The translations under genes and the position numbers were made by a program. From assembly GCA_002269645.1 (NCBI GenBank), contig NIVC01000694.1, positions 310,001-374,000 on the forward strand: a DNA stretch of 64,000 nucleotides, in the 5' to 3' direction. Origin of the DNA: Macrostomum lignano (taxonomy: Eukaryota). Position 1 is the stretch's first letter; each line of letters opens with the position of its first letter. The notes under the pieces are model-generated. The model was not told where the DNA came from. It saw nothing but the letters and a program-made list of their open reading frames with translations, and did not search any database. Shown here one piece after another: positions 1-64,000 of this stretch.

Positions 1-432
1 CCTCGGCCCGGATCACGTGGCCCGCCAGTTGAGGTCACCACCGGCGCAGAATGATGGACGGGCGCTGCAGCTTGACTCGAGCGTACAGGGCCTCGGTCCC
101 GACGCTCTCTTCAGATCGAAAGGCCGCACGGAGCAGCCCTGAGTGCACCGAGTCCAGCTGCCACTCTAGCGTAGCCGTCAGCGTCCACGTCTCGGCGTTG
201 TAGAGCAGGGCGGTTTCGACCACCGTCGGCCACAGCTGAGCCCTCTGGCGGTCGGGCAAGGCTTCGGACTGGACGACGGCCCGGATCGAACGGAAGGCCT
301 CCAGGCAAGTCCTCTGCGCCGCAGGAGGTCCTCCTCCACGTGAGGCACCAGATCGCCGAGGTAGTTGAACCGCTGGCAGCGTGCAAGCCTGGTCGTCTGC
401 CCGTCTGGGATGTCAGCCGGCAAAATCAGCAC
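1..432 (-). mobile_element. Degenerate non-LTR retrotransposon (RTE-like LINE) fragment, C-terminal RT region, frameshifted
   Basis: Minus-strand ORF pieces read FNYLG...LRRRGLAW and LWPTVVETALLYNAETWTLT...LRRW*PQLAGHVIRAE. These are typical of the post-RT region of RTE-type LINEs. The pieces lie in different frames with a stop, and the element runs off the window edge. Confidence 0.75.
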
Positions 433-1382
433 CTCGGTCTTCAGTGAGAAGGGAATTCTAGCGCAGAGTCGCCCACCAGCTAAAAGATCGATCCCCTAAT
501 GCAAAAGCCCTCGTTTCCAGCACTAAATAGACTTCCTTGTATGACTCGCATAGAGTCCCTTAATCGCGGCCATTTCTAGTACAGTTGGGGTCAAGAAGCT
601 TAGTCTGTTACAGACCGGGAGTTCCGTCTCGTTAGTGAGAGTTTTTACCGGGTGTACTCCTGCACAGGTAATCCTCATGGTGGCGGCCACGCCTTGGCGT
701 GTACCTTCAAACAACTCGAGCCCGCTGTCTAGATAATGGGATCTTGGCCGCAATGTCAGCTACTGCACCATCCAGAAGTGGACAAAGTCTAGGGGAGAGG
801 CCTGGCGGCTGTACTTTTCTGCGCCAGAGCCCAGGGGTCTGCACAGGTTTTTCATGCAGCATAGGTTACGTCAAACACGTAGCACAGGACTACACGTATA
901 CCCCATGCTTACTATCCTGAATCAATGCATGGCTACTTAAACTGAGGCCTTAATTAGTAACGAGTAACAGCAAATTCCTGCTTGTTTGGGCGCCAAAGCA
1001 TTCTAATTTCGAGATGCATTGAAAAAGCAACAATTGTTTGCCGCCATTTGGAAGCTATGCATGTTGACGAACAGCTAAAGATTGATTGATCATCAGGGCT
1101 TCCATTCCGTTCACGAGCTTCGAGAGAGATCATAAACCGTTTAGGCTCTGTGTTTGGAGATCTCAACCCACTTACTATCGACAATCGTATTGTATCTTAC
1201 AGTCGAATGTAAATTTTGATAGCGCGACCTCGGTGCATTCAAAACCAAAATGCGTGTACAACGTACATTATAAACTTCACCCAGAGCCCGTTTAAAACCT
1301 CCAAAAGTCTGATGGTAAGCTATCTAGAACTATCTTGGGCCAAGGCGAGCCCTGTGTAGTCTATGGTCCGCCACTTTCCGTT

Positions 1383-1913
1383 CCGGGGGGTCTTTCTCGA
1401 AAGCAACTTACGATCGACCATCGACGTAAGTTGGGTAAGCTACACTTACGGGTTGCTCGAAGGGCTCGCAAGTTAGCTATGCGTAAGATTGATCGCAACT
1501 TTACGAGTTCGTAACTATGCGCAAAAGACTGTTTCTCGAAACGTTCGTATGTCTATGGTCTTTCGTAAGGTTGATCTTAACCCTAGACTGCTCGGTATCA
1601 GTCGTAAGACGCACTTAAGCACTAATCGCATAGTACGTGAAGCTTTAGTCAAGCCAACTCAAGTTAAACTTTATCAAAGGTGGGTCTTTCTCGAAAGCAA
1701 CTTACGATAGACCAAGTAAAGATACTTGCAGATTTATGACCATAGACATGCAACTTTTCGTTTCAGATACGACTTACGAACAGCGTAAGCCACGCAAAGT
1801 CTAAGTTAGTTTTGAGAAAGCGTCTTACGAGCAAACTTACGCTACACGTAAATTTCTTTCTTACGATCTAACTTACCATAGAACTTACGTGAGTTTCGAG
1901 AAACACCCCCCGG
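1383..1913. mobile_element. Non-autonomous TIR element (MITE-like), about 530 bp
   Basis: The left end ccggggggtctttctcgaaa (1383-1402) and the reverse complement of the right end (1894-1913) match at 19/20. An internal copy of the left terminal motif sits at about 1682-1713, there are many cttacg/cgtaag subterminal motifs, and there is no credible ORF. Confidence 0.6.
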
Positions 1914-3740
1914 TCGGCTTGGTAAGCGGAGCTTCAAAACAGCACTTGTGAAAATCAGTTTTACTTGGCGCTCAGGCCAGGGATACTATAGTATAGTTTG
2001 TTACCGAATGAACAGGGCTACGGAGGGGGATCCTACGGGTTAGAAAAGTGTTAAATATTTCATCCAGACTTAACCGGCCGCCTGTTTTGTTGCATTTTGT
2101 TTATTTAGTTCCGTACAAGTATACAGTGCAACAGTGCGTTCATTTGAGAGACGGGAACTTCGACTTGGATCTTCAATCGTTCCAACCACCAAAACTTCAT
2201 TGCTTTTATAGACTGTAGTTTTATAAATCCGAATATATGATTTGCAGCCTCTTGCAGATAACTAAGTTTCATTAACATGAAGTTTTACCACGCAGCAGAA
2301 ACTGTTTCGCGTTGATGAAATTCGGCGCTTATGAAAGTATAGCGATTTGGCGGTTGTAGCGGGTATTTCCAGAACGCCGGGCCACCCTCTATTCCTAATG
2401 AATTGGTTAACTGAGATTGTGAATTTCAGATCACCTGGGTCAGCAGAAGCTCGGTCAGCCAGCAAGGAGCCCGCTACCTTCCAGCTGCCTTGATGCCATG
2501 TCTCGTGTGACCGAAATTCTTTAACTTGGCCTTCTTTAACCTTCAATCATGACCACAATGAACAGCAGAAGAGCTTTAATGAGGTCACCACCAGCATGTA
2601 ATGTCAGTAACATTTAAGGCTAGTGGGGTTTTTAAGTTTGTGGCAAAATGAGCCACCTTCCTACGGAGATACTCAAGTTTTCTGCAACGTGTCGAAGGTC
2701 CTGATATATCAGCTTGAGTGACAACAACTTTTGAGCTGAGTTGAACCAGGCATATGTAGTTGACTTTATCTGCAAGGCTCTGCAAATCACAGGCCTGTGT
2801 TAGTTGCTGCTGGCTTCAAGAATTTCCTTTGAATCAGTGGAAACGTGGAAATACGATGTTCCTAAAGGAATTCGCTGAACGCTTTGGCTGAGTTGGAGAG
2901 AGTCCAAAGAATGGGATTTATTGAATTGGAACAAAAGAAGGGATGCGCTAGGTGCCTTCTCAAAATCATGCAACAGGATTTGCCAATGTCAGTCTCAGAA
3001 CTGATTACCAATAGTCGTTAGAATTCACAAAAAGAAGGACAACAGCCTCTTTAGGAATTAGAGAGCAGCAATCGCAAGCCATCTCTTGGAGTTTCTTTTG
3101 AAGATTATCCGGGACAAGTTGAAATTTCCAAAAACCAGGGCAAACTCAAACCGACGACAGTGAAATCTCGACCTGGAAGAGCTAAGAAACAAAATAACAG
3201 ATTGTTTTGGAAATTATTTTAAACTGATTACCTATAGTTGTGGCAAATCATAAGATAACCTCAATTAACAGTTGACTAATCATGCGATATTGCTCCTGAT
3301 TGACAGATTGATAGACAAACAGAGGCCCATTTTTGTGTATCAGAGGCCACAGTCCATCCATAGCTATGGAATCAGCTTCTGTTCTGCCAGTGCTTTTGTG
3401 CTTTTGTGCACCATCTGTATCTGTGGTGCACGCTACGTCTTTCAGCATCCTCTAAATGGTTTGCACTGCTTACCATGCCGACCGGAACGGAGATGAAAGT
3501 TTTTATGCAAACGTACATTCAAAATCTGACAGAATGCTGCGTACTGCCAATGGCAAGTAGCAGACAGTGGGGTCAACAGGAAGTGCGCGCATGAACTGGC
3601 AATGCTTGTCACGGTCAGAGGAGACGAGGCGTACAGGAGTACAGTGGCTGCACTTGGGAGAGCATAATGCTGCGATAAAAATAGACCAAGAGCAAGGCAG
3701 ACTCGCGTGTGGCCACATGCGAAGCAAAGGCATCTCGGGT

Positions 3741-3749
3741 CTATAAAAG
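3741..3749 (+). promoter_or_regulatory. TATA box upstream of the vWA gene
   Basis: ctataaaag lies about 95 bp upstream of ATG 3840. Confidence 0.45.
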
Positions 3750-3839
3750 TAGGCGACTCATTCCCTACTCAGAGCAGCAGAATCAAGAACTGACTAAAGA
3801 ATCAGCATCACATATCCAAACGGTTTAGTTAACTGAACC

Positions 3840-5219
3840 ATGGCTCATCCTGGCCTGATGCCGCTCGACCTGGCCTTCTCTTTTGACACCACCGGCTCCA
3901 TGTGCTCAGTGCTTGATGAAGTGCGCAAGAATATTGCTGAGATGCTGGAGCGACTCAGCGTGGACATCCCGGAGATCCGCGTGGCTCTCATCGCTCATGG
4001 CGACTACGGTGACATTTATGAAACTGAGATACGGGACTTTGGCACCTCAACCGCTGATCTGGTGAAATTCGCTAAGACCGTGTCGAGCACGGGTGGCTCG
4101 GACAGGCCAGAGTGCTACGAGCTGGTGCTGCAGCAGGCGAGAACTCACCTCACGTGGCGCAAGAACAGCACTCGAGCTCTGGTGCTGATTGGCGACTCGT
4201 ATCCACATGAGGTCGGCAGCAGCAGGAACAAATATAGCATTGACTGGAAGGCTGAGGTTGAGCTGCTGCGCCAGCTTGGAGTGACCGTGTACTGTGTGCA
4301 GTGCCGTTCAGCGGACGATCAGGCAACCAGATTTATGGATCACGTAGCCAAAGTGACGGCTGGTCTGCGCCTGCCGCTCGCCGAGATTCGCGGAGTTCGC
4401 GACTTCCTGATGGCCATCGCATACCGAGAGTGCAGCTCCGACGCTCTTCAGGACATTTACGAGCACGAGGTGCGCACAAGGGATGGCCCGGCTCTGCCTG
4501 GTGACGTAAGTCGCATGCTGGGACTCGTGAAGAGAGCGTCTGCCACCTCTGCTGCTGGGTCCACCAAAGCAGCGGCCACGGTGAGCTCTGCGACAAAAAC
4601 TATAAAAGCTAAGATGGCCAAGGTGGCAACCAAAAGGACTCCAGTGAAGGCGAAGAAGACAACCAAGATCACTGCTGTGGCGACCAAATCAATAAATCCG
4701 AGGACGAAATCTGTGAAGACTTGCTCTACTAAGAAGCTCCCCACATCTACTGCCTCTATTAGTTGGTCTCCGTGGCGTCTTGTTGGACAGCCCGGAAGAG
4801 TGAACGGGTTGTCATGGCAACAGTTTGGCAGCGGCTCTGTTCGTCAGTTTCTGACCCGCAGCTCCGGCGGAGGTCAGCGCGCAGTGGAGCTCGCCGTACA
4901 GCCGCGGCCCGGTGCCCGGCGCTTTCCGCTGTTCGGCCGAGTCCTCTCTCTCAAAGCCGGCAGCCGCCTTCGTCACGGACTCTCAGCTGTCACTTTCGGA
5001 CGCCTCCTGTCTGGCCGGCCGACCGTCCGAGCGCAGCTGCTGCGCGTTCTGAGCCAAGGCATGCGGGTGTTCGCGAGGATCAGCAGCGCCGAAGCAACTG
5101 GCGCCGATCCGAAGCTTCTGCCGCGACTTGTGAAGGCGGCGAGCTACGCTTGGAACAGCGGCCGGAGCACCAGGTGCGCCGGGGTCTTCGTGTCCGTGTC
5201 CGAGAGGAGCCTTTGTTGA
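3840..5219 (+). CDS. Intronless vWA-domain protein with a Lys/Thr-rich linker and a degenerate GIY-YIG/ET-like C-terminal domain (459 aa)
   Basis: N-terminal vWA: DLAFSFDTTGSM (MIDAS-like), RVALIAHGDY, GGSDRPECYE, LVLIGDSYPH. Basic linker rich in K/T/A. C-terminus has WSPW...VELAVQ...VFARI...YAWN. Confidence 0.85.
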   Translation: MAHPGLMPLDLAFSFDTTGSMCSVLDEVRKNIAEMLERLSVDIPEIRVALIAHGDYGDIYETEIRDFGTSTADLVKFAKTVSSTGGSDRPECYELVLQQARTHLTWRKNSTRALVLIGDSYPHEVGSSRNKYSIDWKAEVELLRQLGVTVYCVQCRSADDQATRFMDHVAKVTAGLRLPLAEIRGVRDFLMAIAYRECSSDALQDIYEHEVRTRDGPALPGDVSRMLGLVKRASATSAAGSTKAAATVSSATKTIKAKMAKVATKRTPVKAKKTTKITAVATKSINPRTKSVKTCSTKKLPTSTASISWSPWRLVGQPGRVNGLSWQQFGSGSVRQFLTRSSGGGQRAVELAVQPRPGARRFPLFGRVLSLKAGSRLRHGLSAVTFGRLLSGRPTVRAQLLRVLSQGMRVFARISSAEATGADPKLLPRLVKAASYAWNSGRSTRCAGVFVSVSERSLC

Positions 5220-6322
5220 TTCTGCAAAGACTTTATTCCGAACAAATGCAAGGCTTTTATAGCCTAAACTGTTTTAAATACTCTATAGCTCTTGTCAAAC
5301 TGTGTATACTACTATTGTATTTTATCTATCCTATAGAATTTGAACTTAGAAACGAACTGATATTTATAGCAAAATTTAAACTATTAAATCTTTAGATCTA
5401 AAAATTTATTTAAATAATAAACAGGAGCACGATAAATTTCACGGCTATTGTTTATACGAGCTGCTAAACGCACGACTGCTTGTAGGGCATCCATCTCTCA
5501 TTCTGCTTACCAAAAAGCAATTCATGTTAGAGGCAGAGGAGCCATTAGCAGTAAAGCCAGGATATTGTGCATGATCTAAGGCAAGAAAGCTGGCTTTTAT
5601 AACAATATCGTCACTCCATGGCCAATGCAATGGCTGCCTTGAATGGTGAGCTCATTGAGTCTTTCTCTTTACGCTGGAAATTCTGTCCTCGAAATGTTTT
5701 CTTAGTTTTGCAGCTTAATTGCTTATTAAATACGAGCGAACCGACAGCCTTTCTTAATTCTCTCCTGACGTCATCAGAAGATACAGAAAAGTTAGCACCG
5801 CTTCTATTATTATAATTAGAATTAGCCTTATGTCGAATATTAAGTGAGAACAAATTTCATGTAAATATCCCAGACATATACACGCACTGGATGTTTTCTT
5901 GTGCATGTACTGCATCAATAGTGCTAGACTCATGCAGGCCTGGTGAAATAGAGGTCTGCAACGAACGATGAAGGACTGCTCAAATTTCTTCATACGGTGT
6001 GCACTCGACATTGTACTCAAAATGTACATTAACGTACGCAGACAAGTTTGAGTTTTCTTTCGAGCCGCAACCCACTCGTTCTTGCACACCAAGCAGTGAA
6101 AATAATGCCAAGGTATGGAATCTATTTTTAGCGATTTACACAATTCGCGGAAGGTCCTGCAATCTGCTGGATTTTCCTTGGAAAAGAATTCACCGAAAAA
6201 ATAACGATGACGATTTGGTGCCTTCAGAGAAACCGCAGATTTTCTATACCTGACGCCCCTCAGAGTATTTATCTGGGCGATACCGCAGCGCCCATCGCAC
6301 GGCCAGCCCGCCAGCTCTCACT

Positions 6323-6829
6323 ATGCCAAGCCACAAGTCCAAGTCTCGACTCTTTACCGTCACCAACAAGCTTCAGAGCTTCATTCGACGGCAACGCAAG
6401 GACTTCGGCTACCTCAGCAGTAGCAGCGACAGCGAAGCTACCACCTCGCCAGCCTCCCTCGGGCTCTCCAATTCGGACGGTTTGTCAAGCGAAAGCAAAA
6501 GCACACAGGTCGGGCAGCAGGAAGCTGAGCCTCGTCAGCTGACAAGTAGCGAGCGTCACCTCATAAGTATTCACTTCGCGCTACTTCAGGAGCAGAACGA
6601 GACGCACAGGGCGCTTCGGGAGGCTGACGACTACGAGAGTCGTAATCAGGTCAGAGAACGGAAGAAACTGGATCAGCAGGAGCCTGAAAGCCCGGTGAAT
6701 CTGTCCAAAGTTGGTAAGAGTTGCGGAACCTTCGCTTGGAGCTGGCACGTACGAGAGAGCGACTTCATTGACTACGAACTGGAGGCCAGGAAGCAGAAGC
6801 GCAGGAACAGTGAATGGCGGAGACACTAG
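6323..6829 (+). CDS. Hypothetical Ser-rich/charged protein (168 aa)
   Basis: ATG-initiated ORF with protein-like composition. No recognisable domain. Confidence 0.3.
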   Translation: MPSHKSKSRLFTVTNKLQSFIRRQRKDFGYLSSSSDSEATTSPASLGLSNSDGLSSESKSTQVGQQEAEPRQLTSSERHLISIHFALLQEQNETHRALREADDYESRNQVRERKKLDQQEPESPVNLSKVGKSCGTFAWSWHVRESDFIDYELEARKQKRRNSEWRRH

Positions 6830-6915
6830 TCACTGAGGACTTCCAACAGAATGTACGGCGGTTGCAGAAGAGACTTTGACTATTAATTTGTGCTAAATCC
6901 AACCATGTATATAAA

Positions 6916-7330
6916 GGGGGCCGTAGCCCAGCGGTAGCGCAGCTGCTCTGGTGTGCCAGCGACCCAGGCTCGATTCCAAGTGCAGTCACATTAATTTGGG
7001 GCTGAATTGGAATCTCGGCTTGGCTCTGCTCGTGCAATTAACGGCCTTGAGAGCCAACCCCCCAAGGCGCAGTGAAGTGTACATGCCTAACGATAAAATA
7101 AAGTGAGGGCCGCTGTACAATCCTGTGTGAGTGTGTGCCTGCGTACGTATCCGCGCGCTTGTATGCCTGCTCAGGGGAGTCGGCGGAATGGGCAAGTATT
7201 GCCTCTCGCCGGTTGTGTGCCTATGTCGCTTAAAGTGCGCCAAGGTGCACACAACCCCCTGCCTCTAAAAAACCACTACATATAACTGTAGTGGAAACTG
7301 AGTGTCTAACTCATATTCTATATGCATCTA
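6916..7330 (+). mobile_element. tRNA-derived SINE (head 6916-6990)
   Basis: gggggccgtagcccagcggtag carries an A box and gctcgattcc a B-box-like motif. The cloverleaf is imperfect and continues into a non-tRNA body. The 3' end is approximate. Confidence 0.5.
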
Positions 7331-9423
7331 ATCAAGCTAAATGCTTTCTTTTCGTGCTGGTTTTCATTGTTGCTGTAAATACGAAAATATGTATAAAATT
7401 GTAGCTAATATAAAATTGGCTCGGTCAAAATGCTTTTCTTACTTTACAACTTGTCCCTTTGACCTACTATCTATTAAGTCTCGTTTTTACATAATAAGAT
7501 AGCAAATGGACTCCAAGATTCCAATAGCGAATTCTAAAAACTGGCGAACTAGAAAGTCTGATCTTACTAGACTTCAATTGCAATAGCTCTTGTAAAACGT
7601 AAATTTTCTATCAGTGCTACTGATACCAGTAGTGTATCTGGATAGTTCATGATATTTAAATGAAATGATAAGAATTATTTCATTAAATGATACATAACGA
7701 TGCGACACATTGTGTAAACCAAGAACCGTCAAGCGCTTAGTTGTGTTTATTTATAGGCCAAAGTCAAACGCAATTCTAATACTTCGTAAGTCTTGCATTT
7801 TGTAAGTCTTAGATTACCGAATTCCTAGAAAACGTTTTGTGGATTCAAATCGTAGGGCCTAATTAATCGACTCATCGAGTAGGCCCTAACAACGGAGAAC
7901 GGATCACGCAGCAGAAAAGCTAGCAGCGCTAGCATTGGTCGATGTTTCACATCGACTGAAAAGTGACACCGAGTTTGCCCTTAAAGAAGCAGAAGGTGAG
8001 CATCTTACAGCCTAGCCTAGGCCCTGTGTAAAAATTCAATCAGTCTAGCAGACTAGCTTCTAGAATTTATTTTAGGCCTTTGCTCACATTTGATTTTAAC
8101 AATAATGCTTGGGCTGTTAATTATATGCCTAGCCTAGGCCTAGTGGTGCATGGTAGGCTTTAAGGCTTTAGGCATTAAGTCTTGGACATGCTTATGCCAG
8201 TGTTCCAACCAGAAATTTGTTGAAAAAGGCAGATCCTAGACTCTACTAGGCCTAATAGAGGGTCAAGACTGGAAAAGGAGGGATAGAGAGAGATTTAGGG
8301 CCTAGGCTTAAAGTTTTGTAAGAATTTGCTTGTCTGCAATTGCAAAGAGCTGACTGCTACAAGGTAGGCCCCAGCCCTAGTAAAAACATTTTAAAAGGAT
8401 TGAAAAATAATTTTAGCCTTATTAGACATGGCATAGCCTAGCCATAGGCATTGTGCAGCTTGATTTGTAAGGGCCTACTCTCTGCAAACTGGCCACTGTA
8501 CATAGTGTCCCCTCTCTCTTTGCAGCCAATTAGCCTAGCCCTTCTCACTTCTATTTCATTTGCATTTTACAGCCTATAGTATAATTTTTTATTTCTTAAT
8601 TTTGGCTTAACTAAATTCCAATAAAATAAAATAAAATCATGCTATCTTAAGACTAGACCTAATGACTAGGCCTAGGTTATGCTAGGTGTTAAATAGACAT
8701 TGATAATGATAAGCCTAGTAGGTCTAATTTAAGATCAAGTCACAAGTGTAGTTTGTTCTATAATTTTGACAAATCTTTAATGCATTAAGCCTATAAATAT
8801 AATACCTAGACTTATGCCATATTTATCTATGAATTATAATTTTTTAGATCTATCTAGGCCTTATAATCTAAATTTAGACTTATATTCTATTTAATACTTG
8901 TCTATTTCTCAATAGATTCTTATCTCAAGTCAAGAAAGTCTAGGATTAATTTTTTTTATTTAAAACGTGAAATTAAATATGGCTTAATATTTTAACAAAC
9001 TATTGAAAGCTGTGGATTTTGAACCTATAAAATTCTAATCCCTGGAACTATTTTTGCAAAAATATTAAATGCTAAAGCTGTTTAAAATAGTAAAAATAAA
9101 AAGCAAATGATTGAATTAATTTGTTAAATAATAATATAAAATTGTTCTCTAATTTATCTTATATATAGTCCTTAATTCTAAGTGCTCTAATAGATATATA
9201 TATATAGTATGCAACTTTTAGAATCATTTGATAATCAAAATGATATATTATCTTTATAAGAAAACTTAGTTATTTGCACAAAGAGATAGCTCATGTTACA
9301 AGTATATTATATTTTTTAAATTTATTTAATAGATTCTTGTATTTTGCTTTGTACCATCTGCTAGAAATGGTAATAGATATCCTACTTTTGCACTATCTAT
9401 ACCAGTCCTAGATTATACTAAGT

Positions 9424-9748
9424 CCTAAGATTATCCTAGAATTTAAAACAAACATTGTGGCTTTGGGATCACTAGAGTCAGAAGACTACAAGAATTTTGT
9501 CTTCCTTTTTTGTCAGTAGAAATGGCTAGATGATATGCAGAGTCACAATGATGCTAGACAAAAAATAGATTTCTAATTCCAATTTCTAGTCACTAGAATG
9601 AAATCCATTTCTGTCTAACATCATCTTGACTCTGCATATCATCTAGCCATTTCTACTGACAAAAAAGGAAGACAAAATTCTTGTAGTCTTCTGACTCTAG
9701 TGATCCCAAAGCCACAAAGTTTGCTTTAAATTCTAGGATAATCTTAGG
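9424..9748. repeat. Long near-perfect inverted repeat (foldback/MITE-like), arms about 137-150 bp
   Basis: 9424-9560 is the reverse complement of 9612-9748 with few mismatches (e.g. gtcagaagactacaagaattttgtcttcc vs ggaagacaaaattcttgtagtcttctgac). Pairing extends inward to about 9573/9600. Confidence 0.9.
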
Positions 9749-10132
9749 ATCCTAGATATCTGTTTTGGGATATCCCAGATTTAGAGGCCAAATCCTAGGA
9801 TCCAGGAATCTTGGAACACATGCAGGTCACTGTTGGCCAAGAGTCACGTGATATTTATTGATTTTATCCAATGGAAATTTCTTGGTTGAATCTACAAGTT
9901 TGCTCATCTATAAATGATTGCTGTGGCCCAGTATCATCCCAGTTTCTCCTAACATCCTGTCTAAGCTAGTCTACCTGTAAGTGCAAGAGCAAACAGGGCA
10001 AATACAAAACACATTCAGAGCATCCTGTGGGATCTATGTGCTCCACAGGCCCTCAAGCACCGCCTTTTATTTAGCCTGTCAATCAATCCTGACCCCCCCC
10101 CACCGACAGCTGCACCCGCCGACCCCGTCGCC

Positions 10133-12263
10133 ATGGGCAACAGCAACAGCGCCTGCAAGCGCTGCCTCCGCGGCGAGGCCGACTGCCCCGGCAACGATGG
10201 CGCCTTCGACTTCGGCTCCCGGCTGGTCGTAGAAGTTGACGACGTCTCTGATTCGGCCGCCACCCCCGGCTCCGAGGCCGCGCCTGCCAACGGCAGCGCC
10301 GCTGGCGAGGCCGTCGGCTCCACCGAGTCTGAGTCGCTGGTGCCCAGCAGCGGCGCCCGCCTGCTGGCCCACGCCGCCTTCCCCTTCACCGCGGAGGAGG
10401 CCAGCCTGGCCTGGCTGCGCGCCAACCGGGTCCTGTTCCTCATGCGCGGCCTGCCCGGCTCCGGCAAGTCCACCCTCACCCGCCTGCTCTGCCAGCTGTA
10501 CCCCGGCAGCACCGTCTGCTCCGCCGACCTCTTCTTCGTCGACCCGGCCAGCGGCGCCTACCAGTTCGACGCTGACAGGCTGAAGGAGGCCCACGAGGCC
10601 TGCAACAACCGGGCCTACGAGGCCATGAGCTGCGGCAAGTCGCCAGTCATTGTGGACAACACCAATGTGCGCCGCTGGGAGTTCCAGTTCTACATCGACC
10701 TGGCCACCCGCTTCGGCTACGTGCTGCTGCTGGTTGTGCCCAAGACTCCCTGGCGCTTCGACGCTCAGCAGCTCGCCAATCGCACGGTTGGTTGCCAGGA
10801 GCTGCGGACCGCATACTACTATGAGTAGCTGGGGATTTGCCGGGAGCTGCGGACCGCATACTACTATGAGTAGCTGGGGATTTACCGGGAGCTGCGGACC
10901 GCATACTACTATGAGTAGCTGGGGATTTGCCGGGAGCTGCGGACCGCATACTACTATGAGTAGCTGGGGATTTACCGGGAGCTGCGGACCGCATACTACT
11001 ATGAGTAGCTGGGGATTTGCCGGGAGCTGCGGACCGCATACTACTATGAGTAGCTGGGGATTTGCCGGGAGCTGCGGACCGCATACTACTATGAGTAGCT
11101 GGGGATTTACCGGGAGCTGCGGACCGCATACTACTATGAGTAGCTGGGGATTTACCGATAGCTGCGGACCGCATACTACTATGAGTAGCTGGGGATTTAC
11201 CGATAGCTGCGGACCGCATACTACTATGAGTAGCTGGGGATTTGCCGGGAGCTGCGGACAGCATACTACTATGAGTAGCTGGGGATTTACCGGGAGCTGC
11301 GGACCGCATACTACTATGAGTAGCTGGGGATCATCTAGCCTCTATTTTCTTATCCTACCCCGCAGCTGCACTCGGTGCCCCTCGAGATCATCGAGCAGCG
11401 GCTGTCCAGCTGGGAGGCGGCGCACCCCACCTACTACGCCTGGTTCCTGCAGTCCGCCGATGCTGCCCGCCTGTTCCGCCTGGCCCGTGACTTCCTCGAC
11501 TGCCTGGCCTCCTCCGCCACAGGCGCACCGGAGCCGTTGCCGCAGCTGCCCGCCGGGGTCGCCACCGCGGAGCCTCCAGTGCCAGCTTCCTCAGGCCGGA
11601 GGTCCAAGTCTCGCAAGCAGCGGTCCGCGTCTCCGCCTCAGTCGCCCGCGCCGCCGCTGCTGCACGCCACCGCCAAGTTCTGCGGCCGCCGGGGCGCCAG
11701 CCAGCAGGAGCTGGTGAGCCAGATAGACTACCACAACAGGCCGGATGTGCAGGCCGCGCTGGGCCGCGTGTTCTGCACCGCGGTGTCCGCCATCTGCGTC
11801 ACCACCCGCACCGTCAGCTTTAAGGTTCGGCTCGATTTTGTAGTTATGTTGATTTCTATACATATCGGCTGAAATCAAATTCAGTGTTGATTTTCTATAC
11901 ATATCGGCACTGAAATCAGATTCAGTAATTCCCGCTGGGTTGCAGATGGACCTCTCGGAGCAGCAGCTGGCCCTGTGGGACCATGACGTCTCGGAGAATG
12001 AGGCTCCGCCAGGCTCGCCGCGTCTGCCGGCGGGGTCGCGGGCCCACGTCACCATAGCAACGGCGCCCCGGGTGCCCGCAAAGCAGGCCGGTCTCGACTT
12101 GCTGGCCGCGCTGCAGCAGGCCAGCCAGGAGCCGGAGCCCGGGCCGGATGAGCTCGTCCTCATGACCGAGTGGGGCTTCGCCCGCGGCTGCGGCCCCGAC
12201 ACCTGCCTGCTCACCCTGGACGAGCCGATCGCTCTGGACACCATTTTGGCGTCTGCCTACTGA
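10133..12263 (+). CDS. CNP: 2',3'-cyclic-nucleotide 3'-phosphodiesterase (CNPase)-like protein with an N-terminal P-loop kinase (N4BP2/AAA_33-like) domain, about 476 aa
   Basis: Exons 10133-10786, 11366-11824 and 11946-12263, with phase-0 GT-AG introns that join in frame. Motifs: LFLMRGLPGSGKST, CSAD, VIVDNTN, TPWRFD, two 2H motifs (LHAT, AHVT), DLSEQQLALW. Confidence 0.85.
10797..11331. repeat. 45-bp minisatellite, about 12 copies, filling CNP intron 1
   Basis: Unit gggagctgcggaccgcatactactatgagtagctggggatttgcc. Confidence 0.95.
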
Positions 12264-12387
12264 CTGCAGTAGCCTGGTCAGCGCATTATAAGATTATTGC
12301 CGCATAGAGAAGTATGTACAGGCTTTCTCTGTTTAGCTTTGATCAATGTTGTTAAAGTCCTCGGTGATTAGTGGCTGAACTGTCTCT

Positions 12388-12806
12388 TAGCTCCCCACAG
12401 CATGAATCTCCATGAGATTTGAGCACTCAGAGCTTCCTACAGTACGAGTCCCCATGTCCTTGAGATTTGAGCACTCAGAGCTCCCCACAGTACGGGTCCC
12501 CATGTCCTTGAGATTTGAGCACTCAGAGCTCCCCACAGCACGGGTCTCCATGAGATTTGAGCACTCAGAGCTCCCCACAGCATGGGTCTCCATGAGATTT
12601 GAGCACTCGGTCTCCATGAGATTTGAGCACTCGGTCTCCATGAGATTTGAGCACTCGGTCTCCATGAGATTTGAGCACTCGGTCTCCATGAGATTTGAGC
12701 ACTCGGTCTCCATGAGATTTGAGCACTCGGTCTCCATGAGATTTGAGCACTCGGTCTCCATGAGATTTGAGCACTCGGTCTCCATGAGATTTGAGCACTC
12801 AGAGCT
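12388..12806. repeat. Minisatellite with a 24-bp core and longer variant units
   Basis: Core atgagatttgagcactcggtctcc. Confidence 0.9.
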
Positions 12807-13130
12807 CAATGTTTTATAGCTGTGTCTGGATCCGCCCGATCCATCTCGTCACAGGACGCATAATATCTACAATATCTTATCTTTTTTGCTTTTTCACTTA
12901 AAGAACTTTGCTTAGATCTCTTTTGTTTTGCTTCTGTCCTGTTTAATCAAATGTTTATTGTCCTGCAATGGCATTAATTATACATTATTAATCATTCGAG
13001 TTGTTTATATTGCCTTTCATTTTGCATGGCTAATTTGAAATCCAAACACTAGCAATTGAACTGCAGTTCTTGGCATTTGTTTGGTCATTTGATGCTCTGG
13101 AAGTCAAGTGTAATTAACAGTTTCTTGGCA

Positions 13131-14049
13131 CAGGTTTCTGGTTTAGGCCTGGGGTTTCTGGTTCAGGCCTTAGGTTTCTGGTTCAGGGCTAGGGTTTCTG
13201 GTTCAGGGATAGGGTTTCTGGTTCAGGGATAGGGTTTCTGGTTTAGGGCTAGGGTTTCTGGTTCAGGGATAGGGTTTCTGGTTCAGGGATAGGGTTTCTG
13301 GTTCAAGGCTAGGGTTTCTGGTTTAGGCCTGAGGTTTCTGGTTCAGGGCTGAGGTTTCTGGTTCAGGGCTAGGGTTTCTGGTTCAGGGCTGAGGTTACTG
13401 GTTCAGGCCTGAGGTTTCTGGTTCAGGGCTGAGGTTTCTGGTTCAGGGCTAGGGTTTCTGGATCAGGGCTGAGGTTACTGGTTCAGGGCTAGGGTTTCTG
13501 GTTTAGGCCTGGGGTTTCTGGTTCAGGCCTTAGGTTTCTGGTTCAGAGCTAGGGTTTCTGGTTCAGGGATAGGGTTTCTGGTTCAGGGGCTTAGGGTATC
13601 TGGTTCAGGCCTGATGTTTCCGGTTCAAAGCTAGGGTTTCTGGTTCAGGGCTGTTTCTGGTTTAGGCCTGAGGTTTCTGGTTCAGGGCTAGGGTTTCTGG
13701 TTCAGGCCTGAGGTTTCTGGTTCAGGGCTGAGGTTTCTGGTTCAGGGCTAGGGTTTCTGGTTCAGGGCTGAAGTTACTGGTTCAGGGCTAGGGTTTCTGG
13801 TTCAGGCCTGAGGTTTCTGGTTCAGGGCTGAGGTTTCTGGTTCAGGCCTGAGGTTTCTGGTTCAGGGCTAGGGTTTCTGGTTCAGGGATAGGGTTTCTGG
13901 TTCAAGGCTAGGGTTTCTGGTTCAGGGCTAGGGTTTCTGGTTCAGGGCTAGGGTTTCTGGTTCAGGGCTAGGGTTTCTGGTTCAGGGATAGGGTTTCTGG
14001 TTCAGGGATAGGGTTTCTGGTTCAGGGATAGGGTTTCTGGTACAGGGCT
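13131..14049. repeat. 20-bp satellite, about 45 copies
   Basis: Unit gggtttctggttcagggcta and variants. Confidence 0.95.
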
Positions 14050-14496
14050 CAGTCTTTGACAGGGAAAATCAGCGTTGCACAATGGCTCTTAAAGTTCATT
14101 TTGAGTTTTACGGAGGCCAAAGTCGCTCTTAGTGCGCAGCGAACGCCAAAGCCAGTTTAATATTTGCCGAATGCACTGGCAGCAGCGGCGGCCTAATCAA
14201 ATTCGAAATCTAAATTACGGCCGGCGGCTTCTGAGCGCCTGGGATCGCCTGGGCGGTAATGCCGCTTTAAGAAAACTTTTTTATCCTTGTGTGTCTGGGC
14301 CTGCAGTCGCAGCTGCAATCCGGTCCGGCCCTGTGATGACGCTTAAGGGCATCGCGGTGACAAACTGTCTGTGGCGTCGCATTCCGCAGCATCACACGCA
14401 GTCTGAACCGCGGCCCAGTGCGAGGACGGCACTATTTATAGACAAGTTTTATTACATCTGCATAAGCTGGGTTTGAATAAAATACCAGCTGTCTTT

Positions 14497-14810
14497 GCGG
14501 TGGTTGTAGCCTAGTGGTCAGAGCGTCGGACTCATGACTTGAAGGTTGGGGGTTCGATTCCCGATCCCAGTGGAACAGTTTGTGTCCTTGAGCAAGACAC
14601 TTAACTCTGCATTGCTTCAGTTCACTCAGCTGTAGGGTGCCAGCATTAGCTGGGGAAGGGTAATTGAGGGTGTGTGTGGCGACCCCCCAGTCCTTGGACT
14701 GAACAGCCGTACGCAGCCTTCAGATGCGCCGCGCAATAGCTGCGGCTGAGCTGTCGGTTGCACATCTGCCTATTAGGGCAGGTGTAATCAGTTATATTAT
14801 TATTTGTTTA
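14497..14810 (+). mobile_element. tRNA(Met-like)-derived SINE with a conserved central domain
   Basis: gcggtggttgtagcctagtggt carries an A box, a CAT anticodon-like loop follows, and ggttcgattccc is a B box. Then comes gtgtccttgagcaagacacttaac, typical of CORE/V/Meta-type SINE central domains, and a tattattat tail. Confidence 0.7.
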
Positions 14811-15627
14811 AGATGCACGAAGAATAGAAGCATTCGTGCATCAGTCCATATTCTCTTTCTTTCACAAGATCTAAAATTTACATCATTGAAGACAGAAAGC
14901 TTCACCATTAAGGTTTGTTTGAGTTGTTGAACTGGCGGTATTGATTACATGTAGCATCACTTCGACAAAATGAAATTTTGAGCTTATTCAACGCCCCCCA
15001 AAGAAAGCTTAGGGTTGCAAAATCAGTGAGCCAACAAAACGGGCTGCCCCAAGTAAAAACGTTGATATTTTAGTGTTAAATAAAGCTATATTTCCTTACT
15101 GCCGTGTTGGCGTATTTTCGCCTTTGACATCGAGAATCAGTAATGAGTATGCATTCAGTTCGGCTGCTGCTGAGTTGACAATGGTGCCATTTTGGCGGGC
15201 TGTCTCCATCAAAGAAAGCCAGCCTTCGGCTGCTGCTGAAGCGGCTGGGACCGGACACGCTTTCTGCAATCGGCTGGGCCAGCAACCAAGTCGTTCTACT
15301 CGTATTTAGGGAAATAAAGAAATTACAGCCACTGCACAGATGTGGCAAAAGCCATTTAAGACCGCGGCTTTTTCTGGCCGTGTACCGTTGCTTTTTTATG
15401 ACTTGCAAGACAACTTTCCGTTCGCAATTCTCGTACACCAAGCACTGTCATTCCGTGAGAGCTGTTTTACGAGTTTGGCAAATTTGGCATCCAAAGTGAA
15501 GCTTGCCAACAGCTTCTGCGCAGCCTTTCTTGGTGGAGGGAGGTGCTTCGCATCCATTCAATGCGAGGCATCGGTGGCTAGACGGAATAGATCTGAATTT
15601 GTCTGGATTCGGAGTAGTTTCTGGATT

Positions 15628-16555
15628 TAAAGGGGTGTCTAGCTTCGGAGGGGTGTCTATAGATTTGGAGAGGTTTTTAGACTCGGAGGGGTGTCTATAG
15701 ATAGATTTGGAGAGGTTTTTAGACTTGTATCTCGTGATAGATTTGGAGAGGTTTTTAGACTTGACGTGACTTGACTTGAAGTGCGCAGTGTGGGGCTGCA
15801 CCCCAATTGTTATTGGCGCTGAGTTTAGGACTGCTTGCTCTCTCCCCGCCTGCTCTGTCTGTCAATGTACGCTTATGCCTAACCGTCTAATCTATTAGCT
15901 GATGCTTTACTCGTATCTGCATGTACATCTATGTGCAATGCCAACTACAATAAATAACAACCTCTCGCCCATTTGCGGCTCAAGTTTGGCTAGCCAGCCA
16001 CGACACGACAGAGGTGTTTAGACTCGGAGGGTGTCTAGACTTGGAGGGGTGTCCATATATTCGGAGGGGTGTCTAGATTCAGAGGGTGTCTAGATTCGGA
16101 GGGGTGTCTAGATTCGGAGGGGTGTCTAGATTCGGAGGGGTGTCTAGATTCGGAGGGGTGTTTAGACTCCGAGGGCTGTCTAGATTTGGAGGGGTGTCTA
16201 GCTTCGGAGGGGTGTCTATAGATTTGGAGGGATTGTCTAGCTTCGGAGAGGTGTCTAGATTCGGAGAGGTGTCTAGATTCGGAGGGTGTCTAGATTCGGA
16301 GGGGTGTCTAGATTCGGAGGGGTGTCTAGATTCGGAGGGGTGTCTAGATTCGGAGGGTGTCCAGATTCGGAGGGTGTCTAGATTCGTAGGGGTGTCTAGA
16401 TTCGGAGGGGTGTCTAGATTCGGAGGGGTGTCTAGATTCGGAGGGGTGTCTAGATTCGGAGGGGTGTCTAGATTCGGAGGGGTGTCTAGATTCGGAGGGG
16501 TGTCTAGATTCGGAGGGGTGTCTAGATTCGGAGGCTTGTCTATATTCGGAGGAGT
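15628..16555. repeat. 18-bp satellite in two blocks (about 15628-15765 and 16013-16555)
   Basis: Unit ttcggaggggtgtctaga. Confidence 0.9.
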
Positions 16556-16866
16556 TGCTTAGATCTGAGGACAGGGTGATACATGTAGATAGCACGAGCC
16601 GCATACTTGCACGCCAAAGCACAAATAATTTCAGCTCAGGAAAATTCCGGCCCTCTGGTCCGTCTCTCCTTCCAAAACACAGAAATTACTTTGCTTTCCT
16701 GACTCCAAGACCTATTGCAGCAGAAATGACTCCAGCTCCCGGGATTTTTAATTAAGAGCTCTCTCACTCTACCGCAGACAGATCTGTAGAGCTGGCAGAG
16801 AGCGGTGCGTGACCGCCCCAGCCCACCGGTGGATTCGCATTGGGGGCGGCTGTTCGGCCCGAACGA

Positions 16867-17122
16867 GTACAATGCATGGGCTCTTGCAGCAGGCGCTTCG
16901 TGTGTACAATGGGCTCTTGCAGCAGGCGCTTCGCGTGTACAATGGGCTCTTGCAGCAGGCGCTTCGTGTGTGCAATGGGCTCTTGCAGCAGGCGCTTCGT
17001 GTGTACAATGGGCTCTTGCAGCATCGTGTGTACAATGGGCTCTTGCAGCAGGCGCTTCGTGTGTGCAATGGGCTCTTGCAGCAGGCGCTTCGTGTGTGCA
17101 ATGGGCTCTTGCAGCAGGCGCT
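16867..17122. repeat. 33-bp minisatellite, about 7-8 copies
   Basis: Unit atgggctcttgcagcaggcgcttcgtgtgtaca. Confidence 0.9.
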
Positions 17123-17734
17123 TTGCGTTCAGGCCCGGCTGTAACATTTGATCCGCGTTGCTCTGCTTCCAATTTTCAGAATACCTTTGAGACGAGATTT
17201 TGCATCAACCCCACAAAAATGCAGACCTTTTAGGTTGCTTCATCGCTTGTTTATAAAGGATGCTTTTTACAGGCTGCAGCCCTCTCCACAGGCTCTGGTC
17301 AGGCTCGGCTCTTTTCTCGACCATCTCAGGAAGGGAGGACATTCCTAAGCCTGAGTTCCGTGTGATTCTCAGCGAAATCCGCTTTAAAGACCGCCGTTCG
17401 AAAGCGATCTGAACTCAGCTGCCACTTGCGATTCGGCCCAAGAGAATGTCGAAGATTTGAAGCTCAAACAGTCTGTCTGTTCGCAGCACTCGGCGGTTGG
17501 GTCTGTCTGCTCTCATATGCTTTCTAAGGCTACTGGCACACGAGCTAACTGGCCTGTGCATGCAGTTAATCCTGTTAGCGAACTGCTGCGGAACTGTGGG
17601 GCTCAGCCGCAATGCAAACTGCTATTTGACTCCGGCTTAGCAGAGCAGGATCCCATCCAGCTGCTGCCTGACAGACAACCTTGCAAGGCGCTGTCTTCTC
17701 TCCAAAATAACTTAGTGCCACGGAGGCCAAAGCT

Positions 17735-17852
17735 AGCGCAAATCCTTGCTAATCTGTGACTAGACTAAACTGCAGAACTTGTAGCATCGGCCAGCGCAAA
17801 TCCTTGCTAATCTGTGACTAGACTAAACTGCAGAACTTGTAGCATCGGCCAG
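17735..17852. repeat. 58-bp direct tandem duplication
   Basis: agcgcaaatccttgctaatctgtgactagactaaactgcagaacttgtagcatcggcc occurs twice. Confidence 0.9.
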
Positions 17853-18582
17853 TAGCCAGTAGCTTGTAGCAATACGAGTACTGTTGGCCTTTAACGACTC
17901 GATCTCTTTGGACTGGTTGCATTTATTACAAAAGTAAGCACTGACAGGATAGGATCCCACAGCCAGCTCTGAGGCAATTCTGCCGATTCCGGTGACTCCT
18001 GAACCCATACAAGAGGGCCGCACTCATACTGTCTTCAGCATGCCGTCTCCATTTTTTAAATAAGAATGTGTATATTATCAAAACGCCTACCGAAATCTAT
18101 AATTGAGGCCCCCTGCTTACTCAATGCCGCATTGCTCACTCAATCACTAACCAGCAAAATGAAAGGCAAGACAGCGCTGGCTTCACCGGTTCGAGGGGCA
18201 TCGGTCAGCCTCCCAGTATATTTACCAATTCGGAGTGCACAGGTAAATATCAGCCATAGTGGAAAGAATGCGCGGAAACTCAGGCGACTCAACAGTCCCA
18301 GTGGATAGCGGGAGTCAGATGATCAAAGCATTATCAAAGCATTAGCAGGCGAATAAACAACAGACAGCCACGGGAGGGAAACTGCAAAAATACTCAGAGC
18401 CTCAGCGTCTGCTCTCGCAGCCGTGATCAAAGCTCAAAATGCACTTTGAGAGCTCCACAAGATTTGCTATGCGGAGTGTTTAATAGATGCGTCATGGAGG
18501 CTGGAACTTGCAATTCGATTTGTTCGCTGTAGAGATACAAAACTTCTACTGAAATCTGATTACATCAGGATCACATAAGGTC

Positions 18583-19103
18583 AAATAAGGATCACATGAG
18601 AATCACATAAAGATCACATAGGAATCACATGAGAATCACATAAGAAACACATGAGAATCACATAAGGATCACATAGGGTCAGAAAAGGATCACATATATA
18701 TCACATAAATATCACATAAGAATCACATGAGAATCACATAAGAATCACATAAGGATCACATAAGAATCACAAAAGGATCACAAAAGGATCACAAAAGAAT
18801 CACATAAGAATCACATAAAGATCACATAGGAATCACATGAGAATCACATAAGAATCACATGAGAATCACATAAGGATCACATAGGGTCAGAAAAGGATCA
18901 CATATATATCACATAAATATCACATAAGAATCACATGAGAATCACATAAGAATCACATAAGGATCACATAAGAATCACAAAAGGATCACAAAAGGATCAC
19001 ATAAGAATCACATAAGAATCACATAAGAATCACATAAGAATCACAAAAGGATCACATAAGAATCACATAAGAATCACATAAAGATCACATAAGAATCACA
19101 TGA
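18583..19103. repeat. 11-bp satellite with a higher-order duplication
   Basis: Unit atcacataaga. A block containing ggatcacatagggtcagaaaaggatcacatatatatc occurs twice. Confidence 0.9.
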
Positions 19104-19999
19104 GTACGAGCTAAAATAAGGATGCAAAGAATGAAGCAATTCACTCAGTAGGACTCCTGCTGCAACCAGGGAGCACCATAGTCTGGTGCAGCAGGCTTGG
19201 CTATTAGAAGATGAGACACTATGTACTTTAGGAATCTGGTATTTGATGAGGAAGTGCTGAACTAGTTTTAGCTGTGCAGCCAGTGTCTACAGGAGCTCAA
19301 ATTACTTACTGGAATTGCTTTTAGAACACGGACCTACAGTGCTTTGCAGCGGCAGCGCCACTGAGCTTGACAGTCGCTGAAATTCTTGAGTATCGCACAG
19401 ACAAAACCAATTAGTATTTTGTCCAGCTCTATCGATCGCCAGTCTGGGTGGCTGCCCAAAGCGCGCCCGGTCCCCCCTCCAGCTTGAACGAGAGACCAAT
19501 GAGCCAGATAAACGGGGATCGCGTCAAAGTTTTCTCTGGCAACAAAGCGCTGGGAGACTGACGGGCCAGCGGGGCGCAACGGAGCTTCTTGAACCAGCGA
19601 TGGCGAGCTAAGATTAAAGGCTGCGGGAAAGAGCGGGCAGGGGTGCTGGTGACAGTGCGGGGTGGCAGTTTTCTGAAGTTTTCTGCTCCCCATGCTGCAC
19701 AGCATGGAGCCTGGCAGCATTGAAGCCGCTGATTTACCTGTTCAATACCCATTAGTCTGATTCCCTCCGGTACTATTATATTCTATTTACTTTTTGCATT
19801 CGCATCCTTTTAGAAATAATATCGATCGGGCTGGGGGAAAATTTTCCCAGGAAAAGTCAAGGTGCAGCGTGCAAACCTGAAGTCGCCCTACGAAAGCTTA
19901 CCGTAGTGAAGGCAGTCGGTTGTGAAATAGCAATTGCACTGGGGATCGAGTATCTCGTACAGTTAAAGCGACAGGTAAATTTACAGCTTGGCTTTACTG

Positions 20000-22156
20000 T
20001 CACAGCGTTGTCTCAATATCGTAGTTTAAACAGATGTCCTTCCGCTGCTGCAACATCACGTGACGCCGTTGCTGCTGCGATTGCTCTTGGCTGTCCTGCT
20101 GCTTTTTCTTCTGCTGTTCTTGCTCTGCTTGTTGCCTCTGCGGCAGCAGTTGTTCTTGTTGCTGACTTTGCTCTTGGTGATGTGGTTGCTTCTTGGGCTG
20201 AAGCTGTTGCTGCTGCTGCTGCTGATGCCGAAGAAGGCTGCCATTTTGATGTGGCAGCAGCGGCGGTGACTCGGCCTGATCTCGCGGGTCAAGCCGCTGC
20301 CTTCGCCGCTGCAGCAGCCGCGGAGGCGGTTCTGAAGCCTCGTGTGTCTCATCGACCCGGCGAGTGGGTGACGAGTTTGGCGGCTGCTGCTGGCCGTTGG
20401 CGCCGCCGGGCTTGTTGATAAGGTTGTAGAGGAAGGCAGCAGACAACACTGCGATCTCCGCCAGCTCGAAGATGGTGATGACGCTGATGCCGACCCACAG
20501 GCCGAGGATGCCGCCAATGTCCGAGAAGAGCTTCTCGAGCTCGTAGCTCCGCTCCTCAATCAGCAGGCGCACGGTGAGCGTCTTGGGGTAGACCCTCACC
20601 TGCACCAGCGTGTTGCTGACGAACCGCTGCAGGTCCGTGCAGTCAGTGTCCTCCAGCGCCGCGGGGTCGTAGTTGGGGTGGATGTCCTCCCGGCAGCTAG
20701 ACACATTTCGATTGGAGATGCCCAGCGAAGTGACCAGAGCTGCAGGCGGCGTCAGGTTCGCCACCACAGAGATGTAGTCGGCGAGCATGCTGCCCAGCTT
20801 CTTGATGCGGATGAGGCTGCCCCGGCTGGCAAAAGTTCGGTCCGGCCATTCGGCCAGCGCAATGGCGGACGAGTACTCGCTGTACTGGCACTCGTTCAGG
20901 CACAGAGAGAGGCTCTGCTTCTGCGAGAAGTTGTAAGCGCACTCAGCCCGGTTGAGCCGCTCGCCGAGATCGGGAAACTTCTCGATGATCTTGGCGCCGA
21001 TCACCTTGACGATGAGGGCTGCGTACTTCCGCTTGCGCTCCTCGGAGAAGATGCGCCACATGTTGAGCACCAGGTTGGAGACTCTGGCGAAGCGGCTGCT
21101 GTTGAAGTGCCGCATGTCGAGAATGTCGTGGCAGTAATCCGCCTGCAGCAGGCGTTTTTCCTCGGCTGGTATCAGGCCTTCGATGGTGCAGCGGCAGGTT
21201 CTGAGCAGGCTCAGCGCGTCCTCATTCTCCACGCAGCTGTAGAGGCGGTCCTCGTACTCCTGGTGAAGGCGGAGGAAAGGGTTCCAGAAGCGGCGCACGC
21301 CGGCCGGGGCGCAGGGCCGCGTGTTCGTGTTGGCCAGGCGGATCTTCGCCTGCGACAGCGCGAAGTCGGTGCGCATGCCGACCGGGGCGGTGATGCCGAA
21401 CTCGTGCGGGTCCGGCCGCGTGTTGCGCTGATGAACCGTCACCTGGAAGCCTTTGCTCTCCAGGCCTGTGGCCGTCTTCATGATGCGGTCCTCCTCGAAG
21501 TTCGCATCGACTGAGGGCGGATACAGCACCATGATGAGGCCCATCTCTGCTCCCGCCTTCTCCAGCTGCCTGGACGCCGGCTGGAAGGTGTAGCAGTTGC
21601 CGTACTCTTTGTCGTAGTACAGGACGAAGTCATTGTGACTGCACGGCTTCTGGTCGAACTCGCAGTACAGCACAAAGTCATGTGCCCTGGCGCTGACCTC
21701 AGACATGTTGAACATGTGGCCGGAGGCCGTGTAGGTGGCCTTCAGGAACTTCTTGGACTCCCAGCCGAACTGGTAGCCCAGCATCGTCTGCACCACCTGG
21801 GAGAAGCGGCTGAAGGCGCGGTCCTCAGTGCGCCGGTCATAGTGGGACACATTGTACAGGAAGAACTTCTTCAGCATGGTGTCGCAGATGGTGACGTCCG
21901 GGAACTCAAAGCCGTTAACCTCCTGGCGCACCGTGGAGCTGACGGGGTAGCTGAAGTACAGGCGAATGACGGTGGCCGTGTGCAGCGTCACCCCGCAGAC
22001 GGCGCTGACAAAGATCGTGAACCAGATCACGCGCACCGTCCAGTTGGTGTCTTGCTGCACCAGCTTGTTCACGCCGTGAGCTGTGGAGCTGCCAAGCAGC
22101 TGCCGCAGCCGGCTGAGCAGCAGCTCTCGACGGCCAGGCTTTGTCAGGTCCGGCAT
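20000..22156 (-). CDS. DEG/ENaC-family ion channel subunit (FaNaC-like), intronless, 718 aa, Gln-rich C-tail
   Basis: STAHG pre-TM1 motif, TM1 (VIWFTIFVSAVCGV), FPDVTIC, YGNCYTF, a Cys-rich extracellular domain, and TM2 LFSDIGGILGLWVGISVITIFE. Confidence 0.92.
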   Translation of the reverse strand: MPDLTKPGRRELLLSRLRQLLGSSTAHGVNKLVQQDTNWTVRVIWFTIFVSAVCGVTLHTATVIRLYFSYPVSSTVRQEVNGFEFPDVTICDTMLKKFFLYNVSHYDRRTEDRAFSRFSQVVQTMLGYQFGWESKKFLKATYTASGHMFNMSEVSARAHDFVLYCEFDQKPCSHNDFVLYYDKEYGNCYTFQPASRQLEKAGAEMGLIMVLYPPSVDANFEEDRIMKTATGLESKGFQVTVHQRNTRPDPHEFGITAPVGMRTDFALSQAKIRLANTNTRPCAPAGVRRFWNPFLRLHQEYEDRLYSCVENEDALSLLRTCRCTIEGLIPAEEKRLLQADYCHDILDMRHFNSSRFARVSNLVLNMWRIFSEERKRKYAALIVKVIGAKIIEKFPDLGERLNRAECAYNFSQKQSLSLCLNECQYSEYSSAIALAEWPDRTFASRGSLIRIKKLGSMLADYISVVANLTPPAALVTSLGISNRNVSSCREDIHPNYDPAALEDTDCTDLQRFVSNTLVQVRVYPKTLTVRLLIEERSYELEKLFSDIGGILGLWVGISVITIFELAEIAVLSAAFLYNLINKPGGANGQQQPPNSSPTRRVDETHEASEPPPRLLQRRRQRLDPRDQAESPPLLPHQNGSLLRHQQQQQQQLQPKKQPHHQEQSQQQEQLLPQRQQAEQEQQKKKQQDSQEQSQQQRRHVMLQQRKDICLNYDIETTL

Positions 22157-24814
22157 TTCTCGTGGCCGCCGGCGCCGTCTTTTCGTCTTTTCTGTTGCTC
22201 CTTGTCTTCTTTGCTTGCTTCTTCGTTGTTCTCTTCTTTGCTAAGGAAATTCTTTCGGCCGGCCACAGACGACTCTGATTGGCTGGCAGACCGTTGGCCA
22301 ATCAGCCGCGGTGGCGGTTGCGCTGCCGATCCCAGCCCTCTCGCGGCCAGCTGGTGAGACGGCGCTGGCGTCAGCTGCTCGTCCGGCGGGATGCCATAAA
22401 CTTGCCCAGCTCAATGGCGCATTTCAATGCCATCAACTCCAATGGGGCGGGGCGGGCTATGACTGAACAGGCGAGTGGCTGGCAACACTTGCATTGGCGC
22501 TCTGGACTTGCTGACAGTTGGCATTCCCCACCCCCTGCAGCCGGTTAAGAAGTCAGACCGGGGCAGGCTGAGCCAGGAGCAATTCCTCTTGAGAGTGCAG
22601 CAACCTGTGAGAACCAGCGGGCCTCGCTCTATTGCCGCCAGTGCAAACAATTGTTAGTCAATTTCTGGAGGAGCGCGGCAGCGGCGTGCTGGAGTGGGGA
22701 GCTGGGGGGGGGGGGGCCCGATCTGCTCCGATCTTTTTATTGGCGAGACTGCTTGCAGGTCTCCGGCAAGTCCGAGGGCTCAGGCAGCTGAGTCCGCCTT
22801 CTCCCTACGGTGTGGAGGATGGAGGCAAATGGGCGAAACCGGAGAACTGGGAAGCAGTTAGCGACCACCCGGAAGCGCAACTTTCAACTTTCGCGATGCA
22901 GAAGCAGAGCTGGCCGGAGAAAGTGAGTGTTTTCTAAGAAAACTGCAGCCGCCCAGGGCCTCAAGCCGGTGCAGAATTGCGCAAATCGACCGCAGTGCAG
23001 GCGACACGGCAAAGTTGAAAGTAGCGGCTCAGCTGAGTTGCCAAGAGGATCTCCTGAAGCTGTGCGTGGCCTGGGCATGGACTGTTTGAGACTGGCTGAG
23101 GGGCAAAGTGCACCCGCAGCAAACCCTGCTGCCTCTGATTTCGTTTTGCCTTCTCGTGTTTGCCTTCCACTCTTGGCGGCGGCCCTGTTTGACCGGGGCA
23201 GCGGCGGCCAGGCGCGGGCGCTTCTGCAGTCTCCACTTGCTGGTTATTAGCTGTCCGACAAGCTGGGCTCCCAGCCACCGTCTCTCAGCGTCCTGCATCA
23301 CTCCGCCCCAATCCGCCTCACTCAATCTTTGCAAATATTGTCACTCCATCGCACTCATTGTCACTCTACCCGTCTCCCAAGCTTTAATTTTTAACCTCCC
23401 CTTAAGCTCTGAGAGTCGCATAATGCCAGCTAACGAGCCAGCCGGCCCGGAAACTGGTCGATCTGGAAGGCGTCCAGAAGGTTAAAAGTGCAAAACGTTC
23501 TGCAACCAACGTTTGTGAAGAAGATTTCGAGATGTGCAGCTCCCAGCCAAATCCTTGAAATTCCCCAAGGAGTCAGATTGGCCTTGGGTTGGATTTGTGA
23601 ATTTAATCAATACAACAAATAATTTGTGCTCAGCTGCAAACCCCACTGCCCGGGCAAGTCTAGAGAGCAGCGATTTCATATTTTTGCACTCCGCATTTCC
23701 TCAGGTAGCGGGGAAGCGCGCACAGCCCAGCGCCGCTACCTGTGCCGGAGAAATGCCTGAACTGAAATCCCTTCGCAAGCAGCAGTCCACCCAGCAGCAG
23801 AAGACTTAAAAGCTTTTTCTTCTTCTAAAAGCAGATTCAACTCAAAACAGATGACCGCTGCTGCTGCTGCTGCTGCTGCTGCCACTCAACTGGAATCCGC
23901 CGTCAGGAATCCCGCGAATGCCCGAGACAGCTTGAAGTGCAGCAGGAGAGTCGCGTCTCGCCAAGCTATCTGGGAAGAGAAACCGTTCGCCTTATTGGCA
24001 GGTGAATAAAAATAAAATGCAGCTCCGATTGAGCTGACATCTCCGCATCCGCGCGAAGGGAAACCCGGCTGCAGCCAGAGATCCCAATCTGACCTCTTCC
24101 CCCGCCTCTTGGGAAATCAAATTCTTCGGCCATCTATTTTCAATATCTGGCCGGAGATCGGCCGGCCGCGGCGGGCAGACAGTCAAAGTATTTGGCTGAT
24201 CATTCGGGGGGGGGGGTTTGCTCGCTTGTCCGGGACTTGAGCCCTATAAATCAGGCCGCTTTAGCAGCAGGCATCTTCCCCATTAACTTGAATACGCTTG
24301 GGTTCTACTGCCGTGATTATTGCTTTGAAGCATTTGACTCTGGTAGAGCCGGTCGAATAGTGGCAGCTGGTAGGAGCTGAATTGGGTGGGTAATTTACTT
24401 GCAGCACGGATCTTAAGGCACTTCAAATTCATGAGAATCGGCTGGATCCGTTCACCAATACCAGTGCTTGGGCAGGTAAGCAGTGCATGACCGATGACCA
24501 ACTGAAACTGATACTTTTCTCTCTGTCTCAGGCCTGACCGCCCCTAGGGACTCTCAAGCCTCCGCAAGCTCGAGAACACTGTTCCATCAATCCATCACCC
24601 TGGCTGCTCGGGGACAGCGAGACCGCGGCTGAGATCCATGGCTTCATCGAGTGACATCGGTCTGCTGTATGAGCGATGCAGCCACTACTCAACTAGCATT
24701 AACTCAGCGAATCCTTGGTTGCTACAGTTTCCCGGTGGTTCTGAAGTAAAAATGGTGCCTGTACTCAATTCCACTGTGGAAATTCCTAACTACATGTATT
24801 GATATCGCTATAGC

Positions 24815-25092
24815 CAGCACAGTCCCGACTGACAGCGCAGTCCCGACTGACAGCACAGTCCCGACTGACAGCACAGTCCCGACTGACAGCACAGTCCCGA
24901 CTGACAGCGCAGTCCCGACTGACAGCGCAGTCCCGACTGACAGCGCAGTCCCGACTGACAGCGCAGTCCCGACTGACAGCACAGTCCCGACTGACAGCAC
25001 AGTCCCGACTGACAGCACAGTCCGGACTGACAGCGCAGTCCCGACTGACAGCGCAGTCCCGACTGACAGCACAGTCCCGAGACAGCACAGTC
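24815..25092. repeat. 18-bp minisatellite, about 15 copies
   Basis: Unit cagcacagtcccgactga. Confidence 0.95.
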
Positions 25093-25977
25093 AGGGCTGA
25101 CACAAGTTGTTGTCAGTCGGTTGTCACGCAGATAAATTTTAGCGGTCCTTAGTCGTAGACTAAGCGAATGATGAAGGCCAGGCTACTAACAATAGTATAA
25201 AAATTACCAGAAGGAGAGCATTGGTTGAAATTGCTAAGTCACGAGAGGGCTGGGCTGCCTACTCACTGTCGCAAATATAGAAATCTGCATCACCGAATCA
25301 AGGACTACTAGACTAGACTACTAGACTCTATAACGAAGTGTTCCTAGTTGTCACTGCACCGAATGTGCTCCGACGCCTGACAATCAGCAAGCTATGATGA
25401 ATAAGGTGTGTGACTTTGTGGTTCATAGGCAAGTACTCGTACAAAATAGGCTACAAAAAGCAAACTAGTCTGCTACTGTCTAAGCTTTGGTACTTTTGGT
25501 GTCTTGCTGAAAAGCTGGGATCTACATGTACACGAGTAGACGGCCTCTGTACTGCGCTTTTTCACTTTCGTCATCCGTGCTATGAGTAGTATGAGAGTGG
25601 CTAAAATCCATGCTCAAAAGATGCTGAGAATCGCACTGGAGCTAGTGCAGACGTACAAAGCACGAGCCTCGAATTTTTTTCAAGTAGCAAAGGCGAGGTG
25701 GCTGCCTATTACGTGCATAATAGTGGCAAGATTGTACACCAAGTGTCTCTTTATATATAGACTAACTCAAAGATGTAGACAGCCGTCCTCACCCTCCATA
25801 ATCTGAATCAGAATTTCTTAGAGCAAGGTAAGATTTTATCCATTTTAAGATAATTTTTAATTGAAACAATTTGAGCTGTACTAAAAAGTTGCGCCTTCTA
25901 CTAAAAACCTCCCCATTTTTCCAGACGGATTTAAATTGCTATCACTGATGAAGCCGGCAAACGTATAAAGAGTAACA

Positions 25978-27234
25978 ATGGGAAATACAGACAGCCTGCC
26001 GGTAATCTCCCAAACAAAAAGTGTGGTCCAGCTGATTGCTGGCGACACCGAAGGTGCCAAGCAAACACAAAAAAACTTTGTCAAGGGTTGCCCTGTTGTA
26101 TCGCAGGTTGTGGCAACTGTCGCTCTTGCTAGCGGTAATTCTGAATTTGCTAAAGAGTCCCAACTCTACTTTATTCAGGGAGTTTCCGACTTTGCCGATG
26201 CAGTTCCAGTTCTCGGCCACGTGAAAGGTGCCGGCCATTACGCATTCGGTGACAGAGAGGGCGGTGACAAAGCCATGAAGGCGGCCTCGCGTTCAGTGGG
26301 CGTTCTCGGAGGTGGGATTGCTGGCTGTGCTGCCTGTGGTCCCGCGGGAGCCGTTGCCGGAGGAGTTGCTGGGGGAGCAGCAATGGATGGGATCATATCT
26401 GCAGTTGATTCGGCTCTTCATAACGAAAAGCGGCTGTACGGACACTTTCGTGCGGTAGACCAACTCCGCAACAGTAAAATGTCAGCTGGAGAAGGCTTCG
26501 ACTGGGTGGTGACGTTTGTTTTTGATGGTGTGGCAGGTTACCGCGGTGCAAAGGCCGTAGAGAATTTCACAGCGAAAAGAGCTGCGTACGCACAGATGAA
26601 GAGTGAAATCGTCGAGGCAGTTCGCCAGGGAAAACTCGAACTGGCGGGCGCAGAATCGGTAGATGTCATTGTCCGAGAAATCCAGCATGTCGCTCTACAG
26701 ATGAAGGAAGCTGTAAAATCTGGCCCCGAAGGCCTCAAAGGAACCAAGTGCGCCATGGTAATCGATGTGGAAGGTACCGCATACACCGGCTATTCCTTCC
26801 GCCTTCGGAAGGCACAGCGCCTGGATCCCTTCCAAGGCGAGGAAGCAACCACACAGCGGATGCTGAACGAAAAGTTCCCGAACGGAGCGCCTAAAGTCCG
26901 CGGTTCGGCTGGAGGTGAGCCGAGCTGCGCGGAGCAGCACGCGCTGCATGAATTCCACAAAGCCCGGGGCAACCCGCGTGCTGCTCCCTGCAGAATGATC
27001 ACCATCGAGTATGACGGCCAACAGTTTCGTGCCGTGGCGCGTTGCGGCAACTGCAAGAAAGTTGGGCAACACATCCCGATGGGAGACGTCGTGACTGACG
27101 AGATCAATGGCGCTCCGGTTCCGCTCGATGACGCGACTAAGAAAGCATTCTTCAATGCACTTTTGGTTCAAATTCTGAGCGTCTGCGACTGCGACTGCGA
27201 CTCCGACAACGACGAGGAAGGCAAAGACAAATGA
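25978..27234 (+). CDS. Intronless toxin-like protein: three N-terminal PVxS/GQ/H repeats, a glycine zipper and a C-terminal Zn-deaminase-like (CAE...CxxC) domain, 418 aa
   Basis: Clean ATG-to-stop ORF. Repeats DSLPVISQ, GCPVVSQ and DAVPVLGH. GxxxG tract GVLGGGIAG...GAVAGGVAGG. SCAEQHAL at 26923-26946 and RCGNC at 27040-27054. Confidence 0.8.
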   Translation: MGNTDSLPVISQTKSVVQLIAGDTEGAKQTQKNFVKGCPVVSQVVATVALASGNSEFAKESQLYFIQGVSDFADAVPVLGHVKGAGHYAFGDREGGDKAMKAASRSVGVLGGGIAGCAACGPAGAVAGGVAGGAAMDGIISAVDSALHNEKRLYGHFRAVDQLRNSKMSAGEGFDWVVTFVFDGVAGYRGAKAVENFTAKRAAYAQMKSEIVEAVRQGKLELAGAESVDVIVREIQHVALQMKEAVKSGPEGLKGTKCAMVIDVEGTAYTGYSFRLRKAQRLDPFQGEEATTQRMLNEKFPNGAPKVRGSAGGEPSCAEQHALHEFHKARGNPRAAPCRMITIEYDGQQFRAVARCGNCKKVGQHIPMGDVVTDEINGAPVPLDDATKKAFFNALLVQILSVCDCDCDSDNDEEGKDK

Positions 27235-29270
27235 TTGAGCCGGCTACAACAATGGCTTAATAAAGTGAAAGATTCTGAACTTCTCTGTCGCCAGTGTGGC
27301 CAGCTTAGTTGCAGAAAACAATGCTTATTGTACTTTGATACTTTCTACAAAGCTTAACTTATAGTAGTGTGACTTAGTTAATCCTTAATGTAACTTAGTT
27401 AATATATAGCTTATCCGGTCATTTATTCAGCTTGCCCACGCATACTCGTACGAGTACTAAGGTCTGTTCGGGTCAGACTTGGGGTACTCACAACCAGAAA
27501 ATCGAGTATATTAATGTATTCTAAATATTAAAAGTAATATTAAAACCGTTGTAATCAAAGCTAATGTTCGTTTTTGCTTTCATTCTCCTGGCTTTTCTAG
27601 CTATGAGCTTACATATATTTCAGCCAAATCTTTTAAATTTTGCGGTAGCTCTGTAGCTAACTCAGATTTGCTCATTTGTCTGCTTTATTTTTTTCAAAGT
27701 TTATGATCTCAGCTGTAATTTAGTTCATTTCTAGTCACGTGTGTCAGTCTTGTCTGTATAAAATGCCTACAACTTTACACTCACTTACGAAAGCCACTAC
27801 ATCTGGCATGCAACCCTGGCATCACACGACGGCGTCTCTGATAAGACAGATCTGGAGAGCCGCTGAGTGCAACTATCGGGTAGGTAAGTGAAAATGGAAG
27901 CAAACTACGGCTCGTACACAAAACAGGCGCAATGACAGAATTCTGAGGTTCTATTGTACGAATGTGTGGTTTCTAAATGTAAATTAAAAAGAGAACTTCG
28001 CTTTCACATTGTACGCTTGTCGCTCGTACTTAACAAACTAATTAGAAGCACACCCAGAGGCTCTGAGAATGAACTTTCTCGGTGGATTGTGCCAGCTCGT
28101 AGCTACTAAAAATATTCCTGCAGCCGTACCGCACACAACTAAACCTGAATGGGCAGGTAACAGTCAGGTATCAGCGTGTGGTTAAGTTTTTAATTCATTT
28201 AGCGTAGCAAAGGTGTGAAGCAGGTCACTCTTGTACGTAACTAATCCAGAGAGAGAGAGATCTACGATGACTTGAAATGAAATCAGTGATGCGTTGATTA
28301 TAACGAAGTACAAATGGAAGGTTAAGAATTGATTGAATTTTCTTACCCATAATGACCGTTCATTAATCAGAGGTCATTACCGTGAAGTGACATTGCGATC
28401 AATGTTATTTGCACTTAATAGCAAAATCTGCAGTCCTTCTCTGGAAAACTTCAAGATTATAAAAATGAAAACTTCAGGATTGACAGCTCTGCACGCTCAA
28501 TAGTACAGGATTGCTTATGGCAAAACATCATTTGCGCGCAGAGTAAAACGATCAGAATGTGATTCAAAAACGCAAACTCGGCCGTTTGCGATTCTTTCTC
28601 ATTGAGCTTCCATCAATCGTTGCAATTATTGATTTGCTTCGTACGGTTTTACGACCTTATTCGAGTGAAGATTATTTAGTGACAATAAAATACAGTGGGC
28701 TGCACCCACCAATGCAGCACGTATATTCGCTTAATTCTGTGGCAGCAAGCGAGATTCCTGCTGCTGCAGTTTGAACGATTTTCCTCCTCATCCCTCGCTA
28801 TTAATTTCTATCGAGGACTGAGGACGCTGCGTTTCTATCTGAAGGCAAACTATGGATCGCATTTTGACTAAGCCTTTGAAAATCTGGGCTTCGTTAAGAC
28901 TAATATGATGCGTCTTATCATATTATCATAAGGTGAATTTAGATCTAAAATGTGTATTTAAAGAGATATTACTTAAAATCGTAGAGGTGGCTGACGGAAT
29001 TTTGTCTGAATAGAATAATCAATCAAGTGTTTAAGTAGTGTACCAATGGAGCGTTAAATCGATTTCGTCAATTATTGTTCAATAGTTGTGATGCGTTAAA
29101 ATCAGAAGCATTATTGTTTTTTTCCATAAGATAGCTCCTAAAAACTAGCGAAATATCATAAAAACACTAGCAATATATTAGATCGTCATTGAGCTGGGTT
29201 AAGCAGCTAAAATTGTTTTTGTCTTTAGTTAAACATTCAACAGGCAGGTCTGCTGCGGGCTTCAATCTGG

Positions 29271-30232
29271 TCAGTAGTATGAAAATATCGGGTGCTGCAG
29301 CAGTTCCCGCACCGGAGGACGCCTTCCTTGGTCCAAGGCTGTGCAGCTGCTGTAGAAATCTGACAGCTGCGCGGAACACTTGACAGGCAGTCTGCTGGGA
29401 GCTCCGCTACCAGTGACAGTGTCAATGATTTCCGTCGTGGATTTAGTGTAAAATGGCACGGCACCGCTGATCATCTGGTAGACTGTGATGCCGAGGGCCC
29501 ACACATCGGACTTTACGCTGAAGCGCCGAGTAGTGAACACTTCGGGGGCCATAAACGGTAGAGTGCCGCAGGCGTTGGTGCAGGTCATGAGTATATCAGT
29601 AGCCTGCATTCCCCTTTTCATTTCCATGTTTAGTTTGATGGAGAGGCCGAAGTCAATGATCTTCACAATGCCTTCCCGAGTCACCATGATGTTCTGGCCC
29701 TTGAGATCGCGATGCAGCACCGGGGGGTTCCGGGTGTGCAAGTACCTTGCAGATCTGAATTTAGGAATAATAAAGTTGCTTCATTAAAAATCAGCATAGC
29801 TTATATATGCTTCCAAAACGTGTCGATAAAACAAGACTGGTATGGTTAGTTAATTATCAGGCTACTGTACCAGACTGAGAAAATTATTTCACCATTCCAA
29901 ATACTCACTTGATGCAAGAAGCCAACAGCCCTTTGTTCTGCGAGTTGTCCTAGCTCTGACAGGTCGCTACCCTCAATCGACTCGGTGAACACAACCAGCT
30001 TGTTGCCCTGATGCTTTGCGGTAACGAAGCGAACGATATTGGGATGGTCCAGCTGCCGAAGAGTTGATACTTCATTCTGGACCTCTCTCTGGCTGTCTGC
30101 ACTCATCGCGCTGGTCTCAATGTACTTGGCAGCCAATATTGAGCCGGTGTCAGTGCGCACTTTCCACACCTCTCCGAAGCCACCACTTCCAAGAATGCTG
30201 ATGTCTGTCCAGCTTTGAAAATTGTCAGACAT
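29271..30232 (-). pseudogene. Ser/Thr protein kinase (STE-like catalytic domain only) with an apparent frame disruption at the exon junction
   Basis: Exon 1 (30232-29909) has GSGGFGEV, AAK and HPNIV. Exon 2 (about 29754-29271) has HRDLKGQN, DFG, GTLPFMAPE and DVWALG. The phase-0 donor (caa|gtgagt) joined to the attcag| acceptor is out of frame with YLHT. Confidence 0.65.
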
Positions 30233-30333
30233 ATTATTAAGTTTTTCGTTGGGATTGAAACCTGACAACAGTAAACAAGAAAATGAAGAGCCTGAGTGCA
30301 CGCGGAATTCCGGCAGTTTTTCATTGTTATCTC

Positions 30334-30340
30334 TTTTATA
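30334..30340 (-). promoter_or_regulatory. TATA box upstream of the kinase
   Basis: TATAAAA on the minus strand, about 100 bp upstream of ATG 30232. Confidence 0.4.
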
Positions 30341-31069
30341 CTGTGGGAAAGAACCTGTACTGAAAGCGAACTGAGCTTGTACAGCTACATGTGAATTGTA
30401 CAGTCTCTAGCAGTGCATCAAGTCTATTTAGTTGAAAGAAAAAGAACTACCTGGGTTTCAAAACATGTGTACATTCTCTCTACCCCAAGCAGTCCAGCAA
30501 AATGCCTGTGTCGCTATGGAAAATTTGTTCTCATAAAAGGGAACTTCCTCGGTTAGGTGTACTCAATAATTTCCTGGAAACCGGTCAATTGAGCTGAATG
30601 CATAGACATATTGCTGTACCCTGAAAACACCCAGAACAAAAGGGAACTTCCAACTAGTCGCTTTGAAACCGAAAGTAGGAGTACAAGTCTTCCATGCATA
30701 AAGCATTTTTGCTCGGAATCTAGCTGAGCAGCCACAGCGAAGTTAGCTACAATAAATGACTCCCATGACACACTCGATGCCAGACTGATTCCTAAACAAA
30801 TCCCTAAATGTGGAAAATTACGTTTGCGAGGTAGGATCTGCCAAGATGATGCTGAGGTATTACCAAGAGGACTGGGGAACATCTAGAATTGAAGTACATA
30901 GCGATCGGTACGAGTATATTCTAAGATTCCCCGAAGTTCTAAAAGAGAGTCCCTTAGAAAAAGTGCTCGAAAAAGCTACTCTTACTTATCAAATTTCCCT
31001 AACAATAAAAGGAATCCTAAAATGGGCGCAACTATATGTACTTAAATGCATACTTTACACCCATTTACA

Positions 31070-31320
31070 CCCATCGGAGACTCCAGCTGGCAGGCCACAT
31101 CATCCGCGCCGAGTCGTACTGCCCAGAGCCGGTGCAGGAGGTGCTGCTGCTGACGCTGCAGGCACCCTACCGGCGGGGGCAGGCGCGCACTCGGCGTTTC
31201 GTCGACTGCCTGCTGGCTGACGCCGGCGCCCCGGATTTGGCTGACGGCGTGGCGTTCATTCGCGACCTGGCCTTGAAGCGCGCCCTGTGACGCTAACTGC
31301 GTATTCTGTTGTTGTTGTTT
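31070..31320 (+). mobile_element. 5'-truncated 3' end of an RTE-like LINE with a (TTG)n tail
   Basis: Reads HRRLQLAGHIIRAESYCPEPVQEVLLLTLQAPYRRGQAR...KRAL* followed by tgttgttgttgtt. It shares the QLAGH(V/I)IRAE motif with the fragment at 1-432. Confidence 0.8.
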
Positions 31321-32074
31321 ACTGATATTTTCAGCGAAAATTAGACTCGTTTGAGCTGGAAGATCTGGAAAGGTCTATAGCTAAAGTGCTCAAAATCACC
31401 AGACGTTTTTGCATATTTTAAATTAAAGAGCTGCTCTAACGCCAGCAAATTTGCAGAGCATAACTAATAGGTAGAACATAAACTAAGAACGGTCTCGAAT
31501 AGAGACGAGAAAACTGCGGTATCTTGCGTCAGAACCCGTCTACCATTATTGTCCACAAATGGAGAGCGGACATGCACGTATTGAAGCGTGCTGTGCTGGA
31601 GATGTTCTCAGTGACACTGATTCACTCTAGTGCCCCTGCTCGGCTGGGATGCATTTAGATTCCGGCACAGACACGTAAATCTATGTAAAGCAGGATGATG
31701 CCAGACAGACTCAGTGTAAAGCCGCCGCTGTCATCTCTGTCCAGAACTCTTTTACCGTCAAAAAACTTACAGAAGCCGATCCTGTGCCAAGCTGGTGCGT
31801 GTGGAGAGATGGGTTTGAGGAGAGGACTGCCTGTTCTGCGTGCTCCATTGTTGCCTGTCAGGTACTGAAACAAACTGGATTGACTGGAGAGCTCAGAGGG
31901 ACTCAGTTGGGATCTCTTACCGTGTCCGTTGTGTGCCGTTGATTGTACGTGTACGTTGATAATATATTGCTCATCAACCTGCTATTCGAGCGAGTCTGTC
32001 AGAATTCAACTCTCGGCTTCGTACAGCGAACACCACCTGATACACTGCGGCCCCTCGGTGGCCAAGTGAGGCCT

Positions 32075-32630
32075 CGGAGTGCAGGTAGGGATTCGGACTG
32101 CAGGTAGGGATTCGGACTGCAGGTAGGGATTCGGACTGCAGGTAGGGATTCGGACTGCAGGTAGGGATTCGGACTGCAGGTAGGGATTCGGACTGCAGGT
32201 AGGGATTCGGACTGCAGGTAGGGATTCGGACTGCAGGTAGGGATTCGGACTGCAGGTAGGGATTCGGACTGCAGGTAGGGATTCGGACTGCAGGTAGGGA
32301 TTCGGACTGCAGGTAGGGATTCGGACTGCAGGTAGGGATTCGGACTGCAGGTAGGGATTCGGACTGCAGGTAGGGATTCGGACTGCAGGTAGGGATTCGG
32401 ACTGCAGGTAGGGATTCGGACTGCAGGTAGGGATTCGGACTGCAGGTAGGGCGTCGGACTGCAGGTAGGGATTCGGACTGCAGGTAGGGATTCGGACTGC
32501 AGGTAGGGATTCGGACTGCAGGTAGGGATTCGGACTGCAGGTAGGGCGTCGGACTGCAGGTAGGGATTCGGACTGCAGGTAGGGATTCGGACTGCAGGTA
32601 GGGCATCGGACTGCAGGTAGGGCCTCGGAC
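32075..32630. repeat. 19-bp minisatellite, about 29 copies
   Basis: Unit ggattcggactgcaggtag, which contains CTGCAG|GTAGG. Confidence 0.95.
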
Positions 32631-32661
32631 GGCAGAATGGAACCTCCGCGTCATTCACAGA

Positions 32662-35600
32662 ATGGAAGGCAGCCCAGACAAGCAGATCCTCGTGGACGAA
32701 GGGAAACAGACCGCCAAGGTAGACAAACCGCTGACATTGCGGAAGTTCCCTCAGCTATTCTTCAGTGGCTTTTGCCCAAAAATACAGCGAAACCAAAAGA
32801 CCAAACTAAACAAAACAAACCAAGCCTGAAATATTTCAGAAGAAATGAAGAGAGTTCACTTTTCACCTACGTCAGCATACCAGCATACCCAATGTGCATA
32901 CACCAGACATTTACCCCTGCATGCGTTGAAATTATACCAATTTCCGTACCAAAGTAGGTGTTGGGACTCAAGTTTTAAAACAAATTTAAGGACAAATTCG
33001 TTTATAACAAAAACGCATTTCAATTAGAACTGTCACAATATTAATATTAATTGGAAGAAAGAAAGAAAATTATCTGAGCATGGTCAATGAATAAAAAAAA
33101 TTGTTTAAATGCGTCAATTTTTCGTGAGTACCACAAAAACGTACCGTTTCAAAACTGCTCTAGCTTCGAACAATGGAAAGCTTGCTTCAACTTATTTTCA
33201 GTTCGGGAGCTCCTGAGTTGTTCATGCGCGAACAGAAAGACTACAAAACCCGCTTGAGTTTTTTGAAGTTTTAATGCTTAGTTAGTTAATAATTAGTTAA
33301 TAAATACTAATAATTTATTAATTCATTACACCTGCCCCAAATAGGCTGCTGTGCAACCGACAGTTCAGCCGCAGTTATTGCGTTTATTTATTTATTTATG
33401 TATTATTCCATTATGCATTTATTTATTCGAAGTTTTGTACATTCATAGCTGTAGCTGACAAAATTATAGTAGCTCGAATAGAATTTATTTCTTTTGGGTG
33501 AAACTTTCCGCTAACTTGAATGAAATTCAAAGGGCTCAGGGCTATAACTTTTGCATACTAAAAATTAATTAACACACTAGATGAGATATAATTTAAACTC
33601 GCCTATATTGTCTGTTGTGTTCATCTTCTGTATTTCTGTTGCCGCAATCTTTATGTTCCTTTGACTAAGGCTTATCATTTTTATCAATAAGCAGTCAAAT
33701 AAGCTAATAGAATTCATATGCGATTTGTTCTTGAAATGGCAAACATTTTCATAAGTCTATTGAAACTGTTAAAGCATCCTTCATAGCCCTGGCAATTGCT
33801 TAACTTTGCAGGAGGCTGAAACGCCACCTGACGCGGAGGCTGAAGCACAGCCTGAAGCGGAGGCTGAAGCACCACCTGAAGCGGAGGCTGAAGCATCGCC
33901 TGAAGTGGAGGCTGGAGCACCGCCTGAAGCGGAGGCTGAAGCACCGCCTGAAGTGGAGGCTGGAGCACCGCCTGAAGCGGAGGCTGGAGCACCACCTGAA
34001 GCGGAGGCTGGAGCACCACCTGAAGCGGAGGCTGAAACACCACCTGAAGCGGAGGCTGGAGCACCACCTGAAGCGGAGGCTGAAGCACCACCTGAAGCGG
34101 AGGCCAGCCCAGCAAGGTCGGTGCTGACTGGAGTGCTGCTGGACGTGTCGGGGTCAATGAAAGAAAGCTTCAGCTCGGAGAAGGCTGCCGAGGCAGTGGG
34201 ATACGTAGTTCGTAACAAGTGGGTTCGCTCCATCTTCAGAGTTGCTGATCAGCTGATCGAGCAGGACGCACCGGAGGAGAGCCGCTTGTTTGCGATCGGC
34301 GTTGGAGCCGAGGATAGAGCGGAAGGCATTCCGCAGTCCCCAGTGGTCTTTGACATTCTCGCTTCGCTCGATGAAAGGAGAGCTGAAATCGAAGCCATCC
34401 GGGTGAGAATGCAGCGGGTGCGCGAACTGTGGCGGAGTTACCCCGGAAAGGTTGAAGTATTTGATGAAGCATTCTCTATACTAGAAAATGAAGGTGCAAC
34501 AGAAATCCGATTCTGGGGCAGAATGGACATCATGCACAAAGCTGTGGATCTCCACGTTGCATATCAGATTCTTGACCATCTCAAGACGGACGAAGACTTT
34601 CGGCATAAAATGGCCATGGAATTTCTTCCAGACGAATGCAGAAACCCTTCTAGCAGTGCGCGGAGAACCGTGGCAAAACTAAATCAGCCTTTGAGTGCCT
34701 CAGATGAAGTGAAAAAAACTGCTACAACCAATGCTGCAAAACGTGTGATTGAAAAATGCAAAGCCTATCTAATGAAGAGCCTTATTGACCAAGCAATAAA
34801 GCTTCTAGAGCAAAACGGAGCTCCCGATCTGAGTTCAGAACTCATGGAAATTGACATCGGCCAGATGGTCAACTTTGACAGTGCCGCTGCGATTCTGAAT
34901 CAGCTTCAAAATAATAAAGACTTTTTGGAAAAGGCAACAAACAAACTGATTCCTGAAGAATGTAAGAGACGAAGTAAAAAATTGCAAGAATTATTTGAGC
35001 AGAAAATTCAAAGCAGTGTAAGAGAAATAGCTGCACCAGCTCCAACATGGGCCACACTAATGCTCATGCCAGCAGCTGCAGCAGCAGCAGCAGTAGGAGG
35101 AGTCCGTTGGATAATGCGGAAGGATAATAATGAAGGACCGGCTCTTGCGGACATTGATTTTCCCGATTTCTATCACGAACACTTACGATTTTGTTCTCAG
35201 ATTCCTCTTGCAAAAGAAGTGAAGACCGCGGCAACGAGTGCGGCTGTACATAGAACCATTAAAGAACTCAAAAGGCTTACGCAAAATGAATTGGATCATG
35301 AGCACAGGCAGGGACTACTTGCAGACATTGTAAAGGAAGCTATATTAATACTCGAAAAAAATGGTTCGCCAAAGCTGAGCGACAAGCTTCACGAAATCGA
35401 CTTTCAAAATTTGGTAACTCTGGATGCCGCCAAACAGATTTACAAGGCGCTCAATACCAATAATGACTTCCTGAAGAGTGTCGTGAACGAGTTCATTCCC
35501 ATGGAATGTAAGAATCGCGACTCAGAAATGGCCAAGAGGGGATGGACCACAGCCGAAACTGGAGCAACGGTATTTACAGTTGCATGCCTAGCCGGCGGTA

Positions 35601-37291
35601 TGTTAACCGGTGGAGTAGCAGCTGTGCCAATCGCAGTTGGAGCCGCCGCTGTTGTTCAACGTGCAGAGAAATCTACGGACAATCGTGTGAGCGGAGCCAC
35701 AGAGGATTCCGTCAGGGAAGTCATACAGAAGTGCAGAGACTATATTAAAAAGAAATGGGAAAATCAGTTTCCACCTAAACAACTTCTTCACATGTCGCAA
35801 AAGTCCATCTTCAGTGCAAAGGAAGCCAAAACTATTCTGCGCTCCTGCGCCGATGGCGAGACGGAGCTGACGGATCAGGACATCGACGAGCTGATGGAAG
35901 CCTTGGAGCCCTACATTTACGGAGGAACCCCGCTGATGGAGGCAATGTACAACTCGATTGATCTTTTTAAACGCCATGTCTGCAAAACACGAAAGAACGA
36001 TAAACTTTTATTCGTTTTATCCGACGGTGAACCTGCCGACTCAAAAAGTTTCGACCTGAAAGCTCTGCTGAAGCAACATCAGGACGCAAAGGTCACAATT
36101 GTGTCCTGCTACATAACAAAGACAGACATGCGTGAACCGCGTCGCCTCTACAGCACGGATTGCGAGGAGTGGGAAAAAGCAGCGAAAACTATGTTTGAAA
36201 TGGCCTCGACAGTCTCCACCCAGAAGGTCCCCAGAACCCTGTTCATCCGAAAGGGCTGGACAATCGACACCGACAACAATGAGACCCGACTGTTCTTCCA
36301 GATCAATCACCCCGACCTCATCGATGAGGTCTGCGACATCGCCAAGAGCTGCGTGTGCTCGCAGGACGCGCTGTCGGACGTGCTGGCCGACGTGGACCTC
36401 GACCTGTACATCAACAGGGCCAACGAGGGCTTCGAGCCGCAGCGACAGTCGGAGCTCACCTGCTATGCAGTCGCGTCGGCGACCGTCATGCACCTGAGCA
36501 TGCTCAGGGTTGTGGGTCGGGACGGCGGATATCCGAACTTCTTCCAGCTCAGAGACGAGATCGTCGCTCAGTTCGGACAGCGCAGAGCCCGCACAGTCGA
36601 GGTGCTGCGGACAGTGTGTCCGGAGTACCGGCTGCAGTGCAAGGAGGTCGATGAGAGAGCCGCGCTGGACGCCGTCATCGCCAAGCAGCCAGTCGTGGCG
36701 AGGTTCCACCTCACTAAGAGCGAGTGGGGCAGCTTCAAGCAGTTCTTCAAGCAGAATCCCGAAGGCATTCTCACAAAGTCGGAAATCGACATCAGCCAAA
36801 GACCCGTTGCACAGAAGACTTTCGGACACGCGGTGGTGCTGATGAGCTTCGACAGACACAGCCTGAGGCTGATGAACTCGTGGGGCTCCGGCTGGGGCGA
36901 CGGCGGCTTCTTCAGAGTGCAGAGCGCAGCCGTGCTCAGGATGAAGTTCATCGATGTGTTCTGGACCGAGGAGCAGCTGACTGAGGCCGAGAGAGCCGCC
37001 TTCAAAGAGCGCGGACCGGGCGTCGCTGAAAAGCTGTTTGCCTCACTGAAGGGTCTGCAGACATGCAAGTACGGGTGCCCGCTGTGCAAAAGGGAGTCTC
37101 TGGTGTCGGAGTTCTCGGGACACACGCTGGAGGCCAGGTGTCCCAAATGCAGGCGCAGCTTCAATGCGAACCTGGCGGGCAGCGACCTGGCGCTGAACCT
37201 GTACCTCACCTCGCTGCTGCCCAGGAAAACTCCAGAGCAACCCACTGACAACACGCCCACAGGTGAACAGGAAAACCGTGAGCTTAAGTGA
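32662..37291 (+). CDS. Large protein: PEAEAGAP repeats, split vWA domain with three inserted helical repeats, papain-like (C1-type) cysteine protease, C-terminal Zn ribbon (about 1178 aa)
   Basis: The main exon 33812-37291 begins at a ctttgcag| acceptor. A candidate first exon 32662-32718 (MEGSPDKQILVDEGKQTAK, aag|gtagac) joins in phase 0 but is less certain. Motifs: LLDVSGS, YGGTPLMEA, LFVLSDGEP, QSELTCYAVA, FGHAVVL, MNSWGSGWGDGGFF, CPLC...CPKC. Confidence 0.8.
33812..34105 (+). repeat. 24-bp coding tandem repeat (PEAEAGAP-like), about 12 copies
   Basis: Unit cctgaagcggaggctggagcacca and variants, in frame with the downstream ORF. Confidence 0.9.
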
Positions 37292-38430
37292 TGAAAAGAT
37301 AAACTTTCGTTTCATGACAACTACTCTGTGAGTGCGTCATGTACTTTTGTTACCCGTACACTTTTTATTGATTATTGAACTTAAATTTTCCTTTTTTTTC
37401 TTTTTGCACTCGGATTTCATTTTATAATTGCTGCGAATGGGTTTAGTTGGAGCAGCGTTGCTAAAGCCTCTGGAATGCTCAAAGCTGCTGCATCTGTTTT
37501 ATCACAGTGCTCAGTAGTGAATTTTCAGTTTTTTGTACAGTTAATTCTTCACTTTTCTAAGCAACTCGTAACGTTACTACGAGCAAGGTTGACTGAAATC
37601 GCTGAAAATTGGCTGCCAGTGCACACATTAACAATAACATTTATATGCTTAGCTTCTAACCCTTACTGCTGCTGAAGTCTGCGAGATTTATGCTTCCATT
37701 ATTATCACACAGAATTTTATTTTCTGGGCTGTGTCTGCAAACTTCGTTTTTTTCATCCCCTCCAGGAGCCGCTGCTAGCCATGCAGCCCGAAGTTCATTT
37801 TGGTGTTGATGTTTTTATTAAGACAGCCAATTGTGCCACTGCTACATAGCTCATATTATTGTGTTTTGCTCTAAAAAAAGAATAGACGCCCTGCAATAAA
37901 CTGAACAATAGTGGCTCATTCTGTCTGTCAGTGGCGCCGCAGGGGCTGAGCTCGAATCATATGTCCGGAGACAGACACCCAAATATGCAGTATTCAAATA
38001 GGCAGAAAATGCGGTGAGACAGTGGCACCTGCTCAGCAGTGTCTCGCTAGGTGCCGACCATCTTTACCAACATCACAGCTATAATGATACGGAAAAGTCG
38101 GCTTGGACACCAGAAGCGCATAACTGAAAAAATATTAATTGCTTTGCTTTCTCAGACCCTTTGCAGTCGAAAACATCAGACTGGGCGGGCGTGCTACTGC
38201 TGTAAGATCGCTGGGGTGAAAATTATTGTCAGCTGCTCATTTCTACTCCCCCCCCCAGCTCATTCGCTGCACTCAACGTAATTGAATTGTTTTGATAACT
38301 CATATAATATTTTGCAGTTGGCTGTGCTGTGTGTTTATTAATATTTGGATACTTGGATACTTTTTTATACGGTGGCCATGGCAAATAAATTTTATATTCC
38401 GGCTGCATCCATGTGCGCAGACTCAGACTT

Positions 38431-39645
38431 TCACCTACTCAGTTTACCTGCTCAGTTTACCTACTCAGTTTACCTACTCAGTTTACCTACTCAGTTTACC
38501 TGCCCAGTTTACCTACTCAGTTTACCTACTCAGTTTACCTGCCCAGTTTACCTGCTCAGTTTACCTGCCCAGTTTACCTACTCAGTTTACCTGCCCAGTT
38601 TACCTGCTCAGTTTACCTGCCCAGTTTACCTACTCAGTTTACCTGCCCAGTTTACCTACTCAGTTTACCTGCCCAGTTTACCTACTCAGTTTACCTGCCC
38701 AGTTTACCTACTCAGTTTACCTGCCCAGTTTACCTGCTCAGTTTACCTGCCCAGTTTACCTGCTCAGTTTACCTGCCCAGTTTACCTACTCAGTTTACCT
38801 GCCCAGTTTACCTACTCAGTTTACCTGCCCAGTTTACCTACTCAGTTTACCTGCCCAGTTTACCTACTCAGTTTACCTGCTCAGTTTACCTGCTCAGTTT
38901 ACCTGCTCAGTTTACCTGCTCAGTTTACCTGCTCAGTTTACCTGCCCAGTTTACCTGCTCAGTTTACCTGCCCAGTTTACCTGCTCAGTTTACCTGCCCA
39001 GTTTACCTACTCAGTTTACCTGCCCAGTTTACCTACTCAGTTTACCTGCCCAGTTTACCTACTCAGTTTACCTGCCCAGTTTACCTACTCAGTTTACCTG
39101 CTCAGTTTACCTGCTCAGTTTACCTGCTCAGTTTACCTGCTCAGTTTACCTGCTCAGTTTACCTGCCCAGTTTACCTGCTCAGTTTACCTGCTCAGCTTA
39201 CCTACTCAGTTTACCTGCTCAGCTTACCTGCTCAGTTTACCTACTCAGTTTACCTGCTCAGTTTACCTGCCCAGTTTACCTACTCAGTTTACCTGCCCAG
39301 TTTACCTACTCAGTTTACCTGCCCAGTTTACCTACTCAGTTTACCTGCTCAGTTTACCTGCTCAGTTTACCTGCTCAGTTTACCTGCTCAGTTTACCTGC
39401 CCAGTTTACCTGCTCAGTTTACCTGCTCAGCTTACCTACTCAGTTTACCTGCTCAGCTTACCTGCTCAGTTTATCTACTCAGTTTACCTGCCCAGTTTAC
39501 CCACTCAGTTTATCTACTCAGTTTACCCACTCAGTTTACCCACTCAGTTCATCTGCTCAGTTTATCTACTCAGTTTACCTACTCAGTTTATCTACTCAGT
39601 TTACCCACTCAGTTCATCTGCTCAGCTTACCTACTCAGTTTACTA
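38431..39645. repeat. 13-bp satellite, about 90 copies
   Basis: Units cagtttacctact, cagtttacctgcc and cagtttacctgct. Confidence 0.95.
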
Positions 39646-42424
39646 TTAGTATTTCACCAAATACAAGACAGGCTCACAGCAGCTGTACATTGAGTATTTT
39701 ATAATCTCCTGAACTCAAAATCTGCCGCATATGATCTTCGACCGAAGACACAAATTGTTGTTTGCTTGAGTAATTCGAGTAATTACAGAAAATTCAACAA
39801 AAGCAGAATTTCGGATCAGCCACATGAATAGATGATGAAATATGAGTACAATAAAATTTTTGAAAAAAGCTCTATAAAAGCAAGCAATGGAAGTCAGTCG
39901 TCCTTATATTTTGTCACCACAAACGAATGGCAAACTCCAAAATCCCTAACCTAAATTGATTTTCCGACAATAAGGGTTTTCTTGCTTTCGATCATTCTAC
40001 TCTTAATTTTCTTTAGCGGTCAATCTCGTAAGTTATCAAAACTATCGGAAGAACGAGAGAAATTATCAAAATGAGTAGACGAGAGATTGATGAATTAAGT
40101 GATTGATTAGGAACTGGAAGCTGCCACGCACCATTGCGGTGTTTTCCACCAAGGGCCACTAGAAGTTACCGATGTACATGTATCATGAAATTACCGAAGT
40201 TAAAACGGTAACTTCTTAAGTAGTCCTTGGCCTCCAATTTTGTTTGAGCTCTTTTCATCTAATCAAGAATTGACACCAATAAGAGGTTCTGTCGCAAAGC
40301 CATTTTACGAGCGTAAGAAAAGGACTTTATAACTATGAGTATTTTGCGTTCCTTCCCCTCTACAGTATAACCCGAATCTTCCTTAGCCCTTACGTGCGAG
40401 CTAAAGTCGAGGTCAATTTCGACTACTTCTAACTAGACTTCAAATTTAATCTAAAAAACTGCACATTCATCACCCAAAACTAAGCAATCTAAAGTGTAAT
40501 TCTTAAATGACATGAGACTTATGATAGCGTATGGTCCCGCGGATTTAGGGCTGAAGCGCTCAAACTTATCAAACGAAACCTGACTTGTGAAACGGGACTT
40601 ACGCAAATCTCTACAGTACGTTTAAAAGTAACTACTTGAATTGATCGGGAGACAGCGCCACCGCGGATTTGGAAGACACTGCCATATATGAAGACATTTA
40701 GTATGGGTGCAGGGATTATATTTATTATAATTTTTATTATATTAGTATTATTATTACTGGGCTCCTATACATGATTACTTTTTCCCGTACCATATGAAGC
40801 CCATGCCATGAAGCCCATGGCAATTGCATTCTGGCTTGTTTACTGTAAATTAACTGGGTCCCCGACTAGTCTAGATATGCTGGAGTCTGCGCAATTTGCT
40901 ATCGAGGCCCGGTACTGAGTAGATCGTATTCCTCATTTAAATATTGTATAATAAAGGCAAGCTGTCGAGCTCTGATCGACGGCCCCATTATTGTCGGTAT
41001 TTTGACTAAAACTTTTAAAATCGCCTAACTGAAATTGGCGAAAGCGAAGAACTATAGACCTTCTAACCAAAATTATACCCATTTATTTATTTTTATATAT
41101 CGATTTTTTATACCCCAAAAATCTATCCCAGCTCCCTCGCCTGGCATGCATCTATGCAACATCTGTGGTATGCAGGCTATATAAGAATTTCGTTTTTATG
41201 ATACAAAATATTCCTAAGATCACTGGTAAGCAATACATATTATCTCGGCAGGTAGGGAAAATGATTTGAGATCTCGAGCTCTAGACAGGACTACTCAGGC
41301 TTCAGGGTTTTTACCGTTTTTGGTAACACGATAATTGCTAATTTACAATAACATGTAGTTAATTATTAAACTATGTTTTATTTTCATTTTCTGTGCGTTA
41401 AGTGCTTAAACTTACAAAAATAAAAAGAACTTTCAACAGTTGCAACAAACTTTGTTTAAAATGAGCTTTCTTAAATAAACCGGAAAAAATAAAAGACTAA
41501 CTCAGTCCTTCAAAAGCCAAAGGGGCCCGCGTACTCTTGCTTGCTTTGCAATGGGCCATGGGTTTGTCTTTCTGAATTCAGCAATAAGAACGAGACATAT
41601 TAAGGCTAAAATATATTACGTATATTAATTACCTATGTTGAAAATATTTATATTGTTGCGAGTCTAGTTACCAGTATTGATTAGTAAATTAGTTGAACTT
41701 AAAGGTTAGGTAACATATGAAGGTCAATCTTATAAGTTTTGGCTTTACTTGCCAGATACCTTGTGTCTATGATACTTTGATGCCAATTAATTTCTTCAAC
41801 TTTAGGTAGATAAAATAGAGGCTTTTTTGATAGGATTTTTGACTTTTTGTATCTTTTGGTTTGGAGGCTTTTGATAAGGCTGATTTCAAATTTAAGCCTT
41901 AGCCTTATTCATTGAGTCATGACATTCTTGGTGTAGCTTATAGGGACCTAATTTAAATCAAGTAGCCCTATATTTAGCTTAAAGCCACTAACCAGGGCAT
42001 GGGAAATTGTGCATTTTAGGGTGGGGGACATTCTTCATAAGAATTAATTTTATCTAGGCCTACCTGCCACGCCGCCTACCCTAGTTCAAGAAGTCCTAGA
42101 CTAGAAGCTAGCTTATACTCCCATGGCCAGGGTTTTTCTTTTGTTTGGGAGGGTGTGGCTTTAGTAGGTGCCATTATTTAGGAAGGGGTGCCATTGCCAG
42201 GGCAAGGGGTGCCTAGTTTGTATGACTTTGTATGACTCTCAAAACTATAAACTAATAGATCATTGGCAATCTTTTACTTTACTGCGTTTAATTAATTTAA
42301 CCATTTTTTTATTTCAGAACATAAAGATGGTAGGAGGATAAAAGGTAAGTGTCTTTAAGTGTCAAGTAAGTCAATTAGTCAGTAATAATGAGCTACCTAG
42401 TATAGGAAGTTGCCAAACTCCTTT

Positions 42425-42680
42425 CTAGGAAAGAGCCAGTGCCAGAGATACTTATTGAGATGAGATTCAAACAAAGCTTCAGAAGTGCCATGCATCACCC
42501 GGAACTTTGCCTTGAAATGGGCCCACGACCTCTTGATGGTGTTTGTATAGATCAATGGGTCATTAGTGTAGACAAAGGTAAGTCAATAATTCATGACAAT
42601 GTAGTTCTGGCATTGTTCACATGCCCGAGAATTTTGCAATAGCCTGTAGGGTGGCCAGCCAGTGAATAGTTTTCTGGCTG
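42425..42680 (-). mobile_element. Degenerate Merlin (IS1016/ISXO2-like) transposase C-terminal relic
   Basis: The minus strand reads VMNY*LTFV...YTNTIKRSWAHFKAKFRVMHGTSEALFESHLNKYLW. This matches the Merlin/ISXO2 pattern VNH...FV...HTNTIE..W...K...HG.S...HL.EY.W, with an in-frame stop. Confidence 0.65.
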
Positions 42681-44084
42681 TTAGACGTCAGCAGCACAAG
42701 CTCACATAGTATGATATCAATGTCACACAGCTTGGCTGCTAGCCTTAGCCCTTAGATTGGCCTTGGGCACAATTGTAGTAGGTGCAAAAGGCCTTTTAGC
42801 TATAAGTAAATTGGCTGAAATGAGAAAGAAAAGTGAAAAATATTTAAATGCAGTAAAGTAAAAGATTGCCAGATCATTTTTTCTAGTTTAAGGGATGTTC
42901 TACTATGCACCATAGAGGCCACTTAAACTTAATTGATCACCTTGCATTTTTAGCTCAAATAGGCCTAGTCAACAATCTTGCACCAAAAACTATATGAGCA
43001 TCTTTTTGCCCTTGAATCAGGTGTCTTTTACAATGAGCAATTTAATTGATGAGGCACTATTATAGCACTAAGCCATGCATAGCATAAAGTCCAACCAACA
43101 AAAAATTGTTACAGCAATCTTTTTACTACTAAGCCAAATATCTTCCTATGAGTTGGTATTGCCAATAATTTCAGATACAAGCTCTAGCTTTAACACAGGG
43201 TCTTTATTCCACTGCACAAAGCCATCAGTCAATGGATGGTAGATAGGTAATGGGCAATGATCACAAGCTGCTCTCTTTTCTGTAAATACATAGTCTCATC
43301 AACTATCAAAGCCTAGCATTCAGCATTCTGAACTTGCAAGATAATCTTCTCTCTTAGCAGCTTCAAGGCTATATTGAGAACTTCATTCTAGTTCTATGGA
43401 AAAAGATAATAAGCATTAGCAATAGCAGCTACATGACTTACCTGGTTTATAAGATTAGCATTGCCACCTCAAGCTTGGTAACACAATGGTGCACAAAAGT
43501 TCCTATTGTTCATTTCAGGCTTGCCACCATCTAATAGAAGTGGCTGATTCATAAGCTGCAATTGAATATCTTGGTCTTTTTCTCCATTGTGAATGTGCCT
43601 CTCAAACTCTTTCATTTTTTCATAGTTTGCAATATGGCATGCACTTTTTCATGCAGTGAGAGTATACTTTGTTTTCCTGTTAAATCATCAAACCTCTATA
43701 TAGGCATTGAAACAAGTGCACAGGCTTTCTGTCCACAACTGGCTATCAACTCCAATGCCCAAGGAAAAAAGAACACAAGGTGTACATAATGCACCTTCTA
43801 ATCTAAAAATTTTACTTAGCAACAACCATGGAAAGCAGCTTTCTTTTATATGAATGCCTTTGAACATGATAAAGAGAAAATAAGTAATCATTTTCATGAA
43901 TGGGTCTCCATGGCTACAAAAATAAATTTGTTCTTCACTTAAAAAGTTATTCAACTTTTGCATTGCAAGACCAATATCTCATAGCAGATGCTAAATAATA
44001 GCTTGATTACAAAAGTGAGCATGTAGAAGTAGAACTGGTAGCTTGGTCACCAGCAGAGGTGCCTTTACTGGAAGAATAGAGGCC

Positions 44085-44395
44085 CTCACTGGCAGAATGG
44101 GCGCCATCACTGGCAGAATAGGCGCCATCACTGGCAGAATGGGTGCCATCACTGGCAGAATAGGTGCCATCACTGGCAGAATAGGTGCCATCACTGGCAG
44201 AATAGGTGCCATCACTGTCACTAGCAGAATAGGCATTATCACTAGTAGAATAGGCGCCATCACTGGCAGAATAGGCACCATCATTGGCAGAATAGGTGCC
44301 ATCACTGTCACTGGCAGAATAGGCATTATCACTAGTAGAATGGGCACTATCACTGGTAGAATGGGCACTATCACTGGTAGAATGGGCATTATCAT
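44085..44395. repeat. About 21-bp minisatellite
   Basis: Unit atcactggcagaataggtgcc and variants. Confidence 0.9.
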
Positions 44396-46801
44396 TGAAA
44401 GTGGATCCTAATAGAATCAAGCAAAGCATATTTGTTGAAAAAAGTTTCTAATTATTATTCTAATTATTATTTGGTTTATAAAAAAGAGAATAAAAAAATT
44501 ATGAAACGGTAATGGAGACAAGCCAGGCTAGTTGCAAAGGCTTTAAGCCAGCCAGTATGGCTAATACCCCCACATCTCAACCCCCACCAGAGTACAAAGG
44601 CATGTATAGTGGCACCTCCTAGCATGTCTAACACACTATACTCAGAGAGTAACAATTGCAATATATATGCACATTATGACAGGGCAGGCAGCCAATAGCT
44701 TCTTTTTCATCATCCCAATAAAGTCAAAGAATCAACTTAAGTGAGCTTTAGACTAATGATTCTCATTAAATAGTTGTTTGAGTACTTATATAACATGTAT
44801 TTGAAGATCAAAAAAAATTAAAATTTGAAATGAACTATTAAGTTAAAAAATTCATCTTTAGACAAAGGTCAATCTTTTTTTTAAAATATAAATATAATCA
44901 CATAAACCAAACCAAAAACCTGCATACAGCATGAATATCAACTATGAAATATGCTATATAAAAATAATCACTATTGATTGAATTGGTTGAAAAAACTAAA
45001 TGCTCAACCAAGTCCTTGACTTATCCAAAATCTAAGCTTGGTTGGACTCTAGGACTTGGTCTATACTTATTTATGCTACTATTAGCTTTAACAATATGCT
45101 TGTGTTTAGCACACTTTGAAGTTATAGCAGATTAAAAATATGAAGGAATTGTAGCTTTTTAATTAGCATTAGACTCATATTTTTATATCTAATACCAATT
45201 AGAACATCTTAAAAACTTTTATATTGACTTAATTTTTTATTTTGTTGAAAAACTGACAGTTGAAAAAGTCAGAAATTTTTCTTTTCTTATGTTCTAGACT
45301 AGCACTAGTTATTGCAAGAAAATCTTGCAATAAAATCTAACAGAATGCAAGCTAGGTTTTTTACTTTAATATTGGTTACCTTATTTGGTTTCCATAGCTG
45401 CAAAAATATCTTTTCCATTTTTAGAACTTTTTCTGTTTGGCAATCATATTTCAGATTAAGCCCCAAGAAGGCCATAACATATATCAGAATAACTAAATTA
45501 AAAATTTGTATGCTAGTCTAGCAGTCTTCAAAGGCATCTGCTTATATTGCCACTTGGTATTGTGGATTGGAAAATACTGAGATATATTGAAGATGATTAA
45601 AAGGGCACTTATAGCACTGCCAGGTGGCTTCAAAGTCACTATGGGCTGATTCAACTGGTTGTTCACTGAAGCTACCAAGCCCCTTGGCAACTTATTGTAG
45701 AATATTGACATGATCTTGAGGTATCTGCATATTGTCTGGGAGTGAGCAATGTAAAGACTGAAGTTAGCTGCTAGAATTTGGCCAAAGTAAGCTTTGCACA
45801 GTGTAGAAATCCTGTAGAAAGTGTAGAAAGTTGTAGAGTCCTGTTGCATCTAAAAATGTTTGTAATTACTTGGATGTTTTCAGAAAAATGAGCTCAGAAA
45901 GTTTATTCCAAAATAATTGTTATAAAACATTTTATTGCAACATAAAAGCATTTAACTAGAAATCTCATACCTTATCTCAAATCTCATACTGATTTAAGCA
46001 TAATTTAATGCTTAAATCAAATAAACAGACTTCACTTCAGTGCAAGCTTCCACTTTCACAAATTCTAAATCACCACGAAGGACAATGTAAGCTGTGTTAT
46101 GACAGATCTCAAAGTTTTTGGCAATGCTCACACACCTGTCACTATCCACAAAGCTCCAAATTTCATACATAAGAGTGGCTATTCAGATGGACTCCCTTCC
46201 CATCTGGTTTGGTGTCTGATTTGGTATCCTTCCTTCTTTTATTACCATGCCAATGGGCTTTCTAATGTTGTGACTGTCAGAGAACGTCTAGGCTCTGTGG
46301 ACAGCATCAACTACCTCTTTGAATCGCTTGCCAGCAATTGCCAGGTGACAAATGGTGGCACACTGATGTGGGTTTTCTTGTCTTTATTATATTGAACATG
46401 ACATTGGAATGCATTTCACAACAATTATTTAGGCTTATAATTCAGAAAAAAACGTTTGTATCAGAGCTAACTTGGTTACTTAAATTGCTACTCTTAGTTT
46501 CTTATAATACTTGTATATAGAAAGTTATGGTGTTAGGTTCTCTTAGCAGGTTATTGCTTATGGACTACTTGGTATTTTGTCATGTTTATTATTAAGAATT
46601 TCGGGATAAAAATTAATAAGCATAATCATCGTGGCCTAAATATTCTGTTCTAAAATAATTTGTGCAATATAACTTGAAAACCATAGCCAGGACATTGATC
46701 ATTGTTATGTAGAATGTAGGGTAGAGTGCATGCTGGCTCAACAATCCACCACTAAGCCTGACATTTCTCCCACCCCGCAGCCCAGCGGCCTCCAGCCCTC
46801 A

Positions 46802-48206
46802 ATGTCGCCGCCGCCGCCACCGCCCACAGTGGACTCCCTGGCCGGCCTGCGCACCCTGCTGCGCGGCCCCAGCCGCAGCCGGGAGTACAACTCCTACTCC
46901 GGCAAGATCCACACCCTCAAGTGGAGCAGCGACGGCTCCCGGCTGGCTACAGGCTCCGTAGACCGCGTCGTCAACCTGTTCTCCCTGGACTCCGGCCGCC
47001 TGTCCAAGGACGTCACATTCAAGGGCCACACGGGCAGTGTGGACCAGCTGTGCTGGAACCCGCGCCACCCCAGCCTGCTGGCCACCGCCAGCTCGGACAA
47101 GTCGCTGCGCCTGTGGGACGCCCGCACGCAGCACTCGGTGGCCACGCTGGTGCTCCGCGGCGAGAACATCAACGTGACCTGGTCGCCCAATGGCGAGTGC
47201 ATCGCCGTGGGCAACAAGGAGGACCTCGTCTCCTTTGTTGATGTGAAGACGCGCAAGGTGGCCCGCGAGGAGCAGTTCAAGCTGGAGGTGAACGAGGTGT
47301 CCTGGAACTGCACCGGGGACGCCTTCTTCATGACAACCGGGCTTGGCAGCGTGCAGGTGTTCTCGTATCCGGACATGCAGCTGGAGACCACCCTGCAGGT
47401 GGGTTCGCAACTGCTGATCGGCAGTTTTACTGCTTCTGTCTTTCCCGGCTGCCATTGCCATTTCTGGAAGATTTTGGCTTGAAATTACGATACTGCCTAC
47501 TGATGAGTAGCATGGAAAGAATATGAAGCAAATCTCTTTTATAATGTGTGCAAAAAGCTTGCGCACTGATAGTTAAAATACAACATCGAGCGCGTGGTGC
47601 CTTTGGTGCTGGCGCCTTTGGTGCTGGCGCCTTTGGTGCTGGCGCCTTTGGTGCTGGCGCCTTTGGTGCTGGTGCCTTTGGTGCTGGCGCCTTTGGTCCC
47701 CAAAGACACCCAATGAAAACTCCTGGCTACGCCCCTGCCGAGCTGCCAGTCTGATCTCAATGGCTTCAATGGCTGTTCGAATCGCTCATTATTGGCCCCA
47801 TCGCCGCCCCGCCCTCCAGGCACACCCCACCAACTGCATCTGTCTGGACTTCGACCGCACCGGCCGCTACTTCGCCACTGGAGCCGCGGACGCCCTGGTG
47901 ACGATCTGGTCCGCCACCGAACTGGCGCCGCTGGCCGCCTCCGGCCGGCTGGAGTGGCCGGTGCGCACCATCAGCTTCAGCCACGATGGCCAGCTGCTGG
48001 CCGCCGGCTCCGAGGACCACTTCATCGACATCTCGCACTCGGCCACAGGCGAGCAGGTGCTGCAGCACGCCACTAAAAACTCCTCCTTCACTCTGGCCTG
48101 GCACCCCCGCTGCTACCTGCTGGCCTACGGCGCCGACCGGGACAAATACCACGACGCCAGGGACGCCGCCTGCGTCAAGACGTTTAGCGTTGCCGTGGAG
48201 AGCTGA
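46802..48206 (+). CDS. THOC3: THO complex subunit 3 (Tex1), WD40 protein
   Basis: Exons 46802-47398 (an in-frame upstream ATG at 46730 is an alternative start) and 47820-48206, phase 0. Motifs: KIHTLKWSSDGSRLATGS, GHTGSVDQLCW, GENINVTWSP, AHPTNCICLDFD, LEWPVRTISFSHDG, FTLAWHP. Confidence 0.93.
47594..47698. repeat. 15-bp minisatellite in the THOC3 intron
   Basis: Unit gcctttggtgctggc. Confidence 0.9.
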
Positions 48207-48904
48207 TGAAGCTCGGACAGCCGACTGTGGATTCTGCGTCGGTCTGATTGGTAGACAAATTAGCAGTATGCTATAAACAGAAACAAATGTGCATTTCTAT
48301 TAAAGCGCATTGCTTGTTGCCTCGAAGCTACTGCTGTTGACTGCATGCAGCTTTTGTGCTTCTGTGTACGCTCATACAAATCTGACGCAGATCGGTCCTT
48401 TGTGGTTGCTTAACCTGATCTGTTTATTACTCTGGACTTTCTGTGTACATGATAGTGCTTATATAAATGCCAAATGCTGAGTTCCCGTCGCACATGTTCT
48501 CAGAGGCATCTCTGACGCAGCCATAACGTTGAGTTCTTGTTCATTATTTTTCTGACAGTATATTCATAGAATGTATCTGGGCTCACGCCACTGAATTCTC
48601 TAATAAAAGACAGGCCTGTTTTCCTAGCAATCAGAGGGCAGCCGTTGTGCCTTAACTCTCCCCACAGTCCAGATTTGTCCGGCCTTTCATCTAGCTGCTC
48701 AGTTCCCCGAGCTCTGGTCCCCTCCATCCCCTGTTACTGCTGGCTTTTACACAAATCCCAGTCGCTGCTCTCGTCACTGACCCATTTGCTTTGTGCCTGC
48801 CTAAACTGGAAGCTGTCTGTTAGCTCTGTGAGTCCTCAGGCTACCCTTCCAGATCCGCAGACTGAGCAGGCAACGTCCTATATCCTCATGGTGAGTAGCC
48901 AGCC

Positions 48905-49212
48905 TCCCAGATCCTCAGGCTGAGCAGCGGCCCTACCAGATCCTCGGCCCTCCCAGATCCTCAGGCTGAGCAGCCGCCCTCCCAGATCCTCAGGCTGAGC
49001 AGCGGCCCTCCCAGATCCTCAGGCTGAGCAGCGGCCCTCCCAGATCCTCAGGCTGAGCAGCGGCCCTCCCAGATCCTCAGGCTGAGCAGCGGCCCTCCCA
49101 GATCCTCAGGCTGAGCAGCGGCCCTCCCAGATCCTCAGGCTGAGCAGCGGCCCTCCCAGATCCTCAGGCTGAGCAGCGGCCCTCCCAGATCCTCAGGCTG
49201 AGCAGCCGCCCC
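48905..49212. repeat. 29-bp minisatellite, about 10 copies, in the THOC3-mannosidase spacer
   Basis: Unit cagatcctcaggctgagcagcggccctcc. Confidence 0.93.
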
Positions 49213-49272
49213 AGTCGCCCTGGCCAGTTGAGCCCAGCCGAATCCGCACCCATTGCAGCGCCGGCAGCCACT

Positions 49273-52200
49273 ATGCGCTGGCGCTACCTCAAGTACTACT
49301 TGGCCGTCTTCTTGCTGCTGCTCTTCCTGTTCTACAACATGCTGGACCGGACGGCCTCGCCCGAGCCCGGCCAGATCTCGCAGTCGGACCTGGCCGCCAT
49401 GGAGGAGCAGGTGCGCAAGTTTGAGTCGCAGCTCAAGCTGACCCGCGAGGCTCTACGCCTCATCAGGGAGGCTGTGCAGGAGATCACGGCCGGCCGGTCC
49501 GGCAACGCCAAGATCGACAGTCTGCTGGCGCACCTCAACGCCAACGGCCAGCTGGGGGCGGGCAACGCCGCCCTCGCTGATCTGCACGGCGCGCTCAAGG
49601 GCGCCCTGCAGCCGCCGCCTGGCGTTGCAGCAGCCGGCCAGCAGCAGCAGCAGCAAATTCCCGTGCCGCAGCTGGCGGTCAACGCGTTGCGCACCTGCCC
49701 GGCGCCCTGGTCGGCGCTGCTGAACCGACAGCATCGGGCCGACCTGCCGATGTCCCGACTGTACAGCGAGATCAGCTTCGACAATCCCGACGGCGGTCCG
49801 TGGAAGCAGGTGAGGATTTTCTGTCCAGCTGTGGTTTGAGAGTCCACGACTCCACAGCTTTGAGAATACTTAGTGGCGCAGTGCGGCTACAGGTGTTGCC
49901 AGTCAGTGGGCTACAGGTGTTGTCAGTCGGTGGGCTACAGGTGTTGTCAGTCGGTGGGCTACAGGTGTTGTCAGTCGGTGGGCTACAGGTGTTGTCAGTC
50001 GGTGGGCTACAGGTGTTGCCAGTCGGTGGGCTACAGGTGTTGCCAGTCTGTAGGTTAGAGGTATCGATGAGCATTGTCAGTCAGTGGGTTGCAGGTATCG
50101 ATGAGCATTGTCAGTCAGTGGGTTACAGGTATCGATGAGCACTGTCAGTCAGTGGGTTGCAGGTATCGATGAGCACTGTCAGTCAGTGGATTACAGGTAT
50201 CGATGAGCATTGTCAGTGGGTTACAGGTATCGATGAGCATTGTCAGTCAGTGGGTTACAGGTATCGATGAGCATTGTCAGCCGGTGGGTTACAGGTATCG
50301 ATGAGCATTGTCAGTCAGTGGGTTACAGGTATCGATGAGCATTGTCAGTCAGTGGGTTACAGGTATCGATGAGCATTGTCAGTCAGTGGGTTGCAGGTAT
50401 CGATGAGCATTGTCAGTCGTTGGGTTACAGGTATTGATGAGCATTGTCAGTCAGTGGGTTACAGGTATCGATGAGCACTGTCAGTCAGTGGGTTGCAGGT
50501 ATCGATGAGCACTGTCAGTCAGTGGGTTGCAGGTATCGATGAGCACTGTCAGTCGTTGGGTTACAGGTATCAATGAGCAGGAACTCAAGCCACCAGTCAG
50601 CTAAACGTGAGCCACTCGCTGCTCGCCATGAACTCCGCAGGGCTGGCAGGTGACCTTCGATCCTCAGCGGTTCACCCCCGCCAACAAGCTGCAGGTCATT
50701 GTCGTGCCGCACAGCCACAATGACCCCGGCTGGCGCAAGACCCTGGAAGAGTATTACCGCACGGAGACCGTTAACCTGCTCAATGGCATGCTGAGCAGCC
50801 TGCCCACCTTACCCCGCATGACCTTCATCTACGCCGAGGTGTCCTTCCTGTCCATGTGGTGGTCGGAGCTGTCCAACCAGCAGCGGGACACCGCCAAGCA
50901 GCTGATCGGCTCCGGCCGGCTGGAGATCGTCAGCGGCGGCTGGGTGATGCCGGACGAGGCCAACAGCCACTACTTCGCCCTGGTGGACCAGCTGGTGGAG
51001 GGCCACCAGTGGCTGGAGAAGCACATCGGCGTGCGGCCCAACTCGTCCTGGCAGATCGACCCGTTCGGCCACTCCAGCAGCCTGTCCTACATCTACCGGA
51101 AGGCCGGCTTCCGGCGCCAGCTGGTCCAGCGGGTGCACTACTCGGTGAAGAAGCGGCTGGCCCGGCAGCGGCAGCTGGAATTCCACTGGAAGCAGCTGTG
51201 GGACCCGCAGGTTGCGGAGCCGGGCAGCGACATGCTGTGCCACATGATGCCCTTCTACAGCTACGACATTCCGCACACCTGCGGCCCCGACCCCAAAATC
51301 TGCTGCCAGTTCGACTTCCACCGCCTGCCCGGCAGCGCCGTCACCTGTCCGTGGCGCGTGCCGCCGCAGGCTATCAGCGATGCCAACGTGGCGGCCAGGG
51401 CGGAGATGTTGCTGGACCAGTACAAGAAGAAGGCGAGCCTGTTCGGCACCAACGTCCTCCTGGTGCCGCTGGGCGACGACTTCCGTTACCAGGGCAACGA
51501 GTGGACCAGGCAGTACGAGAACTACGACAAGCTTATGGCCTACATCAACAGCAGGGCCGACTGGAATGCCAATGTGAAGTTCGGCACCCTGTCCGAGTAC
51601 TTTGACCTGCTGGCTAAGCAGAATGCCAGCTTTCCTTCGCTCACAGGTGAGCTAATTGCTCTAACTGTTAACCATGGAGTTCTAGACTCTGAAACTGGAG
51701 TGGAAACCCACTGGTCTAGTCTGGCCATGGAGTTCTAGACTCTGAAACTGGAGTGGAAACCCACTGGTCTAGTCTGGCCATGGAGTTCTAGACTCCAGCG
51801 GGCATCATTTGTCTACCTAACTTTACGCCCGCCACTCCTTCAGGCGACTTCTTCACCTACGCGGACCGGGACGACCACTACTGGAGCGGCTACTACACCA
51901 GCCGGCCTTTCCACAAGCGCCTGGAGCGGACCCTGGAGCACTCGCTGCGTTCCGCTGAGCTGCTGTTTTCCTACGCTGTTGGCCGCGCCCAGCGAACTCA
52001 CCGACGGTCTGCGCTGAAACCCGCGCACCTGTTTGAGTCGCTCACCACCGCCAGGTAAGCCTGAGACTACCATACCCGATTCATGAATCTCTGACCACCT
52101 GGACAATAAATTCATCCTCGCCAAGGAGAATCCCCTTCCTCACCACCGCAGAATCCCCTCATCACCACCGCAGAATCCTCTCCCCAACTTGCCATAAAAT

Positions 52201-54466
52201 ATGCGCACCAAAACGACCCGCTGCCACCCCGCACCCCAGACGCAGCCTGGGCCTCTTCCAGCACCATGACGGCATCACGGGCACAGCCAAGGACCACGTG
52301 GTCATAGACTACGGGCAGAAGCTGCTGGCCGCGCTGTCCAGCGCCCGCCTGGTGATGCGCCGCTCCGCCCAGTTCCTGCTGCTGCCCGCCACCTACAGCT
52401 CCGATGCTGGCGAGCTGCTGGCTGACTTCGAGTCCCGCGACCGGCACGACTCGCTGCCGACGCCAAGCGTCATCGACATCCGCTCCGGCGCCGCCGCCCG
52501 CTACGTTGTCATCTTCAACCCGCTGGTCAGAGCTCGCAAGGAGGTCATACGGCTGGTTGTCAACGACGCCCAGGTAATTGTCAGGGACCACGAAGGCAAG
52601 GAGCTGCCGGCTCAGCTGCTGCCGCAGTTCACCGCGGACTGGAAGGACATCCGCACCGACTGCTTCGGCGTGGCCGTGCTGCTGCGTCTGGAGCCGCTGT
52701 CCCTCACCCGCCTGGCCGTCAGCCGCGGCCCCAGCGCCAGCCTCTCCGTCTCCGCCCTCGCCCACACCAGCGCCGGCGCCCCCCTGCCCGCGCCCGCCCC
52801 ATTCGCTGCGGCCAGCCGGCCGGCCAAGCTGGCGCTGGAGTCAGAGCACCTCAGCGTGGAGTTCGACCCCACCAGCGGACTGCCCACCGGCCTCACCAAC
52901 AAGAAGCTGGGCGGCCGCCGCATGCCGCTGAACGTGAAGTTTTACACCTACGGAGCGCGGCCTGGCGGGGAGCGCAGCGGCGCCTACTTGTTCCTGCCGG
53001 ACGGGCCCGGCCGGCCAGCCTCCGACCAGCCCGGACCCGTCACTCGGGTGTCCGGCCCGCTCGTGTCCGAGGTGCACCGGGGCGGCCAGTTCGCCCGCAC
53101 CGTGACGCGGCTGTACGCCAGCCCGGACTCCGCGCAGGGTGCCGGCCTGGAGATCGAGAGCCTCGCCAACGTGCGCGGCAACTCCAACCTGGAGGTGGCT
53201 GTGCGGCTGGACACCGGGCTCGGACAGAGGAATTTCTACTCGGACATCAACTGCCTGCAGCTGGCCAAGCGGACCTACTGGGAGAAACTGCCTCTGCAGG
53301 CCAACGTGTATCCCATGCCCTGCCAGGCCTTCATGCAGGTAGAGCTAATCGCTGCCGTCTAGTCTCCAGCATTTGATAACTCTTTATACCTCGGTAGCTC
53401 AATTAAAATTTCTTCGAACGGTCACAATTGTCACTAGTCACAGTCACTTGTCAAGAAGTAATCACTGTCACTTGTCAAATAGTCACTGTCACTTGTCAAA
53501 TATTCACTGTCACTTGTCAAATAGTCACTGTCACTTGTCAAATAGTCACTGTCACTTGTCAAATGGCCACTGTCACTTGTCAAATGGCCACTGTCATTTG
53601 TCAAATAGTCACTGTCACTTGTCAACTAGTCACTGTCACTTGTCAACTAGTCACTGTCACTTGTCAACTAGTCACTGTCACTTATTAATTAGTCACCGTC
53701 ACTCTGTGAAATCAGCCCAAGTGGGATTTTTAAAGTAGCAGGCCAGGCGTTGCCATAATCCTTCAGTTCTATCCAAGCTCCAAGACTGATCAGCAAAAGT
53801 ACATTTGCACAATTTCCTTTGTCCCTGCAGGCTAACGGCGTGCGCCTGTCCGTGGTGGCGGCCCAGCCCATGGGGGTGCACAGCCCGGCCAGCGGCAGCC
53901 TGGAGCTGTTCCTGGACCGCACCCTGGCCCAGGACGATGGCCTCGGCCTGGAGCAGGGCGTCCTCGACAATCGGCCAACGCCCAGCACCTTTCGCCTGCT
54001 GCTGGAGGCTGCCTCTGGCCCCGCCGACGCCGACGGCGACCTCGGCTTCCCCAGCGGCCTGGCCACCCTCAGCCTGGACTCCCTGCTGCACCCGCCTGTG
54101 GCGATGCCCTCCGCCAGGCTCGCTGCCAACTCCGACCTGGCCGGCGTCCCCGCCCGCCTGTCGCTGGCGCCCCCCGCCGGCCTCGCCTGCGACCTGCACC
54201 TGCTGAACCTGCGCACCCTGCACAATGAGCGCACCGCTCAGCTCAGCCTGCACCGCCGCGGCGTCTCCTGCGCCTTCCCGCTCACCACCGACGAGTGCCG
54301 CGTGTCCGCCTCAGCCTCCGTGCCGCTGTCCGGCCTCTTCGCCGACCTGTCGCTGCTGTCCGCCAGGCGGAAGTCGCTCAGCCTGATGTACGACTACGGG
54401 CCCGTCGCCGAGGCGCTGGCGGTGCCGCCCATGGAGATCGAGACGGCCGAGGTGGAGCTGGGCTGA
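49273..54466 (+). CDS. MAN2A1: Golgi alpha-mannosidase II (GH38), type II membrane protein, about 1162 aa
   Basis: Exons 49273-49809, 50641-51646, 51844-52054, 52240-53338 and 53831-54466 total 3489 nt in frame. N-terminal TM, GGPWKQ|[52 protein letters not shown]2A1 versus MAN2A2 cannot be resolved. Confidence 0.93.
49884..50580. repeat. Two adjacent related minisatellites (24-bp, then 34-bp) in mannosidase intron 1
   Basis: Units gctacaggtgttgtcagtcggtgg and ttacaggtatcgatgagcattgtcagtcagtggg. Confidence 0.93.
51672..51796. repeat. 53-bp tandem duplication (about 2.3 copies) in mannosidase intron 2
   Basis: Unit ccatggagttctagactctgaaactggagtggaaacccactggtctagtctgg. Confidence 0.9.
53425..53700. 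repeat. 21-bp minisatellite in mannosidase intron 4
   Basis: Unit tagtcactgtcacttgtcaaa. Confidence 0.9.
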
Positions 54467-55134
54467 TGAGGCATTCAATATTCATCATGCTGTGCCTCTG
54501 ATGCTTTGTGAATGCGCAATTCATTTCTGATCAATGCTGATCGCCCCGTCCCATCCCGCGCTCTTTGTTGCCTGGCCCGGTTTGCTTATTGGCTCTTTGT
54601 TAACCTGCCGAGCGCTCCCTGCTCACAGAGAATTGGCACCCGCAATGTCCCGGTCCCCGCGGCCTCCTGTAGCTGTGCCAAAAGTATTCGGGCCTGTTTT
54701 TTTCCTTTCAAACCTCAACTTGAGTTGACTGAGCGGACACAGCTATGCCAGTATAATATATTATTAGTGTTTATAAGGCCACTTGTTTGTTTCCTTCACT
54801 CTTCTTTCCTTGTTGGTCCGGATTGGTGAAAGTCTATTGCCTGTGCTGCCTTGTTTTTTTCTTGTACTTGTTGTTTACCGCTTGAAGCAAATGCTTTTGA
54901 CTGTTATATTAATTCTAATGGAGCTTCTGCTGTATAGATCCCTGAGCCGGAGTTGTTGTTTGATTTTGTTTTCAACTCCTGGAAGTAAAAAATTCAGATG
55001 CTTTGACCGAGAAGCGCGGAGACTTTGCAGTTTTTTTGTAGTTTTCTTTTGCGAGGCTACATAAAGCTTTAGATCTGGGACTAGAAAGTTAGTTTGCTTA
55101 GGTTCAGGTGTTGCAACTTGCTTAAGTGCAATGA

Positions 55135-55438
55135 GCAGTAGGGTCTGGAGCAGCAGGGTCAGGGGAGCAGCAGGGTCAGGAACAGCAGTGTCGGGAGCAG
55201 CAGTGTCAGGAGCAGCAGTGTCAGGAGCAGCAGTGTCAGGAGCAGCAGTGTCAGGAGCAGCAGTGTCAGAAGCAGCAGTGTCAGAAGCAGTGTCAGGTGG
55301 AGCATAGTCAGGAGCAGCAGTCAGAAGTAGCAATGTCAGGAACAGCAGGGTCAGGAGCAGCAATGTCAGGAGCAGTAGTGTCAGGTGGAGCATAGTCAGG
55401 ATCAGCAGTGTCAGGAACAGCAGGGTCAGGAGCAGCAG
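55135..55438. repeat. 15-18-bp minisatellite in the mannosidase-BRK1 spacer
   Basis: Unit gcagcagtgtcagga and variants. Confidence 0.9.
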
Positions 55439-55467
55439 AAACGCCCAACCCTCCCTCCGCAGCCGCC

Positions 55468-55737
55468 ATGTCGCACACGAACTACATGGACCAGGTGCAG
55501 CAGGATGTGCAGCTGGACTGGAACCAGCGGGAGTACATCGACCTGATCGGGTTCACCCTGAAGCGCATGACGGACTTCCTGAACCAGTTCGACGTGTCCT
55601 GCCGCAGCAAGATCGCCCAGCTGAACGAGAAGCTGACGCTGCTGGAGCGCAAGGTGGACTTCATCGAGGCGCGCATCAAACGGGACGAGCTGGTGGCCGC
55701 GGGCAAGCAGGCCGCGCCTGGCGACCCGGCTAACTGA
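55468..55737 (+). CDS. BRK1: BRICK1/HSPC300, WAVE/SCAR complex subunit (89 aa)
   Basis: Reads VQLDWNQREYIDLI...DFLNQFDVSCRSKIAQLNEKLTLLERKVDFIEAR. A ctccgcag| acceptor lies 5 nt before the ATG. Confidence 0.95.
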   Translation: MSHTNYMDQVQQDVQLDWNQREYIDLIGFTLKRMTDFLNQFDVSCRSKIAQLNEKLTLLERKVDFIEARIKRDELVAAGKQAAPGDPAN

Positions 55738-56124
55738 GACTCCGCCTGCTTCCCTTCTCTTTAGCTGATTGTTCAATAAGAATGCGCTAGCGGCTACTTT
55801 CAGTAGGCTGAATACCACATTTATCAGTTTTTATTTAACCGGAGCGGTGGCCAGCTGCGCCTGCGCCTGGCTTGTACTCCAGATTGCCCTGCGCATCTCG
55901 GCATGCCGCCTTTTTATTCTGTACAGTTTGGTTAATTCCCGCGATTTGGGCGCTACCTGCATGTTCGTTTATTGATCGTTTTGATTCACTAAATTTTAAT
56001 ATAACCTGCTGCTCTATGTTTAAAGGATTTGACTTACTGTCTTTCTTTGCGGTTCATTTTTCATTCTTCGGCCCAGTTAATTCGATTTCAAAATAATAAA
56101 ATTAGCGGTACAAAAGGATGAAGC

Positions 56125-56620
56125 AGTAGTGGTAGATGATGAAATGTTGGTAGAGGATGAAGAAATGATGGTAGAGGATGAAGCAATGATGGTAGAGGAT
56201 GAAGCAATGATGGCAGAGGATGGGGCAGTGATGGCAGAGGATGGGGTAGTTATGGCAGAGGATGGGGTAGTGATGGCAGAGGATGGGGTAGTGATGGCAG
56301 AGGATGGGGTAGTGATGGCAGAGGATGGGGTAGTGATGGCAGAGGATGGGGTAGTGATGGCAGAGGATGGGGTAGTGATGGCAGAGGATGGGGCAGTGAT
56401 GGCAGAGGACGGGGTAGTGATGGCAGAGGATGGGGTAGTGATGGCAGAGGATGGGGTAGTGATGGCAGAGGATGGGGTAGTGATGGCAGAGGATGGGGCA
56501 GTGATGGCAGAGGACGGGGTAGTGATGGCAGAGGATGGGGTAGTGATGGCAGAGGATGGGGCAGTGATGGCAGAGGATGGGGTAATGATAGAAGAGAATG
56601 GGACAGTCATGGTAGAGGGT
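56125..56620. repeat. 21-bp minisatellite in the BRK1-ZFYVE19 spacer
   Basis: Unit gatggcagaggatggggtagt. Confidence 0.93.
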
Positions 56621-56685
56621 AATTACAACGATAGCTTCGGTTAAACACAGTAACCAGGGTAACCAGAGTAACTAAGCGAATAGCG

Positions 56686-57841
56686 ATGCCACCCGCAGCC
56701 CGCGCCCGCATGTCCTGCTACGGCTGCGGCAGCGAGTATTCCCTGCTGCGGCGGGAGTACGGCTGCGACAATTGCGGCTTCTCCTACTGTTCGCGCTGCC
56801 TGCAAACCAAGAAGCCGGTGCCCAAGCTGAACGGCAAGCTGGGCAAAATGTGCGCCAAGTGCCTCCGCCAGCAGGCCCAACCGCCTGCCGCCAAGCAGCC
56901 AATCGAGCCGCCCGCCAACTTCGTCAAGCGGGTGGAGGCCCTGGAGGCACGGCAGACGGGGCCGGCAAAGAGGGGCGGCGGCGGCGGCGGCGGCGGCTCC
57001 AGGGCGGCCGACCCGGACCGGGAGGCGCGGGAACGCCTTGAGCGGCTGAAGCAGCGGCCTGGCCAGGCCCCGCCGCCCTCTGACCAGGACCTCCGCTCTC
57101 GCCTGGAAGCCTTGCAGGGCCAGACGGCCGAGACGGAACCTGGATCGGATGCACCGGCTGTTGAGGCTCCGCGCCCGCAGCTGTCAGAGGCGGAGCAGGT
57201 GGCAGCGCTCATGGAGTCGGCGCAAGCCCGGGCCCGCATCGACCAGCAGCGGGAGCGCGAGGCCGCCTCTCGCGATCGAAAACTGGCGGAGCGGCTGGCC
57301 GCCCTGCGGGGAGTCGATGCGGACACCGCCGATGCCGCTGAGGCCTCCGATGCCAAGGCGGCAGCGGCGACCGCTGAGGCCGAGGGAGCCGCGGCAGGAT
57401 CAGCAGACGCGGATGCCGAAGACGCGGACGCGCTGAGCCGCGAGGCGGCCGAGCTGATGCGCAGCGCAGAGGCGGAGGTCCGGGCGCTGCAGGCGGACCC
57501 GGAATTGGCGGCGCACCTGCAGCGCCGGCAGCAGAAGCAGAAGAAAGGCAAGACGGAAGCAGCGACAGCCAGCCCTGCGTCACAGCCAAAGCCGGCCGAG
57601 CCGGAACAGATCAGCGACAGCCAGGTAGAAACGGCCATCCGGGATGCCCTGGCCCTGGCCAGACGAAGACTTCACAGACGACGAGGATGTCTCCGGCGGC
57701 TCGGACAGCGAGCGCTGGTGCTGCATCTGCAACGCGGATGCCGAGGTCCGCTGCCCGCAGTGCATGGGGGACCTGTACTGCCGGCGCTGCTTCCGCGAGG
57801 GCCACAGCAAGGGCGACGGGCACGCAGCGCGGCCGGTCTAG
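56686..57841 (+). CDS. ZFYVE19: Abscission/NoCut checkpoint regulator (ANCHR)-like FYVE-type protein with one frameshift near 57660
   Basis: N-terminus CYGC...[16 protein letters not shown]...CAKC. The C-terminal [30 protein letters not shown] is in the +1 frame (57644-57841). Confidence 0.85.
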
Positions 57842-58088
57842 ACAGAGTCTTGCAGAAAATTCCCGATTGCTCCATTGAGTTTTTTGTGTTCTGTTCATAG
57901 AGTTTATTTCATATATCCTATTGCTACTTGTGAGTAGCTGATTTCTATTTTATTCTGCTGTTTATAAAGTGATTACATCGATGAAATGGCGTGCCAGCTT
58001 TGCCGCCTTCATCAAGTGCTTCCACTTATTTACTTTTCTTTCAATCTGTGTGACTAAAAACTAATTGTCTGCAAATTCTGAGGGGGTT

Positions 58089-59150
58089 GAGACAGCAGCC
58101 ACCTCAGGCAGATGGGATTTGAGACAGCAGCCACTTCAGGTAGATGGAATTTGAGACAGCAGCCACTTCAGGTAGATGGAATTTGAGACAGCAGCCACTT
58201 CAGGTAGATGGAATTTGAGACAGCAGCCACTTCAGGTAGATGGGATTTGAGACAGCAGCCACTTCAGGTAGATGGGATTTGAGACAGCCACCACCTCTGG
58301 TAGATGGGATTTGAGACAGCCACCACCTCTGGTAGATGGGATTTGAGACAGCCACCACCTCAGGTAGATGGGATTTGAGAAAGCCACCACCTCAGGCAGA
58401 TGGGGTTTGCCGTTTGAGACAGCAGCCACCTCAGGCAGATGGGATTTGAGACAGCAGCCACCTCAGGCAGATGGGATTTGAGACAGCCACCACCTTAGGT
58501 AGATGGGATTTAAGACAGCCACCACCTCAGGCAGATGGGATTTAAGACAGCCACCACCTCAGGCAGATGGGATTTGAGACAGCCACCACCTCAGGCAGAT
58601 GGGATTTAAGACAGCCACCACCTCAGGTAGATGGGATTTGAGACTGCAGCCACTTCAGATAGATGGGATTTGAGACTGAAGCCACTTCAGGTAGATGGGA
58701 TTTGAGACTGCAGCCACCTCAGGCAGATGGGATTTGAGACAGCCACCATTCAGGCAGATGGGGTTTGCCGTTTAAGACAGCAGCCACCTCAGGCACATGG
58801 GATTTAAGACAGCCACCACCTCAGGCAGATGGGATTTGAGACAGCCACCACCTCAGGCAGATGGGATTTGAGACAGCCACCACCTCAGGCAGATGGGATT
58901 TGAGACAGCCACCACCTCAGGCAGATGGGATTTGAGACTGCAGCCACATCAGATAGATGGGATTTGAGACTGAAGCCACTTCAGGTAGATGGGATTTGAG
59001 ACTGCAGCCACTTCAGATAGATGGGATTTGAGACTGAAGCCACTTCAGGTAGATGGGATTTGAGACTGCAGCCACTTCAGGTAGATGGGATTTGAGACTG
59101 CAGCCACTTCAGGTAGATGGGATTTGAGACTGCAGCCATCTCAGGTAGAT
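58089..59150. repeat. 32-bp minisatellite, about 33 copies, in the ZFYVE19-PCCA spacer
   Basis: Unit gagacagcagccacttcaggtagatgggattt. Confidence 0.95.
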
Positions 59151-59203
59151 GAGAATGCTGAACTCCCACGCCAATCCCCTCTGCAACCCCTCGTCCCGCT
59201 GCC

Positions 59204-62200
59204 ATGCTGAGCCTGCTGAGCGCTCACCGCGGCCCGGCCGCAGTCGCCATGCGCACCCTGTGCTCTCACTCTGCCGCCAGGCAAGCCGACGCCATCTACT
59301 GGAACGACAAACACGACAGCAACGAGTCGCGCTTCGAGAAGATCCTTATCGCCAACCGCGGTGAGATCGCCTGCCGCGTTATCAACTCCTGCAAGCGGCT
59401 GGGCATCAAGTCGGTGGCCGTCCACAGCGAGATCGACGCCTCCAGCAAGTTCGTCCAGCTGGCTGACGAGGCCGTGTGCATCGGGCCGGCGCCCACCAGC
59501 AAGAGCTACCTCAACATGGAGGCCATCCTGCAGGCCGTGAAGCAGACGGGCGCCCAGGCGGTGCACCCGGGCTACGGCTTCCTGTCGGAGAACACGGTGT
59601 TCGCCAAGCGCCTGGAGGACTTGGACGTGGTGTTCCTGGGCCCCAACTCCAAGGCCATCCGTGCCATGGGCGACAAGATCGAGAGCAAGCGCATCGCGAA
59701 CAAGGCCAAGGTCAACTGCATCCCCGGCTTCGACGGCGAGGTCAAGGACGCTGATGAGGCCGTCAAGATCGCCAACGACATCGGCTACCCCGTCATGATC
59801 AAGGCCTCCGCCGGCGGTGAGTGCCCCGGCTTCTTAGAGCTGGCTGATTAACATGGCTGATTAAGTGAAGATTGTCTGTCCTGAAAACGTCTGTAAGACG
59901 AAACGCGTTGGCATTCAATTTTTAATGCTTGACTTTGCATTTCTTGCTGTTTCGTAGCAACTCTCCCGGATTTTTGGAGCTGCTTTTTCCCTGCTCAATA
60001 AATCATTTCCAGCCTTTGTTAGATACCAACCGAAGGGCACAGACGAATCTCTAGTAAGATCCCTACAATGTCCTTACCGAAATCCCCACAAGCAGCCCAT
60101 CAGGACCCCACAAACAGCCCACCAGAATCCCCACAAACAGCCCACCAGAATTCCCACAAACAGCCCACCAGAATCCCCACAAACAGCCCACCAGAATCCC
60201 CACAAACAGCCCACCAGAATCCCCACAAACAGCCCACCAGAATCCCCACAAACAGCCCACCAAAATCCCCACAAACAGCCCACCAGAATCCCCACAAACA
60301 GCCCACCAGAATTCCCACAAACAGCCCACCAAAATCCCCACAAACAGCCCACCAGAATCCCCACAAACAGCCCACCAAAATCCCCACAAACAGCCCACCA
60401 GAATCCCCACAAACAGCCCACCAGAATCCCCACAAACAGCCCACCAGAATCCCCACAAGCAGCCCAGCAGAATTCCCACAAACAGCCCACCAGAATCCCC
60501 ACAAACAGCCCACCAAAATCCCCACAAACAGCCCACCAGAATCCCCACAAACAGCCCACCAGAATCCCCACAAACAGCCCACCAGAATCCCCACAAACAG
60601 CTCACCAGAATCCCCACAAACAGCCCACCAGAATCCCCACAAACAGCTCACCAGAATCCCCACAAACAGCCCACCAGAATCCCCACAAACAGCTCACCAG
60701 AATCCCCACAAACAGCCCACCAGAATCCCCACAAGTAGCCCACCAGAATCCCCACAAACAGCCCACCAGAATCCCCACAAACAGCCCACCAGAATCCCCA
60801 CAAGCAGCCCACCAAAATCCCCACAAACAGCCCACCAGAATCCCCACAAACAGCCCACCAGAATTCCCACAAACAGCCCACCAGAATCCGCAGGAACTCC
60901 CTCAGTCAGATCCCAGGAAATGATCCTCGCCGCGCCCCGCAGGAGGCGGCAAGGGCATGCGCATCGCCTGGAACGACAAACAGGCCCGCGAGGGCTACCG
61001 GCTGTCGCAGGAGGAGGCCAAGTCCAGCTTTGGCGACGACCGCATGCTGATCGAGAAGTTCATCGACAAGCCGCGCCACATCGAGGTGCAGGTGCTCTGC
61101 GACCGCCACGGCAATGCGCTGTACTTGAACGAGCGCGAGTGCAGCATCCAGCGGCGCAACCAGAAGGTAATCGAGGAGGCGCCCAGCGTGTACATCGACC
61201 CTGACACCCGCAAGGCCATGGGCGCCCAGGCCACCGCGCTGGCCAAGGCTGTGGGCTACGACTCCGCCGGCACCGTTGAGTTCCTGGTGGACTCGAAGAA
61301 GAACTTCTACTTCCTGGAGATGAACACCCGCCTGCAGGTGGAGCACCCCATCACCGAGTGCATCACCGGAGTGGACATTGTGCACCAGATGATCCGCGTG
61401 GGCAAGGGCCACCCGCTGTTGCTCACCCAGAAGGACATCGGCGTGAAAGGCTGGGCCGTGGAGTGCCGCGTGTACGCCGAGGACCCCTACAAGGCGTTCG
61501 GCCTGCCGTCCATCGGCCGCCTGACCACCTACTCGGAGCCCACCGCCTTGGAGAACGTCCGCTGCGACAGCGGCATCCAGGAGGGCAGTGAAATCTCCAT
61601 CTACTACGACCCCATGATCTGTAAGCTGGTCACCTACGGCAAGGACCGCCAGTCCGCCCTCAACACCATGGTCAACGCTCTGGACAACTACGTGATCCGC
61701 GGCGTCACCCACAACATCCCCCTGCTGCGTGACATCGTCACCGAGAATCGCTTCGTGTCCGGCGACATCACCACCAACTACCTGCCGGAGGTGTACCCGG
61801 ACGGCTTCCGCGGCAAGCAGTTCAGCGACCGCGACCGGCTCAACATCGCCGCCGTGTCCGCCGTAGTCTTCGCCAAGAACGACCTGCGCAACAAGACATA
61901 CCTGAAGAAGGACCGGTCCAACATTGTGGCCGGCGAAGCCAAGAAGTCTTTCGACTGGGACATCGTCGCCTCCCTGGACGGCAAGGACCTGCTGTGCCGC
62001 GTCAGCTACAAGGAAGGCGGCTTCACCGTGGCCTTCGAGGGCAGCGAGACTCTGCAGATCAAGGACAACTTCAGCCTGGCCAACAAGGTCATCCCGGCCG
62101 TCATCAACGGCGATTCCGTCTGCATGCAGATGATGTCCCGCAGCTTCGATGAGCGCGTGACCCTGCAGTACATGGGCACCAAGGTGAGTGAGCTGTGTGA

Positions 62201-63827
62201 GTCGGTCTGCAGTGCATGGGCACCAAGGTGAGTGAGCTGTGTGAGTCAGTCTGCAGTACATGGGCACCAAGGTGAGTGAGCTGTGTGAGTCGGTCTGCAG
62301 TGCATGGGCACCAAGGTGAGTGAGCTGTGTGAGTCGGTCTGCAGTGCATGGGCACCAAGGTGAGTGAGCTGTGTGAGTCGGTCTGCAGTGCATGGGCACC
62401 AAGGTGAGTGAGCTGTGTGAGTCGGTCTGCAGTACATGGGCACCAATGTGAGTGAGCTGTGTGAGTCAGTCTGCAGTGCATGGGCACCAATGTGAGTGAG
62501 CTGTGTGAGTCAGTCTGCAGTACATGGGCACCAATGTGAGTGAGCTGTGTGAGTCAGTCTGCAGTACATGGGCACCAAGGTGAGTGAGCTGTGTGAGTCA
62601 GTCTGCAGTACATGGGCACCAATGTGAGTGAGCTGTGTGAGTCAGTCTGCAGTGCATGGGCACCAATGTGAGTGAGCTGTGTGAGTCAGTCTGCAGTGCA
62701 TGGGCACCAAGGTGAGTGAGCTGTGTGAGTCAGTCTGCAGTGCATGGGCACCAATGTGAGTGAGCTGTGTGAGTCGGTCTGCAGTACATGGGCACCAATG
62801 TGAGTGAGCTGTGTGAGTCGGTCTGCAGTGCATGGGCAACAAGGTGAGTCGCTATGCAAAACTCGCACCTCCTGCAGTGCACCACGATAGTCCGCACGGC
62901 TCGCGCCTACGATCTGTCGAAATTCATGCCGGTGCGCTCAGACAAGGACACCAGCACCACCATCAAGGCGCCCATGCCTGGCCTGGTGAAGTCCGTCGGC
63001 GTCACGGTGGGCCAGACGGTGGCCGAGGGCCAGGAGATTTGCGTGCTGGAGGCCATGAAGATGCAGAACAGCCTGAGCTGCGCCATCGCTGGGAAGGTGA
63101 GTTTTGCCACTGGATTTTCTTTCCTTTCAGCCGGTCTCAAATCCGGTCTCACATCCAGTCTCATATCCAGTCTCACATCCAGTCTCACATCGAGCCTCAC
63201 AGTCTCATGGCCAGTCAAAATCAGTCTCATGGCCAGTCAACAATCAGTCTCATGGCCAGTCAACAATCAGTCTCATGGCCAGTCTAACAATCAGTCTCAT
63301 GGCCAGTCTAACAATCAGTCTCATGGCCAGTCTAACAATCAGTCTCATGGCCAGTCTAACAATCAGTCTCATGGCCAGTCTAACAATCAGTCTCATGGCC
63401 AGTCTAACAATCAGTCTCATGGCCAGTCAACAATCAGTCTCATGGCCAGTCTAACAATCAGTCTCATGGCCAGTCTAACAATCAGTCTCATGGCCAGTCT
63501 AACAATCAGTCTCATGGCCAGTCAACAATCAGTCTCATGGCCAGTCAACAATCAGTCTCATGGCCAGTCTAACAGTCAGTCTCATGGCCAGTCAACAATC
63601 AGTCTCATGGCCAGTCTAACAATCAGTCTCATGGCCAGTCTAACAATCAGTCTCATGGCCAGTCTAACAATCAGTCTCATGGCCAGTCTCAGTCGGTCTC
63701 AGCCAGGCTCACAGCTAGTCTCACAATTGGTCTCTCCTCCCGCCCGCAGGTGAAAGCCGTCCACTTCAAAGCCGGAGAGACGGTGAACGAAGAGGACGTG
63801 ATCGTAGAGCTGGAGCCGCTGGCCTGA
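59204..63827 (+). CDS. PCCA: Propionyl-CoA carboxylase alpha chain, mitochondrial (716 aa)
   Basis: Exons 59204-59816, 60943-62183, 62878-63096 and 63750-63827 total 2151 nt in frame. Transit-like N-terminus, [52 protein letters not shown], and the biotin-acceptor motif EAMKM. Confidence 0.95.
60083..60890. repeat. 23-bp minisatellite, about 35 copies, in PCCA intron 1
   Basis: Unit cccacaaacagcccaccagaatc. Confidence 0.95.
62164..62849 (+). repeat. 44-bp minisatellite made from the PCCA exon 2/intron 2 boundary, about 15.5 copies
   Basis: Unit tgcagtacatgggcaccaag|gtgagtgagctgtgtgagtcggtc. The first 20 nt of copy 1 are coding. Confidence 0.95.
63125..63700. repeat. 24-bp minisatellite in PCCA intron 3
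   Basis: Unit caatcagtctcatggccagtctaa. Confidence 0.93.
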
Positions 63828-64000
63828 TGAAGCGAGCTGGTCTTTGATAAACTTGTAGCTTGGCTCATTTTGAACATTTTCTTAGATTTGGCTGGAGAAC
63901 AATGACTCCATAATCTGTAGTAGACTGTCCGTTGTGTAGCCCGCCATAGAATTTGGTATTAGTGCAAACTCAGACATTAAGAAATCTCTTGTGTAGCCCT

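Follow-up and report, generated by a model that had tools for sequence, protein, structure and literature searches.

Does an intronless reading frame in the genome of the flatworm Macrostomum lignano encode, as a preliminary description of the sequence had proposed, an animal version of a bacterial toxin deaminase, and if so, what would such a protein do in an animal cell? The reading frame lies on the forward strand of a 64,000-nucleotide stretch of scaffold NIVC01000694.1 (the window), opens with an ATG and is intact, with no intron in the coding region. Its translation agreed exactly with the 418-aa protein described earlier, and the features listed at that time (MGNTDS, three repeats, a glycine zipper, a linker, CAEQHAL and RCGNC) were all present, the repeats being recovered by alignment and the order by both AlphaFold models. 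The protein could not be assigned to a family by searches of Pfam, NCBIfam or PADLOC, which gave no match. A sequence search with the 418-aa protein returned 55 homologues with E-values down to 1e-271, and a second, syntenic M. lignano copy with 98% identity was found on another scaffold, which together rule out a chance reading frame. The two M. lignano copies are separated by 12 differences, too few for an informative dN/dS. The positions of all features are given in Table 1.

Table 1. Features of the locus, with positions counted from the first nucleotide of the window and residues numbered along the 418-aa protein.
Feature	Position	Strand	Basis
TATA-like element TATATATAG, putative core promoter	25752..25760	+	inferred by reading the sequence
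Putative 97-nt GT..AG 5'-UTR intron (CAAG/GTAAGA ... TACTAAA ... TTTTTCCAG/A)	25828..25924	+	read by eye
Complete single-exon CDS, 418 aa plus stop	25978..27234	+	Macrostomum lignano scaffold NIVC01000694.1
MGNTDS, N-myristoylation-type start (Gly2, Ser6)	25978..25995	+	motif, predicted modification
Repeat 1, aa 6-37, helix-turn-helix hairpin PVxSQ...GDxEGA..TQ.NF	25993..26088	+	alignment; model helices 8-20 and 24-37
Repeat 2, aa 38-69	26089..26184	+	alignment; model helices 39-51 and 55-74
Repeat 3, aa 75-106, family signature PV.GH.KG..HY..GD.EGGD.AMK	26200..26295	+	alignment to repeat 1
Glycine zipper, aa 105-136, VGVLGGGIAGCAACGPAGAVAGGVAGGAAMDG, predicted membrane-inserting helix	26290..26385	+	hydropathy maximum, invariant glycines
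Long helical linker, aa 170-248	26485..26721	+	AlphaFold model helices 170-216 and 228-248
Deaminase domain, aa 251-384, divergent YwqJ-like clade, predicted cytidine-deaminase fold	26728..27129	+	AF2 model, Foldseek, profile comparison
C317-A318-E319, predicted Zn ligand and catalytic Glu, start of helix 2	26926..26934	+	conservation; aligned to bacterial YwqJ-like C[AS]E
R355-C356-G-N358-C359, two other predicted Zn ligands, start of helix 3	27040..27054	+	conservation; in register with bacterial RCxNC
Low-confidence C-terminal tail, short helix and acidic Cys-Asp run CDCDCDSDNDEE	27130..27231	+	pLDDT <50, aa 385-418
Putative AATAAA polyadenylation signal, 25 nt 3' of the stop codon	27259..27264	+	inferred by reading the sequence

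The deaminase fold proposed for the C-terminal region was borne out by structure prediction and structure search. Modelled alone, the C-terminal 135 aa gave an AF2 model with a pLDDT of 90.7 and a pTM of 0.86 (the full-length model reached a pLDDT of 75.6), and both AlphaFold models arranged the region as strand-strand (..AYTGYS), insert, helix (CAEQHAL), strand, strand and helix (RCGNC). When the full-length and domain models were compared with the PDB by Foldseek, the top 50 matches were all cytidine or blasticidin-S deaminases. Their probabilities ranged from 0.69 to 1.00, and the best 38-47 of them reached 0.95 or more. The E-values were modest, about 1e-3 to 1e-2 with a best value of 2.5e-3, at a TM of about 0.5 and with 13-16% identity to the closest solved folds. 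On the basis of the same top 50 matches, an AID/APOBEC or TadA-like identity was rejected. Sequence searches of the PDB with the protein and with the 16-sequence, 68-sequence and bacterial subgroup profiles gave no deaminase, so the link to solved structures comes from the comparison of folds. A fold search of BFVD returned only insignificant dCMP-deaminase and helical-repeat matches.

The predicted active site was examined in both models and alignments. In the AF2 model, C317-A-E319 is located just before and in the first turn of helix 318-330, and C356-G-N-C359 at the start of helix 357-362. Considering these canonical positions at helix N-termini and the superposition on cytidine and blasticidin-S deaminases, the three cysteines and the glutamate are predicted to cluster at a single Zn site. 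Residues C317, E319, A322, R355, C356 and C359 did not vary among 16 full-length homologues with identities as low as 30%. Among 68 domains reaching down to about 20% identity, the three cysteines were still invariant, with A318, E319, A322, R355 and N358 at least 90% conserved, and both CxE and CxxC were found in 78 of the 78 full-length deaminase domains attached to the N-terminal module (N-module) described below. The CAE and CxxC residues singled out in the preliminary description are essentially invariant across the family, and the models and alignments establish both the predicted fold and the conservation of the presumed catalytic residues. Helix 2 is preceded by an insert of about 44 aa with two short helices, whose conserved residues are R277 and L296, not His; beyond helix 357-362 the AF2 models lack a helix 4 and contain only a pair of very short strands. 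The eukaryotic family also shares a conserved MG.V.TD motif.

A relation to the YwqJ-like deaminases of bacterial toxins, which the preliminary description had guessed, was supported by profile comparisons. A profile of the eukaryotic deaminase family retrieved 97 cluster representatives among 1.84 billion proteins; 8 of these matched PF14431 (YwqJ-deaminase), three of them above the gathering cut-off (P0141, P0145 and P0148), and 2 matched PF00383. The PF14431-positive proteins were retrieved at whole-library E-values of 1e-4 to 1e-3. One of the retrieved proteins is a 2,886-aa DUF6443 protein carrying the deaminase at its extreme C-terminus, and a relative occurs in a Pedobacter genome. Alignment of the eukaryotic family with the bacterial group by hhalign gave a probability of 98.5% and an E-value of 1.5e-15 over 99 columns, with both motifs in register. 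The deaminase head is thus homologous to the YwqJ-like polymorphic-toxin deaminases and, as judged from these profiles, is a divergent eukaryotic branch of them. Neither the 418-aa protein nor 10 animal members matched PF14431 at E<=10, and only distal bacterial relatives pass. A search with an alignment of the domain fragment in a 5.8-billion-protein database returned 3 matches, probably owing to a limitation of the word index.

The signature of the YwqJ-like clade is Gx[CH]xE in helix 2 (Iyer et al. 2011, Table 1, PMC3239186), and the same work reported eukaryotic YwqJ-like members from basidiomycetes only. This signature is not kept in the present family, which has P/L/R-x-C-A-E (PSCAE in M. 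lignano) with no Gly at -2; the bacterial bridge group likewise lacks the Gly and ends just past CxxC. Like the YwqJ-like clade, the flatworm domain carries C/HxE on helix 2 and CxxC on helix 3, has reduced elements past helix 3 (the C-terminal-hairpin division) and forms the C-terminal tip of its protein, which is modular with a constant N-terminal part. Unlike that clade, it combines RCxNC with MG.V.TD, is encoded by animals and other eukaryotes, is fused to a glycine-zipper module with a myristoylation motif rather than to LXG/PT-TG, RHS or PAAR, and is not linked to an immunity gene of the YwqK, SUKH or Imm6 type. As for activity within the clade, YwqJ of B. subtilis was recently shown to be a toxin that deaminates cytidine in ssDNA and requires its catalytic Glu (PMC13648612).

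Two other groups of deaminases invite comparison. The closest solved folds are the homotetrameric cytidine deaminases and blasticidin-S deaminase (PDB 1jtk, 2z3h and 4f3w), enzymes with a three-cysteine zinc site, a C-x-E motif and a core similar in size to that of the flatworm domain. The substrates of these enzymes are free nucleosides or, in one case, a nucleoside antibiotic, rather than polynucleotides. The flatworm protein differs from them in having no sequence-profile match, a 44-residue insert before helix 2 and a 250-aa N-terminal region, and its relatives are toxins, not salvage enzymes. The metazoan AID/APOBEC-like deaminases, including the secreted SNADs, are likewise animal-encoded (Krishnan et al. 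2018, PMC5889660); they are nucleic-acid deaminases thought to be derived from bacterial toxin deaminases and to serve immunity (PMC5889660). However, AID/APOBEC fall within the helix-4 division and carry HxE...PCxxC, whereas the flatworm domain has CAE, RCxNC and no helix 4, and no AID/APOBEC structure was among the top 50 Foldseek matches in the PDB. The same paper mentions neither YwqJ nor rotifers, and its single mention of flatworms concerns AID/APOBEC-like deaminases, not the present family.

The N-terminal part of the protein is hydrophilic at its very start and opens with a sequence of the myristoylation type. The consensus for N-myristoylation is MGxxx[S/T]. A broader form, MG..x[STAGCN], is kept in 56 of the 97 homologues with complete N-termini, and myristoylation is not universal in the family, since about 40% of these complete N-termini lack Gly2. 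The three repeats that follow are each about 32 aa long. Local alignment of repeat 1 with repeats 2 and 3 gave z=14 and z=7.2, scores reached by 0 of 2000 shuffles; repeats 2 and 3 compared with each other alone gave a weak z=1.8. In repeat 3, residues P77, G80, H81, K83, G84, H87, Y88 and D92 are invariant across homologues. The glycine zipper is the most hydrophobic stretch of the protein, though only moderately so (Kyte-Doolittle maximum 1.5), and its glycines G113, G116, G121, G124 and G129 are invariant in the homologue alignment. In many homologues this region (aa 95-145) gave recurrent sub-threshold Pfam matches to C19orf12, MccV, Bacteriocin_IIc, Gly-zipper_Omp and DUF456, the best at an E-value of 4.5e-4 and all far below the cut-offs, and the similarity likely reflects composition and structure rather than homology.

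A GxxxG-rich helix of about 30 residues is shared with C19orf12, the class II bacteriocins and microcin V, and S. aureus EsxX, but three hairpin repeats with PV.GH.KG..HY have no counterpart in these families. The known roles of such glycine-zipper proteins lie in membrane insertion or depolarisation (PMC4470416 and PMC12744356). No signal peptide and no secretion or trafficking domain (LXG/WXG, PAAR, RHS or TPS) was detected with Pfam and NCBIfam in the 418-aa protein or in 39 plus 61 homologues of the N-module. From these features we infer that the N-module associates with membranes, with a myristoylated Gly2 and with the zipper in or on the bilayer.

The N-terminal ~195 aa form a module without Pfam annotation that extends well beyond the deaminase-bearing proteins; the shared part ends at about aa 195, and the remainder of the linker is specific to the deaminase-bearing subfamily. 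The module was found in at least 271 proteins, of which all named ones are eukaryotic, and its carriers span eukaryotic supergroups. It was not detected in 185,579 prokaryotic (GTDB) genomes or in the viruses of IMG/VR, each searched with one peptide pattern and each providing moderate evidence of absence. The module is far better conserved than the C-terminal heads. That homologues keep the N-terminus and exchange the C-terminus, as the preliminary description anticipated, was directly observed: 136 tails on this one N-module fall into at least 29 unrelated types, and several are toxin domains. The heads include the deaminase, a Scabin-like ADP-ribosyltransferase (ART), Endonuclea_NS_2 (a non-specific endonuclease), HicA_toxin (a HicA-like RNase), RING and U-box, and one further head has a weak PBECR1 match. 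About 25 of the head types lack an annotation, and paralogues are expanded in some species, Sinanodonta among them. Some members consist of little beyond the module itself (166-277 aa; many from short contigs).

A constant N-terminal module with interchangeable C-terminal toxin domains is how the polymorphic toxin systems of bacteria are built (Zhang et al. 2012, PMC3482391), and the repertoire of deaminase, ART, EndoNS and HicA/BECR RNase is common to both (PMC3482391). The RING and U-box heads, on the other hand, are outside the bacterial repertoire. The present family also differs in being eukaryotic and, as predicted, cytosolic, with no secretion-system domain, no repeats/RHS filament and no releasing peptidase, and in lacking an adjacent immunity gene or cassette array. 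Apart from the gene itself, no reading frame was conserved within +/-10 kb when the M. lignano locus was compared with two homologous loci, and no linked immunity gene was found there. Several parts of the preliminary description were not supported by these observations. The absence of a conserved neighbouring immunity gene speaks against a true polymorphic toxin system. For a 'delivered' toxin, a signal peptide or a domain for secretion would be expected; neither was detected, and the protein instead has a myristoylation motif of the cytosolic kind. The resemblance of the D..PV.G..K motifs to PT-TG domains was not reproduced, as neither the 418-aa protein nor 39 homologues matched that Pfam family at E<=10.

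Altogether, the reading that we favour, with a probability of roughly 60%, is that of a membrane-anchored intracellular effector of conflict or immunity that deaminates cytosine in nucleic acids. The family is read as membrane-anchored conflict effectors because other eukaryotic proteins join this N-module to different heads of the toxin or ubiquitin-ligase type. The N-terminal ~195 aa would act as a eukaryote-specific membrane-association module, in which the myristoylated Gly2, the hairpin repeats and a zipper helix in or into the bilayer all take part, and the long helical linker would join it to the C-terminal zinc-dependent deaminase. There, Cys317, Cys356 and Cys359 would hold the zinc and Glu319 would shuttle the proton. 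C-to-U deamination of single-stranded nucleic acid is the most likely activity by homology. The N-module may determine the place and time of action, and the C-terminal head the kind of damage. The family could then serve in innate defence, with viruses, mobile elements or microbes inside the cell as its targets, or in regulated self-killing.

Other readings account for parts of the same evidence. The architecture mirrors that of polymorphic toxins in bacteria: the N-terminus stays constant and the heads are exchanged, some of them (the Scabin-like ART and the non-specific endonuclease) being of the classical exotoxin type. Zipper segments depolarise membranes in bacterial toxins such as EsxX (PMC12744356). 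The N-module might accordingly drive unconventional secretion, for example in vesicles, with the zipper as a pore or translocon through which the head enters prey, competitors or parasites. Such an exported, inter-organismal toxin is unlikely, however, given that no signal peptide or known secretion domain was detected, that the myristoylation motif implies synthesis in the cytosol, that RING and U-box heads are sensible only within a eukaryotic cell with E1 and E2 enzymes, that an immunity gene was not seen at the locus, and that the family is not known from any setting specific to glands or venom. The helical hairpins and the conservation of the glycine zipper would also fit a module that itself kills by permeabilising membranes in an MLKL/HeLo-like manner, the heads being accessory or regulatory and the deaminase a second lethal blow or a nucleic-acid sensor. 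The stronger conservation of the N-module across eukaryotic supergroups, and the members that are little more than this module, point in the same direction. We give this idea a rather low probability: the strict conservation of the catalytic residues predicts that the head is an active enzyme and not a mere regulator, none of the matches in Foldseek searches of the PDB and BFVD was to a 4HB, HeLo or gasdermin fold, and there is no sign of an activation switch.

The solved structures closest to the head, tetrameric cytidine deaminases and blasticidin-S deaminase with their Cys-Cys-Cys zinc site and CxE, could instead suggest a membrane-tethered (deoxy)cytidine or small-molecule deaminase that takes no part in conflict and serves to salvage pyrimidines or to resist xenobiotics. 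This is improbable, since models of CDA and dCMP deaminase gave no match in sequence and the nearest relatives in sequence are deaminases that form the toxic tips of polymorphic toxins in bacteria. The family motif RCxNC also departs from PCGxCRQ, the usual motif of tetrameric cytidine deaminases, and housekeeping enzymes do not typically show a patchy phyletic spread, rapid divergence or an N-module in common with nucleases, ARTs and E3 ligases. It is hardly credible that the gene is an artefact, namely bacterial DNA contaminating the assembly or a horizontally transferred gene that is now a dead relic, even though its coding region is intronless, its GC3 (0.55) is below that of neighbouring genes (0.66-0.83) and the nearest outgroup of its deaminase domain is bacterial. 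Against this, the gene lies within a 442-kb scaffold of M. lignano with minisatellites and animal genes on either side (a DEG/ENaC channel, a VWA protein, a kinase exon and a FYVE protein are its neighbours), and it carries putative eukaryotic TATA, intron and polyA signals. The intron acceptor at 25924 might alternatively be a putative trans-splice acceptor. Together with the syntenic second copy, this setting led us to reject contamination. Additionally, the reading frame is intact with all catalytic residues kept, the N-module was not detected in the prokaryotic genomes with the one pattern used, and orthologues lie on chromosome-scale scaffolds in fishes and molluscs. Lateral acquisition, suggested in the preliminary description, may apply at most to the deaminase head and to the deep past; it does not suit an N-module seen only in eukaryotes or a gene in ordinary animal chromatin with eukaryotic signals.

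Beyond the favoured intracellular effector, a broader proposal is tentative and, in our judgement, rather doubtful: the family could be a pan-eukaryotic counterpart of bacterial polymorphic toxins, a set of ancient unnamed immunity or suicide effectors whose lipid-anchored zipper module targets or breaches a membrane and delivers the head, and the present head would be a new animal polynucleotide cytosine deaminase. With its three cysteines and a length of only ~135 aa, this deaminase would stand apart from the AID/APOBEC and ADAR/ADAT lineages, would occur even in fishes and could serve as a scaffold for base editing. The membrane targeted might be that of a pathogen vacuole, a viral replication organelle, a mitochondrion or a neighbouring cell, and the cargo could be a deaminase, an ADP-ribosyltransferase, a nuclease or an E3 ligase.

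No description of the eukaryotic family was found in the literature searched, which covered few subscription-journal papers, and an earlier description is possible; the family appears undescribed. To our knowledge, the polynucleotide deaminases so far recognised in animals come from the AID/APOBEC, ADAR and ADAT lineages. If the favoured reading is true, animals (from relatives of sponges to fishes) and several protist lineages would hold another toxin-derived deaminase lineage, one invisible to standard domain models. They would also hold a new conserved eukaryotic membrane module combined with changing toxin-type enzymes, a pattern typical of immune and conflict systems, which would extend the idea that eukaryotic immunity has repeatedly borrowed bacterial toxin domains. 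In practical terms, small three-cysteine relatives of a ssDNA cytidine deaminase are candidates for base-editing and methylation-mapping tools. The biology is directly testable, as M. lignano is a transgenic, RNAi-tractable model. A smaller observation concerns the end of the protein, where the CDCDNPH of the C-terminal tail is conserved in the closest homologues only.

Translation of the unbroken ATG-to-TGA reading frame confirmed the preliminary description of the protein, with its MGNTDS N-terminus, repeats, glycine zipper, helices, and CAEQHAL and RCGNC motifs; long helices follow the zipper and precede the alpha/beta domain bearing both motifs. The repeats were statistically real by shuffling (R1/R2, z=14; R1/R3, z=7.2), and 0 of 2000 shuffles equalled either score. 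An additional copy of repeat 3 (ALPVVGHAKGLGHYAFGDIKGGNRAMK...) was seen in the homologue P0042 (columns 77-110 of the full-length alignment A1), and thus the repeat number of the N-terminal module (N-module: MGxxxS start, three repeats and zipper) differs between lineages. At the other end of the protein, the rotifer-like homologues, the closest in A1, keep the Cys-Asp run as CDCDNPH, while the tail in mollusc and fish homologues has a short Gly/Ala-rich hydrophobic segment instead; the Cys-Asp tail might serve for acylation, metal binding or autoinhibition.

Features of the deaminase gene, its protein and its surroundings in the window
Feature	Position	Strand	Remarks
Deaminase gene	25978-27234	+	418 aa
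Repeats R1, R2, R3	aa 6-37, 38-69, 75-106		~32 aa each
Glycine zipper	aa 105-136		most hydrophobic segment of the protein
Disordered tail	27130-27231 (aa 385-418)		Cys-Asp run CDCDCDSDNDEE
TATA-like element	25752-25760		candidate, by eye in flanking DNA
5' UTR intron, putative	25828-25924		97 nt, GT..AG, TACTAAA branch-like sites; probable, by eye
AATAAA	25 nt past stop codon		candidate, by eye
DEG/ENaC (amiloride-sensitive sodium channel) ORF	20000-22156	-	718 aa, uninterrupted; Pfam ASC, E 1.9e-60
Protein-kinase exon	29271-29741	-	neighbouring ORF
ORF of 1,161 aa	33806-37291	+	start inside 24-bp tandem repeat (33811-34104)
Example minisatellites	24815-25092, 38433-39643, 58087-59151, 60081-60889, 62163-62849, 63200-63689		TRF

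No curated Pfam or NCBIfam model matched the 418-aa protein, and a sequence search of the PDB did not identify it either. The full-length AlphaFold2 model, built from a 16-sequence alignment (pLDDT 75.6), was all-helical in its N-terminal half and alpha/beta in its C-terminal domain (pLDDT 76-91 there), and a domain-only model from 68 diverse sequences reached pLDDT 90.7 and pTM 0.86. With both models, the best 50 Foldseek hits in the PDB were all cytidine or blasticidin-S deaminases (probabilities 0.69-1.00, mostly at least 0.95; best E 2.5e-3, TM ~0.5), which are enzymes of the tetrameric class with a Cys-x-Glu...Cys-x-x-Cys zinc site. An AID/APOBEC-like or TadA-like identity was ruled out by these searches.

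Both models place C317-A-E319 at the start of helix 318-330 and C356-x-x-C359 at the start of helix 357-362, which, as modelled, are the canonical deaminase positions. In 16 full-length homologues, the most distant at 30% identity, residues C317, E319, A322, R355, C356 and C359 never vary; across 68 domains down to ~20% identity, C317, C356 and C359 are invariant and A318, E319, A322, R355 and N358 at least 90% conserved. Additionally, CxE and CxxC occur in all 78 full-length deaminase domains of N-module proteins. The deaminase domain and conserved motifs proposed from the sequence are thereby upheld, and the C-terminal domain very probably has the fold of a zinc deaminase, its active site intact.

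A search of 1.84 billion cluster representatives with the deaminase-domain profile found 97 proteins, eight of which independently matched PF14431 (YwqJ-like deaminase), in three cases with a score over the gathering threshold; two matched PF00383. One hit of 2,886 aa is laid out like a bacterial polymorphic toxin: DUF6443 lies close to its N-terminal end and the deaminase forms the extreme C-terminus. A Pedobacter genome encodes a relative of another. Profile-profile comparison of 16 eukaryotic with eight bacterial-type domains gave a probability of 98.5% (E 1.5e-15, 99 columns), and both motifs, CAE and RCxNC, line up, which supports the YwqJ-like affinity first guessed from the motifs. The flatworm-gene family has the reduced C-terminus of the YwqJ-like clade and an insert that may correspond to the clade's own, but not its signature glycine. 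PF14431 itself misses the family; ten further animal members also gave no match at E<=10. Because of this combination of characters, we regard the deaminase, judging by its sequence, as a divergent eukaryotic branch that is sister to the clade rather than an ordinary member of it; basidiomycetes were the sole eukaryotes listed there by Iyer et al. (PMC3239186). YwqJ of B. subtilis is a T7SS-delivered ssDNA cytidine deaminase dependent on its catalytic Glu (September 2026 preprint, PMC13648612), and its activity on ssDNA is the basis of the substrate predicted for the flatworm enzyme.

In place of the N-module, some remote deaminase-domain relatives (alignment A4) have domains of the immunoglobulin (I-set, V-set) or SAP kind, which hints at secreted or surface-bound, or chromatin-bound, versions of the deaminase in other eukaryotes.

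About 40 of the 55 homologues from the first search were common only over aa 1-190. Profile searching with N-module proteins yielded 271 proteins, each named one eukaryotic, from a sponge (Halichondria), molluscs (Saccostrea, Sinanodonta, Lottia), a rotifer (Rotaria), nematodes (Pristionchus spp., Caenorhabditis tropicalis, Halicephalobus), springtails, a mite, krill and fishes (Huso, Neoarius, Pholidichthys) and, beyond animals, a glomeromycete fungus, Symbiodinium, Reticulomyxa and stramenopile algae. The Huso protein is named 'YwqJ-like deaminase' in UniRef, so automatic annotation has already touched the family. Conservation is near-complete in the signature PV.GH.KG..HY..GD.EGGD.AMK and in the zipper glycines, 56 of 97 complete N-termini have a myristoylation-type start, and the zipper region recurrently gave sub-threshold matches to glycine-zipper proteins, among them C19orf12, microcin V and class II bacteriocins. 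Scans for the N-module, each with one peptide pattern, brought up no relative from 185,579 prokaryotic genomes or from IMG/VR, a fold search likewise found no viral relatives, and the protein had no match in an anti-phage defence library. The resemblance to PT-TG domains noted in the preliminary description did not hold, as neither these nor secretion domains were found in the protein or its N-module homologues.

The deaminase is present in 80 of 161 N-module proteins. Grouping of the 136 tails in this set that reach 60 aa gave 29 unrelated types; the anticipated swapping of C-termini behind a kept N-terminus was thus found. Recognisable heads are a Scabin-like ADP-ribosyltransferase, U-box, RING, Endonuclea_NS_2 and HicA_toxin, with a weak BECR-type RNase match (PBECR1) as a further candidate, and the majority of tails carry no annotation. 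The deaminase fold and toxin ancestry are known themes. To judge from the literature that could be searched, three things appear to be new: a YwqJ-like branch in animals and across eukaryotes, the N-module, which has no annotation, and the polymorphic set of heads joined to it.

Springtail N-module proteins P0034, P0035 and relatives end in a duplicated NRANQ[LM]NPN...NNHANQ[LM]NPNNP motif, and one springtail protein is labelled 'DNA polymerase beta' by its source. P0023, P0025, P0026 and P0051 share a ..H[IF]L..H.. / E[IV]IT[AI]F pattern that, with the weak PBECR1 match, is reminiscent of BECR-type RNases.

Altogether, the protein is most likely (probability about 0.6) a cytosolic, membrane-tethered polynucleotide cytosine deaminase with a conflict or immunity role. 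It would be made in the cytosol and tethered by its predicted myristate and glycine-zipper module, so that the deaminase would be presented at the membrane. That the N-module is common to nucleases, ADP-ribosyltransferases and E3 ligases points to the conflict or immunity role, and the RING and U-box heads favour a site of action within the eukaryotic cell. These same heads speak against a purely exported toxin, and an exported toxin that translocates itself is unlikely. Doubtful to a somewhat greater degree is a death executioner, in which the N-module would be the lethal part, and a metabolic nucleoside deaminase is quite improbable. A bacterial-style toxin-immunity pair was rejected, since the gene is the sole conserved element when 10 kb on either side of the M. 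lignano gene are compared with two homologous eukaryotic loci.

Exactly this protein is encoded by the 442-kb Macrostomum lignano scaffold NIVC01000694.1 (GCA_002269645.1). A second copy on NIVC01001366.1 (locus L004) is 98% identical, with eight amino-acid differences, none catalytic, and its flanks are ~98.6% identical to those of the window gene, making it a homeolog, a haplotype or a recent duplicate. The M. lignano genome is duplicated (polyploid), which a second copy of the region fits. L004 aligns with window 15978-18939 and the gene at ~98.6% identity over kilobases, including an 18-bp minisatellite (16013-16552). The neighbours in the window include the DEG/ENaC and kinase genes and genes for VWA and FYVE proteins, with abundant minisatellites around them; these animal genes, the M. 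lignano scaffold and the near-identical second copy exclude bacterial contamination. The DEG/ENaC gene, 4 kb upstream, is apparently a single-exon animal gene too.

At 0.55, GC3 of the deaminase gene is clearly below the values for four coding regions nearby (0.66-0.83; 3840-5219, 20000-22156, 29271-29741 and 56686-57900), for which expression level, gene age and foreign origin are possibilities, GC3 alone being uninterpretable. Minisatellites with periods of 11-95 bp (34 TRF rows across 10798-63689) cause strong local GC and AT skews, and the mechanical ORFs at 24722-25103, 38292-39704, 60068-61204 and 62854-63753 were rejected as genes, being translated tandem repeats. The 1,161-aa ORF has a borderline papain-like Peptidase_C1 match near its C-terminus (E 6e-4, just under the cut-off) and may either encode a secreted, protease-like protein rich in repeats or be an artefact.

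Follow-up and report, generated by a model that had tools for sequence, protein, structure and literature searches.

Five functionally unrelated housekeeping genes, THOC3, MAN2A, BRK1, ZFYVE19, and PCCA, lie head to tail within a 64,000-nucleotide stretch of the Macrostomum lignano assembly Mlig_3_7 (scaffold NIVC01000694.1, bases 310001-374000), hereafter the window, in which all positions are counted and on whose + strand all features described here are read. Gene models and an ORF scan place the five genes in the order and on the strand that an earlier note on this DNA had proposed, and its gene names, like its assignment of the DNA to a flatworm, proved correct, each product having significant full-length homology and the domain set expected of its family. 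The THOC3 coding region (46802-48206; exons 46802-47398 and 47820-48206) specifies 327 aa identical to the M. lignano protein Mlig010034.g2, the next named matches being THO complex subunit 3 at 53-56% identity, and its intron contains a 15-bp array (47595-47697). MAN2A, a GH38 Golgi alpha-mannosidase II of 1162 aa (E = 1e-221 against the Drosophila enzyme), is encoded at 49273-54466 by five exons (49273-49809, 50641-51646, 51844-52054, 52240-53338, and 53831-54466), with tandem arrays in all four introns. BRK1 is a single exon for 89 aa (55468-55737) that matches BRICK1 (PDB 3p8c chain E) with E = 2e-22, and PCCA (59204-63827; exons 59204-59816, 60943-62183, 62878-63096, and 63750-63827) encodes 716 aa including the PCC_BT domain, with arrays in each of its three introns.

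ZFYVE19 (ANCHR) is intronless (56710-57841) and carries a FYVE domain and an ANCHR-like B-box. The stop-to-ATG gaps of 1066, 1001, 948, and 1362 bp reported for the cluster were all recovered; the third of them counts to the first ATG of ZFYVE19, but translation of this gene most likely begins at the second ATG (56710), and the preceding gap then measures 972 bp. The product of a related species begins at this second methionine (MSCYGCGS, P0131), and a CAG acceptor (56696-56698) sits between the two ATGs. Compared with the two other copies in the genome, the window copy also contains one extra nucleotide near 57655, a +1 frameshift that throws the last 60 codons, comprising the B-box, out of frame.

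Gene models and the ORF scan place no opposite-strand gene between the members of the cluster, which therefore has the same-strand adjacency used to define operons in this species (Ustyantsev and Berezikov, 2021; PMC8629364). Genes upstream of the cluster lie on mixed strands, 3-8 kb apart, one of them continuing the co-oriented run and those further away alternating in strand, and downstream of PCCA the + strand run extends by at least three further genes. The 7 kb upstream of THOC3 are AT-rich non-coding DNA with no recognisable element; an Rfam scan of the whole window returned no RNA family, and the five-gene region holds no tRNA gene. Older chimeric gene models join MAN2A to BRK1 and PCCA to its next gene, and such fusions in flatworm annotation are often a side product of polycistronic RNA (PMC12582326). 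Two other features of the annotation were set aside. Names of the MligNNNNNN.gN type denote copies within a cluster at 95% identity and do not mark one transcriptional unit, the PCCA copies Mlig032858.g1, g2, and g3 being on three scaffolds; and the 5′-partial CDS starts given by NCBI are uninformative as trans-splice sites, since they do not coincide with an AG and fall 3-14 nt ahead of the ATGs or even behind them.

Spacers, minisatellites, and genome copies

An AT-rich stretch (35-50% GC), a minisatellite, and the next gene follow one another in each of the four gaps, as the earlier note had described, and each gap closes with a short, C-rich run whose final AG stands 5-50 nt ahead of the ATG. 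Spacer 1 (48207-49272) consists of a 3′UTR with AATAAA at 48602 and a 29/58-bp array at 48844-49211 (368 bp), and spacer 3 (55738-56709) of a 3′UTR with AATAAA at 56095 and a 21/42-bp array at 56115-56618 (504 bp). The canonical hexamer is absent from the other two, where only variant poly(A) hexamers occur: in spacer 2 (54467-55467) AGTAAA (54984) and CATAAA (55060) stand in an AT-rich 3′UTR before a 15-bp array at 55133-55438 (306 bp), and in spacer 4 (57842-59203) TATAAA (57963) and ACTAAA (58053) stand in such a 3′UTR before 33 copies of a 32-bp unit at 58087-59151 (1065 bp). With the arrays counted in, about 380-1100 nt separate the inferred poly(A) region and the acceptor that follows it, and about 2.8 kb in genome copy L001, which is room enough for a promoter, possibly inside an array. 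After subtraction of the arrays about 265, 71, 80, and 8-100 nt remain in spacers 1 to 4, and the whole stop-to-ATG gaps come to 297-698 nt; because the non-array DNA between poly(A) region and acceptor amounts to only about 8-265 nt, little unique sequence is left for a separate promoter. A scarcity of consensus 5′ splice sites (GTRAG) in the spacers was discarded as evidence, since the arrays deprive such a count of statistical meaning.

Minisatellites are present in every intron and every spacer of the five-gene region, and several begin or end exactly on processing sites: one array consists of duplicated 5′ splice sites, another of duplicated acceptors, and a third begins on a stop codon. 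It is nevertheless very improbable, in our estimation, that they are other than neutral filler, that is, that they stem from a mutational process linked to transcription or splicing or are functional arrays. If they had a function, it could be, for example, to supply redundant SL acceptors or to set how far trans-splicing lies from 3′ end formation.

The order of the five genes is identical in all three copies of the locus in the M. lignano genome, which are 96-99% identical in non-array DNA and differ almost solely in array length; spacer 4 measures 1.3, 3.0, and 1.3 kb in the three, its array ranging from 987 to 2713 bp. With identity this high the conserved order says little on selection, and footprinting across the copies is uninformative. 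In Schistosoma intercalatum and Sparganum proliferum the sequence up to 10 kb away from PCCA contains no ZFYVE19 gene, and in the genomes compared the gene order is retained only in the three recent paralogous copies.

Candidate acceptors and spliced-leader evidence

About 30% of M. lignano genes are spliced-leader (SL) spliced and about 15% lie in operons (PMC8629364; PMC5730564), and a single SL of 35 nt is used (PMC8629364). The putative SL acceptor of THOC3 (46760-46780) is a C/T-rich tract ending in CCGCAG, kept in genome copy L002, after which the exon would start at 46781 and at which GC content rises from about 35% to about 60%. Spacer 1 offers three candidate AGs for MAN2A, ending at 49227, 49258 (TTGCAG), and 49267 (CGGCAG). 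The putative acceptors of BRK1 (spacer 2) and ZFYVE19 (spacer 3) are CCCTCCCTCCGCAG, whose last base is 55462, and CCACCCGCAG, whose last base is 56698; they precede the ATGs, that of ZFYVE19 being the one at 56710, by 5 and 11 nt, and the BRK1 CAG is lost in copy L002. For PCCA the candidate AGs, ending at 59144, 59148, and 59153, stand where the satellite ends and would leave a C-rich 5′UTR of about 50 nt. Acceptor-like C-rich tracts ending in CAG were thus located before THOC3, MAN2A, and BRK1, for which such sites had been claimed, and also before ZFYVE19, for which a weaker one had been noted (5-21 nt from the ATG in these genes); the single site assigned to MAN2A has to be replaced by three candidates.

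Among the ATGs of the window taken together, 15-16% are preceded within 15 nt by a YAG with at least 60% pyrimidines, compared with three of the five gene starts, an enrichment of P about 0.03 by our own binomial estimate. The 8-mer CCGCAGCC occurs 8 times in the 64 kb (2.4 expected), five times on the + strand, and three of these five are the putative acceptors of THOC3, BRK1, and ZFYVE19. One-mismatch forms before MAN2A and PCCA were dismissed as too common (154 matches in the window), and the published top acceptor motif, [T/C]TNCAG, is fitted by one candidate only, the TTGCAG of MAN2A.

Transcript evidence comes from relatives of M. lignano. Logan RNA contig L003 encodes the PCCA orthologue of a related Macrostomum species (85% identical), and its 5′ end consists of adapter, CTCAATTTATTGCATG, corresponding to the final 16 nt of the M. 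lignano SL, a 33-nt 5′UTR, and the PCCA ATG. PCCA is SL trans-spliced in that related species, and this junction, the sole one seen, bears the one SL reported for M. lignano. The acceptor position of ZFYVE19, 10-11 nt before the ATG, is also kept in a related species despite differing upstream sequence; in the contig of this orthologue, L005, the stretch before the acceptor is unspliced, and the 5′ end shows 7 nt of doubtful likeness to the SL. The collections searched contained no M. lignano RNA contig for the genes of the cluster. An exact-protein look-up found no RNA contig for BRK1 or for the ZFYVE19 ORF of the window, and a chimeric query of N-terminal THOC3, MAN2A, and ZFYVE19 with whole BRK1 recovered relatives of THOC3 and ZFYVE19 only, with none of MAN2A or BRK1. 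Since about 60% of SL-spliced M. lignano genes lie outside operons (PMC8629364), acceptors alone are no proof of an operon.

One transcriptional unit, several, or five

Operons of M. lignano have been defined by genes on the same strand, an SL-spliced downstream gene, and less than 1 kb between genes once repeats are subtracted, with a mode of about 100 nt (PMC8629364). Read from the sequence, the layout described here agrees with this definition in every respect that sequence can test, the repeat-subtracted distances being below 1 kb, and the locus is likely to be an operon or partial operon of an already known kind. That all five genes form one SL-type operon, as the earlier note proposed, is a partly supported candidate reading to which we give about an even chance. 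In such a unit transcription by RNA polymerase II would begin at some point within the AT-rich DNA that precedes 46780 and continue through all five genes; the upstream mRNAs would be freed by cleavage and polyadenylation in their own AT-rich 3′UTRs, and the 5′ ends of the downstream mRNAs would be made by trans-splicing of the 35-nt SL onto a CAG acceptor 5-50 nt before the ATG. The spacer length of roughly 1 kb would be due solely to the fast-evolving minisatellite expanded in each. From this layout we infer SL addition to the genes other than PCCA, the poly(A) sites, and co-transcription from a single promoter. The unit may extend beyond the window into more + strand genes.

A somewhat unlikely alternative is a partial or hybrid operon, in which some neighbours, for example BRK1-ZFYVE19-PCCA, are co-transcribed and at least one internal promoter, most plausibly in spacer 1 or a long array, starts separate or additional transcripts. 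The unique spacer DNA between BRK1, ZFYVE19, and PCCA comes to just 8-80 nt, and spacer 1 keeps several times as much past its poly(A) signal (about 265 nt); moreover, two-gene operons make up 75% and three-gene operons 18% of those in M. lignano, so that five genes are uncommon, and RNA-seq assemblies of transcriptional units tend to be interrupted at repeat-rich spacers (PMC8629364). However, no sequence mark of an internal promoter was found, and all four spacers share the same anatomy.

We regard it as unlikely that the five are independent genes, each with its own promoter and outron and individually SL-spliced or not, that merely lie close together in one direction. The frequency of SL splicing outside operons would allow this, and so would the gaps of about 1 kb, given that upstream regions of up to 2 kb sufficed as transgene promoters in M. 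lignano (PMC5730564); the free variation of array length in spacer 4 implies that spacing is unconstrained, and there is no synteny in Neodermata. Yet three of the spacers without their arrays leave 8-80 nt, so that a promoter would have to use the neighbour's 3′UTR or a minisatellite, and the long co-oriented run, from the one gene upstream to those beyond PCCA, stands against the strand alternation further upstream.

Relation to known operons and significance

The candidate operon is closest to the SL operons described in the same species and with the same SL (Wudarski et al., 2017, PMC5730564; Ustyantsev and Berezikov, 2021, PMC8629364), whose spacers are repeat-inflated, with a repeat-subtracted mode of about 100 bp under a 1 kb cut-off. 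It shares with them co-stranded conserved housekeeping genes, spacing near 100 nt after subtraction, and very short 5′UTRs after a putative CAG acceptor; unlike most of them, 93% of which have two or three genes, it would belong to the rare tail, and neither the names nor the Mlig identifiers of its genes gave a match in the paper supplements searched. In parasitic flatworms (Schistosoma, cestodes) a single SL type likewise resolves polycistrons, spacers measure tens to hundreds of nt, and chimeric models are a tell-tale; the analyses there took spacers of at most 300 nt (PMC12582326), and the gene set is not conserved, ZFYVE19 not being found beside PCCA in either species examined. Caenorhabditis elegans operons, of 2-8 genes, also combine unrelated housekeeping genes in one direction, and their coupling of 3′ end formation to downstream trans-splicing may be likened to the candidate unit; they rely on a dedicated second leader, SL2, and have about 100 nt between cistrons, whereas M. 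lignano has one SL and the raw, minisatellite-filled spacers here are about 1 kb, their poly(A)-to-acceptor distances becoming comparable only after array subtraction. Housekeeping polycistrons resolved by SL trans-splicing are found in tunicates (Ciona, Oikopleura) as well, with almost no intercistronic DNA in contrast to the long spacers here.

A five-gene example is plausible but ordinary for M. lignano, and the cluster leaves existing knowledge of flatworm operons unchanged. If confirmed, it would be among the larger operons, in a flatworm amenable to transgenesis. The genome copies that differ in array length provide a natural test of whether spacer length affects the expression of the downstream gene.

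Gene models and neighbouring genes

Open reading frames spliced by hand gave clean models for all five genes: THOC3 (exons 46802-47398 and 47820-48206), MAN2A (five exons within 49273-54466), BRK1 (ORF 55468-55737), ZFYVE19 (ORF 56710-57841) and PCCA (four exons within 59204-63827). Homology and domain matches bear out the names given in the earlier note, whose flatworm guess was also correct (Macrostomum lignano, assembly Mlig_3_7); all five genes lie on the forward strand, as it had claimed, and the re-measured stop-to-ATG gaps agree with its 1066, 1001, 948 and 1362 bp. Over 18,536 nt the window shows no base difference from L004 (NIVC01000694.1, bases 355465-375737), which places it at bases 310001-374000 of that scaffold. 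The ZFYVE19 start is most likely the second ATG, at 56710, since the related-species product begins at that methionine and the putative acceptor sits between both ATGs. Near 57655 the window's ZFYVE19 contains a single additional base (57640-57665; ctggccCTggccag versus ctggccGC-gccag in L001 and L002, two other genome copies of the cluster), putting the C-terminal B-box out of frame, which reflects either a decaying (pseudogene) copy or an assembly indel; its annotation covers just the last 60 residues.

Genes upstream of the cluster are on mixed strands and 3-8 kb apart, encoding a VWA protein (+), an AAA_33/CNPase-like protein (+), an ASC channel (-), an unknown protein (+), a kinase (-) and a 1161-aa protein (+). 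GC at third codon positions ranges over 0.82-0.94 among the cluster genes (46802-63827); the corresponding values are 0.92 for both the AAA_33 gene and a TRAPPC2L-like gene downstream, 0.83 for the ASC channel, 0.73 for a coiled-coil gene beyond the downstream end of the window, and 0.55-0.68 for the VWA, unknown, kinase and 1161-aa genes (window 3840-37291 compared). Directly 5' of THOC3 lies ~7 kb of AT-rich non-coding DNA, in which no clear transposon boundaries were found; within it, two 47-nt inverted repeats (42264-42871), separated by 514 nt and showing 83% complementarity, possibly represent a small non-autonomous transposon. Two overlapping tRNA-Leu(CAG) genes called by ARAGORN at 13831-13980 lie inside a 20-bp satellite (13133-14049) and are almost certainly false positives.

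The forward-strand run goes on past the window in L006 (window coordinate = L006 + 49194) with a coiled-coil repeat gene (L006 15387-17083, acceptor TTGTTTCAG), a Sedlin/TRAPPC2L-like gene and a second coiled-coil gene, paralogous to the first (L006 23512-24273), so that the unit, if it is one unit, may exceed five genes. Both coiled-coil genes encode the 18-residue repeat NRADLAAILDEVRADRAE. The first is an ORF without an ATG at its start, 3' of the acceptor tttcag/GGC; the spliced leader (SL) ends in an AUG that would be in frame and could serve as its start codon. In older UniProt models, derived from the first assembly, MAN2A is joined to BRK1 and PCCA to the coiled-coil gene next to it; flatworm annotation takes chimeric gene models as a sign of operons (PMC12582326), but these two may be purely ab initio predictions.

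Minisatellites in spacers and introns

The spacer layout described in the earlier note, an AT-rich 3'-UTR-like part followed by a satellite and the next gene, recurs in all four spacers (numbered in gene order). The 5' part of each is 240-620 nt long with 35-50% GC, and AATAAA occurs in spacer 1 at 48602 and in spacer 3 at 56095, spacers 2 and 4 having variant hexamers only and no AATAAA. The minisatellites (48844-49211, 55133-55438, 56115-56618 and 58087-59151) are followed by 8-80 nt of unique C-rich DNA ending in AG and, 5-50 nt later, by the ATG. With arrays subtracted, the poly(A) regions, whose positions are inferred from hexamers and composition, lie ~265, 71, 80 and 8-100 nt from the acceptors of spacers 1-4, and arrays make up ~84% of the spacer bases downstream of them. 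Between 47399 and 63749 a minisatellite is present in every spacer and in 8 of 8 introns (THOC3, MAN2A, PCCA), accounting for ~72% of intron bases versus ~1% of coding bases.

Some arrays repeat processing sites themselves. A 44-bp array in PCCA intron 2 (62163-62849) tandemly repeats the end of the exon together with the 5' splice site, with GGCACCAAG/GTGAGTGAG intact 8 times and AATGTGAGT among the remaining copies, so that the intron opens with a row of potential donors. Beyond the window, the unit of a 22-bp array (L006 17531-17815, 13 copies) contains the acceptor CACTCCAG/CAAC, the array stopping 4 nt short of the Sedlin/TRAPPC2L-like ATG, and a 33-bp array (L006 18238-19527, 39 copies) starts within the last codons and stop codon of the same gene.

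The window BRK1 product is encoded on three scaffolds of GCA_002269645.1, and the cluster exists in three copies (window, L001, L002) with 96-99% identity outside arrays; the copies are thus recent duplicates and carry little information on selection for gene order. Array length varies widely among them, at 368, 450 and 403 bp (window, L001, L002) in spacer 1, 306, 641 and 583 bp in spacer 2, 504, 595 and 346 bp in spacer 3, and 1065, 2713 and 987 bp in spacer 4. ZFYVE19 was not found within 10 kb of PCCA in Schistosoma intercalatum or Sparganum proliferum.

Putative acceptors and evidence for spliced leader addition

The M. lignano SL, CGGTCTCTTACTGCGAAGACTCAATTTATTGCATG (Ustyantsev and Berezikov 2021, PMC8629364), is absent from the window sequence, as expected. 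L003, a 3068-nt Logan RNA contig (run SRR30276804) encoding a PCCA 85% identical, gives direct evidence for SL splicing of PCCA mRNA in a close relative: its 5' end reads from an Illumina adapter tail into CTCAATTTATTGCATG, which corresponds to the final 16 nt of the SL, followed by 33 nt and the ATG. L005, a ZFYVE19 contig from another run, ends directly after AATAAA and so looks like an mRNA. It retains 60 nt 5' of ctccttctctccag, a strong putative acceptor located 10 nt 5' of the ATG, and its first bases, ATTGCAT, agree with the SL except for the last; as a sign of SL addition to ZFYVE19 this 5' end is ambiguous.

A YAG with at least 60% pyrimidines lies within 15 nt 5' of 15-16% of all window ATGs, versus three of the five gene starts. 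The exact 8-mer CCGCAGCC says more: it occurs 8 times in 64 kb versus 2.4 expected, a post hoc statistic because the motif was spotted by inspecting these very sites. Five occurrences are on the forward strand, three of them putative acceptors at 46775-46782, 55457-55464 and 56693-56700, with AGs 21, 5 and 11 nt before the THOC3, BRK1 and ZFYVE19 ATGs; a longer match, CCACCC(C)GCAGCCC, is common to THOC3 and ZFYVE19. Despite the post hoc statistic, its occurrence at three unrelated gene starts points to a common processing signal, and the motif could represent an acceptor context peculiar to GC-rich housekeeping genes. One-mismatch versions before MAN2A (CGGCAGCC) and PCCA (CCGCTGCC) were discounted, such matches being too frequent in the window. 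The published top motif, [T/C]TNCAG, is fitted among the candidate acceptors only by TTGCAG of MAN2A. In L002 (9980-9995) the BRK1 acceptor CCGCAG has become CCGATG, so that its AG is lost and an upstream ATG arises that is out of frame.

Comparison with known operons

In the M. lignano transcriptome assembly of Wudarski et al. (2017; PMC5730564), precursors carrying several trans-splice sites account for around 7% of transcripts. SL splicing affects 30% of genes genome-wide and 15% belong to operons, whose spacers are enlarged by repeats; the repeat-subtracted distance between SL-spliced neighbours peaks near 100 bp, operons were called with a 1 kb cut-off, and 93% hold two or three genes, the maximum being nine (PMC8629364). 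The cluster agrees with these operons in both strand and distance, whereas five genes is an unusual size. Judged from its sequence, the layout has the appearance of a repeat-inflated M. lignano operon. The scant unique DNA of three spacers out of four speaks against conventional internal promoters, and the SL splicing of PCCA, a downstream gene, in a relative and the specific motif common to cluster acceptors likewise favour an operon. Pointing the other way, most SL-spliced M. lignano genes are non-operonic, and the raw spacers are long enough to hold a promoter. We put the chance of a single five-gene unit at about even. Co-transcription of only parts of the cluster is an unlikely though credible arrangement, and independence of the five genes is improbable. 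Since operons of exactly this kind are known throughout the M. lignano genome, the cluster would be at most an unusually long further example, and the only less familiar point is that minisatellites fill its introns and spacers so completely and so often abut processing sites.
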